Below, piece after piece: positions 1-64,000 of a DNA stretch of 64,000 bases. Numbering within the stretch: position 1 is the stretch's first letter; each line of letters starts with the position of its first letter. The DNA comes from Eledone cirrhosa (taxonomy: Eukaryota): NCBI GenBank assembly GCA_964016885.1, contig OZ024740.1, positions 51,770,001 to 51,834,000 on the forward strand, written 5' to 3'. The translations under genes were made by a program, and so were the position numbers. Below the pieces are notes generated by a model, which saw only the letters and a program-made list of their open reading frames with translations, did no database searches and was not told the DNA's origin.

Positions 1-35
1 CAGCCATCTTTGGCTGTGACCTCTTCAGGCAGTCC
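1..35 (-). ncRNA. Partial hammerhead-like motif cut by the window start
   Basis: The minus strand reads CTGAAGA followed by a hairpin (cagcca-aaga-tggctg). The GAAA half would lie outside the window. Confidence 0.35.
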
Positions 36-83
36 GAATTAGTGTGGTAGAGACGAGTACATATATATATATATATATATTAA

Positions 84-305
84 AACACACAGTCCACGCT
101 GTAATGTGGCCGTGTAGGCAACACGGTAAAAACCTCCCAGACCCACACTGTAAATGTGGTTGGTGTTAGGAAGGGCATCCAACTGTAGAAAACCTGCCAG
201 ACAGTCCTATGCGAGCAAGACAATCACTCTTGCTTCAAGTGGGACTACCCCCGTCCAAACCCATGCAAGCGTGGAACACGGACATTAAACGTTGATGATG
301 ATGAT
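84..305 (+). mobile_element. RTE LINE 3' UTR fragment with (GAT)n tail
   Basis: Near-identical to the 3' end of the RTE copy at about 26230-26447; ends in gatgatgatgat. Confidence 0.75.
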
Positions 306-312
306 ATTATAC

Positions 313-1553
313 TTGGGGAGGGTCATATTTGTGTAATATTGCCAGAATTAATAACAGAACACACTCACTGTTTGGTTGGTTTTCGCTTCTGTGAAAGACC
401 CTCATAGAACTGGACATGAAAGGAATTTGCCCATTATACAGGAGCAAATCATGGAATAGCTTAGATAAGGCTAGACATAAGATAGGGAAAGCCACCTCAT
501 GGTACGACAACCAGAGATACCAGAGTGTCATGTTTGTTGACGCTACCTCTGGAGGGAAATTAGCTAACCAGTGTAGAAAGGCCCTGAGAAAGACCCACTT
601 AAAGATTAAGGTGGTAGAAAAGCCAGGAACCACGATAAAATCCCTGATCAGCAAAACCTACCCTTTTAAGAAAACCCACTGTACTAATAGGAAATGTATC
701 ATATGGAAGGTAAACCCCCGGATAAACTGTAAAACTAGAAACGTAGTCTATAGCATAAGATGTACAGAGGGTACTTGCAGAAACATGACAACAACATACA
801 TAGGTGAGGCAGCTCGTAGCATAGGTGAAAGGATAGACCAACACTGGGGGAACTAAAAGGACGAAAAAACGGTTCAGTACTATACGAACATGCCAGACAA
901 CAACACGACGGTAACATAGACAACATAGAAATTAGAATAATATCTAAACATAGAAATGACCCAGCAGAGAGGCCAGTGAAATAGAACTTAGAAGGCCAAG
1001 GCTAAACAGAAAGAATGAATGGAATAACAACAACACCCAAACAAACAACACTGACCCAAGAGAAGTATAAATAAATAAATAGATAAACAAATACATACAC
1101 AAGCACAATAACAACAAACAGATATAAACACACACTAGTAAAGATAGAAGACATTAACCAATACACAGTCACCCAATCACGAACACACATCAAACAAAAC
1201 ACTATACACACGCAAACGCATGCGCAAAGAAGACAAAATAAAATAAACAAATAAATAAATATATAAACAGACTAAATAAAGATGGTGTAGAAAATACAAT
1301 GTAACGGGAGGAAACAATAGCACCACTGACGATGTTGCAGATGTGCAACGAAAGAACTTTGATAAACTATATGTATGACTTTGTGTCTATATTGTATCTG
1401 TATTATTTTTTACCGTTGGTCAATCAATGGCAACATTGAGGACCGAATAAATTAGATTACCAATATAAAAGACACAGAAGCGAAAACCAACCAAACAGTG
1501 AGTGTGTTCTGTTATTAATTCTGGCAATATTACACAAATATGACCCTCCCCAA
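313..1553 (+). mobile_element. 5'-truncated Penelope-like element (GIY-YIG part) with inverted terminal segment
   Basis: ORF 416-856 contains NCKTRNVVYSIRC...TYIGEAARSIGERIDQH (GIY-YIG). Bases 313-393 are the reverse complement of 1473-1553. Homologous to the element at 32400-33590. Confidence 0.85.
1321..1365 (+). ncRNA. Minimal hammerhead ribozyme motif in Penelope-like 3' UTR (stem I degenerate)
   Basis: CTGACGA at 1326-1332, then t-gttgca-gatg-tgcaac, GAAA, gaactt. The same GAAAGAACTT tail occurs in the related motif at 32531-32573. Confidence 0.55.
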
Positions 1554-1807
1554 CAATATTTGTTTCGACACACGATTTCATATCAAAAACCTCGCAAAAC
1601 TAATATATATATATATATATATATACAATATATAAACAGAGAGAGCCTTAAGCGATACTCCGACCAACTCCATCTCACTCAATAAACATTAGGATATACC
1701 TAAGTATTATCCCAATTTAGTGTTTGGGGTGCTAACTAATCAGTATTTCGTGGATAGCTGGTTGTATTATTTTATATGAGACATTATTAAATAAATATCT
1801 CTTTCCT

Positions 1808-1932
1808 TCCAGACGGCCGTTTCGTTATAAGATTTCTACAATTTGGGATAAATAATTTCCAGCTTATGTAGAAACTTGTATATAATCCGTAGTTTTATAC
1901 ACAAGCGGGCACTTATAAACTCATCAGTGAAT
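1808..1932 (-). ncRNA. Hammerhead ribozyme motif with ~80-nt branched insertion in stem II
   Basis: Minus strand: ttca-CTGATGA-gtttataag...cttataac-GAAA-cggccg-TC-tgga. Stem III is palindromic (ACGGCCGT) and the cleavage triplet is GUC. Confidence 0.65.
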
Positions 1933-2155
1933 GCCCAAATAATATCGATATAAGAAACATATCGACATTAATAGAATGGTGATGGTCTCCCTCAGCGCTG
2001 AGAAGAGTCAGGTAGATTAAAAGATCCAGTAGTCCTCCCAAAGATAAAATACACGCTGTCCCCAGACGGGTAAAGGGAGGTAATCTTAAAATAAAACAAT
2101 ATACACGCTGGTCATTTAAACCTGTTAGGTATTAACCACGTGTATAAGAACTCAA

Positions 2156-2286
2156 TTGGATATTAAAAGAATAACCATATGTATACACAACCAAAGCACA
2201 CACAGTTATTAAAATATAATAAATACATGTATGGATCACCCATATGCACACAGCCATTATATATATTTATATATATATATATTTAT

Positions 2287-2318
<32 letters not shown>

Positions 2319-2407
2319 GGATGATCCATACATGTATTTATTATGTTTTAATATCTCTGTGTGTGCTTTGGTTGTGTATACATATGGTTATTCTTTTAAT
2401 ATCCAAT
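2156..2407. repeat. ~90-bp inverted repeat flanking a (TA)n tract; the right arm is fused to the start of the satellite
   Basis: Bases 2156-2243 match the reverse complement of 2316-2407. Confidence 0.8.
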
Positions 2408-2494
2408 GCTCGGTGTGTTTGTAAACAAACATCCCGTATTAAGCCGTAGTGTCCAGCAAGCATCGTTGCTCGTTTATTCAACACTGACAAAGGA

Positions 2495-2537
2495 ACTCTG
2501 TACTAGTTTCAAGCTTATTAGCTATCGTCAGCAACGT
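2495..2537 (-). ncRNA. Type I hammerhead ribozyme of the first satellite unit (repeated in every unit)
   Basis: Minus strand: acgttg-CTGACGA-t-agct-aata-agct-t-GAAA-ctag-TA-cagagt. Many later units have cagcgt, which gives a fully paired stem I. Confidence 0.85.
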
Positions 2538-2611
2538 ATACGTTCCTGCCAGATGGTAGAACGTCTGAAAGTATAAACTTTCCTTATGCACATTATCGGC
2601 TGAGCAGCCTA

Positions 2612-2619
2612 ATTTGCAT
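2612..2619 (-). promoter_or_regulatory. Octamer motif ATGCAAAT (present in each satellite unit)
   Basis: ATTTGCAT on the plus strand in essentially all units and ATGCAAAT in the dispersed copy near 40016. Function is untested. Confidence 0.4.
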
Positions 2620-5600
2620 ATCGAGTGAGTTAATCGGCCGGGGTACCGAAAACGATAAACGGAAAAAATGAAACAAAATTTCATTTCCCACTCTTAGTAC
2701 GGCTGTTACTTAAATATAAGTATGTATACGTACATACATATATGTATACAGACGTACAGTAGTATGTATATATATATACATACATGCACACATATATATA
2801 TGTACGTATGGATTCACCGAGCATTTATTACAATGCTCGGTGTGTTTGTAAACAAACATCCCGTATTAAGCCGTAGTGTCCAGCAACCATCGTTGCTCGT
2901 TTATTCAACACTGACAAAGGAACTCTGTACTAGTTTCAAGCTTATTAGCTATCGTCAGCAACGTATACCTTCTTGCCAGATGGTAGAACGTCTGTAAGTA
3001 TAAACTTTCCTGATGCACATTAACGGCTCAGCAGCCTAATTTGCATATCGAGTGAGTCAATCGGCCGGGGTACCGAAAACGATAAACGGAAAAAATGAAA
3101 CGAAATTTGATTTCCCACTCTTAGTACGGCTGTTAGTTAAATATAAGTATGTATACAGACGTACTGTAGTATGTATATATATATACATACATGCACACAT
3201 ATATATATGTACGTATGGATTCACCGAGCATTTATTACAATGCTCGGTGTGTTTGTAAACAAACATCCCGTATTAAGCCGTAGTGTCCAGCAACCATCGC
3301 TGCTCGTTTATTCAACACTGACAAAGGAACTCTGTACTAGTTTCAAGCTTATTAGCTATCGTCAGCAACGTATACCTTCCTGCCAGATGGTAGAACGTCT
3401 GAAAGTATAAACTTTCCTTATGCACATTAACGGCTGAGCAGCCTAATTTGCATATCGAGTGAGTTAATCGGCCGGGGTACCGAAAACGATAAACGGAAAA
3501 AATGAAACGAAATTTCATTTCCCACTCTTAGTACAGCTGTTACTTAAATATAAGTATGTATACGTACATACATATATGTATACAGACGTACAGTAGTATG
3601 TATATATATATATACATACATGCACACATATATATATGTACGTATGGATTCACCGAACATTTATTACAATGCTCGGTGTGTTTGTAAACAAACATCCCGT
3701 ATTAAGCCGTAGTGTCCAGCAAGCATCGTTGCTCGTTTATTCAACACTGACAAAGGAACTCTGTACTAGTTTCAAGCTTATTAGCTATCGTCAGCAAAGT
3801 ATACCTTCCTGCCAGATGGTAGAACGTCTGAAAGTATAAACTTTCCTTATGCACATTAACGGCTGAGCAGCCTAATTTGCATATCGAGTGAGTTAATCAG
3901 CCGGGGTACCGAAAACGATAAACGGAAAAAATGAAACGAAATTTCATTTCCCACTCTTAGTACGGATGTTACTTAAATATAAGTATGTATACGGACATAC
4001 ATATATGTATACAGACGTACAGTAGTATGTATATATATATACATACATGCACACATATATATATGTACGTATGGATTCATCGAACATTTATTACAATGCT
4101 CGGTGTGTTTGTAAACAAACATCCCGTATTAAGCCGTAGTGTCCAGCAACCATCGCTGCTCGTTTATTCAACACTGACAAAGGAACTCTGTACTAGTTTC
4201 AAGCTTATTAGCTATCGTCAGCAACGTATACCTTCCTGCCAGATGGTAGAACGGCTGAAAGTATAAACTTTCCTTATGCACATTAACGGCTGAGCAGCCT
4301 AATTTGCATATCGAGTGAGTTAATCGGCCGGGGTGCCGGAAACGATAAACGGAAAAAATGAAACGAAATTTCATTTCCCACTCTTAGTACAGCTGTTACT
4401 TAAATATAAGTATGTATACGTACATACATATATGTATACAGACGTACAGTAGTATGTATATATATATACATACATGCACACATATATATATGTACGTATG
4501 GATTCACCGAACATTTATTACAATGCTCGGTGTGTTTGTAAACAAACATCCCGTATTAAGCCGTAGTGTCCAGCAAGCATCGTTGCTCGTTTATTCAACA
4601 CTGACAAAGGAACTCTGTACTAGTTTCAAGCTTATTAGCTATCGTCAGCAAATTATACCTTCCTGCCAGATGGTAGAACGTCTGAAAGTATAAACTTTCC
4701 TTATGCACATTAACGGGTCAGCAGCCTAATTTGCATATCGAGTGAGTTAATCAGCCGGGGTACCGAAAACGATAAACGGAAAAAATGAAACGAAATTTCA
4801 TTTCCCACTCTTAGTACGGATGTTACTTAAATATAAGTATGTATACGGACATACATATATGTATACAGACGTAAAGTAGTATGTATATATATATACATAC
4901 ATGCACACATATATATATGTACGTATGGATTCATCGAACATTTATTACAATGCTCGGTGTGTTTGTAAACAAACATCCCGTATTAAGCTGTAGTGTCCAG
5001 CAACCATAGTTGCTCGTTTATACAACACTGACAAAGGAACGCTGTACTAGTTTCAAGCTTATTAGCTATCGTCAGCAACGTATACCTTCCTGCCAGATGG
5101 TTGAACGTCTGAAAGTATAAACTTTCCTTATGCACATTAACGGCTGAACAGCTTAATTTGCATATTGAGTGAGTTAATCGGCCGGGGTACCGAAAACGAT
5201 AAACGGAAAAAAATGAATCGAAATTTCATTTCCCACTCTTAGTACGGCTGTTACTTAAATATAAGTATGTATACGTACATACGTATATGTATACAGACGT
5301 ACAGTAGTATGTATATGTATATACATACATGCACACATATGTATAATTACTTATGGATTCACCGAGCATTTATTACAATGCTCGGTGTGTTTGTAAACAA
5401 ACATCCCGTATTAAGCCGTAGTGTCCAGCAACCATAGTTGCTCGTTTATTCAACACTGACAAAGGAACGCTGTACTAGTTTCAAGCTTGTTAGCTATCGT
5501 CAGCAACTTATACCTTCCAGCCAGGTGGTTGAACGTCTGAAAGTATAAACTTTCCTTATGCACATTAACGGCTGAACAGCCTAATTTGCATATCGAGTGG

Positions 5601-8600
5601 GTCAATCGGCCTGGGTACCGAAACGATAAACGCAAAAAATGAAACGAAATTTCATTTCCCACTCTTAGTACGGCTATTACTTAAATATAAGTATGTATAC
5701 GTACATACATATATGTATACAGACGTACAGTAGTATGTATATATATATACATACATGCACACGTATATATATGTACGTATGGATTCACCGAACATTTATT
5801 ACAATGCTCGGTGTGTTTGTAAACAAACATCCCGTATTAAGCCGTAGTCTCCAGCAACCATCGTTGCTCGTTTATACAACACTGACAAAGGAACGCTGTA
5901 CTAGTTTCAAGCTTATTAGCTATCGTCAGCAACGTATACCTTCCTGCCAGATGGTTGAACGTCTGAAAGTATAAACTTTCCTTATGCACATTAGCGGCTG
6001 AACAGCTTAATTTGCATATCGAGTGAGTTAATCGACCGGGGTACCGAAAACGATAAACGGAAAAAAATGAAACGAAATTTCATTTCCCACTATTAGTACG
6101 GCTGTTACTTAAATATAAGTATGTATACGTACATACATATATGTATACAGACGTACAGTAGTATGTATATATATATACATACCTGCACACATATATATAT
6201 GTACGTATGGATTCACCGAGCATTTATTACAATGCTCGGTGTGTTTGTAAACAAACATCCCGTATTAAGCCGTAGTGTCCAGCAACCATCGTTGCTCGTT
6301 TATTCAACACTGACAAAGGAATTCTGTACTAGTTTCAAGCTTATTAGCTATCGTCAGCAACGTATACCTTCTTGCCAGATGGTAGAACGTCTGAAAGTAT
6401 AAACTTTCCTGATGCACATTAACGGCTCAGAAGCCTAATTTGCATATCGAGTGAGTTAATCGGCCAGGGTACCGAAAACGATAAACGGAAAAAGTGAAAC
6501 GAAATTTGATTTCCCACTCTTAGTACGGCTGTTACTTAAATATAAGTATGTATACAGAAGTACTGTAGTATGTATATATATATACATACATGCACACATA
6601 TATATATGTACGTATGGATTCACCGAACATTTATTACAATGCTCGGTGTGTTTGTAAACAAACATCCCGTATTAAGCCGTAGTGTCCAGCAACCATCGTT
6701 GCTCATTTATTCAACACTGACAAAGGAACTCTGTACTAGTTTCAAGCTTATTAGCTATCGTCAGTAACGTATACCTTCCTGCCAGATGGTAGAACGTCTG
6801 AAAGTATAAACTTTCCTTATGAACATTAACGGCTGAGCAGCCTAATTTGCATATCGAGTTAGTTAATCGGCCAGGGCACCGAAAACGATAAACGGCAAAA
6901 ATGAAACGAAATTTCATTTCCCACTCTTAGTACGGCTGTTACTTAAATATAAGTATGTATACGGACATACATATATGTATACAGACGTACAGTAGTATGT
7001 ATATATATATACATACATGCACACATATATATATGTACGTATGGATTCACCGAACATTTATTACAATGCTCGGTGTGTTTGTAAACAAACATCCCGTATT
7101 AAGCCGTAGTGTCCAGCAACCATCGTTGATCGTTTATTCAACACTGACAAAGGAACGCTGTACTAGTTTCAAGCTTATTAGCTATCGTCAGCAACGTATA
7201 TTTTCCTGCCAGATGGTTGAACGTCTGAAAGTATAAACTTTCCTTATGCACATTAACGGCTGAACAGCCTAATTTGCATATCGAGTGAGTTAATCGGCCG
7301 CCGTACCGAAAACGATAAACAGAAAAAATGAAACGAAATTTCATTTCCCACTCTTAGTACGGCTGTTACTTAAATATAAGTATGTATACGTACATACATA
7401 TATGTATACAGACGTACAGTAGCATGTATATATATATAGATACATGCACACAAATATATTTATGTACGTATGGATTCACCGAGCATTTATTACAATGCTC
7501 AGTGTGTTTGTAAACAAACATCCCGTATTAAGCCGTAGTTTCCAGCAACCATCGTTGCTCGTTTATTCAACACTGACAAAAGAAAGCTGTACCAGTTTCA
7601 AGCTTATTAGCTATCGTGAGCAACGTATACCTTCCTGCCAGATGGTTGAACGTCTGAAAGTATAAACTTTCCTCATGCACATTAACGGCTGAACAGCCTA
7701 ATTTGCATATCGAGTGAGTTAATCGGCCGCCGTTCCGAAAACGATAAACGGAAAAAATGAAAAGAAATTTCATTTCCCACTCTTAGTACGGCTGTTACTT
7801 AAATATAAGTATGTATACTTACATACATATATGTATACAGACGTACAGTTGTATGTATATATATATATACATACATGTACACACATATATATATATGTAC
7901 GTATGGATTCACAGAGCATTTATCACAATGCTCTGTGGGTTTGTAAACAAACATCCCGTATTAAGCCGTAGTGTCCAGCAACCATCGTTATCGTTTATTC
8001 AACACTGACAAAGGAAAGCTGTACTAGTTTCAAGCTTATTAGCTATCGTCAGCAACGTATACTTTGCTGCCAGATGGTTGAACGTCTGAAAGTATAAACT
8101 TTCCTTATGCACATTAACGGCTGAATAGCCTAATTTGCATATCGAGTGAGTTAATCGGCCGGGGTACCGAAAACGATAAACGGAAAAAAATGAAACGAAA
8201 TTTCATTTCCCACTCTTAGTACGGCTGTTACTAAAATATAACTATGTATACGTACATACATATATGTATACAGACGTACAGTAGTATGTATATATATATA
8301 CATACATGCACACATATATATATATATGTACGTATGGATTCATCGAACATTTATTACAATGCTCGGTGTGTTTGTAAACAAACATCCCGTATTAAGCCGT
8401 AGTGTCCAGCAACCATCTTTGCTCGTTTATTCAACACTGACAAAGGAACGCTGTACTAGTTTCAAGCTTATTAGCTATCGTCAGCAATGTATACCTTCCT
8501 GCCAGATGGTTGAACGTCTGAAAGTATAAACTTTCCTTATGCACATTAACGGCTGAACAGCCTAATTTGCATATCGAGTGAGTTAATCGGCCGCCGTACC

Positions 8601-11600
8601 GAAAACGATAAACGGAAAAAATGAAACGAAATTTCATTTCCCACTCTAAGTATGTATACGTACATACATATATGTATACAGACGTACAGTACCATGTATA
8701 TATATATACATACATGCACACAAATATATTTATGTACGTATGGATTCACCGAGCATTTATTACAATGCTCAGTGTGTTTGTAAACAAACATCCCGTATTA
8801 AGCCGTAGTTTCCAGCAACCATCGTTGTTCGTTTATTCAACACTGACAAAAGAAAGCTGTACTAGTTTCAAGCTTATTAGCTATCGTCAGCAACGTATAC
8901 CTTTCTGCCAGATGGTTGAATGTCTGAAAGTATAAACTTTCCTTATGCACATTAACGGATGAACAGCTTAATTTGCATATCGAGTTTGTTAATCGGCCGG
9001 GGTACCGAAACGATAAACGCAAAAAATGAAACGAAATCTCATTTCCCACTCTTAGTACGGCTGTTACTTAAATATAAGTATGTATACGTACATACATATA
9101 TGTATACAGACGTAGAGTAGTATGTATATATATATATACATACATGCACACATATATATATGTACGTATGGATTCACCGAACATTCATTACAATGCTCGC
9201 TGTGTTTGTAAACAAACATCCCGTATTAAGCCGTAGTGTCCAGCAACCATCGTTGCTCGTTAATTCAACACTGACAAAGGAACTCTGTACTAGTTTCAAG
9301 CTTATTAGCTATCGTCAGCAACGTATACCTTCCTGCCAGATGGTTGAACGTCTGAAAGTATAAACTTTCCTTATGTACATTAACGGATGAACAGCTTAAT
9401 TTGCATATCGAGTTTTTAAATCGGCCGGGGTACCGAAAACGATAAATGGAAAAAATGAAACGAAATTTCATTTGCCACTCTTAGTACGGCTGTTACTTAA
9501 ATATAAGTATGTATACGTACATACATATATGTATACAGACGTACAGTAGTATGTATATATATATATATACATGCACACATATATATATGTACGTATGGAT
9601 TCACAGAACATTTATTACAATGTTCGGTGTGTTTGTAAACAAACATCCCGTATTAAGCCGTAGTGTCCAGCAACCATCTTTGCTCGTTTTTTCAACACTG
9701 ACAAAGGAACTCTGTACTAGTTTCAAGATTATTAGCTATCGTCAGCAACGTATACCTTCCTGCCAGATGGTAGAACGTCTGAAAGTATAAACTTTCCTTA
9801 TGCACATTAACGGCTGAGCAGCCTAATTTGCATATCGAGTTTGTTAATCGGCCGGGGTACCGAAAACGATAAATGAACAAAAATGAAACGAAATTTCATT
9901 TCCCACTCTTAGTACGGCTGTTACTTAAATATAACTATGTATACGTACATACATATATGTATACAGACGTACAGTAGTATGTATATATATATACATACAT
10001 GCACACATATATATATATGTACGTATGGATTCATCGAACATTTATTACAATGCTCGGTGTGTTTGTAAACAAACATCCCGTATTAAGCCGTAGTGTCCAG
10101 CAACCATCGTTGCTCGTTTATTCAACACTGACAAAGGAACGCTGTACTAGTTTCAAGCTTATTAGCTATCGTCAGCAACGTATACCTTCCTGCCAGATGG
10201 TTGAACGTCTGAAAGTATAAACTTTCCTTATGCACATTAACGGCTGAACAGCCTAATTTGCATATCGAGTGAGTTAATCGGCCGCCGTACCGAAAACGAT
10301 AAACGGAAAAAATGAAACGAAATTTCATTTCCCACTCTAAGTATGTATACGTACATACATATATGTATACAGACGTACAGTACCATGTATATATATATAC
10401 ATACATGCACACAAGTATATTTATGTACGTATGGATTCACCGAGCATTTATTACAATGCTCAGTGTGTTTGTAAACAAACATCCCGTATTAAGCCGTAGT
10501 TTCCAGCAACCATCGTTGTTCGTTTATTCAACACTGACAAAAGAAAGCTTTACTAGTTTCAAGCTTATTAGCTATCGTGAGCAACGTATACCTTCCTGCC
10601 AGATGGTTGAAAGTCTGAAAGTATAAACTTTCCTTATGCACATTAACGGCTGAACAGCCTAATTTGCATGTCGAGTTTGTTAATCGGCCGGGGTACCGAA
10701 AACGATAAGCGGAAAAAATGAAACGAAATTTCATTTCCCACTCTTAGTACGGCTGTTACTTAAATATAAGTATGTATACGTACATACATATATGTATACA
10801 GACGTACAGTTGTATGTATATATATATATACATACATGTACACATATATATATATGTACGTATGGATTCACAGAGCATTTATTACAATGCTCGGTGTGTT
10901 TGTAAACAAACATCCCGTATTAAGCCGTAGTGTCCAGCAACCATCGTTGCTCGTTTATTCAACACTGACAAAGGAACGCTGTACTAGTTTCAAGCTTATT
11001 AGCTATCGTCAGCAACGTATACCTTTCTGCCAGATGGTTGAATGTCTGAAAGTATAAACTTTCCTTATGCACATTAACGGCTGAACAGCCTAATTTGCAT
11101 ATCGAGTGAGTTAATCGGCCGCCGTACCGAAAACGATAAACTGAAAAAATGAAACGAAATTTCATTTGCCACTCTTAGTACGGCTGTTACTTAAATATAA
11201 GTATGTATACGTACATACATATATGTATACAGACGTATAGTAGTATGTATATATATATACATACATGCACACATATATATATATGTACGTATGGATTCAC
11301 CGAACATTTATTACAATGATCGGTGTGTTTGTAAACAAACATCCCGTATTAAGCCGTAGTGTCCAGCAACCATCGTTGCTCGTTTATTCAACACTGACAA
11401 AGGAACGCTGTACTAGTTTCAAGCTTATTAGCTATCGTCAGCAACGTATACCTTTCTGCCAGATGGTTGAATGTCTGAAAGTATAAACTTTCCTTATGCA
11501 CATTAACGGCTGAACAGCCTAATTTGCATATCGAGTGAGTTAATCGGCCGCCGTACCGAAAACGATAAACGGAAAAAATGAAACGAAATTTCATTTCCCA

Positions 11601-14600
11601 CTCTTAGTACGGCTGTTACTTAAATATAAGTATGTATACGTACATACATATATGTATACAGACGTACAGTAGCATGTATATATATATAGATACATGCACA
11701 CAAATATATTTATGTACGTATGGATTCACCGAGCATTTATTACAATGCTCAGTGTGTTTGTAAACAAATATCCCGTATTAAGCCGTAGTTTCCAGCAACC
11801 ATCGTTGCTCGTTTATTCAACACTGACAAAAGAAAGCTGTACTAGTTTCAAGCTTATTAGCTATCGTGAGCAACGTATACCTTCCTGCCAGATGGTTGAA
11901 AGTCTGAAAGTATAAACTTTCCTTATGCACATTAACGGCTGAACAGCCTAATTTGCATATCGAGTGAGTTAATCGGCCGGGGTACCGAAAACGATAAATG
12001 GAAAAACTGAAACGAAATTTCATTTCCCACTCTTAGTACGGCTGTTACTTAAATATAAGTATGTATACGTACATACATATATGTATACAGACGTACAGTT
12101 GTATGTATATATATATATACATACATGTACACACATATATATATGTACGTATGGATTCACAGAGCATTTATTACAATGCTCGGTGTGTTTGTAAACAAAC
12201 ATCCCGTATTAAGCCGTAGTGTCCAGCAACCATCGTTATCGTTTATTCAACACTGACAAAGGAAAGCTGTACTAGTTTCAAGCCTATTAGCTATCGTCAG
12301 CAACGTATACCTTCCTGCCAGATGGTTGAACGTCTGAAAGTATAAACTTTCCTCATGCACATTAACGGATGAACAGCCTAATTTGCATATCGAGTGAGTT
12401 AATCGGCCGCCGTACCGAAAACGATAAACGGAAAAAATGAAAAGAAATTTCATTTCCCACTCTTAGTACGGCTGTTACTTAAATATAAGTATGTATACTT
12501 ACATACATATATGTATACAGACGTACAGTTGTATGTATATATATATATACATACATGTACACACATATATATATATGTACGTATGGATTCACAGAGCATT
12601 TATCACAATGCTCGGTGGGTTTGTAAACAAACATCCCGTATTAAGCCGTAGTGTCCAGCAACCATCGTTATCGTTTATTCAACACTGACAAAGGAAAGCT
12701 GTACTAGTTTCAAGCTTATTAGCTATCGTCAGCAACGTATACTTTGCTGCCAGATGGTTGAACGTCTGAAAGTATAAACTTTCCTTATGCACATTAACGG
12801 CTGAACAGCCTAATTTGCATATCGAGTGAGTTAATCGGCCGCCGTACCGAAAACGATAAACGGAAAAAATGAAAAGAAATTTCATTTCCCACTCTTAGTA
12901 CGGCTGTTACTTAAATATAAGTATGTATACGTACATACATATATGTATACAGACGTACAGTACCATGTATATATATATAGATACATGCACACAAATATAT
13001 TTATGTACGTATGGATTCACCGAGCATTTATTACAATGCTCAGTGTGTTTGTAAACAAACATCCAGTATTAAGCCGTAGTTTCCAGCAACCATCGTTGCT
13101 CGTTTATTCAACACTGACAAAAGAAAGCTGTACTAGTTTCAAGCTTATTAGCTATCGTGAGCAACGTATACCTTCCTGCCAGATGGTTGAAAGTCTGAAA
13201 GTATAAACTTTCCTTATGCACATTAACGGCTGAACAGCCTAATTTGCATATCGAGTGAGTTAATCGGCCGGGGTACCGAAAACGATAAATGGAAAAACTG
13301 AAACGAAATTTCATTTCCCACTCTTAGTACGGCTGTTACTTAAATATAAGTATGTATACGTACATACATATATGTATACAGACGTATAGTAGTATGTATA
13401 TATATATACATACATGCACACATATATATATGTACGTATGGATTCACCGAACATTTATTACAATGATCGGTGTGTTTGTAAACAAACATCCCGTATTAAG
13501 CCGTAGTGTCCAGCAACCATAGTTGCTCGTTTATTCAACACTGACAAAGGAACGCTGTACTAGTTTCAAGCTTATTAGCTATCGTCAGCAACGTATACCT
13601 TTCTGCCAGATGGTTGAATGTCTGAAAGTATAAACTTTCCTTATGCACATTAACGGATGAACAGCTTAATTTGCATATCGAGTTTTTAAATCGGCCGGGG
13701 TACCGAAAACGATAAATGGAAAAAATGAAACGAAATTTCATTTGCCACTCTTAGTACGGCTGTTACTTAAATATAAGTATGTATACGTACATACATATAT
13801 GTATACAGACGTACAGTAGTATGTATATATATATATATACATGCACACATATATATATGTACGTATGGATTCACAGAACATTTATTACAATGTTCGGTGT
13901 GTTTGTAAACAAACATCCCGTATTAAGCCGTAGTGTCCAGCAACCATCTTTGCTCGTTTATTCAACACTGACAAAGGAACTCTGTACTAGTTTCAAGATT
14001 ATTAGCTATCGTCAGCAACGTATACCTTCCTGCCAGATGGTAGAACGTCTGAAAGTATAAACTTTCCTTATGCACATTAACGGCTGAGCAGCCTAATTTG
14101 CATATCGAGTTTGTTAATCGGCCGGGGTACCGAAAACGATAAACGAACAAAAATGAAACGAAATTTCATTTCCCACTCTTAGTACGGCTGTTACTTAAAT
14201 ATAACTATGTATACGTACATACATATATGTATACAGACGTACAGTAGTATGTATATATATATACATACATGCACACATATATATATATGTACGTATGGAT
14301 TCATCGAACATTTATTACAATGCTCGGTGTGTTTGTAAACAAACATCCCGTATTAAGCCGTAGTGTCCAGCAACCATCGTTGCTCGTTTATTCAACACTG
14401 ACAAAGGAACACTGTACTAGTTTCAAGCTTATTAGCTATCGTCAGCAACGTATACCTTCCTGCCAGATGGTTGAACGTCTGAAAGTATAAACTTTCCTTA
14501 TGCACATTAACGGCTGAGCAGCCTAATTTGCATATCGATTGAGTTAATCGGCCGGGGTACCGAAAACGATGAACGGAAAAAATGAAACGAAATTTCATTT

Positions 14601-17600
14601 CCCACTCTTAGTACGGCTGTTACTTAAATATAAGTATGTATACGTACATACATATATGTATACAGACGTACAGTACCATGTATATATATATACATACATG
14701 TACACATATATATATGTACGTATGGATTCACAGATCATTTATTACAATGCTCGCTGTGTTTGTAAACAAACATCCCGTATTAAGCCGTAGTATCCAGCAA
14801 CCATCGTTGCTCGTTTATTCAACACTGACAAAGGAACTCTGTACTAGTTTCAAGCTTATTAGCTATCGTCAGCAACGTATACCTTCCTGCCAGATGGTTG
14901 AACGTCTGAAAGTATAAACTTTCCTTATGCACATTAACGGCTGAACAGCCTAATTTGCATATCGAGTGAGTTAATCGGCCGCCGTACCGAAAACGATAAA
15001 CGGAAAAAATGAAACGAAATTTCATTTCCCACTCTTAGTACGGCTGTTACTTAAATATAAGTATGTATACGTACATACATATATGTATACAGACGTAGAG
15101 TAGTATGTATATATATATATACATACATGCATACATATATATATGTACGTATGGATTCACCGAACATTCATTACAATGCTCGGTGTGTTTGTAAACAAAC
15201 ATCCCGTATTAAGCCGTAGTGTCCAGCAACCATCGTTGCTCGTTAATTCAACACTGACAAAGGAACTCTGTACTAGTTTCAAGCTTATTAGCTATCGTCA
15301 GCAACGTATACCTTCCTGCCAGATGGTTGAACGTCTGAAAGTATAAACTTTCCTTATGCACATTAACGGCTGAGCAGCCTAATTTGCATATCGATTGAGT
15401 TAATCGGCCGGGGTACCGAAAACGATAAACGGAAAAAATGAAAGGAAATTTCATTTCCCACTCTTAGTACGGCTGTTACTTAAATATAAGTATGTATACG
15501 TACATACATATATTTATACAGACGTAGAGTAGTATGTATATATATATACATACATGCACACATATATATATGTACGTATGGATTCACCGAACATTTATTA
15601 CAATGCTCGGTGTGTTTGTAAACAAACATCCCGTATTAAGCCGTAGTGTCCAGCAACCATCGTTGCTCGTTTATTCAACACTGACAAAAGAACGCTGTAC
15701 TAGTTTGAAGCTTATTAGCTATCGTGAGCAACGTCTACCTTCCTGCCAGATGGTTGAACGTCTGAAAGTATAAACTTTCCTGATGCACATTAACGGCTGA
15801 ACAGCCTAATTTGCATATCGAGTGAGTTAATCGGCCGGGGTACCGAAAACGATAAACGGAAAAAATGAAACCAAATTTGAATTCCCACTCTTAGTACAGC
15901 TGTTACTTAAATATAAGTATGTATACGTACATACATATATGTATACAGACGTATAGTAGTATGTATATATATATACATACATGCACACATATATATATAT
16001 GTACGTATGGATTCATCGAACATTTATTACAATGCTCGGTGTGTTTGTAAACAAACATCCCGTATTAAGCCGTAGTGTCCAGCAACCATCGTTACTCGTT
16101 TATTCAACACTGACAAAGGAACGCTGTACTAGTTTCACGCTTATTAGCTATCGTCAGCAACGTATATTTTCCTGCTAGATGTTTGAACATCTGAAAGTAT
16201 AAACTTTCCTTATGCACATTAACGACTGAACAGCCTAATTTGCATATCGAGTGAATTAATCGGCCGGGGTACCGAGAACGATAAACGGAAAAAAATGAAA
16301 CGAAATTTCATTTCCCACTCTTAGTACGGCTGTTACTTAAATATAAGTATGTATACGTACATACATATATGTATACAGACGTACAGTAGTATGTATATAT
16401 ATATACTTACATGCACACATATATATATGTACGTATGGATTCACCGAACATTTATTACAATGCTCGGTATGTTTGTAAACAAACATCCCGTATTAAGCCG
16501 TAGTGTCCAGCAACCATCGTTGCTCGTTTATTCAACACTGACAAAGGAAAGCTGTACTAGTTTCAAGCTTATTAGCTATCGTCAGCAACGTATACTTTCC
16601 TGCCAGATGGTTGAACGTCTGAAAGTATAAACTTTCCTTATGCACATTCACGGCTGAACAGCCTAATTTGCATATCGAGTGAGTTAATCGGCCGGGGTAC
16701 CGAAAACGATAAACGGAAAAAATGAAACGAAATTCCATTTTCCACTCTTAGTACGGCTGTTACTTAAATATAAGTATGTATACGTACATACATATATGTA
16801 TACAGACGTAGAGTAGTATGTATATATATATACATACATGCACACATATATATATGTACATATGGATTCACCAAACATTTATTACAATGCTCGTTGTGTT
16901 TGTAAACAAACATCCCGTATTAAGCCGTAGTGTCCAGCAACCATCGTTGCTAGTTTATTCAACGCTGACAAAAGAACGCTGTACTAGTTTCAAGCTTATT
17001 AGCTATCGTCAGCAACGTATACCTTCCTGCCAGATGGTTGAATGTCTGAAAGTATAAACTTTCCTTATGCACATTAACGGCTGAACAGCCTAATTTGCAT
17101 ATCGAGTGAGTTAATCGGCCGGGGTACCGAAAACGATAAACGGAAAAAATGAAAGGAAATTTCATTTCCCACTCTTAGTACGGCTGTTACTTAAATATAA
17201 GTATGTATACGTACATACATATATGTATACAGACGTACAGTACCATGTATATATATATACATACATGTACACATATATATATGTACGTATGGATTCACAG
17301 ATCATTTATTACAATGCTCGCTGTGTTTGTAAACAAACATCCCGTATTAAGCCGTAGTGTCCAGCAACCATCGTTGCTCGTTTATTCAACACTGACAAAA
17401 GAACGCTGTACTAGTTTGAAGCTTATTAGCTATCGTGAGCAACGTCTACCTTCCTGCCAGATGGTTGAACGTCTGAAAGTATAAACTTTCCTTATGCACA
17501 TTAACGGCTGAACAGCCTAATTTGCATATCGAGTGAGTTAATCGGCCGGGGTACCGAAAACGATAAACGGAAAAAATGAAACCAAATTTGAATTCCCACT

Positions 17601-20600
17601 CTTAGTACAGCTGTTACTTAAATATAAGTATGTATACGTACATACATATATGTATACAGACGTAGAGTAGTATGTATATATATATACATACATGCACACA
17701 TATATATATATGTACGTATGGATTCATCGAACATTTATTACAATGCTCGGTGTGTTTGTAAACAAACATCCCGTATTAAGCCGTAGTGTCCAGCAACCAT
17801 CGTTACTCGTTTATTCAACACTGACAAAGGAACGCTGTACTAGTTTCACGCTTATTAGCTATCGTCAGCAACGTATATTTTCCTGCTAGATGTTTGAACA
17901 TCTGAAAGTATAAACTTTCCTTATGCACATTAACGACTGAACAGCCTAATTTGCATATCGAGTGAATTAATCGGCCGGGGTACCGAGAACGATAAACGGA
18001 AAAAAATGAAACGAAATTTCATTTCCCACTCTTAGTACGGCTGTTACTTAAATATAAGTATGTATACGTACATACATATATGTATACAGACGTACAGTAG
18101 TATGTATATATATATACTTACATGCACACATATATATATGTACGTATGGATTCACCGAACATTTATTACAATGCTCGGTATGTTTGTAAACAAACATCCC
18201 GTATTAAGCCGTAGTGTCCAGCAACCATCGTTGCTCGTTTATTCAACACTGACAAAGGAAAGCTGTACTAGTTTCAAGCTTATTAGCTATCGTCAGCAAC
18301 GTATACTTTCCTGCCAGATGGTTGAACGTCTGAAAGTATAAACTTTCCTTATGCACATTCACGGCTGAACAGCCTAATTTGCATATCGAGTGAGTTAATC
18401 GGCCGGGGTACCGAAAACGATAAACGGAAAAAAATGAAACGAAATTCCATTTTCCACTCTTAGTACGGCTGTTACTTAAATATAAGTATGTATACGTACA
18501 TACATATATGTATACAGACGTAGAGTAGTATGTATATATATATACATACATGCACACATATATATATGTACATATGGATTCACCAAACATTTATTACAAT
18601 GCTCGTTGTGTTTGTAAACAAACATCCCGTATTAAGCCGTAGTGTCCAGCAACCATCGTTGCTAGTTTATTCAACGCTGACAAAAGAACGCTGTACTAGT
18701 TTCAAGCTTATTAGCTATCGTCAGCAACGTATACCTTCCTGCCAGATGGTTGAATGTCTTAAAGTATAAACTTTCCTTATGCACATTAACGGCTGAACAG
18801 CCTAATTTGCATATCGAGTGAGTTAATCGGCCGGGGTACCGAAAACGATATACGGAAAAAATGAAAGGAAATTTCATTTCCCACTCTTAGTACGGCTGTT
18901 ACTTAAATATAAGTATGTATACGTACATACATATATTTATACAGACGTAGAGTAGTATGTATATATATATACATACATGCACACATATATATATGTACGT
19001 ATGGATTCACCGAACATTTATTACAATGCTCGGTGTGTTTGTAAACAAACATCCCGTATTAAGCCGTAGTGTCCAGCAACCATCGTTGCTCGTTTATTCA
19101 ACACTGACAAAAGAACGCTGTACTAGTTTGAAGCTTATTAGCTATCGTGAGCAACGTCTACCTTCCTGCCAGATGGTTGAACGTCTGAAAGTATAAACTT
19201 TCCTTATGCACATTAACGGCTGAACAGCCTAATTTGCATATCGAGTGAGTTAATCGGCCGGGGTACCGAAAACGATAAACGGAAAAAAATGAAACCAAAT
19301 TTGAATTCCCACTCTTAGTACAGCTGTTACTTAAATATAAGTATGTATACGTACATACATATATGTATACAGACGTACAGTAGTATGTATATATATATAC
19401 ATACATGCACACATATATAATTATGTACGTATGGATTCATCGAACATTTATTACAATGCTCGGTGTGTTTGTAAACAAACATCCCGTATTAAGCCGTAGT
19501 GTCCAGCAGCCATCGTTGCTCGTTTATACAACACTGACAAAGGAACGCTGTACTAGTTTCAAGCTTATTAGCTATCGTCAGCAACGTATATTTTCCTGCT
19601 AGATGTTTGAACATCTGAAAGTATAAACTTTCCTTATGCACATTAACGACTGAACAGCCTAATTTGCATATCGAGTGAATTAATCGGCCGGGGTACCGAG
19701 AACGATAAACGGAAAAAAATGAAACGAAATTTCATTTCCCACTCTTAGTACGGCTGTTACTTAAATATAAGTATGTATACGTACATACATATATGTATAC
19801 AGACGTACAGTAGTATGTATATATATATACTTACATGCACACATATATATATGTATGTATGGATTCACCGAACATTTATTACAATGCTCGGTATGTTTGT
19901 GAACAAACATCCCGTATTAAGCCGTAGTGTCCAGCAACCATCGTTGCTCGTTTATTCAACACTGACAAAGGAAAGCTGTACTAGTTTCAAGCTTATTAGC
20001 TATCGTCAGCAACGTATACTTTCCTGCCAGATGGTTGAACGTCTGAAAGTATAAACTTTCCTTATGCACATTCACGGCTGAACAGCCTAATTTGCATATC
20101 GAGTGAGTTAATCGGACGGGGTACCGAAAACGATAAACGGAAAAAAATGAAACGAAATTCCATTTCCCACTCTTAGTACGGCTGTTACTTAAATATAAGT
20201 ATGTATACGTACATACATATATGTATACAGACGTAGAGTAGTATGTATATATATATACATACATGCACACATATATATATGTACATATGGATTCACCAAA
20301 CATTTATTACAATGCTCGTTGTGTTTGTAAACAAACATCCCGTATTAAGCCGTAGTGTCCAGCAACCATCGTTGCTAGTTTATTCAACGCTGACAAAAGA
20401 ACGCTGTACTAGTTTCAAGCTTATTAGCTATCGTCAGCAACGTATACCTTCCTGCCAGATGGTTGAATGTCTGAAAGTATAAACTTTCCTTATGCACATT
20501 AACGGCTGAACAGCCTAATTTGCATATCGAGTGAGTTAATCGGCCGGGGTACCGAAAACGATATACGGAAAAAATGAAAGGAAATTTCATTTCCCACTCT

Positions 20601-23600
20601 TAGTACGGCTGTTACTTAAATATAAGTATGTATACGTACATACATATATTTATACAGACGTAGAGTAGTATGTATATATATATACATACATGCACACATA
20701 TATATATGTACGTATGGATTCACCGAACATTTATTACAATGCTCGGTGTGTTTGTAAACAAACATCCCGTATTAAGCCGTAGTGTCCAGCAACCATCGTT
20801 GCTCGTTTATTCAACACTGACAAAAGAACGCTGTACTAGTTTGAAGCTTATTAGCTATCGTGAGCAACGTCTACCTTCCTGCCAGATGGTTGAACGTCTG
20901 AAAGTATAAACTTTCCTTATGCACATTAACGGCTGAACAGCCTAATTTGCATATCGAGTGAGTTAATCGGCCGGGGTACCGAAAACGATAAACGGAAAAA
21001 AATGAAACCAAATTTGAATTCCCACTCTTAGTACAGCTGTTACTTAAATATAAGTATGTATACGTACATACATATATGTATACAGACGTACAGTAGTATG
21101 TATATATATATACATACATGCACACATATATAATTATGTACGTATGGATTCATCGAACATTTATTACAATGCTCGGTGTGTTTGTAAACAAACATCCCGT
21201 ATTAAGCCGTAGTGTCCAGCAGCCATCGTTGCTCGTTTATACAACACTGACAAAGGAACGCTGTACTAGTTTCAAGCTTATTAGCTATCGTCAGCAACGT
21301 ATATTTTCCTGCTAGATGTTTGAACATCTGAAAGTATAAACTTTCCTTATGCACATTAACGACTGAACAGCCTAATTTGCATATCGAGTGAATTAATCGG
21401 CCGGGGTACCGAGAACGATAAACGGAAAAAAATGAAACGAAATTTCATTTCCCACTCTTAGTACGGCTGTTACTTAAATATAAGTATGTATACGTACATA
21501 CATATATGTATACAGACGTACAGTAGTATGTATATATATATACTTACATGCACACATATATATATGTACGTATGGATTCACCGAACATTTATTACAATGC
21601 TCGGTATGTTTGTAAACAAACATCCCGTATTAAGCCGTAGTGTCCAGCAACCATCGTTGCTCGTTTATTCAACACTGACAAAGGAAAGCTGTACTAGTTT
21701 CAAGCTTATTAGCTATCGTCAGCAACGTATACTTTCCTGCCAGATGGTTGAACGTCTGAAAGTATAAACTTTCCTTATGCACATTCACGGCTGAACAGCC
21801 TAATTTGCATATCGAGTGAGTTAATCGGCCGGGGTACCGAAAACGATAAACGGAAAAAAATGAAACGAAATTCCATTTTCCACTCTTAGTACGGCTGTTA
21901 CTTAAATATAAGTATGTATACGTACATACATATATGTATACAGACGTAGAGTAGTATGTATATATATATACATACATGCACACATATATATATGTACATA
22001 TGGATTCACCAAACATTTATTACAATGCTCGTTGTGTTTGTAAACAAACATCCCGTATTAAGCCGTAGTGTCCAGCAACCATCGTTGCTAGTTTATTCAA
22101 CGCTGACAAAAGAACGCTGTACTAGTTTCAAGCTTATTAGCTATCGTCAGCAACGTATACCTTCCTGCCAGATGGTTGAATGTCTGAAAGTATAAACTTT
22201 CCTTATGCACATTAACGGCTGAACAGCCTAATTTGCATATCGAGTGAGTTAATCGGCCGGGGTACCGAAAACGATATACGGAAAAAATGAAAGGAAATTT
22301 CATTTCCCACTCTTAGTACGGCTGTTACTTAAATATAAGTATGTATACGTACATACATATATTTATACAGACGTAGAGTAGTATGTATATATATATACAT
22401 ACATGCACACATATATATATGTACGTATGGATTCACCGAACATTTATTACAATGCTCGGTGTGTTTGTAAACAAACATCCCGTATTAAGCCGTAGTGTCC
22501 AGCAACCATCGTTGCTCGTTTATTCAACACTGACAAAAGAACGCTGTACTAGTTTGAAGCTTATTAGCTATCGTGAGCAACGTCTACCTTCCTGCCAGAT
22601 GGTTGAACGTCTGAAAGTATAAACTTTCCTTATGCACATTAACGGCTGAACAGCCTAATTTGCATATCGAGTGAGTTAATCGGCCGGGGTACCGAAAACG
22701 ATAAACGGAAAAAAATGAAACCAAATTTGAATTCCCACTCTTAGTACAGCTGTTACTTAAATATAAGTATGTATACGTACATACATATATGTATACAGAC
22801 GTACAGTAGTATGTATATATATATACATACATGCACACATATATAATTATGTACGTATGGATTCATCGAACATTTATTACAATGCTCGGTGTGTTTGTAA
22901 ACAAACATCCCGTATTAAGCCGTAGTGTCCAGCAGCCATCGTTGCTCGTTTATACAACACTGACAAAGGAACGCTGTACTAGTTTCAAGCTTATTAGCTA
23001 TCGTCAGCAACGTATATTTTCCTGCTAGATGTTTGAACATCTGAAAGTATAAACTTTCCTTATGCACATTAACGACTGAACAGCCTAATTTGCATATCGA
23101 GTGAATTAATCGGCCGGGGTACCGAGAACGATAAACGGAAAAAAATGAAACGAAATTTCATTTCCCACTCTTAGTACGGCTGTTACTTAAATATAAGTAT
23201 GTATACGTACATACATATATGTATACAGACGTACAGTAGTATGTATATATATATACTTACATGCACACATATATATATGTATGTATGGATTCACCGAACA
23301 TTTATTACAATGCTCGGTATGTTTGTGAACAAACATCCCGTATTAAGCCGTAGTGTCCAGCAACCATCGTTGCTCGTTTATTCAACACTGACAAAGGAAA
23401 GCTGTACTAGTTTCAAGCTTATTAGCTATCGTCAGCAACGTATACTTTCCTGCCAGATGGTTGAACGTCTGAAAGTATAAACTTTCCTTATGCACATTCA
23501 CGGCTGAACAGCCTAATTTGCATATCGAGTGAGTTAATCGGACGGGGTACCGAAAACGATAAACGGAAAAAAATGAAACGAAATTCCATTTCCCACTCTT

Positions 23601-23789
23601 AGTACGGCTGTTACTTAAATATAAGTATGTATACGTACATACATATATGTATACAGACGTAGAGTAGTATGTATATATATATACATACATGCACACATAT
23701 ATATATGTACATATGGATTCACCGAACATTTATTACAATGCTCGGTGTGTTTGTAAACAAACATCCCGTATTAAGCCGTATATATATAA

Positions 23790-25110
23790 AAATGATTGGA
23801 TATATATGAAAATACATAAGTATTAAAAATGGTTGGATATATAAGAAAATACATAAGTATTAAGCATGTTTAGAATATGTACGGGTAATGGAAATTCATA
23901 TCATTCAAAAGAACCTTTCAGAAATTTTACAAAAATTTCCGTGTGTTTCGAAGGAAATTTTTAGAATTTTTCAAAATATTTTCATAAAAGAATTTCTGGA
24001 GGGTGCGATAATATAAGTATTGGTTTTAAGGAATAAATTAAAATTATAATTAATAAGTGTACTTTATATATTTAGGAAGGTTAGAATCTATATAGTCTGA
24101 GGGAAGAGATTATAGGTGTTTGGATCGAGAAAAAGGTTATGTAAGGAAGAATGAACATATATTACATTTTATATATATATCTAAAAGTTTACAAGAACTA
24201 AACAAATTATTCCGCAAATTAACAGAGTTCTTAGATTTTAGTATAAAGAATATTTCCTCTACACAAAGACTACAAAATTTGGATACACCTGTGTAGCATG
24301 GTGCTTTGGAGACAATTTTCCAAAATAAAGAGTATTTTATATTCTTGGATTTTAAATTCCATAATAAGTTGGATAGAGAAGTTGAAGATTTCTTGTTAAT
24401 ATTCGTAAAGGAACATTTATGGTTATTGAAACGAGATTTGAAGTCTGTCGAAGTAGAGCCGACATAGTTGAAGGAATTATCTTTGGTTTTGACATTACAA
24501 TTGTATACTATATTTTTAACTAAACAGTTATTATTTAGAGGACAGTTAGATTTATTTCTACAATTACATTTATCGGGATTTATATTATTGGGAGCCGTAA
24601 CATTATATTGGATATTGCTAGAGGTATTAATGCTATTCTGGTTAAGTTTTAAGTTTCTATTATTAATTCTATTAATATGCTGGGCTAAATTCATAGTGGT
24701 AGAGTATGATAATTTAATAGTATGTCTATTAAAGATTGAGTAATACCTGTGCGTCTTAGGAAAACAGCTATCTAAAGCTTTAAAAAATAGTTTAGCTATT
24801 GGAGTTTTAATACTTAATGAGAAAGGGGGAGCGAACCATAATATATTTCTAGTTCTATTTCTTCTTTTGATTTTCGAGTTATTGCAAGGTTTCCTATTAT
24901 AATTATAATTATAGTTATGGTTAATTGGCACATCCTTATTGTCAATATATTTAATTTCATTATTATAGCCTATTCTACTTAAAGCATTGTTATAATATTG
25001 TGCCTTATCTTCAAATATATTTTTATTCGTTGAGATTCTAGAGATACGTTGCTGCACAGAATTTACAATAGTGTTTTTAACGGATCTCGGGTGATTGTAA
25101 TTAAAGATAG
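23790..25110 (-). mobile_element. 5'-truncated Penelope-like element (RT C-terminus, Cys linker, GIY-YIG)
   Basis: ORF 24137-25135 contains NHPRSVKNTIVNSVQQRISRIS, WFAPPFS, CNCRNKSNCPLNNNC and NIVYNC...YVGSTSTDFKSRFNNHK. Confidence 0.9.
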
Positions 25111-25507
25111 GAAGGAAGAAATAGAATGGATGCATGAGAATAGGTCACAAAGATTAAAATATGCTCGTCAGATCTCAACCGCCTGCAGTTTCAACGATTT
25201 GATGAGATTACTGCGAAGAATAGGAGGCTCGTAATGGAGAGATAAATATCTTCATTCATATAATGTTTGTGTTGGGACAGGTTAGATATTAATCTGTGGT
25301 AGAAGGCTAAGATAGCTATTAGAGGTACGAAGAATTTAACTCGAATATGGAGTTTTGAGACGTAAGTGTATTAGAATTCGTAGGAAAACGGAAAAACTCG
25401 GCGTAAAACGGAAAAACGCGGCGTAAGGAAGCTCTTAAAACAGCTAAATGCCGTTGAAGCGGCGTCGGGTAAAATATTACCTCGAAGGACAGAGATGTAT
25501 AATACAC

Positions 25508-25555
<48 letters not shown>

Positions 25556-25599
25556 CGAAACATCCGACTCACGGGGAGGGGCGGAGTTACAGATAAGCA

Positions 25600-26447
25600 C
25601 CTTTCAGTTGTAGCTTGCATGCTCCGCTGGATGTGCAATAGTAATATACGTGAACGGCAAAGCATAAACGAACTAAGGAAAAAATTAGAAATAAGAGGGA
25701 TCAGATGTTGTTTACTCGAGAGAAGGCTACGTTGGTACGGTCACGTGATGCGCATGAAAGACGACAGCTGTATAACAAAGTGCAGGGCAATAAAGATAGA
25801 CGGTAGCCACGGAGTAGGCAGACCCAGAAAAACATGGGACGAGCTGATAAATTCCGACCTCACACGCTTACACCTCTCCAAGACAATGTCACTGGACCGA
25901 GACCTTTGGCGGTACTCAGTAATAGAGAAGACCCGCCTTACCTAAATACAAAGTAAAAACCTACTACAGTCAGTAGGCACCTCTATCAAAACACACCCCC
26001 GTCCCACCACCTCCACCCCACCCACACCGCCCCTTTCAATGTAAAGTTATGTTGGTCCCACAACATCCAGGCCGAAACAAATGAGATCGTGTAGGTGTCA
26101 CGACAAAAAACACACAGTCCACGCTGTAAATGTGGCCGTGTAGGCAACACGGTAAAAACCTCCCAGCCCCACACTGTAAATGTGGTTGGTGTTAGGAAGG
26201 GCATCCAGCTGTAGAAAACCCGCCAGACAGTCCACGCTGTAATGTGGCCGTGTAGGCAACACGGTAAAAACCTCCCAGCCCCACACTGTAAATGTGGTTG
26301 GTGTTAGGAAGGGCATCCAACTGTAGAAAACCCGCCAGACAGTCCTATGCGAGCAAGACAACCACTCTTGCCTCAAGTGGGAAAACCCCCGTCCAAACCC
26401 ATGCAAGCGTGGAACACGGACGCTAAACCTGATGATGATGATGATGA
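25600..26447 (+). mobile_element. 5'-truncated RTE-clade LINE 3' end with internally duplicated 3' UTR and (GAT)n tail
   Basis: Encodes MLRWMC...RRLRWYGHVMR...GRPRKTW. A ~115-bp tandem duplication lies at about 26113-26345. Confidence 0.85.
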
Positions 26448-26478
26448 CACACACACACACACATATCGAAAATATTCT

Positions 26479-26539
<61 letters not shown>

Positions 26540-26589
26540 TTATTATTCAAAATATTAACAAATGAAGATATTCACATAATCAAAATATG

Positions 26590-26651
26590 TTTTATTATAT
26601 ATATTTCGAAGGTACTGTGCTGTTTTTTCAGTACGTCCTCGTCAGATAAAA
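26590..26651 (-). ncRNA. Hammerhead ribozyme motif
   Basis: ttttat-CTGACGA-ggacgtactg...cagtaccttc-GAAA-tatata-TA-ataaaa. Confidence 0.7.
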
Positions 26652-27108
26652 TGCATGATTTGATATATGACATACCTCTACGGTCTTGATAGTTCAATTC
26701 CAGTATTGGCAGTGATTATTTCATCAAATCTCAACATTTATATACCACAAATAATATGATAAACTTAAACTTAAAGAAGAAAGGGACTTTGAGCGAAATA
26801 GGGATATAATGGAGGGAGTAAAGAGGAGGAAAAGCAAGAAAAAAAAATAAATACATATATAAATATTTAAATGAATAAATATATAAAAAAGAAAAAAAGA
26901 AAAAGAAGAAAGAAGAAATAACGACAAAAAAAAAAGGAAATGAAGGGGATAGATGGAAAAACCGTTGTTTTCAAATATCAGGTCAATTGAGGCAACTACC
27001 ATAAACCTTTGAATATCTCTTGTATTTGGTTATGTTTAAGCTAATTAGACATATATTATATCAAAATCAAACAATATAAATTACTTTCTATAGCCGTCAT
27101 CAAGGAAA

Positions 27109-29188
27109 TTGTACTTAAAAACTCTTATTAGAAGGACTGATGAGTTCATCAAACGCATTAGATGGAGATCCTTTTTCTTCGACCACCCTGATGTAGCATC
27201 AGCCAACAATGAGAAATTCGGCTTTAAACCAAATAAGCCACCCCCACCAACAGTTAACTTGAACCTTTTGAGGAAGATCTCTTCAAAATGATCAAAAATA
27301 TTAAATTCCGCAGAGTCAACATTCCATTCCAGACTGACTTAAGGGACAAAGTGCAGAAAATGAAGAGTTCCCCGAATCTCCACGTCCTTTCCGACAAAAC
27401 AAAAAACGTCTATGAGGTTAACCAGGATACCTATAGGAAGCTGGCTAATAATGCGATTACAGCAAATTACAAAAAAGTAGATGAAACAGTACTGACTGAC
27501 ACCAACTTAGCCGGGAAAAACATCGCCATTTCCCTTAAACTGGAAGATAGGACTGAACCTTTGATGGTAAAGGCCCCGCATTTTACCCTTAAGGACCACA
27601 AGGGAAACTTCACCAATAAACCATCGGTCCGGCTAATAAACCCCACAAAATCCGACATAGGATCTGACAGCAAGAAGATCCTGGACAGGATACTACCGAC
27701 ACTGCGTGCAGCCTCACCTTTCCCACTCTGGAACAGAACATCCGAAGCAATCTCATGGTTCCAAGAACTTCCTGACAAACTCAACACCCGTTTCCTGCAA
27801 CTTGACATTGAGGATTACTACGCCTCCATTTCTGAGTCCCTGCTGAAGGGTGCAATTGCTTTCGCAAGAAACCTAACCACCATAACCGAGCAGGATGTGA
27901 TCCTCCATGCATGTAAGACCTTTTTGTACCATAACGGGTCCTACTGGATCAACAAAAAATCGGAGACTCCCTTCGATGTCAGCATGGGTGCTAGTGACTC
28001 GGCTGAAATTAGTGATCTGGTGGGCCTGTTTATCCTTAACCGGATGAAAACCCTCTTCACAGGCCTTACAGGCGGAATATACCGAGATGACAGCCTCTTT
28101 TCCCTGCATAAAATTAACCCCAGGACTACTGATGGGTTTCGGAAAAACCTTAACGCTTTCTTCAATAACCTAGGGCTCAGAATAACTATAGATTCGAGTT
28201 TAACTAAAGCCAACTTCTTAGATGTAACTCTCGATTTAGAAACCTCCCTTTATTATCTGTACCACAAACCAAATGAATCCCTTAGATATATAGACGTTAA
28301 CTCGAATCACCCCAAGAACAACACAGATAATTTAGTTAAAAGTGTCTCCCTTAGGATCTCTGGCCTCTTCGCCAATGAGGATATCTTTAGGGCCGCGGCC
28401 CCCTATTACAACGAAGCCCTAGCCCGTAGCGGTTTTAAAGATAAGATCTCTTATCTCAGAATAGCCCCACGCCCACCCAGGAGGAATAAGAAGAGGCAAA
28501 TTAGCTGGTACCCCCTCCCCCCCTCAACCGCGAGGTATCTACACCTATAGCAAAAAATTTCTTTACTCTATTGCACAAACACTTCCCCACCCATCATAGG
28601 TACTACACCATCTTTAATAAGAATAAAATCAGACTCTCTTATTCCACTACACCAAATCTAGCTAGGAACTTAGCCAATATTAATATTACTAAGTTAAATA
28701 AGTCTACTACCTTCGAAACCCATCCCGGTACTGAGGTCCTGTGCAACTTCCACAATAAGGCTGCATGCCCCTTCAGCAATAAATGCCTTACAAAGGATAT
28801 TGTATACAAATGTGATGTCATCCCAGGCCCTGATGAAGAGAGAAAGACGTATATTGGGATGACCTCCAACAACTTTAAGACCCGTTGGTACGCACACACC
28901 CATTCTTTTCGACGCCCGGACAAGTCCAACCAAACAACACTCGCCTCCCAAGTCTGGGACCTAAAAAGGAACTCCATCCCTTTTACGCTCAGATGGAAAC
29001 TACTCCAGAGAGCGCGGTCCTACACAGGAGGCCATAATTGTTGTGACCTTTGTATTTCCGAGAGTTACGAAATACTATTCGCCAAAGGACCCTTACTCAA
29101 TAGACTCTCAGAACACTGCCCGAATTGCATGCACAAAAACTATGCAACTTACAAGTCATATAGACCAGTTCTTCCCCCTGAACGATGA
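27109..29188 (+). mobile_element. Nearly full-length Penelope-like element, RT plus GIY-YIG, with two frameshifts
   Basis: ORFs 27109-27291, 27288-28550 (KDHK, RLINPTKS, QLDIEDYY, MGASDS, GGIYRDD, FLDVTLDL) and 28571-29188 (DIVYKC...YIGMTSNNFKTRWYAH). Confidence 0.92.
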
Positions 29189-29399
29189 TCCCATAAGACA
29201 GCGGAATCGACATTAAACATTAAACACACCACTCCACCGCGCCCCCTCCCATCCCAACCCTACCTTCGTTTTTTTACCTTTCAAACTTATAACTTATACT
29301 TTACTTTTCTCTACTTGTATTTCATGTTACTTAATTTTAATTTATGTTATTTGATGTTTTTTCATATCTTGATTGTTTCCTTAAAATTTTCCCCTTTGT

Positions 29400-29542
29400 G
29401 TATTTTTATATGTGTTTATATGTGTATATATATGTATATATATGTATATATGTGTATGTGTGTGTGTATATGTATATATATGTGTGTATGTGTGTGTGTG
29501 TGTGTGTATATATGTATATGTATGTATATGTATGTGTATGTG

Positions 29543-29607
<65 letters not shown>

Positions 29608-29722
29608 CTGTATGTGTGTGTATATATATATATGTATATATGTGTGTATATGTATGTGTGTATATGTGTGTACGTGTATGTATGTATGAATATGTATGTA
29701 TGTATATGTGTATATGTGTATA

Positions 29723-29769
<47 letters not shown>

Positions 29770-29790
29770 ATATGTATATAAATATATGTA
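29400..29790. repeat. Compound (TA)n/(TG)n microsatellite
   Basis: Directly visible dinucleotide runs. Confidence 0.9.
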
Positions 29791-30071
29791 TAGTTGTTAT
29801 ATAGTAAGGTGCAATATTGGTTGTGTAAAATGGTCCAATAACTTTATGTTAGCAATATTAAGTTCTCCACGCTTTTGTATATCTCCAATTCCATTCGAGG
29901 GAACAGCTAGATGATGTAAAACGGAGTATAAGTATCAAAATGAAAATCCGAAGGCAAGGTAAAATTCCAATCATTTAATCACGACACATGTTTCAATAAG
30001 AGATAGATCGATTGTGAAGCCATATATGTATGTATATGTATGCGTATATATGTGTATATGTATGTATGTGT

Positions 30072-30479
30072 GGAGAGATGACCCCTTAGCCTTTGTCAAG
30101 GCAGAATTCTAGGAGAAGGAAAACTCTGATATAACACCTGCAACCCTGATGGTATCCAATGATGTTGACTTGTTCTTCTTTTTGGTAAATATCATCTTGG
30201 TTAAGAGAGTGGGACTGGCTTTGTGCAATGCCTTTGCTCACTATAAAAGCTTCACGGCACAGGCATTGCTTTATATCTGGAGATCTCTCTGCACTTGTCG
30301 TCACATGGTACCATGGGCCCAGCACTATGTGTCAATAATTGTCACAAGTGTAGTGTTTGTACCAGAGTTTTCATGTCGCAGGCTGGACTAAAAAGTCACA
30401 CTCGTTCAGCGCATCGGTAGGGGTTCTCCTACATGGATATAAAGTAGTGGCCGTACTCGAAAACGAGTTGGCAGCCACC

Positions 30480-30480
<1 letters not shown>
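30072..30480 (+). mobile_element. Short non-autonomous RTE-like derivative, copy 1
   Basis: Close paralogue of about 31075-31435. Contains ggagaaggaaaactctgat, which resembles RTE 5' UTRs. Confidence 0.5.
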
Positions 30481-30554
<74 letters not shown>

Positions 30555-30677
30555 TCTATTTAAATTGTTGGGATACAACAAGCAAATATTTTTATAACTG
30601 ATATAAAGCACTCAACAAATTATTGGAGTAAAAATACGATATAATAAATGGAAACTATATTTATAAAACCATATTTA

Positions 30678-30738
30678 TTTCATTATACATATTTCAAGGA
30701 CACCAAGTTAAATTATGGCGTGCTTTCATCAGATAAAA
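30678..30738 (-). ncRNA. Hammerhead ribozyme motif
   Basis: ttttat-CTGATGA-aagcacgcca...tggtgtcctt-GAAA-tatgta-TA-atgaaa. Confidence 0.7.
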
Positions 30739-30792
30739 TATAATATAGAGCAGTTTTATAAATAAATATTGACATACCCTTAAAGAATGCGA

Positions 30793-30874
<82 letters not shown>

Positions 30875-30877
<3 letters not shown>

Positions 30878-31435
30878 AGGTCACCAGTTGGTGCTACTGG
30901 TAACATGTATCCCAGTACAACCTGTCTCATAGCCGGGTCGTTGGCGACTAAACTGGCAACCCCACCAAGGTTTCTTGGTGAGGACGGTGACTTTGGACAT
31001 CCTGCAGGACTAAAAACAAAACCTGTCAAAGGGCAAAGGAGCTCTTAAGAGTCAATGGCCATCCAAAATCACCGGGAGAGATGACCCCTTAGCCTTTGTC
31101 AAGGCAGAATTCTAGGAGAAGGAAAACTCTGATATAACACCTGCAACTCTGATGGTATCTAATGATATTGACTTATTCTACTTTTTGGTAATTATCATCT
31201 TGGTTAAGAGAGTGGGACTGGCTTTGTGCAGTGCCTTTGCTCACTATAAAAGCTTCACGGCACAGGTATTGCTTTATATCTGGAGGTCTCTCTGCACTTG
31301 TCATCCTGTTTGTACCAGAGTTTTCAAGTCCCTGGCTGGTCTAAAAAGCCACACTCGTTCAGTGCATCGGTAGGGGTTCTCCTGCATGGATATAAAGTAA
31401 TGACCGTACTCGAAAGCGAGTTGGCAGCCACCATA
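30875..31435 (+). mobile_element. Short non-autonomous RTE-like derivative, copy 2 (5' UTR fused to C2H2-type 3' end)
   Basis: The 3' part translates to CHPVCTRVFKSLAGLKSHTRSVHR, a C2H2-like finger of the kind found at the end of some LINE ORFs. Confidence 0.5.
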
Positions 31436-31607
31436 TGTGTATATATGTATATATATGTGTATATATGTGTATGTATGTGTAGGTATGTATGTATATATAT
31501 GTATATATATATATGTATATATATATATCATAAAATATGGTAGGCTTATTGCTAGAAAGCGCAGCCCAATATCGCCAAATTATATCTCAACCTAACGGGA
31601 GATTATT

Positions 31608-32093
31608 ACATATAAAGGTTTACATATATATAAAGTCATAGATATATATGTGTTTTGCAACAGGTCACGTTGTGGCTCAATGAAGAATTAATAAATTAAA
31701 TAATCAGTAGAGGTAATTAGGTATGTACGCATTTCTTCTAAGTTTGAATTTACACCTAATTGTGTTTAGTTGACTGTATATCTGGTCGATTTCTACATGC
31801 TGTCGAAATGTTGGATAAATACTCCATCGTAGCCACCGCGAAGAGGCTGCTTTCGGTTATTTGTCGGAGATTTCTTCATAGGAGTCTTTATTCTTATATC
31901 TTGGTCTAATTGATTTTTTATTTGGTTAATTATGCTAATTGGGAGAGGAAATGGTATATATTATATCTAGTGACTCTAAAGACATGTTTTATGATATATA
32001 GCTCTGATTATTTAATTTATTAATTCTTCATTGAGCCACAACGTGACCTGTTGCAAAACACATATATATCTATGACTTTATATATATGTAAAC

Positions 32094-32100
<7 letters not shown>
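31608..32100. mobile_element. Fold-back element with ~95-bp inverted ends
   Basis: Bases 31608-31706 match the reverse complement of 32004-32100. Confidence 0.7.
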
Positions 32101-32142
<42 letters not shown>

Positions 32143-32143
<1 letters not shown>

Positions 32144-32328
32144 AAAACTATGACCCCGACGGCAGAGCTCAAGCCGTTTCGACGGCTATTTCTGGACTGA
32201 AATAGCCGTCGAAACGGCTTGAGCTCTGCCGTCGGGGTCATACTTTTTCCTATTTCCCATCTACTACCCTAAGTATTGAGTACTCTGGTGCGTTATGGTC
32301 CATCTGGTTCCTTACCCCAAGTCCTTTG

Positions 32329-32330
<2 letters not shown>
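32143..32330. mobile_element. Short (TA)n-inserted repeat family with near-perfect palindromic end
   Basis: Palindrome at about 32143-32247. The family is also present at 35059, 38438, 38978 and 41104. Confidence 0.75.
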
Positions 32331-32394
<64 letters not shown>

Positions 32395-32399
32395 ATGCT

Positions 32400-33590
32400 T
32401 TGGGAGGGTCATGTTGCCAATAAGAAACACACGCACCAGTTGCTTTCACTCCAATTTATTATAAATTAAATTTATAAATTTCCGGTTGGTTGGTTGGTTG
32501 GTTCCATAACCGGACGGTTGTTTATATATTGTCAAAGTTCTTTCGTCACACATTCTGTGACCTCTTCAGTGACTGGGGATTCTTTTCTTTGTTTTGTGCC
32601 TCTCCTTTGTTCTGTCCTACGCCATCTTGTTTTTGTGTGTGTTGTGTGCTTAGTTTGCGCATGTGTTACATCCGGGTGTCTGTATGTGTTTTTATTTGTT
32701 TATGTATTTGTTTATTTACATGTTACTGGTTGGTTGTTTGTTCTATATGTGTGTGTGTTTTCATTTTGTCCTTAATTGTAAATTGTGATGTTGCTATTCC
32801 ATTCATGTTTTCTATTTAATTTTGGTTGGAGTTCATTTATGTTTATTGCCTCTGTGATTTGTCTAAACATTGCGTCTTTTCTGTGTGTAGATTTTATTTT
32901 TATTTCTATGTTCTATTTTAGCATGTTGGTGGAGTATTGATGATTCTTTTTTATCTTGAAGCTCTCGCCAGTGTTCATTTAACCGTTCTCTTATACTACG
33001 AGCTGTCTCACCTATGTACACTATATTCTTATCTTTACATTGTCCTTCAGTACATCTTATGCTACATACTACATTTCTAGTTTTACAGTTAAAATGGGGG
33101 CTTAGTTTACAGATGATGCATTTCTTATCTATACAGGGAGGTCTTTGAAAAGGGTATGTATTACTAATAAGTGTTTTTATGGAGGTACCTGGTCTTTCTA
33201 CTATCTTAATATTAAGTTTAAGTTTATCTAGGGCCCTTCTAAATTTATAAGATAATTCACCTCTAAGGGTTGTATTCATGAACATTACACTCTGGTATTT
33301 ATTGCTATCATACCCTGAGTTTATTCTATTAACCTTATTCCTAGTTCTTTCTATTCTATTCCAAAATTTGCTCCTATACAAGGGGCAGGTCCCATTTGTA
33401 TCATTATTTACCATTTTTTCCCATTTGGTTCTGGCTCCTCTATACACTCTGATTCTATCTCTCTGATTGTAACCAGAGAACTGCATACGGTGGATGAAGT
33501 GTTGTATGTGTGTCTCTAGTTCTTTGGGGTTGCACATGCGGGTCGCAACTGGTGCGTGTGTTTCTTATTGGCAACATGACCCTCCCAAAG
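32400..33590 (-). mobile_element. 5'-truncated Penelope-like element with inverted terminal segment
   Basis: ORF 32863-33537 contains GIY-YIG (VVCSIRC...YIGETARSIRERLNEH). Bases 32397-32444 are inverted at 33545-33590. Confidence 0.88.
32531..32573 (-). ncRNA. Minimal hammerhead ribozyme motif in Penelope-like 3' UTR
   Basis: gtca-CTGAAGA-g-gtcaca-gaatg-tgtgac-GAAA-gaac-TT-tgac; same strand as the ORF. Confidence 0.7.
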
Positions 33591-33653
33591 TATAACAATA
33601 TCGGTTTCAACACACGTTTTCAGATAAAGAATCTTGCTAAACAAATTCAGAAA

Positions 33654-33741
<88 letters not shown>

Positions 33742-33826
33742 GTATGTATATATATATTTGATAACTTTGATAGGTTTCGGCCAGTCCTGGTTCAGGCCAT
33801 GTCTAACTCAATAGCACCACCTGGAA

Positions 33827-33902
<76 letters not shown>

Positions 33903-34554
33903 TAATAATAAGTTGACAGGACTAGCGTAAGTTTCATTGGTAGTACCGATTGTATCTCAGCGTACTCAATAGGTAAGGTTATGTAAAAATCCGAGAGTAG
34001 ACACAAAGTTATCTGCTTCAATACAACACACGTACATGGGTACCATAAATCTATACCCGTACTCGATGTTCGACCACTCTTAATGTAGCAAGAGAGCGTA
34101 CACGATCTACTGTCTGCATTTATTATACAACAATGCACAATCGGTGCATGTCGCTTCATCACCGGATCTTGCCTAATTAATAACCAATCGATCGACAAAA
34201 TTCGATTCCAGTCCGTGCCGGCTATGGCAGTGAATACGACAGGTGACACAGTAGTACATTAGTAACTGAAACCCCTACGCGTTATCAAAATATATGACGT
34301 AGTCACTACTTTAACATTCATAGCCAATGGTCTTCAAAATGATTTAAAATAAATATACAGTATATTATCAAATATACTATATGTAGATTTAATGCTCCAT
34401 CATCCACTTTTCTAAAAAAGTTTATCATGCACAACACGCTACCATCAACAGTTTTCCAAGAGATGTCAGCATGAATGGACCTGTTATTTTTCTCTAAAAC
34501 AATTTTCCGATTCCGCCCTGCCCGTCGCTTCAATCTTTCTAATTTGTCATTCTT

Positions 34555-34592
34555 TCTTCTGATGAAGGACTAGCGCCCGAAACGTTAAAACC
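34555..34592 (+). ncRNA. Degenerate minimal hammerhead-like motif
   Basis: CTGATGA-agg-actagcg-ccc-GAAACGTT; stem I is weak. Confidence 0.4.
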
Positions 34593-34756
34593 TCTTCTTT
34601 GCTATTTCAAGCGTTAAACTAATATATTACTTCTTTATAATGTACCGTTTGTATTGTTATTTCTGTTCACCGTTTACATATATGTGTGTGTGTTAAGTAT
34701 TTCTGTGGAAAAGGTAAAGGAAACAAGAGTGCTCTATGTATAGTACAGAGCTATTT

Positions 34757-35024
34757 AATTATGTCATAAACAACACAATATAATTATTCCATTACCCAAG
34801 GTTTCACAAAGTTAGACGATTCTAACAGAACTGTTTGATATCGTTCATCAGAAGAAATCTTTATTTGGATATCTATATTTATTTAGATATCTATGTAAAG
34901 AATCTTTATTTGAATATCCAAATAAAGATTCTTTCTGATGAACGATATCAGACGCTTCTGTTAGAATCGTCTAACATCGTGAAACCTTGGGTAATGAAAT
35001 AATTATATTGTGTTGTTTATTACA

Positions 35025-35030
<6 letters not shown>
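34757..35030. mobile_element. Fold-back element with a hammerhead motif in each arm
   Basis: Bases 34757-34872 are inverted at 34914-35030. The right arm has CTGATGA (34935-34941)-acgat...atcgt-GAAA-ccttggg-TA. Confidence 0.65.
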
Positions 35031-35058
<28 letters not shown>

Positions 35059-35062
<4 letters not shown>

Positions 35063-35187
35063 GAAGGAAATGTGGTAAGGAACCAGGTGGACCATAACGC
35101 ACCAAAGTACTCAATACTTGGGGTAGTAGAGTGGGTAATAGGAACCAGTAAGACCCTAGGAACCAAAAACCTGGGGTCTTACTGGTT

Positions 35188-35192
<5 letters not shown>
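35059..35192 (+). mobile_element. Short (TA)n-inserted repeat family copy with hairpin end
   Basis: Starts aacgaaggaaatgtggtaagg and ends in the hairpin taggaaccagtaagaccc...ggggtcttactggttccta. Confidence 0.75.
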
Positions 35193-35242
<50 letters not shown>

Positions 35243-35275
35243 GTGTTAAAGTTTGCTTGAAGCATTGTGAAATAT

Positions 35276-35494
35276 GTAAAATATGTAGTTTAGAAAGCCA
35301 CAACAATGCAGATGGGAAATCTCGTTGATAGGCGTGAGCCCGAAATATTGGGATTAAATCTCCACTACGGTAACCCTTCTACCTTTGTCTTGTTTTCGTT
35401 TCTCTCATTTTTCACTTTTCTCCTATTTCTCACTCATTTCCTACCTCGAGATTTCCCATCTGCATTGTTGTGGCTTTCTAAACTACATATTTTA
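35276..35494. repeat. Fold-back element with ~48-bp inverted ends
   Basis: Bases 35276-35324 match the reverse complement of 35447-35494. Confidence 0.7.
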
Positions 35495-35984
35495 TATATA
35501 TATATATATAAGTGGAAGGTTAGTAAAATCGAAGTTATGGCAGGAGGCCAAACCCACAAAGTAAAAATTCAGATTTGCACGAAGCACTCAATAAGAATGT
35601 ATCAATAAATCGATAGGTTACACCTTAGAGTAAGTAACATACGTTAAATAGCATGACAAATTGAAAGGTGTGGTTAGGAGACATCGCCACAGAAGCCGCC
35701 ACAACAACGAAAATACAATCAGGTTAAATAATAAACCTGGACCGTATCGAGGGGTATTATGCAATATCTTCGATTGGTTTCTATGAATTCAAAATCAACA
35801 ATCCTATTTGCACAATATGCAAGTTTGTGGTATTTGAAGACCGAAACGGGGACTCACGTTATCAACAGGTTTCCGTACTGTACCTAAGCTGGTGTGAAGC
35901 GTAGTAGTAAACTACCAATAGTAGCAGACACTGTTTCGCTGTCACGCTGTCACGTGTTTACTCCCCACTAAGGGAAATAACCTC

Positions 35985-36071
<87 letters not shown>

Positions 36072-36799
36072 CTATTTATAAAAAAACACCAAAGAATCAA
36101 GGTATTTTCAAACTACCATATGTTTCAACCGACAAAACTTCATCCGGGTGTCGTATGGTTACAGAGTTTTAATTTTTTTAATTAAAAAAATTTTTTTTTA
36201 CAAAATTTATTTATGGTTTTATACTCAGACCTACAGGAATTGGTTTAATATCGACATACTCAGAGTTTATTTTAGCCTGTCAATATTTCACATATGTTTA
36301 TATATATATATATATCACAACAATGACAACAACTACAACTCTAGGAATCAAGAACATCGAAAAAAGTACAAAATTACGAGAAATCTCCAACCACTATAGA
36401 TTTTCCTCACTAGTAGGACACTAGGATTCCCTAAAAAACTTTTTCAAATAAGCTTTAACAAGATTAAAAGTGAGACGTTATCTTCAAAGTCAGTTTAATT
36501 GTAATTAGAATATGGTGTCTGCGACAGTATGAAATGTTTTGTGAGAGACTTACAAGCTTATATTTATGATTAGGTGTAGATTTTCATTGATGAAGTCAAA
36601 GGCTTTAAGAAAAATGATAGACATTATTAAAGAATTATTTTTAGTGACATAAAATGTTGTATGCAGTTAAAATCAATCCGGGTTCAGATTTAAATATACC
36701 AACTGTTTGTTTCAGATAGGCAGAAAGAAATGCAAGCGTTTCTTACCAGTGTGAATGTAAATCCTGTCCAGTACTCTTGAAAAACGCGTCCTATACGTC

Positions 36800-38075
36800 C
36801 TTTTACAGTTAATATGGGGGCTTAGTTTACAGATTATGCATTTCTTATCTATACAGGGAGGTCTTTTAAAAGGGTATGTATTACTAATAAGTGTTTTTAT
36901 GGAGGTACCTGGTCTTTCTACTATCTTAATATTAAGTTTATGTTTATCTAGGGCCCTTCTAAATTTGTAAGCTAATTCACCTCTAAGGGTTGTATTGATG
37001 AACATTACACTCTGGTATTTATTGCTATCATACCATGAGTTTATTCTATTAACCTTATTCCTAGTTCTTTCTATTCTATTCCAAAATTTGCTCCTATACA
37101 AGGGGCAGGTCCCATTTGTATCATTATTTACCATTTTTTCCCATTTGGTTCTGGCTCCTCTATATACTCTGATTTTATCTCTCTGATTGTAACCAGAGAA
37201 CTGCATACGGTGGATGAAGTGTTGTATGTGTCTCTCTAGTTCTTTGGAGTTGCACATGCGGGAAACGTTTCTCATCACCCGTACCAAATCCGCAATCAGT
37301 ATGTTGATTTTGGTGTGATCCGAAACAGCTGAGTTTCGGTGGATCAGATATTTGGAAGTCATGGGTTTGGCACAATGGGAATGGAGGATTTGTTTTTTGT
37401 TATTAATGGTTTCTAGCCAGAGCTCTGTGTCTAGTACAGGTAATCGATGGTTGGGGTAATCGATGCTTGGGTAATCTATAGTAACTCTAATACTCTGGTG
37501 GATGGAGTTAGCTATTTGCTGGATGCTTTCCATGGTGTTTTTCTCTAATTCCTGACTGTTCTCTAGTGGAGGTATTTTTACTACGATGTTTATATCACCA
37601 ACGTAGCGGGAGTACATTATGAGGGTTAAGAGGTTGCTGTCTTCTAATTGTTCTTTAAGTTTAAGTTTAAGTTTATTGTCCCACCATACCATGAATAGGT
37701 TAGCTATGTCACCTGCAATGCTAACACCAATGGCTGCTCACTCCTCTTGGGCATATGTTTTTCCATTAAATTTGAACATATGTTCCTTAAGGGTTAATTT
37801 TATACTGGCCCGCACCGCATGTGCAATCATTTTCTTTAGTTCATCGTGGTTTTCGGGGGTCCGTATGGCTCTGGTCCACCCGTTCCATCTTTCTGTGTGG
37901 GTTTTCTTGGCCATTGAGGTAATGGTAGATGGTCTGCCTCTTGCTGGTCTTGTAGGGCACAGGTTGCTAAGGTCATATGTATCTAGATAATTATTACTAT
38001 AGGTAAGTTTAAGTAGGAGTCCCAGCTCACTGGTATCAATCCCACGGAATTCAACATTGCTCTCACTGATCATTT
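36800..38075 (-). mobile_element. Penelope-like element RT region, truncated at both ends
   Basis: Contains EHMFKFNGKTYAQ, YSRYVGDIN (decayed YVDD), LPVLDTELW and KPMTSKYLIHRNSA. Bases 36800-37260 are nearly identical to 33080-33540. Confidence 0.88.
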
Positions 38076-38123
38076 CGACGTGGATTTTGCTGTGGAGAAA
38101 TGCGTAGAATATATATGTATGTG

Positions 38124-38200
<77 letters not shown>

Positions 38201-38254
38201 ATTTAAAACTGCACTATCCACAAGTGTTTTTTAACCTTCATATCATGTCTTCCT

Positions 38255-38323
38255 GTTTTATCTGATGAAAAAACAAATATTATTGCATGATGATATTTGT
38301 TTTTGAAATGCGCATAATAAAAT
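38255..38323 (+). ncRNA. Hammerhead ribozyme with ~15-bp stem II
   Basis: gttttat-CTGATGA-aaaaacaaatattat...atgatatttgttttt-GAAA-tgcgca-TA-ataaaat; stem III is palindromic (ATGCGCAT). Confidence 0.8.
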
Positions 38324-38354
38324 ACATGGAACTCTTTTAACCATCTTTTGTTCT

Positions 38355-38708
<354 letters not shown>

Positions 38709-38977
38709 ATATATGTGTTGATATGTGTGTGTATATATATATATATATATGCATATATATATGCATATATATATGTATATATACATATATATATGTGGGT
38801 ATGGTGTGGAGTGCGGTGGCCGGAAGCTGGGGAGTGCTCGACCGGAAGAGTGCTTGACCGGAAGGGAGCTTGGCCGGAAGGGTGCTCGACCGGAAGGGCC
38901 AGCAGGTCGGCCTCTCTCTAGCGGTGATCAGGAACGTGGTGGACGCGAGTTTTTCATACCTATATATATATACATAT

Positions 38978-39102
38978 AACGAAGGAAATGTGGTAAGGAA
39001 CCAGGTGGACCATAACGCACCAAAGTACTCAATACTTAGGGTAGTAGAGTGGGTAATAGGAACAAGTAAGACCCCGACGGCTGAGCTCAAGCCGTTTCGA
39101 CG
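38978..39102 (+). mobile_element. Short (TA)n-inserted repeat family copy
   Basis: aacgaaggaaatgtggtaagg...gagctcaagccgtttcgac. Confidence 0.75.
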
Positions 39103-39164
39103 TATATATATATATATATATATATATATTAACAAATGGAAACTATAATTATAAAACATATTTA

Positions 39165-39225
39165 TTTCATTATACATATTTCAAGGACACCAAAGCAAAT
39201 TATGGTGTGCTTTCATCAGATAAAA
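39165..39225 (-). ncRNA. Hammerhead ribozyme motif (paralogue of 30678-30738) within an inverted element at 39126-39365
   Basis: ttttat-CTGATGA-aagcacacca...tggtgtcctt-GAAA-tatgta-TA-atgaaa. Confidence 0.7.
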
Positions 39226-39361
39226 TATAATATAGATCAGTTTTATAAACAAGTTTCCATTTGTTAATATATTGTAATTTTACTCCAAAAATTTGTTGTG
39301 TGCTTTATATCAGTTATAAAAATATTTGCTTGTTGTATCCCAACAAATTAAATATAACTTC

Positions 39362-39421
<60 letters not shown>

Positions 39422-39695
39422 ATATATAGAAACACACAGATACGTGCGGACACATACATATACATGAATATATCCACATATATCCTTGAATTTGTGGTGC
39501 CAACCTCTACCGATGTTGCTCTATGAATAACTGGGACAAAATAATCCGAATGGATTAGATTGATTCAGTATCAGAACTATATAATACATTATAAAGAAAA
39601 AAGAAACATTAGATACGTAGTCGAGGAGTAATGAAGGAATTTGGGTATGGTATATCTTATTAATTATATCTAATGTTTCTTCTCTCTTTATAATG

Positions 39696-39729
<34 letters not shown>

Positions 39730-39735
<6 letters not shown>

Positions 39736-40396
39736 GTACATACATATATGTATACAGACGTACAGTAGTATGTATATATATATACATACATGCACACATA
39801 TATATATATATGTACGTATGAATTCACCGAACATTTATTATAATGCTCGGTGTGTTTGTAAACAAACATCCCGTATTAAGCCGTAGTGTCTAGCAACCAT
39901 CGTTGCTCGTTTGTTCAACACTGACAAAGGAACGCTGTACTAGTTTCAAGCTTATTATCGTTTCATTTTTTCCGTTTATCGTTTTCGGTGCACCCGGCCG
40001 ATTAACCCACTCGATATGCAAATTGGGCTACTCAGCCGTTAATATGCATACGGTAAGTATACACGTTCAACAATCTGGCAGGAAGGTATACGTTGCTGAC
40101 GATAGCTAATAAGCTTGAAACTAGTACAGCGTTCCTTTGTCAGTGTTGAACAAACGAGCAACGATGGTTGCTGGACACTACGGCTTAATACGGGATGTTT
40201 GTTTACAAACACACCGAGCATTAAAATAAATGTTCGGTGAATCCATACGTACATATATATATATGTGTGCATGTATGTATATATATATACATACTACTGT
40301 ACGTCTGTATACATATATGTATGTACGTGTACATACTTATATTTAAGTAACAGCCGTACTAAGAGTGGTAAATGAAATTTCGTTTCATTTTTTTCC

Positions 40397-40401
<5 letters not shown>
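39730..40401 (+). mobile_element. Dispersed copy of the satellite unit: inverted partial unit plus one full unit with ~20-nt terminal redundancy
   Basis: Bases 39730-39957 are in the array's plus orientation and 39959-40401 are reversed. cgtttcattt(t)tttccgttta occurs at both ends of the reversed part. The copy is flanked by (TA)n. Confidence 0.9.
40066..40150 (+). ncRNA. Type I hammerhead with extended stem I; predicted cleavage after A40126 (GUA)
   Basis: ttcaac/gttgaa, ctggca/tgtcag, aagg/cctt and acgttg/cagcgt enclose CTGACGA (40096-40102) and GAAA (40117-40120). Confidence 0.88.
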
Positions 40402-40431
<30 letters not shown>

Positions 40432-40626
40432 TAAATCTACCAAGAGTTTACGGTAGTGTCCAATCCGTATGAAGAACTCAATGTAATCCGGATATCATGG
40501 AAAGAAGAGATGCAATGAAAAATCACTTTCGGTGAAAGATAAACGGAATACAGAGTCAAAATAAAATATTAAAAAAATAATGAATAAAACAATGAAACAG
40601 TTCCTTATATTAAACAAAAAAAGTTC

Positions 40627-40773
40627 ATTATTTAACGATCGTTTCTAGGATATATATGTGTTAGAATTGGCATGCATATTCAACAGATCTATGTACAAAA
40701 TTATACAAAATTATACAAACTATCAAAATTAAATATACATACCCAACACATATATATGCCGTCTTCAGAAATA

Positions 40774-40775
<2 letters not shown>
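40627..40775 (-). ncRNA. Hammerhead motif with very long stem-loop II
   Basis: attattt-CTGAAGA-cggcatatatatgtgttgg...ctaacacatatatatccta-GAAA-cgatcg-TT-aaataat. Confidence 0.65.
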
Positions 40776-40864
<89 letters not shown>

Positions 40865-40972
40865 ATATATATATACACACACATATATATATATATATAT
40901 ATACATATAAATATATATATATATATATATACATATAAATATATATATATATATATATACATACATATATAT

Positions 40973-41056
40973 GGAGGCACATGGCTTAGGGGTTAGAGTA
41001 TTGGCCTTGCAATCGAAAGGTTGTGAGTTCAATTCTCAGACCGGCTGATGTGTTGT

Positions 41057-41058
<2 letters not shown>
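40973..41058 (+). mobile_element. tRNA-derived SINE head
   Basis: A-box-like tggcttaggggt and B-box-like gagttcaattc. The same head appears reversed near 45978 and 51825. Confidence 0.7.
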
Positions 41059-41103
<45 letters not shown>

Positions 41104-41105
<2 letters not shown>

Positions 41106-41268
41106 CGAAGGAAATGTGGTAAGGAACCAAGTGGACCATAACGCACCAAAGTACTCAATACTTAGAGTAGTAGAGTGGGTACTAGGAACAAGTAAGACCC
41201 CGACGGCTGAGCTCTGTACAGAATTAGCCGTCGAAACGGCTTGAGCTCAGCCGTCGGGGTCTTACTTA
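41104..41268 (+). mobile_element. Short (TA)n-inserted repeat family copy with fold-back end
   Basis: agtaagaccccgacggctgagctc is inverted at the element end. Confidence 0.75.
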
Positions 41269-41289
41269 TATATATATATATATATATAG

Positions 41290-44200
41290 TTAAAGAAGAG
41301 TAACATGGTTGGCTGTACAATAAGGGCTTTATTTAAAGTACTGACAATTGTTTCGTTGATCAGTTGTGTCTAGAGTTCGCTAATCGCTTGAGGTTGCGTC
41401 AATCGATCTCCAATATATTGTTTACTGGTCAACACATCAGAGCACGTAGATATGAAAATAGTTCGAGGCAAGACTTATATAGAAAAGTAGCGTAACACCA
41501 AAACAATAACATCAATAATAAAATAGCGTATAATTAAAACAATAACATCAATAGTAAAACATGTATGGTAAATAGATAGAGAAGTTACAGATGTAAAAAA
41601 GTAAAATATAAGATAGGGTACATTAAAAAATAATAATAAGAAGAAGAAAATGAGGAAATGTAGAATACAAAGAAATAAAAGAGTGAGAGAGTGTACGTAG
41701 AATTAGATTTTAGTAGTTTTTGTTGAAGTGTTTTTTGGTGCTAACATGAGAAACCAGATTTGAGATGTGGAGGGTCCGATAAAAGAAAAGACAATAAATT
41801 AGAGATTAATTGATGTATACTTGTATGCTATTTATGGGCTGACATGGCGTTTGATAAACGTTTGTTGTAGATGTTTTGCTGATTGTTCTATCTTAATGAG
41901 GTTGATGGAGAGAGGGTGGAAGAAGTGTACAGATCAGTTGGCAGTTTGATAGCTAATAGTGGTGCGATAGTGTGTATTCTATATGTTAAAATCTAGGTGG
42001 TTCAGTACTAATTTTGGGATTGCTGGTTCAAATCATGGTGGTTTGAAGTTCGTAAATCTAGTAGCTATTTTATGCCTACAGAAAATGGATCTTTTTGCTG
42101 TTAAGCAGCATCCTATCGTGCCTTAAAATATATAGCAGTTCTAAATTACAGAGCCCGCAGTGGGACATACCGTTGCTGTAGGCTTTTGCTGTCGATAATT
42201 TCGACCAGCTAATCTTATATTCTAGGTTTTTGTCGTTAAGCTGCCAGATTTTATTGGCGAGCGTTGTAGAGTTCTCAAGTGCGCGGTTCCTCATGGGGTG
42301 TCTGTGGACGTACCACCTTTTCTTAAACTCCTCAGCTGTGGAACCTATGTAGTGCCAAGTAGAGTTGCCTGAATTCACAGTACACAGGTATAACATGCTT
42401 GAATCCAGGCATCTATTCCGTAGTGGGCACTTATCTGGTAGGTGGCAATTACAATTTGAGGTTTTATTTTGTGCAAGTTCGTCGTTGCGGTTTTGTAAGT
42501 TGTTGTGGGTGGGTTGTGATTTAGGCCTATTAATGTTTTGTTGTGATGCGTTCTGATGCATTTGTGGTTGTGATGTTGTTATGTGTTTGTGTTTTGTATT
42601 TGGTGCTATGGTGCGCGTTGGTGGGTTAATTTCTTTAGAGATATTTTTGTGGTTGATCTTACGTATGTGCGATTCTATGTTGGCTGCAGTAGAGTATGAA
42701 AGTTTTATAGTTTTTCTATTGAAGATTTTATGGTATTTGTGTAGTGTAGGGAAGTGTTTATCTATTAGTTTAAAGAATGTAGAAGGTAGTTTAGTTTTTA
42801 TAGAGGAGTTGAATATCGGATTGAACCATAGATATTTTCTTTCTCTGGTTCTTCTATAGTTTGGGGGGTTCCTATTATTAATGTTCTGTTCGGTTATTTT
42901 TGGTGCTCGTTGTCTAATTCTATGTTTAGTCCTATGCTTATTATTTCTGTATGAGCGGGTAGTGTTGATGTCATTAGGTTTGTTGTTGTTGTCTCTGTCT
43001 AGTATGTATTGTAGCTTCTCCTTATGTCCAGCCTTATGTAAAGCTATGTTATAATAGTTTGCGTGTTCGTTAAAAATTTTTAGGTTCGAAGATAGGCGGG
43101 ATATTCTGAGAGATATACTATGTGCTATGGAGTTAATTATGGATCGGGGGTGGTTTGAGTTGTAACTAATGTAGGCTAGATTTTCGTTATTCTTATGGAA
43201 GGGCTCTATTAATCCTGTGTTTAGGTTGAGAGTTACATCTAAGAAATTTGCTTTTTTAGAGTTAAGTTCGAAAGTGATACCTAGGCCAAGTTTTTTGAAG
43301 AATATTCTAATGGTTTTTCGTAATCTTTCCATGTTTTGATTATTTAAGTTTTGGGCTATAAGGAGCGAATCGTCTCTATAAATTCCTCCTTGGAGGTTAT
43401 TGAATTACTTATGTAAGTTGTGCGCTATATATATTCCCACCACGTCCGTTATTTGCGCTGAGTCGTTAGATCCTATTGTGATATCGAAGCTATTCTGTCT
43501 GTCTTTTCGTTCCCAGTAGTTATTTTCGAATTTAATGATAGTCCTTCTAGCAGCTAGTACTATTTTAATTTCGTCTGAGGTAAGGCCCGAATTATTCTGG
43601 GCAAAGGTTAGCGCTTGACCCAGGGTGACTGGGGAAATGGATGAGTAGTAGTCATTAATGTCGAATTGTATGAAGTTATAAGTTTCCCTATTGCTTATTT
43701 TGTTGAACCAGTCTATTGCTTCGTTAGTGTTACCCCATAGCTTAATTACTAGTTTGTCCTTAATTTGCGCGATTACTCTATCTAGAATATACTTGCTAAT
43801 TCTACCGATATCCGACTTAGATGGGCTTATTAATCTAATGGTGGGGGTCTGTTTCAAAATTATTTTTGTGATCCTTTAGGTTAAATGTGGGGTTACAAGG
43901 GGTTAGAGGCTCGGTTCTATCGGATATTTTCAGTTTTTTTACTATGCTTAGTCCTTCCTTATTAATGCTAGTGAGTGCAGATTCAGTTGTTTTTTTTTTG
44001 TATTTTTTTGTGCAATTCCCGGGGTATAAAATTATTGTATGTGTTAAGGCTCATGGTGTATACGTTTGATGTTTTGTCTGCTTTTACTATAATACCGTTG
44101 GTGTTGCGTAGTTTTTTTAGTAGCGCATTGATGTTATTTTGCAATTTGTTGTGATGTGTCCGTTTTTTTAAATTTAGTTCCACCTATCATGTTCATGAGG

Positions 44201-44290
44201 TCAAGCTCGAAGGCATTGAGCTGGGGGTTATTTGGTGGGTTTTTACGTACGTTAAAACTATCCACGACGCGGAGTAGTCTAACTGGATTA
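41290..44290 (-). mobile_element. Penelope-like element, RT plus GIY-YIG, disrupted
   Basis: Contains KADKTSNVY, RLISPSKSDIG, QFDINDYYSSI, an in-frame TAA, then GGIYRDDS, FLDVTLNL, WFNPIF, CNCHLPDKCPLRNRC and YIGSTAEEFKKRW. Confidence 0.92.
41338..41445 (-). ncRNA. Hammerhead motif (CUGAUGU variant, long loop II) downstream of a Penelope-like ORF
   Basis: gtgct-CTGATGT-gttgaccagt...actgatcaac-GAAA-caattg-TC-agtac. Confidence 0.6.
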
Positions 44291-44314
44291 CCTATAACGA
44301 TAACTTGTTATCCC

Positions 44315-44637
<323 letters not shown>

Positions 44638-44785
44638 TATTAAAATACTGGAGCGTGTTGGAGTTAAACACCCTCTTCGTATTATAGAAATGACAGTAAA
44701 AGGTATAGCTCAATGTAATTAAACAGAGCCGAAGAATTATGAAAGTAAAACAAAGAAGCTTTCAATACATCAAAAGTCTTTATTA

Positions 44786-44823
44786 GCCAACAATGTTTCG
44801 TCTTATTAAGGACTCATCAGGGC
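44786..44823 (-). ncRNA. Minimal hammerhead ribozyme motif
   Basis: gcc-CTGATGA-gtcc-ttaataa-gac-GAAA-cattg-TT-ggc. Confidence 0.7.
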
Positions 44824-45524
44824 AATTAAAACAACAAGAAGTATTATCGGCCAATACAAGCCGAAAACTCCAAAGAATATGGAGTGTACATACACTAAAG
44901 TATTGCAAGATTATGGGTAAAAATATATAATAAAAATCACTAAGGAGGTGTATAACATTTAGAACCATATTACAAAAATAGTCCAAAACAAAAAAAAAAA
45001 CCTAGAGCTAAACAAAGGTGGTTATATAGAGCGGGAATTATATATAATACTATATAATATAATATAATATACTTGTAACAATATTAAAATTACAATAAAA
45101 ATTAAAAGGTACAATATACATATGTATATATGTACGCACACGTACGCACATATACACATACATCAATACACATATCCATCTTCAACAGCACAAATTAAAC
45201 CTTATTAAGAGTTTAAATATAAATAAACATGATAGGAATAAAAATAATAATAATAATAATAATACGTATATCTAATATACATGAGGTAATAATATGATAT
45301 GATTATAAGTAGCACATATAATATATAATAAACTATACAATTATATACTATATAATATAATATAATAGATGATAATCTCCGGTTAATTTACACAAACAAT
45401 ATAGATGTCACAATAATACTATAATAATAATATAATAACATATATAATATATAATATGTAATGGCATGCAAGTTAACAAATCAATTCATATAGAGTTACA
45501 GAGTAGGTGAAAAAAAAATATCGA

Positions 45525-45978
45525 GAGCGTGTAGGTGTCATGACAAAAAATCACAGTCCACGCTGTAATGTGGCCGTGTAGGTAACACGGTAAAAAGCAC
45601 CCAGCACTCACTGTAAATGAGGTTGGTGTTAGGAAGGGCATCCAGCTGTAGAAATCAAGCCAGAATCAGTTCCCGCCCCACCCTTGCAAGCAGGGAAAAA
45701 GCGGACGTAAAATGAAATGAATGATGATGATGATTTCTACAGCTGGATGCCCTTCCAGTGCTGGGTGCTTTTTTGCCATGGCACCTCCACGACTACTTTG
45801 CAGTGGAATGATATAGACCCCAGTCCCTATCATCTCATTTCTACAGCTGAGTAAACTGGAGCAATGTGAAATAAAGTGTCTTACTCAAGGAAACAACACA
45901 TCACCCAGTCTAAGAATTGAACTCACAACCTTTCGATTGCAAGGCCAATGCTCTAACCACTAAGCCATGTGCCTCCAT
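45525..45978. mobile_element. RTE-type 3' tail (+, to ~45733) joined to a tRNA-derived SINE (-)
   Basis: A (GAT)n tail is followed by a reversed SINE whose head lies at about 45900-45978. Confidence 0.7.
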
Positions 45979-46299
45979 ATGTATATATATATATACACAT
46001 AAATATAACTTTGATAACTTTGATAGGTTTCGGCCAGTATTGGCCCAAGCCATGTCTAACTAATAGCAGCACCTGCCAAAGTTTTTCAAATCAGGATTTG
46101 GGCACCATGGCCCACTCAAGTAGAGAGTTATTGTTTATGGAGATATATCCAGGTGTAGGAGGTTTATCTGGATTTCTTGAAGGAATTTGTCCAAAGACTC
46201 TTGAACTTTATGGGGTCTGTTTCTGTTTTAATGTGTTTTGGTGAAATGTTAAAGAGAGCAGGGCCAATTGAAGTGAAATAATTGTGTCTTATTGTTGTT

Positions 46300-46560
46300 A
46301 TGAGATGCGAGTGTGATTTTTGTTGTAGGCAGATAGCACGGGGCCCAAGCCTTGGATGATTCCAACATCATTTGGGCAATGCTGATAGAATATTTTCCAC
46401 ATCATGCAGATAATGTAGTGCTCACGGCGACATTGGAGAGAATGAAGGTTGAGCTTTTTTAATCGACTCCAATAGTCAAGACCTGTTATGCCATCTATCT
46501 TTTTCATAATCCAACAAGCTACAAAAAAAATCCCCAGAGAAAAATGGCGCTCAGCCAAAC
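46300..46560 (-). mobile_element. Decayed CR1-like LINE 3' fragment
   Basis: GLDYWSRLKKLNLHSLQCRREHY. Confidence 0.6.
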
Positions 46561-46932
46561 AGACAACAACTTGATCACCTTTGAGTCAAAAACATTTTCC
46601 TCTGTCTTTTTGTAGCCTGTTGGATTGTGTTTACCATTATTCCTTTATTATATAACTATTATGCAATTAACACTCGATGTCACCAGGATCTTATGGAACC
46701 TGGCCACTGAAATGTACATTATGTTTGCTATAATAAATCTTTGAAGGAATTTCACCAGTCCGGATTTCTGTCATTTTACTCAATAATAATTAACTCCATT
46801 CTCCCACCACCAACAAGATTCAACATCAAAGATGGATGAGTTGCATAATGTTGAGTGCTTTTCCTAATATTACATCATGGTTGGCTATACTGAATGACCA
46901 GTTCTATCCAGTGTTGAACCACCAAACTTAAA

Positions 46933-47016
<84 letters not shown>

Positions 47017-47167
47017 GGCAGGGGGATAAATAGATAGATAGATACTACTACTACAGTCGAGAAAATATAGGTAGAGTGGAAATGTAGAAAATTGTAAAAT
47101 AATTAAACACTGAAAGTTGGACCTTTGGCAATACCTGGTACTGTAGCTTTGGATTGAACTCACTCTC

Positions 47168-47223
47168 TCAGTCATTCTTTATCAACTTGATGAAGATTGC
47201 CATAGCATCACCTCTTTCCAGTC
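47168..47223 (-). CDS. Coding exon 5 (last) of the PAN-domain gene
   Basis: Acceptor ttgttacag|GA, phase 1; encodes GLERGDAMAIFIKLIKND-stop. Confidence 0.75.
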
Positions 47224-47917
47224 CTGTAACAAAATAATAGGTCCCATAATGTTTTAGTTGTACAAATTGAGGATCATACACACAGAATCTATAATAATCA
47301 TTGGACCCCTTGCATTTTCTCTTATAGTTTGGTACTGTTACCTCATTAAGGACTCCATTCTATTATTTTATTCCCTCACTCTCCACATGACTCTTATCTC
47401 ATTCTTTTGTCTCTGTCCACACTTTCTTCTCGGTGTGTCACTTGATCTGTGTTTGTTTTTGTCTCCATGGGTCTAACAGACCCTCTTCATCACATACTGT
47501 TTGACTTAAATGTCATCCATTTAATGTGCAATTTCACATAAGTTCTGTTTTATTTTTATCTTGTTGAAGTGACCACAAATGGACCAACAGTACTGTTGGT
47601 AGGAGTCAAAACTATGTACATCTATTTCAATGACCAATGACCATGGAGCTTTCAAACCAGCTTCTAATACACACACATACATATATCGACAGTTGGTCGA
47701 CTTTTGTCAAATTGGATGGAGGAAACAGTGTTTTCATTGGTCTTTCCAATTTCTAATACTATCTATCGGTTGCAACTCCACGTAGAAGGAGCAACGTGAA
47801 ATAAAGTGTCTTGCCCAAGTACATAACACATTGAATTGAACTTACAATCGTAAGGTTGTGAGTTCAATTCTCTAACCACCCAGCCACGCGCCTTCACTTT
47901 ATATATATATATATAAA

Positions 47918-49020
47918 GAGCCCAGATCCCCTTAGGGAAATGGCCTTGCTCAGTATGTAGTAAAGGTGTAGGTAGGAACTCAATCCTCTGCCCCAAATAC
48001 AAACAATGGGTACACAAGAGATGTAGTGGGATCTCAGGAAGGTTAGAAAAGTATGTACGCTTTACATGTAGCAGCTGCACCAGGACAGCAAGCAGCAAAC
48101 GGCCACAGGAAACAAGCACCACCAAACTCTGGGAGGGCGTGTAGAAACAATAGACAGCTTTTACTACCTAGGTGACCAAATTAGTACAGTAGCCAGGGTA
48201 AGAACGGGATGGAAGAAGTTCAGGGAGCTACTGCCACTGCTAGCTGCAAAAAGGCTTTTCCCTCAAAATGAAAGGCAGACTGTATGATGCATGTATACGA
48301 ACAGCAATGTTACATGGTAGTGAGACCTGGGTGCTGTTTGTGGAAGACTTGCGTAGATTAGAAAGAAACGAAGCCTGCATGCTCCGATGGATGTGTAATA
48401 GTAATATACGCGAACGGCAAAGTATAAATGAATTGAGAGAGAGACTAAGCATAAGAGGAATCAAATGCTGTGTGCAGGAGAGGATGTTACGTTGGTATGG
48501 ACATGTGATGCGTATAAAGGATGACAGCTGCATAAAAAGGTGCAGAGCACTAGAAGTCGATGGAAGCCATGGAGTGGGGAGACCCAAGAAGACCTGGGAT
48601 GAGGTGATAAAAGCCAACCTTACCCAATTACACCTCTCAAATGCGATGACACAGGGCCGCGACCTCTGGCGTCACGCAGTAATACAGAAGACCCGACTTC
48701 CCACGAGTACAAGCTGAAGCTGAAGCATATAGACAATATGCCCCCACCCCCTCCCACTGCAAAGTGGGAGGGGAGGGGCCGCGGCAAAAAAGCACCCAGC
48801 CCACACTGTAAAATGGACGTGTAGGCACCACGGAAGAAAAAGCACCCAGGACTCATTGTAAATGAAGTTGGTGTTAGGAAGGGCAACTAGCTGTAGAAAT
48901 TAAGCCAGAATCAGTTCCCATATGAGCAAGACATGGTCAGCCGACTGAACACTGCCGACAACAGGACAACCCGTCTAACCCATGCTAGCATGGAAGAATG
49001 GACGTAAAATGGTGATGATA
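47918..49020 (+). mobile_element. 5'-truncated RTE LINE with 3' UTR (intronic, antisense)
   Basis: ORF 48268-48717: KGRLYDACIRTAMLHGSETW...LRWYGHVMR...GRPKKTW. Confidence 0.88.
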
Positions 49021-49428
49021 ATATATATATGAAGCTGCTACAATGAATTAGAAATGAGAGATTTTGTTATCTTGGCAATATTTACTATTCCTGATATATT
49101 TTGGTGTCTATCCATTATTAAGGAAGTAGTAATTGAGTTCTGCATATGTATTTCACATGCACTTGGATCTTAGTGCTTGTTTCATCTGGGCAGTGGTAGT
49201 AAATCTTGCATGCACACTATATATGTGCATGGGTTTCAGTCAAGTCTATTTTTGTCATAGTAGATACCAGCTTCAGCAGATAGTAATGCTTGTTTAATTG
49301 GGGAAGTGGTGGCATAGCTGGTAGCTTGGATTTAGTCAAGCATTTTTGTTGGATTAGCTTCAGCTGATAGACAATTGTCAGTCACCACATAGCAGTAGGT
49401 GTTCTGTCAGAGTGGTGACTTATATCAA

Positions 49429-49636
49429 CCCTTTAGCATTTACATTTCTCTATATTTCCTATTGTATTATCACGGTAAATACTTTATTTCACATAATATC
49501 GAATCTACAAGATTTAGATATTATTTATTTCGAGAACAATACCTTAACATGAGTATAAGCAGCCAATTACAGCCAGTTTGAACAGAAAGAGGTGAGATAA
49601 TTCTTGCCTGATACAGCTGGTTTAAATGCTAAAGGG
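49429..49636. mobile_element. piggyBac-like MITE
   Basis: TIR CCCTTTAGCATTT...AAATGCTAAAGGG with TCAA/TTAA flanks. Confidence 0.75.
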
Positions 49637-50064
49637 TTAACCCAGGGTCAATAAGAGAAATACTACAAATAGCAATATTCTTGACACTTTGTCTCAAATT
49701 ATCTGCATTTATATTATATTCTATTTTAAAGGTTTGTCGGGTCATGCCATTATATTCTAAATTCTTTGTCTCGAATTATCTGCAGTTACATCACATCCTA
49801 TCTTAATCCTGCCAAGGTCAACTTTGCCTCTCACCTTTTCGGGAATGATAAAATACCAAACATGTTCTGAGGTTGACATAATCGATTTTTCTCTCCCTTC
49901 AAAATTGCTGCCCATGTAATTAAATTAGAAACTAATATTTATAATTCTGCCAATGCAGTTCAATAAACTCTTACTAATAATCTCCTCCCTAATGACATAG
50001 GGCTTGTACCTCTACACTCCCTTTTGTGTAATAATCTGATAAATATTATATAGTGTCTCCTTAC

Positions 50065-50225
50065 CTGAATGCCAGGTTATAGCTGTTGGGAGAGGTGAAT
50101 AGATGATTGTGGGAAAATGCTTAGAGTTCTGCCATTTGCAATATGAATCGTCAGAAACAACTAACCAGCCTTTTACAGTACTACATTTAACATTACTCAT
50201 TGCTATATAAAATCGCCGATTCTTC
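50065..50225 (-). CDS. Coding exon 4 of the PAN-domain gene
   Basis: tctttcag|G...CAG|gtaagg, phase 2 to 1; encodes KNRRFYIAMSNVKCSTVKGWLVVSDDSYCKWQNSKHFPTIIYSPLPTAITWHS. Confidence 0.8.
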
Positions 50226-50349
50226 CTGAAAGATAGAGCAGGAAGTTCATTAATAGTGTAGATGGATGACAACATTAATGACAGTGATAGTGATAACAAC
50301 TACAACAACAACAGCAAAAACAAAAAGCATTAATAACAATTATCACTTT

Positions 50350-50940
50350 CCAATCGTGATAATTAGATAAATGCACTGGATAGGTTTGCTGCCGAATGCT
50401 GCATGGCAGGAATGAAAATCAAAACTGCAAAGACAGACATTCAACCTCTTGGGAAAGCCTGTGCAGTGTGCTCTGCATGTGATTAGAGTTACTCTGAAAC
50501 AGGTGGACAAGTTCAAGTATCTCGTGACCATTTTCTTGAGTGATGAAATACAGGAGGCTGAATTAAATGATAGAATTGCTGGAGCATATGCCAGCATCAT
50601 TACTCGGTAACCAGAAGAAGGTTGTTGTTAAAACCAAACTTGTTATCTTTAATTCAGTGTTTATGATTGAAAGAATTCAATTGTGAATACAAGTGGCCGA
50701 AATGGGTCTTTAGAGTAAAATTACTTAATAAGGAGCATAACTTGAATATAAAGGAATTGCTACAGGTAGAACTGCTACTTATCTGCATTGAGAGATCACA
50801 GCTCTGTTACTACATGTGATTAGAATGTCTAAGGAAAGAATTGTTGGACATATTTTATGAGCAAAGCCAACTGGCAGGAGACCCAGAAGTAGATCACGAA
50901 TAAGATGGTTGCATAACATCCATAAACTTGATGGCCCTCT
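50350..50940 (+). mobile_element. Highly decayed RTE-like LINE fragment
   Basis: Remnants resembling GMKI...KT, QVDKFKYL and a GRRPR-like end. Confidence 0.5.
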
Positions 50941-51499
50941 AAGTAATAAGTGGGAAGAGAAGAGAGACAAAGAACAACAATTATGAGAGCAACAGTAAAA
51001 AGATGATGAAGAACAACAATAGCAACAACTACAGAAACAATAATAAATAACAACAACAATAGCAACTTTTTTAATAGAAAAAAATGGTTCAGGAGTTTTT
51101 CTCTAATAACTTTTGAGTTAAGACAATACACCTGCAGCATTGCCTAATCAGTGGATATTCTGTAATACCTAATCAGTGAATAATTATCTAAAAATCACTC
51201 TATCCTCTCAAAGTCATTCTCATATCTATTATCTAGATGTTAAACTATACTTTGCCGATGAGGTTTAATAAGACTGAAACATGTTTGGTATTATTCCAGG
51301 ATCTATTAAAGATAAGACTTATTATTCTTCACTGCATGTCACCATTTAATTTTTAATTTGTATTATATTTCTGAGCTCTTCTATTAAACTTCTTTGGCAG
51401 GGATTTTTATTAATATTAATTATTTTTCCACTTCTTAAGAGTGTAATTTCAATTGATTAAATTTTTTTTAACTCATTACAATCTAAAGGCTCTACTCGG

Positions 51500-51825
51500 T
51501 CACAAATGACCATGGTTTTTCTCCTAGAAAGTTTCCCTCTGAGGTACAAGCCTGGGCAACGTTTGTTTTGTGGAAGACCAGTAGTTGCCCATGCATACCA
51601 GTCTCTCCTCTCCACGCCACAGATATTGTCCAAGGGAAAGGCAATGACTGATTCAGCTTGGTACCAGTGATGTCGCAACTCATTTCTACAGCTGAGTGAA
51701 CTGGAGCAATGTGAAAATAAAATGTCTTGCTCAAAGACACAACACATCACCCGGTCCAAGAATCAAACTCACAACCTCTCAGTTGCAAGCCCAATGCTCT
51801 AACCACTAAGCCATGTGCCTTCACA
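51500..51825 (-). mobile_element. tRNA-derived SINE
   Basis: Same head and body as 45733-45978. Confidence 0.7.
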
Positions 51826-51916
51826 ACAATAATCTGTATATTAGCTAACACTGTCTAATTTCTTTTCCTGCAGAGGATGCCCATAGGAAATTTTCTAATG
51901 TCATTAATTTACTTAC

Positions 51917-52080
51917 TTATTTCCTTTTATGGAGAATACAGAAACAGTTGTTTTATTCAAGTCAGTCCAAGGGGATGATATAAGCCATGTGACATTAAAC
52001 CAATCATATGTTGTTGAATTAAGACCATTGAAGACCAATATCACCTTTTCAATGCCTTCTTTATAAACAACAAATTTCAC
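51917..52080 (-). CDS. Coding exon 3 of the PAN-domain gene
   Basis: ttccatag|GTG...AA|gtaagt, phase 0 to 2; encodes VKFVVYKEGIEKVILVFNGLNSTTYDWFNVTWLISSPWTDLNKTTVSVFSIKGN. Confidence 0.8.
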
Positions 52081-52259
52081 CTATGGAAGTAAAATTGTTT
52101 TATTTTAGTTTTGTTATGCCAACTAATTCTCAATAATGTTTTTATGCACCTTGCAGAAATGGTACCCTTCTTAATCATATATAAATAATATGTTACATTC
52201 CCAATTATGATTTATTAATATGGGAGACCTTTATGTAAAATAAATTAATTTTTAACACC

Positions 52260-52636
52260 ATCATCATCATCATCATCATCATTTTACGTCCGCTTTTACC
52301 TGCTTGCAAGGGTGGGACGAGAACTGATTCTGGCTTGATTTCTACAGCTGGATGCCCTTCCTAACACCAACCTCATTTACAGTGAGTGCTGGGTGCTTTC
52401 TTTTCTGTGGCGCCTACACAACCACTTTACAGTGTGGGCTGGGTGCTTTTTTGCTGTGGCACCTCCACGACCACTTTGCAGTGGAATGATAGGGACCCCA
52501 GCCCTATCATCTCATTTCTACAGCTGAGTAAACTGGAGCAATATGAAATAAAGTGTCTTGCTCAAAGAAACAACACATCACCTGGTCTGAGAATTGAACT
52601 CACAACCTTTCGATTGCAAGGCCAATGTGCCTTCAT
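52260..52636 (-). mobile_element. Full SINE: tRNA-like head, RTE-derived tail and (GAT)n
   Basis: The tail matches the RTE 3' UTR at 48780-49020. Confidence 0.75.
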
Positions 52637-52659
52637 GTAAGATATATTGATTTTTAATT

Positions 52660-53070
52660 AAGGCACAAGGCCAGCAAATTTCAGGGAAAGGCAAAGTTGA
52701 TTAAATTAACTCCAGTACTTGACTGGTACTTTACTTTATTGACCCTGAAATGATAAAATGCAAAGTTGACCTTCGTGGGATTTGAACTGAGAATCTAAAA
52801 AACCGGAACAAATACAACAATGGCATTTTATTTGACGTTCTACCAATTCTGCCAATCCAACACTCTTAATAATTTCTAGTTTAGGCACAAGGCCAGCAAG
52901 TTAGGAAAGAGGAAAGATTATTAAATCAACCCCAGTACATTACTGATACTTTATTCTCTCAATCCTGAAAGGCTGAAAGGCAAAGTTGACCTTGGAAGGA
53001 TTTGAACTCAATGTAAAAAGCTGGAGAAAATATTGCTACCCATTCTTTAGATGCTCTAACAATTCTCACA
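52660..53070 (-). mobile_element. Two adjacent copies of a second SINE family
   Basis: ggcacaaggccagcaa...aaagttgacctt...gatttgaact occurs twice; related copies lie at about 49800, 58505 and 61330. Confidence 0.6.
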
Positions 53071-53269
53071 TTCATGTAAGATATATTTATAAGATGCATT
53101 CATTTAAAATATATTGATTTGTGACATTCTCTTATAAGATACTAAATGGTGAACAGTTGATAAGAGAAGATAGGTAGAAGAGAAGACGACTGTATTGGAT
53201 GCATTGTCTGGTTTACAGTACGAGGCGAGACTGTGGTGCGTGTGTGACAAAAAAAAAAGTTAAAAACTT

Positions 53270-54060
53270 CCAGATACACCAGATTCTTTGTTTTATCGTT
53301 CGTACATAGTATATGAAGATTTCTAGATGTTTCCACTCATGAACAACCAACATATAACTGTCCATGGGTAAAAACTGATTCTCTCAGATTCAATCCTACA
53401 ACTTTGAGACTCAGACCCTGAGCTTTATTTATTGTCATAGCAAAACTGGCTCTAACAGGGAACTGAAGTCTTGAGAATTTGAATGGCAGCTCGGTAGATG
53501 AAGGGATAAGTGGAATTTTTGGAATAAATGCACTTTCGCCTTGATAATAGCCTCCAAGAATAGTGACCTCTAGGAGATGTTTCATCATTCATCATCCACC
53601 TCACTGTGCCATTGCATAGATGTGGTGGGTCCAGGTTTCTCAAAAGGATGATGGGAGCGTATCCAGTAGGCATTGGTTGATCTGATTTACCATATTATTT
53701 TTTGGTGCTAAAATTGCTCGCTCAAACAGCCATGATATAATTTGAGGTAACATTTGGAAATACTTGATCAATTGGTTCATTTGTTGTATTACAGACATTT
53801 CCAAATGGAAGGCTGACTTCTCCATTTTTATCTTGTGTAGATTTCCATCACCCAGTGTAATTAGCTGTTTTGCAAAAGTATCAATTTCTGCATCATTGTA
53901 CCACTGCACTTTCATGTTTGTCCTCAAGGGTAATCACTGGACTTGTTGCCATATAGTTGAGACTTTGAGGCAAGTGTTTACAATATCAGCTCTCGTGCCT
54001 TTAGGAACAACGGGGAGAATCTGTCTGAAGTCACCAGCAGGCAGCATTGTTACTCTTTCC
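53270..54060 (-). mobile_element. Decayed Helitron PIF1-like helicase C-terminal fragment
   Basis: ILAPKN, IILLRNLDPPHLCNGT and QFPVRASFAMTINKAQGLSL...FTHGQLYVGCS, with frameshifts. Confidence 0.85.
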
Positions 54061-54099
54061 GTGATTTTATTACATCCTGTAATGTCTCTTAAAGAATGA

Positions 54100-55670
54100 A
54101 AAAAGTCATGGGAGCTGTACGGTTTTCAAATTTTGTAAACATGCCCAAGGATGTTAGACATATGGAATTAAAAATAGTGCCCAGAGTTGTTGTTGGAAAG
54201 ATAATCTTATGAGCACCTACCAAGTCAGTTGCCAGATCTCAGAGCTTTAATGTATCCATGCCCAGGGAAGCAAGGCATTCAGAGTATGGTAGATGCCTGA
54301 TGGAGGGTATTTGTTTGGTTGCACGTCTCTGAACAGTTTCCAGGAGGTCAATATTCTGAGTAAGATAGGTGTTCCAGACTAGTGATGCAAATTCTAAGTG
54401 TGGACACACCATAGCTATATATAGCTTTAAATAGGTTGCTGGAGAGCGGCTGACAAAGGTCTTACTGAGTGATGCTAAGACACCCTCAGCCTTCTTGACA
54501 ATTTTAGAGACGTGTTTTGTCCAATGCAAATCACTGTTGACAATAATGCCCAGGTCACATTCACAAGAAGACTTCTTGAGATTGGTGTTGTGAAGGGAGT
54601 ATGTGAACGCTGGGTTTTTCCTCCTAAAATGCATGGTGGTACACTTGTCCACACCCAGCTTGAGTTGCCAGTCCATAATCCATTGCTGTATTGTGTCCAG
54701 GTCTGATTGCAGGAAAGGTCTATAGCATACAGGATCTATCCTTTTTATCTCAAGGTACAGTTTGATGTCATCTCTGTATTTCAAGATTGTGGCATTCTTT
54801 ATGTTGGTATCTATGTCATTAATATATATAACAAACAAAAGGGGATTAAGAACAAATCTCTGTGATACACCAGATGTCATCTCAAAGGGTGAAGATTGCT
54901 GTCTGAGAACTGTGACTACCTCTTTTTGACTGAGAATGAAGGACTTCAACCAGTGATAAAGATCATCTCTCATTCCTATTGCAGAGTGTTTTGCCATGAG
55001 TCTTTTGTGTGGCACAAAATTAAAAGCTTTAGCAAAGTCAAGATAAATAACATCCACCCATGAACTGCCATCAGTGATTTGGGTAATGTCTCCAATAAAC
55101 TCAACGAGTTGATCACAGCAGCTGGAGTTAAGGATAAATTCAAATTGCCAGGGAAGGATAAGGCTGTGAGAGTTCCAGAAATTCCAGAGTGTTTCTCTGA
55201 CACAGGACTCCATCAGTTTGGTGATGCAGCTAGTAAGACTGATCCTCTTTGAACAGAGGAATTACACTGGCAGTTTTCCACTGGTCTGGAGTAGCACCAT
55301 TGTTAAGATAGAATTGAAAGAAAAATGAAAGCTGGTGCAGAAGAAAGTACCCACCATGTTTGAGAAGCAGGTACATAACACCATCAAGACCAGGAGAGGC
55401 CTAATTGCATTTATTCTTAAGGTGGCATCACAGTATTCCAGTGTTAATTCCATAGTTGTTATAGAATTTGATGTCAGAGGTGGTGGAGATGGTACATTTT
55501 GATTTTCAACAGTAAAAATGCCTGCATAGCATTCAGCAATAAGTTCTGTGCCTTCTTTGGGATCGTCAGTAATCTGGCCTGTGTGTGTGGGGGGGGGGGG
55601 GGGGGGATTGCGAAGAGGACCAACTGGAGAGTGAGGTCTCTGCTTTGAACTTACAAATTTCCAGGACACT
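54100..55670 (-). mobile_element. Decayed CR1-clade LINE RT
   Basis: DVIYLDFAKAF, SGVSQRFVLNPLLFVIYIND, YRDDIKLY and PHLEFASLVW...LETVQRRATK. Confidence 0.88.
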
Positions 55671-56218
55671 TGTGACACATCCTAGTATGATATATTAATT
55701 TGACACACATACTAATTCTGTCCAGGGACGAGCTAATTATCCAACTGCTGGATAGACCCTTCACTATGCTCTGTGTCAGGGTCAAAAGCTTCATTCAGTA
55801 TGTTTTGAATGAACAGTGTAATTCCCATTAACTCTAAAGTGAAGTTTCAGAATAAGCATATCACTGTAATTTTTTCACAGTCATATGTACCCTAACTACA
55901 TTAAGGGTACATATGTCTGTAGATTGCTCAGCCATTTGCACATTAATTTCATGAGGAGGCTGTTTTACTGATCAAATCAAGGGGAGCATTCATTGTTGGA
56001 ACTGACAGGTGTCCAACAAAAATGATGATGATGGCAGTGGTGGTGGAGGTTGGTGGTGGTGATGATGATGGTGGTGATGACAATGATTGATGATAAGGAT
56101 GAGGAGTGTGATGGTGATGATGATGACAACAATCATTACCATCATCTTCATCGGTAATGATGATGATGATGGCTGCCAGTAAAGATGATCAGAAAGGTGT
56201 AGATTGTAAATGACTCAC

Positions 56219-56400
56219 CTGATCAATTGGTGGATCTGTCCAAGTATCCATGAAGGGGCTTCTATAATATAATTTTTCACTGAGGATTGAACACTTGTTG
56301 GGTAAGTTAATCTGTCTTTGGTCCTTCGAGTATGATTTGTATATTAGACAATCGTTCTCTGTTGATAAAGCATAAACTTTAAGCCAGCTGCTCTGAAAAA
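56219..56400 (-). CDS. Coding exon 2 of the PAN-domain gene
   Basis: attcatag|TT...CAG|gtgagt, phase 1 to 0; encodes FFQSSWLKVYALSTENDCLIYKSYSKDQRQINLPNKCSILSEKLYYRSPFMDTWTDPPIDQ. Confidence 0.75.
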
Positions 56401-56519
56401 CTATGAATATGATAGGATTATTGTTTTAGGAAAGCCAGCACATTACAAATTTAGAAATAAGCAGAAAATGATGAATATGATATAATTGTGGTTTTGGGAA
56501 AGCCAGCAAATTCTAAATT

Positions 56520-57800
56520 TGATTAGGTATAAGGGCTAGACAAACTGTCTGACCAGGCTGGGGTTTGGATTGAATTTGGCACCAAAGATCATGGCGATAG
56601 TCCTCAAGGCCATTCTGGAAAAAGTGGACAAGCTGAAGAGAGCCACCAATTCCTACATTGACAATATCTTGGTACACAAGATCATGGTGTCAGCAATAGA
56701 GGTTTCAAGCCACCGAGAAAAGTTTCGGTTAATCGCGAAATCATTGAAGGTAATGGAAGGAGGAGTTGCACTGCATGAGAGAAGACAGGTAATTGGAATT
56801 TCAAAGAAGAAATGAAGTCCCAGAACTGGACATCCTAACCAGGCTGAAGAAAGCTGGGTTGAAAGTGCCAGAGGATTTGGAAAAGGGGATAGCTACAGTG
56901 TGTCAACTGAGTGACTTGGAGTTGAGGAGGTTGCATACCATACATCATTATGGGAGTGGATAGGACCCTGTTCCTAGCCAGGAAAGTCGACTCCAACATT
57001 ACAAGACAGAGTGTCCAGAAAGTGATCAGGAGACGCGACAAATGTCAGCCTATCAACCCTGCTCCAGGCATGCAGGAGACAGTAACATTCCAGTGGAACA
57101 CAACTGGAAGCGATTGGCAGTGGATGTGACACACTACTGACAGGGAACATATCTCTCGATGGTTGTTTGTGGACCAGGGCAAATAGCGATATAGAGGGGA
57201 AATGCAGATGGGAGACTGCAGATGAAATCACATAGACACTGAAAGATATATTTTTGGAGTGGGGCCCTGTGGATGAACTGTTGATGGATAACAGCAAGGC
57301 ATTTCACTCAGAAGTGCTGAAGGAGATGCTTGATGGGTGGAATGTGAGCTGCTTCTTCAGAGTGGTGTATAGGCAGAATGGAAATATGTTCATGGAGAGA
57401 TACCATCACATGATCAAGGCCATGGCAGAGAGGGGACACATTTCACCAATGAAGGCAATATATCACCCCGGTCAGGACAGACCGAGGGGTTGGTGCCACA
57501 CAGGGTGATATAAAGATATGAATGGCAACATCCATGCATGATATTATGACGACCTGTGGAAGAGACAGAGAGAGAACATGCAATTGTGTAGGTCAGTGTC
57601 GTAGTCTTGGTCAAGCCCCTGAATGTGTGCTGCACATCTTTATGGGGAAAGAGAACAGTAATGGCTGTAAATTCTTGAAACATGTCTGTGGATGGAATGA
57701 CACATCGCGTCTTGGATGTCTGCAGAATCATAGATTTGACAGATTTTGGAAAAGGGGAGGTTGAAAGCAGCACCTTGGCTTTGTGGAAATCACAATGGGA
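56520..57800 (+). mobile_element. Decayed Gypsy-like LTR retrotransposon pol (RT and integrase remnants)
   Basis: NSYIDNIL; GPVDELLMDNSKAF...NGNMFMERYHHMIK resembles an integrase DDE region. Confidence 0.7.
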
Positions 57801-58726
57801 ATGCCACTCATCTAAGTGGATGGCAGATTTTGACATGGATTGAGGTGATAGGGTGATCTTTGAGATCAGGAGGAGAGTGGGACTTGGGAGCTGGAAGTGC
57901 AGGGGGAGTATTGTTGGAAGGAAGTACGAGAAGAAGTGCGGGCCATATCTCTCTCTTGGTCTCTGAGCTGCGATCAAGTGTGAATGCTACATATAACTTG
58001 TATGAATGATTGTGTGAGTTTTGCTATGTTCTTTGACCAGATGTGAAGCAGATGAACATCAAACTGGTAGATTCGGTCCAGATATGAGTGGAGATGCAAA
58101 GGTAGGTACCTTTTTTTCTTACATTTAGAAATAACATGAAGAGAAAGCTGAAATAGAGTAAAGTGAGAAGGAGTAGAACAAAATAAAACAGTAGTTTACA
58201 CTTTCACAATATATTTTGTAATTCTAGAATTTCTAATCTGCCCTAGTTGTGTGTAGTCATGCATGGGCATGCGTGTGTTGGTGTTTACAGGCCACAACAA
58301 CATCAATACCATTCCATTTATTGTTCAACACTACATTGTACAATACATGGCGATTAAAAGAGATGTGCATGTTATAGTTTATTGCTGATTGATTTCTATT
58401 CACTCCTAGATAGGTAGTCATGTAAACAAAGGAAAGACTTCAGATATTTTACATGTACATGTATTTTATACCAGTGGACAGTTCTGTTAATAATTGTTTC
58501 TACTTTTGGTACAAGGCCAGCAATTACCCAGTGCATTACTGGTACTTTATTTTATCGACCCCGTAAGGATGAAAGGCCAAGTCAACCTTGGCGGGATTTG
58601 AACTTAGAATGGAAAGGGGCGTAACTCTATGTGTCAAAGCATGGCGTACGACCCTCTACTGATACTGCCAATCCACCGCCCTATTCTGTGGACCAGTTCT
58701 GTTAATAATGATGGCAATAATGTTAA

Positions 58727-58947
58727 CCCTTTAGTATTTAAACCGTTCACATCTGGCCAGAGTTCACTCACCTCTTTCTGTTCAAACTGGCTGTAATTGG
58801 CTTCTCATACTGATGTTAAGGTATTGTTCTCAGAATAAATAATATCAAAATCTCATAGATTCAATGTTATGTGAGATAATCATGTAAGATAAAGCCTTTA
58901 CTGTGAAAATATAATAGTAAATATAGAGTAATGTAAATGCTAAAGGG
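58727..58947. mobile_element. piggyBac-like MITE
   Basis: TTAA-CCCTTTAG...CTAAAGGG-TTAA. Confidence 0.8.
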
Positions 58948-59130
58948 TTAAGCAGATATAATTTTTTGAGTCCAGAGCTAGTATGCCATATATACAAGAA
59001 TTACCAAATGTATAAACTATCAAACAAACTGGTAAATTTGCGTTTTGGTAAATTTGCATAAAAGGAAACCTATAGTTTATGTTGATTACTAACACGTGGA
59101 AGTGATTAATGATAAGAATATTTTCACTCT

Positions 59131-59347
59131 TTAACATTTACATTACTCTATATTTACTATTGTATTTTTGTGGTAAAGGCTTTATCGTACATAATTATCT
59201 CACATAATATCGAATCTACGAGATTTTGATGTTATTTATTTTGAGAACAATACCTTAACATCAGTATGAGCAGCCAGCTATGGCCGATTTGAACAGAAAG
59301 AGGTGAGGGAATTCTGGCCGGATATCGCCGGTTTAAATGCTAAAGGG
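59131..59347. mobile_element. piggyBac-like MITE, left TIR eroded
   Basis: Inverted relative to the 58727 copy; ends CTAAAGGG-TTAA. Confidence 0.7.
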
Positions 59348-60429
59348 TTAATAATTTATTTTTTGGATATAATTACACAGATGACTTACAGGATTAAATA
59401 AATGAGTCACTTTAGGGAAGTAACTATTTACATGAGCAATTGTAAGGTGAACTTCTTATTGGAAAGTGAACTTCTTATTGTAGCAATATGAGATAGTAAA
59501 TGCACTGTGTACATGTGAACTTTAAAATGTTACTGATGGAAATATATATAAATATACAAACAAATGTGATATGTTAATATGGTTGACAAATAGGGACTCA
59601 GCACAGTCAAATGGTTTAGAAGTTTACTTTACAGGCATTAGGACCTTGCTTCGATCACAGTATGGCCTCATGGGAAAATGTCATTTACCATAGCTTCAGA
59701 TTAATCCAAGCATTGTAAGATAAATTAAGTAAATGGAAACTGTTTAAAAGTCCATTGCATGGAGTGTACCTGTAATTCTAAAAGTCAGCTTTGTCACACA
59801 CTGTGTCATGTTGAATCTCCCTGAGAATTACGTTAAGAGTTCATGTGTTTGTGAAATGCTCAGACTATAATACATGATGGACTCTACCTGTAATTCAAAA
59901 GGTCAGCTTTGTCACACATTGTGTCATGCTGGATCTCCCTGAGAATTGACTGAACTGGAACATTCATTGTTGAAACTTATGGAAGTTCATTCTACATATA
60001 TTTACATTGGTATAATGGTATGCTGTTATAATATTATTGTCATATAAGGCTCCGACACTTCTATTTGTCTGGTGGTGTAGTGGTGTTGTAGTGGTGTGGT
60101 AGTATAGTGGTAAAATATTATCATGGTATTGTTGTACGTTGTATAGTAGTGAGGTGTTGGGGTGTGATATAGTGATGTGTTGCTGAACTGGTTTGATGTG
60201 TTGTGATATGATGGTGTGTTGCGGTGTAATGTGGTATTGTGGTGGTGTAGTGTTATATAGTGTGTTGTGGCATAATGTTGTTGTGACTTGATGTAGTTGT
60301 GGTGTATTTTGGTGGTGTGTTGTTGTGATTGTAGAGTAATATGATGACATAATAGACCTACTTCACCCCAATTCCACCAAAAACTAAACTATACTCAGCC
60401 TCCAAATATCTCTAATATGTTATATTTTC

Positions 60430-60693
60430 ACACTCAGAGTTGCTGAAGCATGGAACAAACTACCTGCATCATTTATTAGCTGTCGAGACACTGCATCCTT
60501 TAAAACCTCCATGCTTCCTGAGATTCGCCAACACTACACCTAATGTTCCCCCTCCACACACATACACACATGTATATCATGACTCACACTATTCACTTCC
60601 CTGACATTTGTATATTATTCTATGTACTATACATGCACGTTTGATGAGTTGTACTGCACCTGAGCACTTTACACAATAATTTCATTATTATTA
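60430..60693 (+). mobile_element. CR1-like LINE 3' end
   Basis: Matches 62935-63133; ends in (ATT)n. Confidence 0.7.
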
Positions 60694-60741
60694 TATGAAG
60701 AGATGAAAGATTAATTTCTTATATCAAGAAAGCACACTTAC

Positions 60742-61042
60742 ATTTCCTTGAGATATATGATTCTGATTGGTTGGTAATTTTTGTTAAGATGACATTGTTT
60801 TTCAAAGTAAGGAAATATTGGCACTGCCATTCTTCAGAGTTGTAGCTGAAGCATACACAGCTATTTGTCTGACACTTTCGGGCACATTCTAATTTACTGG
60901 TGTTTGTATAAATAATCTGCATTTGGTCAGTAGATTGTATTATGTAACCGTGTAATCTGTGGAAATATTCTTCACTCAATGTTGCCATATATTTTATTTC
61001 AATATTGGTAAGTAGCAACATTAGGATTAAGTTCTTCATCAT
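60742..61042 (-). CDS. Coding exon 1: hydrophobic N-terminus plus PAN/apple domain
   Basis: MMKNLILMLLL..., then SKLECARKCQTNSCVCFSYNSEEWQC (PAN-type Cys pattern). Donor AAAT|gtaagt, phase 1. Confidence 0.8.
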
Positions 61043-61447
61043 GGTTTACTGTAATTGTTCTAGTTTGGCTGATAGAATAAAGAACGGTAGAACAAAAAGG
61101 TAAGATGGTACAAGTTTGTGTTTTAGTTTTTATTTTAGTTTAGATTTGATAATATTAATGTAAATAGATCAGGGTGTATCCAAGGGTAACATTGATGATA
61201 TTAAGAAATCTGGATATATCCACAATATGTATTAAGGGCAGCATTGATGATTATATTTCCAATGAAATATACTCCATTTCAATTAATTAATGAAGGATTT
61301 TGAGATATGTATTAATATTGTTTCTATTTTTGACACAAGGCCAGCAATTATCCCAGTGCATTACTGGTACTTTATTAATTATTTCATTACTAAAAGAGTT
61401 AATAAATGCTTCTTATATAAAATTATGTTTGAAGATGTTTAATTTAA

Positions 61448-61667
61448 CCCTTTAGCATTCAAAACGGCCATATCCGGCCAGAATTCTCTCACCTCTTTCT
61501 GTTTAAACTGGCTGTAACTGGCCACTCATACTGATGTTAAGGGATTGTTCTCAAAATAAATAATATCAAAATCTTATACATTCAATATTGTGTGAGATAT
61601 TATGTGAGATAGAGCCTTTACCATGAAAATACAATAGTATATATAGAGTAATGTAAATGCTAAAGGG
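61448..61667. mobile_element. piggyBac-like MITE
   Basis: TTAA-CCCTTTAGCATT...AATGCTAAAGGG-TTAA. Confidence 0.8.
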
Positions 61668-62391
61668 TTAAATAGGAACCATTCAAAATGGGTAGTTTTA
61701 TTTCATGGGACTAGAGCTAGTTTTGGGCAGCTTGGTATCAAAAGGGGTAAAAAATAAGGGCATATTCACAATATATATTAAGGCTAGTGTTGGTGATGAT
61801 AATGAATAAAGATATATGCACAGCATATATGTTTTTAAGGAGTGCATTTATATATTCTGATATTATTAAGGCAATATCTTTATGTTACAAGTGTGGGATT
61901 CATCATCATCATCATCATCGTTTAACGTCTATCTTCCACGCTAGCATGGGTTTAGACAAATAATAAAGTATCTTATGAACTGTGGTTAGAAATAATGGTG
62001 AGAATGTTGCTAATATATATAGAAGGAAATTAGTAACACAACTGACCTTTTTTTTTTGCATTCTAAACAATACACATCAATACATATCTCAACAAGTTAA
62101 CACCTCTTCCCTTGATATCAACTTCTTATCTACACGTCTAGCTACCACAACCACTTGATAAACAATTCTCCACCCCCCTACCAATTACCATCACAACACA
62201 CTTACACATAAATAAAGAAAGCAAAAACACAAATGAAGATTTTTCAGAATTCAACAACCCCACAATCATCAATACTGCATTAAATTCATTGAGCAAAATA
62301 TTTATTGAAATTTGAAATATGAGCATCATGATGCAGAAAATGACAGAAATAACAGTTGATCACTATAAAAAATAGAGAAAATTGAGTAAAA

Positions 62392-63133
62392 TATTTAGGA
62401 GTAAAAACTCAGAGTTCACACACTCCCTTCACAACACCAATCACAAGAAGTCTTCTTGTGAACGTGACCTGGACATTATTGTCAACAGTGATTTGCGTTG
62501 GATAAAGCACATCTCTAAAATTGCCAAGAAGACTGAGGGTGTCTTAGCATCCCTCAGTAAGACCTTTGTCAACTGCTCTCCAGCTATCTATTTAAAGCTT
62601 ATATAGCTATGGTGTGTCCACACTTAGAATTTGCATCACGAATCTGGAACACCTATCTTACTCAGAATATTGACCTCCTGGAAACTGTTCAGAGACGTGC
62701 AACCAAACAAATACCCTCCATCAGGCATCTACCATACTCTGAATGCCTTGCTTCTCTGGGCATGGATACATTAAAGCTCTGACATCTGGCAACTGACTTG
62801 GTAGACACCCAGAAAATTATTAATCATCTTTCCAACAACAACCCTGAGCACCTTCTTGAACTCCATATGTCTAACACCTTTGGGTATGTTTACAAAATCA
62901 GAAAACAGTACAACTCCCATGACTTTTGGAAACACTTTTTCGCACTCGGAGTTGCTGAAGCATGGAACAAATTCCCTTTCCATATACACGCATGCATGTC
63001 TGTGTGTGTCCCCATTTGTATATCACGACTCACACATTGTTCACTTTCCTGATATTTGTATATTATTCTATGAATTACATATGCATCTTTGATGAGTTGT
63101 AGTGCACCTGAGCACTGTACACAATAATTATTA
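62392..63133 (+). mobile_element. 5'-truncated CR1-clade LINE
   Basis: Reverse complement of about 54100-54630, plus the 3' UTR. Confidence 0.85.
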
Positions 63134-63150
63134 TATATATATATATATAT

Positions 63151-64000
63151 GATGAATGGCTTGTGTATATAGATGAATGGCTTGTGAGAGCTATACAAGC
63201 CATGTATAAAGAAACAGTCAGCAAGGTTAGAATTAACAACGAATCTAGTGAAGAGCTTAACATAAAAGTTGGTGTTCATCAGGGCTCCGTCCTTAGTCCC
63301 CTCCTATTTATTTTCGCCCTCCAAGCTATAACGGAGGAGTTCAAGACCGGCTGCCCATGGGAACTTCTATACGCAGATGATCTAACGCTCATAGCCGAAT
63401 CAATGGCTGAGCTAGAGAAGAAATTCCAAACATGGAAGCATGGCCTAGAATCAAAAGGCCTTAAAGTTAACTTGTCTAAAACTAAAGTCCTAATATGTAG
63501 GAAGGAGAATAGGGCACTGGTCCCATCTGGGAAATGGCCATGCTCAGTGTGTAGGAAAGGAGTAGGCAGAAACTCCATTTTATGTCCCAAATGCAAAGTA
63601 TGGGTGCATAAAAGATGTAGTGGGATCACAGGTAAGCTAATTAAGAATATAGATTTTATATGTGGCCGGTGCTCTGGTGCAATAAGTAGCAGCAAGTGCC
63701 TACAGAATACTAGCTCATTCCATTGCCCAGATGGTTCTATAGAAATAGTGGACACCTTCCGTTACCTGGGTGACAAAATCAGCAGTGGTGGAGGGTGCTC
63801 CGAAAGTACTGTAGCTAGAGTCCGAACGGGATGGAAAAAGTTCAGAGAGCTTATACCCCTATTGGCCACTAAAGGTTTCTCTCTAAAAATAAAATGCAGG
63901 CTGTATGATGCCTGCATACGAACAGCGATGTTACATGGCAGTGAGACATGGGCCTTGTGTGCAGAGGATCTACGCAGACTGGAGAGGAACGAAGCTTGCA
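63151..64000 (+). mobile_element. RTE LINE RT region, open frame running off the window
   Basis: VGVHQGSVLSPLLF...WELLYADDL...GLKVNLSKTK, a Cys/His-rich insert, then FRYLG. Confidence 0.9.

Follow-up and report, generated by a model that had tools for sequence, protein, structure and literature searches.

The window analyzed here, a stretch of 64,000 nucleotides of Eledone cirrhosa DNA, contains a 21-kb tandem array of a hammerhead-bearing repeat, termed family A. With a probability of about 0.6 for the whole scenario, we interpret family A as a non-autonomous hammerhead retroelement (a non-LTR retrozyme) that is moved by a (TA)n-targeting Penelope-like element (PLE), most likely one of the Hydra clade. 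The array belongs to a known class of animal mobile elements, as a member that has expanded locally and decayed in part; it is a product of family A and not the main source of it.

The array occupies positions 2404..23780, with its sense strand on the minus strand, and was resolved by TRF into 50.1 copies with a period of 427 and 94% matches. It comprises 50 head-to-tail units of 406-433 bp (44 distinct sequences), and a hammerhead motif was present on the minus strand in 50/50 units, confirming that the hammerhead satellite of about 50 units is real. Unit GC content is 35-38%, and the longest ATG frame within the array is 115 aa. A type I motif in each unit, the lack of a coding frame, and the existence of dispersed copies support its classification as a retrozyme-type tandem repeat. 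The cut-to-cut monomer (2501..2927, minus strand) is the predicted linear or circular RNA of 427 nt and includes a long TA-rich hairpin (~2715-2810, minus strand). Nearly every unit also has a "tail" segment (2655..2714, minus strand, in this monomer), which lies between the two sites at which other copies end and whose borders would be the start sites of reverse transcription.

The type I hammerhead of unit 1 spans 2495..2537 on the minus strand, with 6-bp stem I arms and the core at 2531-2501, and recurs every ~428 bp as far as 23405-23435. The original prediction placed the cut between plus-strand positions 2501 and 2500, and this is correct: A17 of the GUA triplet is position 2501. The 4-bp stem II, palindromic stem III, and extended stem I are likewise as described, and extended stem I was present in the minimum free energy (MFE) fold of one unit with a perfect stem I. 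Stem III consists of 2 bp and a 2-nt loop and is fully palindromic, and positions 10.1/11.1 are U.U instead of the usual G-C. When one unit was shuffled and scanned on both strands with a permissive type I pattern, 0/5,000 dinucleotide shuffles matched; the type I assignment is supported. The statement that every unit reads one string holds literally in only 21/50 units, whereas all core bases are kept in 41/50. Core mutation G5>C is carried by 9/50 units, 5 of which also carry G12>C. An intact core and palindrome together with two perfect stems were found in 16/50 units, and the first 12 consecutive units of the array have intact cores.

No Rfam family reached its gathering score within the window, and no hammerhead model was listed for 2404-3700 at E<=10; Hammerhead_HH9, the best Rfam match, aligned over its full length to a 141-nt piece below that score (20.3 bits, E=0.005, gathering score 52). 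MicroRNA, snoRNA, and other unrelated models at E<=10 in 2404-3700 were rejected as composition effects, and nearly all of these matches sit on the TA-rich hairpin. In the three units folded, the hammerhead fold lay ~8 kcal/mol above the MFE when stem I had a mismatch, versus 1.4 kcal/mol in the perfect unit. Three monomers were 68-70% paired (z of -5.9 to -9.6), and with the TA hairpin removed, the sense strand folded better than shuffles (z of -4.5; antisense, -1.5).

Genome-wide, 5,653 exact matches of the 34-nt core were counted, as against 0 for the reversed control. Copies range from monomers, dimers, and multimers to another array, for which 103 units is a lower bound, since its 5' end lies outside the sequence covered. 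The copies outside the arrays have variable 5' ends and unrelated flanks, with no LTR pair; the sample of them was small (about 190 non-array units of over 6,000) and came mostly from contig C1. One dispersed insertion with PLE anatomy lies in the window itself at 39717..40402 and is built of two head-to-head arms, a minus arm (39717-39957) and a plus arm (39958-40402) with a plus-strand hammerhead at 40096-40126. Both arms finish in (TA)n, one at each of the two end sites. Of six sequencing runs listed with family A sequence, none was recorded as RNA, which carries no weight for or against expression. Contigs of unspecified kind from four of them contained unit variants but revealed neither ends nor strand nor circles of an RNA. 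Host range was not deduced from low-depth pieces in organisms B and C.

The insertion footprints of these copies carry the main argument. In other copies, 3' ends fall at two fixed sites, ~214-219 and 273-275 nt past the cut. This was so for 66/94 segments at 59 loci and for 50/70 segments in a second sample of 43 loci, which was chosen by a pattern outside the hammerhead and from which 2 edge segments were dropped. (TA)n followed 71/94 and 55/70 ends, respectively. Both arms could be assigned to a site in 26 of the 51 head-to-head pairs; in every one of these, each arm used a site of its own, and the same site was used twice in none. By contrast with these fixed 3' ends, 5' ends are scattered over the whole unit. 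Two fixed 3' ends, scattered 5' ends, and one site per inverted arm are the PLE "tail" signature, which in vitro is accounted for by two adjacent internal start sites (PMC11167929). The fixed ends, (TA)n, and inverted arms thus provide direct support for the proposal that Penelope-like machinery mobilized the family. The fixed 3' ends and scattered 5' ends also refute plain satellite DNA as an account of family A. It is extremely improbable that the motif is a chance resemblance in a repeat with no RNA stage: the Rfam scores and the satellite-like behavior of the array itself are what such an explanation would have in its favor, and against it stand the shuffle result and the thousands of dispersed copies, whose polar retrotransposition footprints follow the strand of the hammerhead.

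The same footprints bear on the RNA template. Cleaved linear monomers are unsupported as the template, since the cut shows no excess of 5' ends (2/70 lay within 5 nt) and coverage runs smoothly across it. Segments longer than one unit made up 50/94 and 39/72 of the two samples. Units of one insertion belonged to the same subfamily in 23/24 tandem pairs and 24/27 arm pairs, against an expectation of 0.56, and units diverged by 3.3-4.1% within a locus versus 5.5% between loci. Rare variants were fixed in a locus in 25 cases and were singletons in 439, and in locus L084 a third, in-register unit belongs to the other subfamily. A single-circle template does not predict the differences between units within a locus or this third unit. 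A 2-unit periodicity in the short arrays was considered as a trace of dimeric circles and is unsupported: in L101, neither of the alternating variant sets is present in the partial unit at the 5' end, which fits later duplication of DNA.

Signs of selection on the ribozyme were sought in the same copies. Excess conservation of the core, raised in the original prediction, proved slight among the other copies (24/1167, or 2.1%, versus 687/23066, or 3.0%; p=0.075), and per-copy rates inside the array were 2.3% for the core versus 2.8%. At one CpG, the tolerated change (N7) occurred in 296 copies and the core-breaking change (G8) in 119. One stem I pair was U-G in 105 loci, A-U in 8, and G-U in 3, and the states recorded as mispaired at this pair were U-A in 8 loci and A-G in 3. 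The CpG skew, the stem I changes, and the better folding of the sense strand count in favor of selection on the RNA, but the 296:119 skew and the stem I changes could each trace back to a single founder event or to two.

Two templates were weighed on these data. We tentatively suggest, at somewhat less than even odds, that the footprints record copying by a PLE enzyme round a circular RNA made by the ribozyme, with starts at two internal sites. It is also possible, if less likely than not, that the template was an uncleaved linear multimeric transcript of the same PLE-mobilized family, in which case no circles would be needed and the hammerhead would be a remnant, slow or dependent on protein, of a PLE terminal repeat. 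A linear multimer fits every insertion footprint equally well and is favored by the heterotypic tandem in L084, by the weak core conservation, and by the weak build of the ribozyme (the 2-bp stem III, its 2-nt loop, and U.U at 10.1/11.1). It is also consistent with the in vitro insertion of an Anolis PLE, for which hammerhead cleavage was dispensable (PMC11167929), and with a parallel in non-autonomous Chlamys elements, whose insertions are arranged head to tail and whose clade for the most part lacks hammerheads (10.1101/2021.04.23.441226). The motif, however, is a full type I hammerhead with an extended stem I and not a minimal PLE motif, and both cleavage and circle formation occur in an axolotl retrozyme whose stem II also has U.U at its base (PMC7229834). 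The CpG skew, the double changes in stem I, and the shared subfamily of units within insertions favor selection for cleavage and a single-unit template. Counting against the retrozyme reading, 8/9 predicted Xenopus retrozyme dimers failed to cleave (10.64898/2026.07.22.740005).

A Hydra-type PLE is a candidate for the partner class. Elements of the Hydra clade target (TA)n for insertion (10.1101/2021.04.23.441226). An intact Hydra-type PLE in this genome shows the same two-site pattern: its ends lie 22 and 91 nt beyond the cut of its own hammerhead, giving a tail of 69 nt; these ends accounted for 10 and 4 of 39 motif matches, and one end of each kind was found in L210, L211, L212, and L215. 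Its hammerhead and that of family A share U.U at 10.1/11.1, the CUAG palindrome, and the GUA triplet. The window holds two pieces of such elements: a fragment with the endonuclease end and 3' untranslated region (UTR) at 23781..25144 (minus strand) and a frameshifted element at 27258..29188 (plus strand), which has a reverse transcriptase with a DKT motif and a GIY-YIG end and has relatives with open 758-aa frames elsewhere in the genome. The 5' end of the array lies within a short TA run of the UTR of the 23781..25144 PLE, and the continuation of that UTR is missing beyond the other side of the array. The array unit was nevertheless rejected as a terminal repeat of the flanking PLE; elsewhere, copies of this PLE run on into another UTR, which has a hammerhead unlike that of the unit. 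No likeness of the unit to PLEs was found against 32 Hydra-type loci, 9 flanking-PLE loci, and the rest of the window, a comparison that covered few of the copies in a genome with 42,003 first-look PLE candidates. The suggestion that adjacent PLEs moved the repeat is supported by the footprints for the class; the adjacent fragments, to which no similarity of the unit was found in this comparison, are candidates at most. At its other side, the 3' end of the array is joined, with a 4-bp overlap at 2404-2407, to an element of the unrelated family B (1618..2407). This element has a minus-strand hammerhead with a 97-nt stem II (1812-1927) and an inverted arm (2306-2407), and family B resembles family A only in TA runs.

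The array itself has a separate history. All 50/50 units form one clade (support, 0.955) in a tree of 342 units, and more than one of the four diagnostic alleles of the array was found in no other segment at the 20 loci examined. The distal 20 units (15174..23735, minus strand) are five rounds of a 4-unit higher-order repeat, with divergence of 0.7% at lag 4 and about 5% at other lags, and every fourth hammerhead among them carries two core mutations. Since the units form one clade, show this higher-order repeat, and have no sampled offspring, the array grew at the DNA level. Its nearest relatives among dispersed copies differ from the array consensus by 1.6-2.6%. This closeness, the 41/50 intact and adjacent cores, which suit dimeric cleavage, and a position downstream of a same-strand PLE fragment that could give read-through would suit an active master locus supplying the circular RNA and new insertions of the family. 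We consider such a role improbable. No sampled outside unit falls inside the array clade, amplification of the higher-order repeat multiplied dead ribozymes too, and the array has lost its native 3' end. The double core mutation occurs outside the array in a single copy (L225, on contig C2) among 48 G5C matches, and this copy was rejected as an array descendant, as it lacks all four diagnostic alleles. The closed clade and amplified dead ribozymes, together with the thousands of other copies and the larger second array, speak against the array as a special, producing locus.

Under the retrozyme reading preferred here, tandem copies would be transcribed and cleaved by their weak hammerheads on the 3' side of GUA, a step for which the palindromic stem III probably joins two hammerheads into a dimer; ligation would then turn the monomers into circles. 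A PLE protein, presumed from the observed footprint, would nick a TA microsatellite, and reverse transcription would begin at two internal positions of the RNA separated by ~55-60 nt, each serving one of the target strands. Copying passes the cut site unhalted and often exceeds one unit, leaving the observed 5'-truncated monomers, short tandems, and inverted arms. One such insertion grew in place to 50 units by duplication of DNA, acquiring the higher-order repeat and the dead ribozymes and losing its native 3' end, probably by deletion.

Much of this has precedent; the retrozyme class, long arrays, and the link to PLEs are already published. Metazoan non-LTR retrozymes of Acropora, Mytilus, and axolotl resemble family A in having a type I hammerhead in 150-450-bp, low-GC, non-coding tandem units, thousands of copies, and self-paired predicted RNA (PMC7229834), and their arrays run from dimers to 62-mers in coral (PMC7229834) and up to 300 units (10.64898/2026.07.22.740005). 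By sequence, family A is a new family of this class, for which transcription, cleavage, and circles are predictions. Axolotl HHR_Amex2 and newt satellite 2 also have a weak stem III, with dimers that cleave better, and Amex2 has the same U.U mismatch at the stem II base (PMC7229834); family A differs from both in its 2-bp stem III with a 2-nt loop, its GUA triplet, and a length of 427 nt versus 330-350. Cave-cricket pDo500 is also a satellite with an embedded hammerhead, significantly more conserved there than the rest (PMC2837043), whereas the excess in family A is marginal and from one genome. No retrozyme of an octopus or other cephalopod was found in the literature searched, a search whose reach did not extend to supplementary family lists.

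Hydra-clade PLEs share with family A (TA)n targets, 5' truncation, an inverted 5' arm, and two fixed 3' ends with a hammerhead upstream of them (10.1101/2021.04.23.441226; PMC11167929). Family A, unlike these, has no open reading frame, repeats its unit head to tail alone, and showed no sequence similarity to the sampled PLE termini; its tail is ~55-60 nt, versus 30-40 nt in the published PLEs and 69 nt in the Hydra element of this genome. Chlamys MRC1-type elements, from a clade mostly without hammerheads, generally resemble the 3' end of their autonomous partner (10.1101/2021.04.23.441226). The two-site tail with (TA)n targeting seen in family A is not described for retrozymes in the available text of PMC7229834.

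As a member of its class, the array is unremarkable; the value lies in the footprint. A review from 2020 stated that metazoan retrozymes have no motif pointing to the retrotransposon that moves them (PMC7761336), and a 2026 preprint made the case for PLEs on grounds of co-occurrence and phylogeny without settling the mechanism (10.64898/2026.07.22.740005). Because the two-site PLE tail and TA targeting occur in a genome with intact Hydra-type frames, two questions can now be put to the test: the identity of the enzyme that mobilizes retrozymes and the form of the template, circular or linear multimeric. If the circular template is correct, the footprints would be direct evidence for a rolling-circle, PLE-driven retrozyme cycle, until now proposed from co-occurrence and phylogeny, and would supply a reconstitution in vitro with start sites, a target, and a class of candidate enzymes. 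The array, in turn, shows how retrozyme insertions become satellites with higher-order repeats.

A tandem array with a period of 427 bp and 50.1 copies was found at 2404-23780, exactly where the original prediction had placed about 50 units. These 50 units are each 406-433 bp long, 44 of them are distinct, and they differ on average by 19.5 substitutions. As predicted, a type I hammerhead on the minus strand was seen in each unit. In it, stem I has 6 bp, CUGACGA and GAAA flank a stem II of 4 bp that U.U closes, stem III is a palindrome and the triplet is GUA; the predicted cut of unit 1 falls between 2501 and 2500, as claimed. The literal string attributed to every unit, however, occurs exactly only 21 times, although the motif is present in all 50. 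The core is intact in 41/50 units; G5>C occurs in 9, 5 of which also carry G12>C. A permissive type I scan did not find the motif in 5,000 shuffles of one unit. The proposed Rfam comparison yielded 0 matches at the gathering score, and the HH9 model, whose gathering score is 52, aligned end to end with a short piece at 20.3 bits (E=0.005). An extended stem I lies 1.4 kcal/mol from the minimum free energy (MFE) in a unit with a perfect stem I, whereas in two folded units with a stem I mismatch it lies ~8 kcal/mol away and is unsupported.

The repeat, here called family A, is abundant. Exact matches to its 34-nt core number 5,653 in the source genome (reversed control, 0), a minimum copy count, since the commonest full-hammerhead sequence accounted for only 25 of ~90 in a sample chosen outside the motif. 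A second array, on the contig C1 at ~96.995-97.039 Mb (loci L226-L230), contains at least 103 units of 419-420 bp, a lower bound because its 5' end lies beyond the sequence examined. Cores are intact in 66/103 of these units, and blocks of units are repeated. Short arrays at L100, L101, L174 and L243 have a periodicity of two or more units with near-identical repeats, which suggests early DNA-level duplication.

Family A ends were mapped in two sets of loci. The first comprised 59 loci (53 that carry the exact core and are consecutive on C1, the 5 best BLAST hits and the window copy at 39.7 kb) with 94 segments of at least 100 bp; the second comprised 43 additional loci retrieved by a pattern outside the hammerhead, with 72 segments, 2 of them cut by locus edges. 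Two 3' end sites, at ~214-219 and 273-275 nt counted from the cut, together accounted for 66/94 segments in the first set and 50/70 in the second, and (TA)n followed the 3' end in 71/94 and 55/70. The second array also ends canonically, at the 273 site followed by (TA)n. The 5' ends were scattered across the unit with no cluster at the cut, and 50/94 and 39/72 segments were longer than one unit. Inverted pairs were head to head in 51 cases and tail to tail in 2. Both arm ends could be classed in 26 head-to-head pairs, and all 26 used a different site in each arm; in the others, one arm (24 pairs) or both (1 pair) were unclassed or, for single arms, at an edge. This footprint matches published PLE anatomy, in which 5' truncation, an inverted 5' arm and a tail at one end only are described and Hydra-clade elements target (TA)n (10.1101/2021.04.23.441226). 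The PLE tail is bounded by two internal sites at which RT starts, and each of the two target strands is cut and then extended (PMC11167929).

The CxCx5C linker is found in the window's PLE fragments at 24137-25144 and 42076-43404 and the DKT motif in that at 27258-29188; both are reported for Hydra elements (10.1101/2021.04.23.441226). Among named homologs, the closest to the neighbouring RT carries the label Octopus vulgaris (80% identity across 43% of the query), so that the host is probably an octopod. Relatives with open 758-aa frames are common in the genome. The Hydra-type PLE family of L207-L216, which has many such frames, a hammerhead just upstream of the ORF and a long (TA/TG) microsatellite within the 3' region, looks recently active. 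Intact elements of this type stop 22 or 91 nt beyond the cut of their own hammerhead, one site per arm, and (TA)n follows. Their hammerheads share with family A the U.U at 10.1/11.1, the CUAG palindrome of stem III and GUA. The suggested mobilisation by Penelope-like RTs gains from the PLE-type footprint, but BLAST of the family A unit against the sampled PLE loci found no similarity outside TA runs. The tails also differ (69 nt in the Hydra-type elements versus ~55-60 nt in family A), and the mover is likely a Hydra-type PLE by class rather than a particular element.

Cleaved linear monomers are an unlikely reverse-transcription template, because the sequenced copies run unbroken across the cut. 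At 61/66 loci, units of the same insertion resembled each other more closely than they did units from elsewhere, with divergences of 3.3% (tandem), 4.1% (inverted) and 5.5% (between loci). The two units shared a subfamily in 23/24 tandem and 24/27 inverted pairs (first pair per locus), where a fraction of 0.56 was expected. This likeness fits a single circular template and also a homogeneous linear multimer; at L084, the third in-register unit belongs to the other subfamily. We would put a circular RNA ahead of a linear multimer at about two to one, mainly because the coral, mussel and axolotl families behave so (PMC7229834). Against the circle, 8/9 predicted Xenopus retrozyme dimers did not cleave (10.64898/2026.07.22.740005).

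Selection on the ribozyme is weakly indicated. The predicted excess of core conservation among other copies appeared as a lower divergence in the core (24/1,167 letters versus 687/23,066 in the rest), but the difference is weak (p=0.075; 52 loci chosen outside the motif, duplicate and array loci removed). At one core CpG, genome-wide matches with a change at the free position N7 number 296, and those with a change at G8 number 119. Neutral decay of a CpG should yield similar counts for both changes; as the copies are not independent, the skew may stem from amplification of a single variant. One pair of stem I is U-G in 105 loci, A-U in 8 and G-U in 3, and its mispaired forms occur in 8, 3 and single loci. 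Once the TA hairpin is taken out, folding is better than in shuffles for the sense strand (z -4.5) but not for the antisense strand (z -1.5). G10.1-C11.1 is described as highly conserved in hammerheads (PMC4209133). An axolotl retrozyme whose stem II, as in family A, has U.U at its base is able to cleave, does so better when dimeric and makes circles (PMC7229834).

The array itself is a locally expanded, partly decayed family A copy. In a tree of 342 units, its units form a single clade (50/50, support 0.955), and four alleles common to all of them are rare elsewhere. The distal 20 units form a 4-unit higher-order repeat (divergence 0.7% at lag 4, ~5% otherwise) with the doubly mutated ribozyme at each fourth unit. 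The 5' end lies inside a short TA run of a PLE 3' UTR; the 3' end, at unit position ~97, is joined by a 4-bp overlap to an inverted arm of a second hammerhead family, family B, and the continuation of the PLE UTR is absent there. The array probably arose from one insertion that expanded at the DNA level, with a deletion at a later stage. No descendants were found among the sampled family A copies. Genome-wide, G5C matches number 48, of which 9 are in the array; the one outside copy with both core mutations was considered as a relative and rejected as unrelated.

Ribozyme-bearing mobile elements are densely packed in the window region. Family B (1618-2407, also L059-L067) is non-coding, with ~770-bp units in head-to-tail, partial tandems, a fixed 3' end followed by (TA)n and 1,847 first-look candidates. 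In its type I hammerhead, stem III is an 8-nt palindrome and stem II is unusually long (97 nt). Type I hammerhead-like motifs of at least five further kinds lie outside the array at 1325, 26596, 30684, 32535, 38262, 39171 and 44789, several of them close to PLE fragments or TA runs. A short element that lies between TA runs and has inverted arms (38441-38578, 38980-39102 and 41105-41200) recurs in several sampled loci. Minus-strand PLE fragments of another type at 32863-33564, which has a GIY-YIG match, and 36712-37737 carry a CxxxCxxC linker and are possibly Neptune-like, judging by published linker motifs (10.1101/2021.04.23.441226). Non-LTR (LINE-type) RT fragments lie at 25448-25945, 48244-48717, 54239-55261 (RVT_1 match) and 63112-63999. 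Elsewhere in the genome, a tandem hammerhead pair 468 bp apart (L212:8141-8640), with the stem III palindrome of family A and a different stem II, is probably a further retrozyme family.

Family A has all the sequence-level features of a non-LTR retrozyme and on these criteria is a new member of that class. The schistosome SMalpha is a parallel hammerhead-bearing repeat. Retrozyme arrays of 62 (PMC7229834) and 180-300 units (10.64898/2026.07.22.740005) have been reported. PLEs have been named as likely retrozyme movers in both sources and in a review (PMC7761336). A literature search, with supplements and repeat databases outside its scope, found no cephalopod retrozyme and no PLE tail signature on any retrozyme. 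The added value of family A is its family-wide PLE footprint, which renders the retrozyme cycle testable.

Follow-up and report, generated by a model that had tools for sequence, protein, structure and literature searches.

The copy at 39727-40402 of the window (the whole 64,000-nt stretch of Eledone cirrhosa DNA analysed here) is, on our reading, a two-armed retrozyme insertion, likely placed at (TA)n by the enzyme of a Penelope-like element (PLE) and probably by copying round a circular RNA; taken as a whole, this reading stands somewhat better than even. That the RNA was mobilised by a PLE we consider very probable and, given such mobilisation, the template was on the whole probably circular rather than linear. 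Judged from its sequence, the family is a new member of the animal non-LTR retrozymes. No earlier description of the family or of its insertion footprint was found in the literature within our reach, which included few of the subscription papers.

Two arms of one unit meet head to head in (TA)n

The monomer is 422 nt long, with phase 1 set at 39958. The sense arm (39958-40402, forward strand) carries the tail and runs from phase 1 to phase 22 of the next unit, or 1.05 units: its opening 22-mer, TCGTTTCATTTTTTCCGTTTAT, at 39958-39979 recurs with one additional T at 40380-40402. Within this arm, on the forward strand, lie an internal TA/TG-rich, self-complementary block (40244-40336, phase ~287-379), site B (40342-40345, phase ~385-388), which is the tailless 3' end in other members and is read through here, and the tail itself (40346-40402), the ~56 nt between sites B and A, for which a hairpin is predicted that stops immediately short of site A (phase 22). 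The tailless arm (39727-39957, reverse strand) is inverted and spans phase 150 to ~377, or 0.55 unit. Its 5' break follows the 5' strand of hammerhead stem II, where the loop lies, and its 3' end is ~11 nt short of the usual tailless site. The arms stand head to head, and both outer ends are 3' ends in the ribozyme sense, each meeting the (TA)n target: the left flank (39700-39729), into which the 3' end of the inverted arm merges, and the right flank (40403-40429). The earlier note, which had described a full sense unit with repeated ends, an inverted partial unit broken in stem II and a setting in (TA)n, was correct on all three.

The inverted and sense arms are 98.2% identical over 228 aligned bases, differing by one TA indel and by four substitutions, one of which borders the TA flank. 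No frame of 120 aa was found across the copy, which thus lacks the RT and GIY-YIG ORF of an autonomous PLE. A second insertion, L310 (C1:181503166-181506195), has a near-identical shape, with arms of phase 142-377 and 1-22 and a 4-nt TCGT overlap at the join; the junction in the window resembles that join minus 4 nt. Re-mobilisation of a composite shared by the two loci is not supported, since they have no derived variant and no flank in common.

A search for the empty site did not recover the pre-insertion allele, because both flanks belong to other repeat families, and three contig sets and one RAD-seq run yielded no piece across the junction, in a stretch too repetitive for this to be informative. 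The flanking sequences (39470-39698 and 40431-40740) are further high-copy repeat families, the left one recurring as two-armed pieces, and around the copy elements abut one another at (TA)n tracts that they share. Another sequence, a short element that begins AACGAAGGAAATGTGG and contains an inverted repeat, occurs at 38441-38576, 38978-39102, 41105-41268 and 32138-32330; it sits between (TA)n tracts in several arrangements, and a simple scan of it found no hammerhead core. A 112-nt repeat unit beside (TA)n is present in tandem (2.1 copies) and singly, at 26114-26345 and 83-305 of the window.

A predicted type I hammerhead with a covarying stem I

The sense arm contains a predicted type I hammerhead (40090-40132, forward strand) with cleavage predicted after 40126. 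The call is made because the core is intact and stem I covaries. Stem I (40090-40095/40127-40132) has six pairs, ACGTTG/CAGCGT; the core CTGACGA (40096-40102) is followed by stem II (40103-40116), with four pairs above a U.U at its base, by GAAA (40117-40120) and by the stem III palindrome ACTAGT (40120-40125), and the whole core, CTGACGA...GAAA...GTA, is intact at 40096-40126. Among 187 dispersed ribozymes, 179-185 retain any given one of the six stem I pairs, and the third of these pairs appears as U-G (128), A-U (34), G-U (12), U-A (4) or C-G (3); these are counts of related copies, not of independent events. The covariation indicates, at the level of sequence, that the ribozyme fold has been maintained.

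The copy had been credited with the best-paired stem I. An equally stable extended stem I is indeed present in only 6/50 units of the local array, but the variant itself is merely the commonest (21/50 array units and 106/184 dispersed ribozymes), and a fully Watson-Crick form exists in 26/184 dispersed ribozymes. Rfam at gathering score gave no match, and the 61-nt ribozyme region folds no better than shuffled sequence (z -0.78). Positions 10.1-11.1 hold U.U in 186/187 dispersed ribozymes, so the canonical G10.1-C11.1 pair is lacking; natural U10.1-U11.1 variants exist, and among mismatches at this place U.U is the best tolerated, according to the relevant section of PMC3088659. The stem III of the unit matches the short palindromic helix III of dimer-type hammerheads, which pairs by using a second ribozyme, as described in part of PMC4209133, and in this it is like the amphibian ribozymes that act as dimers (10.64898/2026.07.22.740005). 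Cleavage in vitro was obtained with only 1/9 predicted Xenopus retrozyme dimers (10.64898/2026.07.22.740005). A pattern search for related ribozymes in other families gave only variants of the 422-nt family among the 100 of 145 matches listed, and no A-to-G editing signature was seen in the family (of 73 rare variants that recur, 4 are A>G and 3 are T>C).

The family is dispersed and the local array is a different subfamily

The unit is 422-427 nt long and non-coding, with an array GC of ~0.36, and occurs both in tandem and dispersed, within the size and GC range of non-LTR retrozymes (150-450 nt, <50%). The assembly contains 9,768 exact ribozyme cores, 3,426 exact ends at site A followed by (TA)n, 1,471 at site B followed by (TA)n and 4,474 read-throughs of site A; as exact-pattern counts these are lower bounds, and reversed-pattern controls gave 0. 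The nearest relatives of the copy are 97-99% identical and lie on 10 contigs (437 candidates, 40 scored), which points to recent mobility. Sequencing runs under nine other organism labels contain 20-37% of the unit's words, which hints at the family in related species.

The window also holds a related array on the reverse strand (2405-23780) of 50 units of ~427 nt, of a different subfamily, with the hammerhead core present in 50 units. Its units are on average 93.8% identical to the copy (best 95.5%), and 12 substitutions, one insertion and an 8-column gap set the copy apart from all 49 units compared. On these sequence differences, the array is not the source of the copy. The view taken earlier, that the unit is a mobile RNA-derived element rather than an offshoot of the array, is supported. 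At the right end of the array, 20 units are organised as a higher-order repeat of 4 units (lag 4 gives 3.6 differences, lag 1 gives ~18); the other 29 units show no such repeat. This right end (sense 5', phase 221) interrupts the 3' UTR of a PLE (23781-25144) at an internal TA run, and the left end, at phase 264, is neither site A nor site B and adjoins another inverted repeat.

Insertions use two fixed 3' ends, one of each

An end-blind sample was drawn by taking the first 100 exact cores on contig C1, which resolved into 87 pieces. The 3' ends of 76/87 pieces fall inside two windows that together span 37 of the 422 phases: 39/87 end at site A (phase 5-25) and 37/87 at site B (378-393), sites that lie ~56 nt apart. 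A (TA)n 3' flank follows 59/87 pieces, and 42/87 belong to head-to-head pairs. A replicate of 30 loci anchored on a ribozyme variant gave 26/29 pieces ending at the two fixed sites. The 5' ends are scattered across unit phases. A check proposed in the earlier note had looked for circularly permuted ends with (TA)n flanks; the flanks are there, but the 3' ends are fixed rather than permuted.

We collected 117 head-to-head pairs, 87 of them classifiable as A or B at both ends and 30 with an end elsewhere. One A and one B are used in 84/87 classifiable pairs, with one A/A and two B/B; by set, the counts of A+B, A+A and B+B are 46/1/1 (two local duplicates dropped), 9/0/1 and 29/0/0. Many paired loci had been selected via one end, leaving the opposite end free, and independent choice of ends would predict at most half one-of-each pairs. 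It is very rare for both ends of an insertion to share a start site, and this points to an enzyme pair that is asymmetric.

The 5' stops follow no comparable rule. The cleavage site is not a preferred stop (4/227, expected 5.9; 3/96 on new loci). The ribozyme core and stem II seemed to be preferred (18/227, expected 11.8) but gave 4/96 on new loci, and the tail hairpin loop (17/227) had a nominal p of 0.003 that became 0.37 after correction for the choice of window, with 2/52 tailed arms on new loci. We therefore drop the earlier reading of the stem II break and the ~20-nt terminal repeat as meaningful end points: 5' ends scatter and their apparent clusters failed to replicate. The count of pieces spanning the cleavage site (159/197) is inflated because loci were anchored on the core, and is not relied on. 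Arm junctions overlap by at least 1 base in 41/72 pairs, a BLAST-based count without a formal null. In L1-type twin priming the inverted and direct parts copy neighbouring segments of the template that do not overlap. Such priming on one linear RNA is rejected here, as the arms share at least 50 phases in 64/72 pairs and their 5' breaks are unrelated.

Penelope-like elements in the same genome

Insertions of PLEs have an inverted 5' copy and a tail at one end, according to the sections of Craig et al. (2021, PMC8557442) on insertion structure, and for an anole PLE in vitro both strands are nicked and extended, the tail corresponding to the stretch that separates two internal RT starts (Frangieh et al. 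2024, PMC11167929). PLE families of the Eledone genome were compared with the retrozyme. A young Hydra-type family has many open frames of 758 aa (L277 1292-3568, L278-L296) with an RT (YRDD) and a C-terminal nuclease whose Pfam GIY-YIG match is weak (E 0.026, below cut-off); their RWR, DKT, CxCx5C, CxxC and CxH motifs fit by eye the description of the Hydra clade in part of PMC8557442. The 3' region of this family is a TA/TG microsatellite of 1.5-2 kb, its copies have two 3' ends ~68 nt apart on (TA)n, and simple two-armed loci are tailed/tailless in 5/5 cases (by eye). Its ribozyme has a U.U beneath stem II, as in the retrozyme. We regard this family as a candidate enzyme source.

A second family (32863-33564) has two ends ~60 nt apart in 18/20 loci (by eye). 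A third has its ORF at 24137-25144 and, in fuller copies, a ribozyme ~1.3 kb beyond the ORF; two-armed, tailed/tailless terminal-repeat pieces of it, with hammerhead, lie at 39129-39364 and 30550-30790. The first of these is a neighbour of the copy, and the likeness earlier seen between the inverted 5' arm and PLE insertions is upheld by it. The ends of the PLE families sampled, which are a small part of the PLE sequence of the genome (59,671 first-look candidates), showed no sequence match to the retrozyme unit. Among 180 loci, no PLE ORF stood at a consistent junction with the unit.

The template and the competing explanations

Units within one insertion, and its two arms, share haplotypes. 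At five polymorphic sites, scored in pieces at least 93% identical to the reference, adjacent units are discordant in 14/301 comparisons and arm versus arm in 12/336, against 7202/20047 between insertions; the early suggestion of copying from a circular or multimeric RNA draws support from this sharing. The arms of the nine-unit insertion L172 comprise 3.7 and 5.1 units, neighbouring units differing at 1/795 and 0/1203 sites, and three rare variants are present in all units of both arms. A two-variant haplotype of L172 occurs 8 times in the assembly, every time at L172 and in both arms. A private haplotype that fills both arms favours a circular template; L172 is the one locus tested genome-wide, and its source may be missing from the assembly. 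In L121 and L171 two haplotypes alternate with period 2 (45/1047 vs 2/745; 96/2752 vs 17/2450). Most simply, one RNA circle, monomer or dimer, was copied repeatedly from both ends. The large arrays L017-L030 have 4-unit higher-order repeats, and periods of 1, 2 and 4 also fit doubling at the DNA level or tandem expansion after insertion; the older multi-unit copies L152, L175 and L179 are not cleanly periodic.

The most serious alternative keeps the PLE and changes the template: an uncleaved linear multimer, transcribed from tandem copies, would have been reverse transcribed and the arms later expanded as DNA, with the ribozyme weak or a passive passenger. We judge this unlikely, at roughly one chance in three in our estimation. 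Coding PLEs leave the same footprint from linear tandem transcripts, and for the anole PLE ribozyme cleavage is dispensable and unprocessed RNA is the main substrate (PMC11167929); the footprint therefore does not require a circle. The arms are moreover non-identical in the copy of the window, which differs between arms at polymorphic site 216 and at 267, and in L167, where one variant is in 6/7 units of one arm and 0/2 of the other, and the large arrays could have served as sources. Those arrays, however, are heterogeneous (neighbouring units differ at 55-126 of every ~2000 sites), in contrast to the young two-armed copies, which show almost no variation; the L172 haplotype, found at no other locus, would need a missing source or separate expansion of both arms; and the covariation of stem I speaks for a maintained rather than a passive ribozyme.

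Explanations that dispense with reverse transcription by a PLE fare worse. Recombination or extrachromosomal DNA circles might have spread a DNA satellite into fragile (TA)n, the inversion being a repair product, and the unit does have its own TA-rich block and does form long arrays with higher-order repeats. It would leave unexplained why the ends are strand-polar, with 3' ends fixed at two non-repetitive sites and 5' ends scattered, and why pairs use one of each end, as coding PLEs do; nor does the copy agree with any of the 49 local units compared. End polarity thus largely refutes this explanation, which we hold to be very improbable. A fold-back chimera in the assembly is scarcely credible: no piece of the contig sets or the RAD-seq run crosses the junction of this highly repetitive stretch, but the two arms differ in sequence and in the phase at which they start, as the halves of a fold-back read would not, and 117 similar pairs, following a consistent A/B rule, are found at unrelated loci.

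Discussion

For the preferred reading, PLE-driven copying of a probably circular RNA, the following course can be proposed. Tandem copies would be transcribed and self-cleave, probably in dimers of the ribozyme held together by the palindromic stem III, and the cleaved RNA would be ligated to monomer or dimer circles, by analogy with coral, mussel and axolotl retrozymes. A PLE protein may then bind the tail hairpin region and nick both (TA)n strands, as the anole PLE does in vitro. Each DNA end would prime reverse transcription at its own internal site, phase 22 or ~388; what is observed is that the ends are fixed at two sites and paired one of each, and we infer that these sites mark RT starts. 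Copying would continue past the cleavage site for a variable 0.1-10 laps, consistent with the variable 5' ends observed, and the two cDNA ends would be joined head to head, as the observed junctions suggest. In the copy of the window one arm would have halted after 0.55 laps and the other, the sense arm, after 1.05, the latter leaving the 22-nt repeat.

The family resembles the metazoan non-LTR retrozymes described in part of PMC7229834 in having a non-coding unit of 150-450 nt, tandem and dispersed, with low GC, one type I hammerhead per unit and PLEs present in the genome. The Discussion of that paper (Cervera and de la Pena 2020) calls PLEs strong candidates for mobilisation, and a preprint (Li, Clavereau and Pollet 2026; 10.64898/2026.07.22.740005) links the two by co-occurrence and pLTR similarity, with the mechanism still to be worked out. 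In published retrozymes the link thus consists of co-occurrence, shared ribozymes and pLTR similarity, the sections concerned describing no insertion ends (PMC7229834; 10.64898/2026.07.22.740005). The Eledone family, known here from DNA alone, differs in that the PLE footprint of tail and inversion is at its ends and no pLTR homology was found.

With PLE insertions it shares 5' truncation, partial tandems, an inverted 5' copy, a tail at one end, (TA)n targets and two fixed 3' ends (PMC11167929 and the insertion sections of PMC8557442). It departs from PLEs in having no ORF, in a tail of ~56 nt against the 30-40 bp described there, and in a repeating unit that is the entire small element (PMC8557442, same sections). 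The near-strict one-of-each pairing, counted in the Eledone family, is an addition to the description of PLE insertion. A further parallel is offered by non-autonomous Chlamys PLEs such as MRC1, likewise non-coding passengers of PLEs with multicopy head-to-tail insertions; by the account in part of PMC8557442, these have 3' sequence in common with autonomous families and belong to a clade mostly without hammerheads. The Eledone unit carries a ribozyme, and no link in sequence to a partner was detected.

How animal retrozymes re-enter the genome has been addressed by proposals that a circle is copied by a LINE or PLE enzyme, which the parts of the earlier reports concerned do not show from insertion ends. 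What this family adds is a retrozyme on which the footprint of PLE insertion has been counted, together with one clean, source-less two-armed multimer (L172). It yields exact, countable predictions, namely that on (TA)n reverse transcription starts at phase 22 from one DNA end and at phase ~388 from the other; the intact-looking Hydra-type PLE frames in the same genome are candidate enzymes. PLE insertion itself is quantified as well, in that its two ends almost never share a start site. Beyond this we suggest, with slightly less than even confidence, that rolling-circle reverse transcription may operate in an animal: a dimeric PLE enzyme would take hold of one small circle, monomer or dimer, and copy it for lap after lap from two fixed asymmetric starts into both ends of a cut in (TA)n, with variants of one RNA molecule filling both arms; retrotransposition would then give rise to satellite arrays of up to 50 units; and recognition of the RNA would depend on the shape of its tail and need no kinship in sequence with the RNA of the enzyme's own element.
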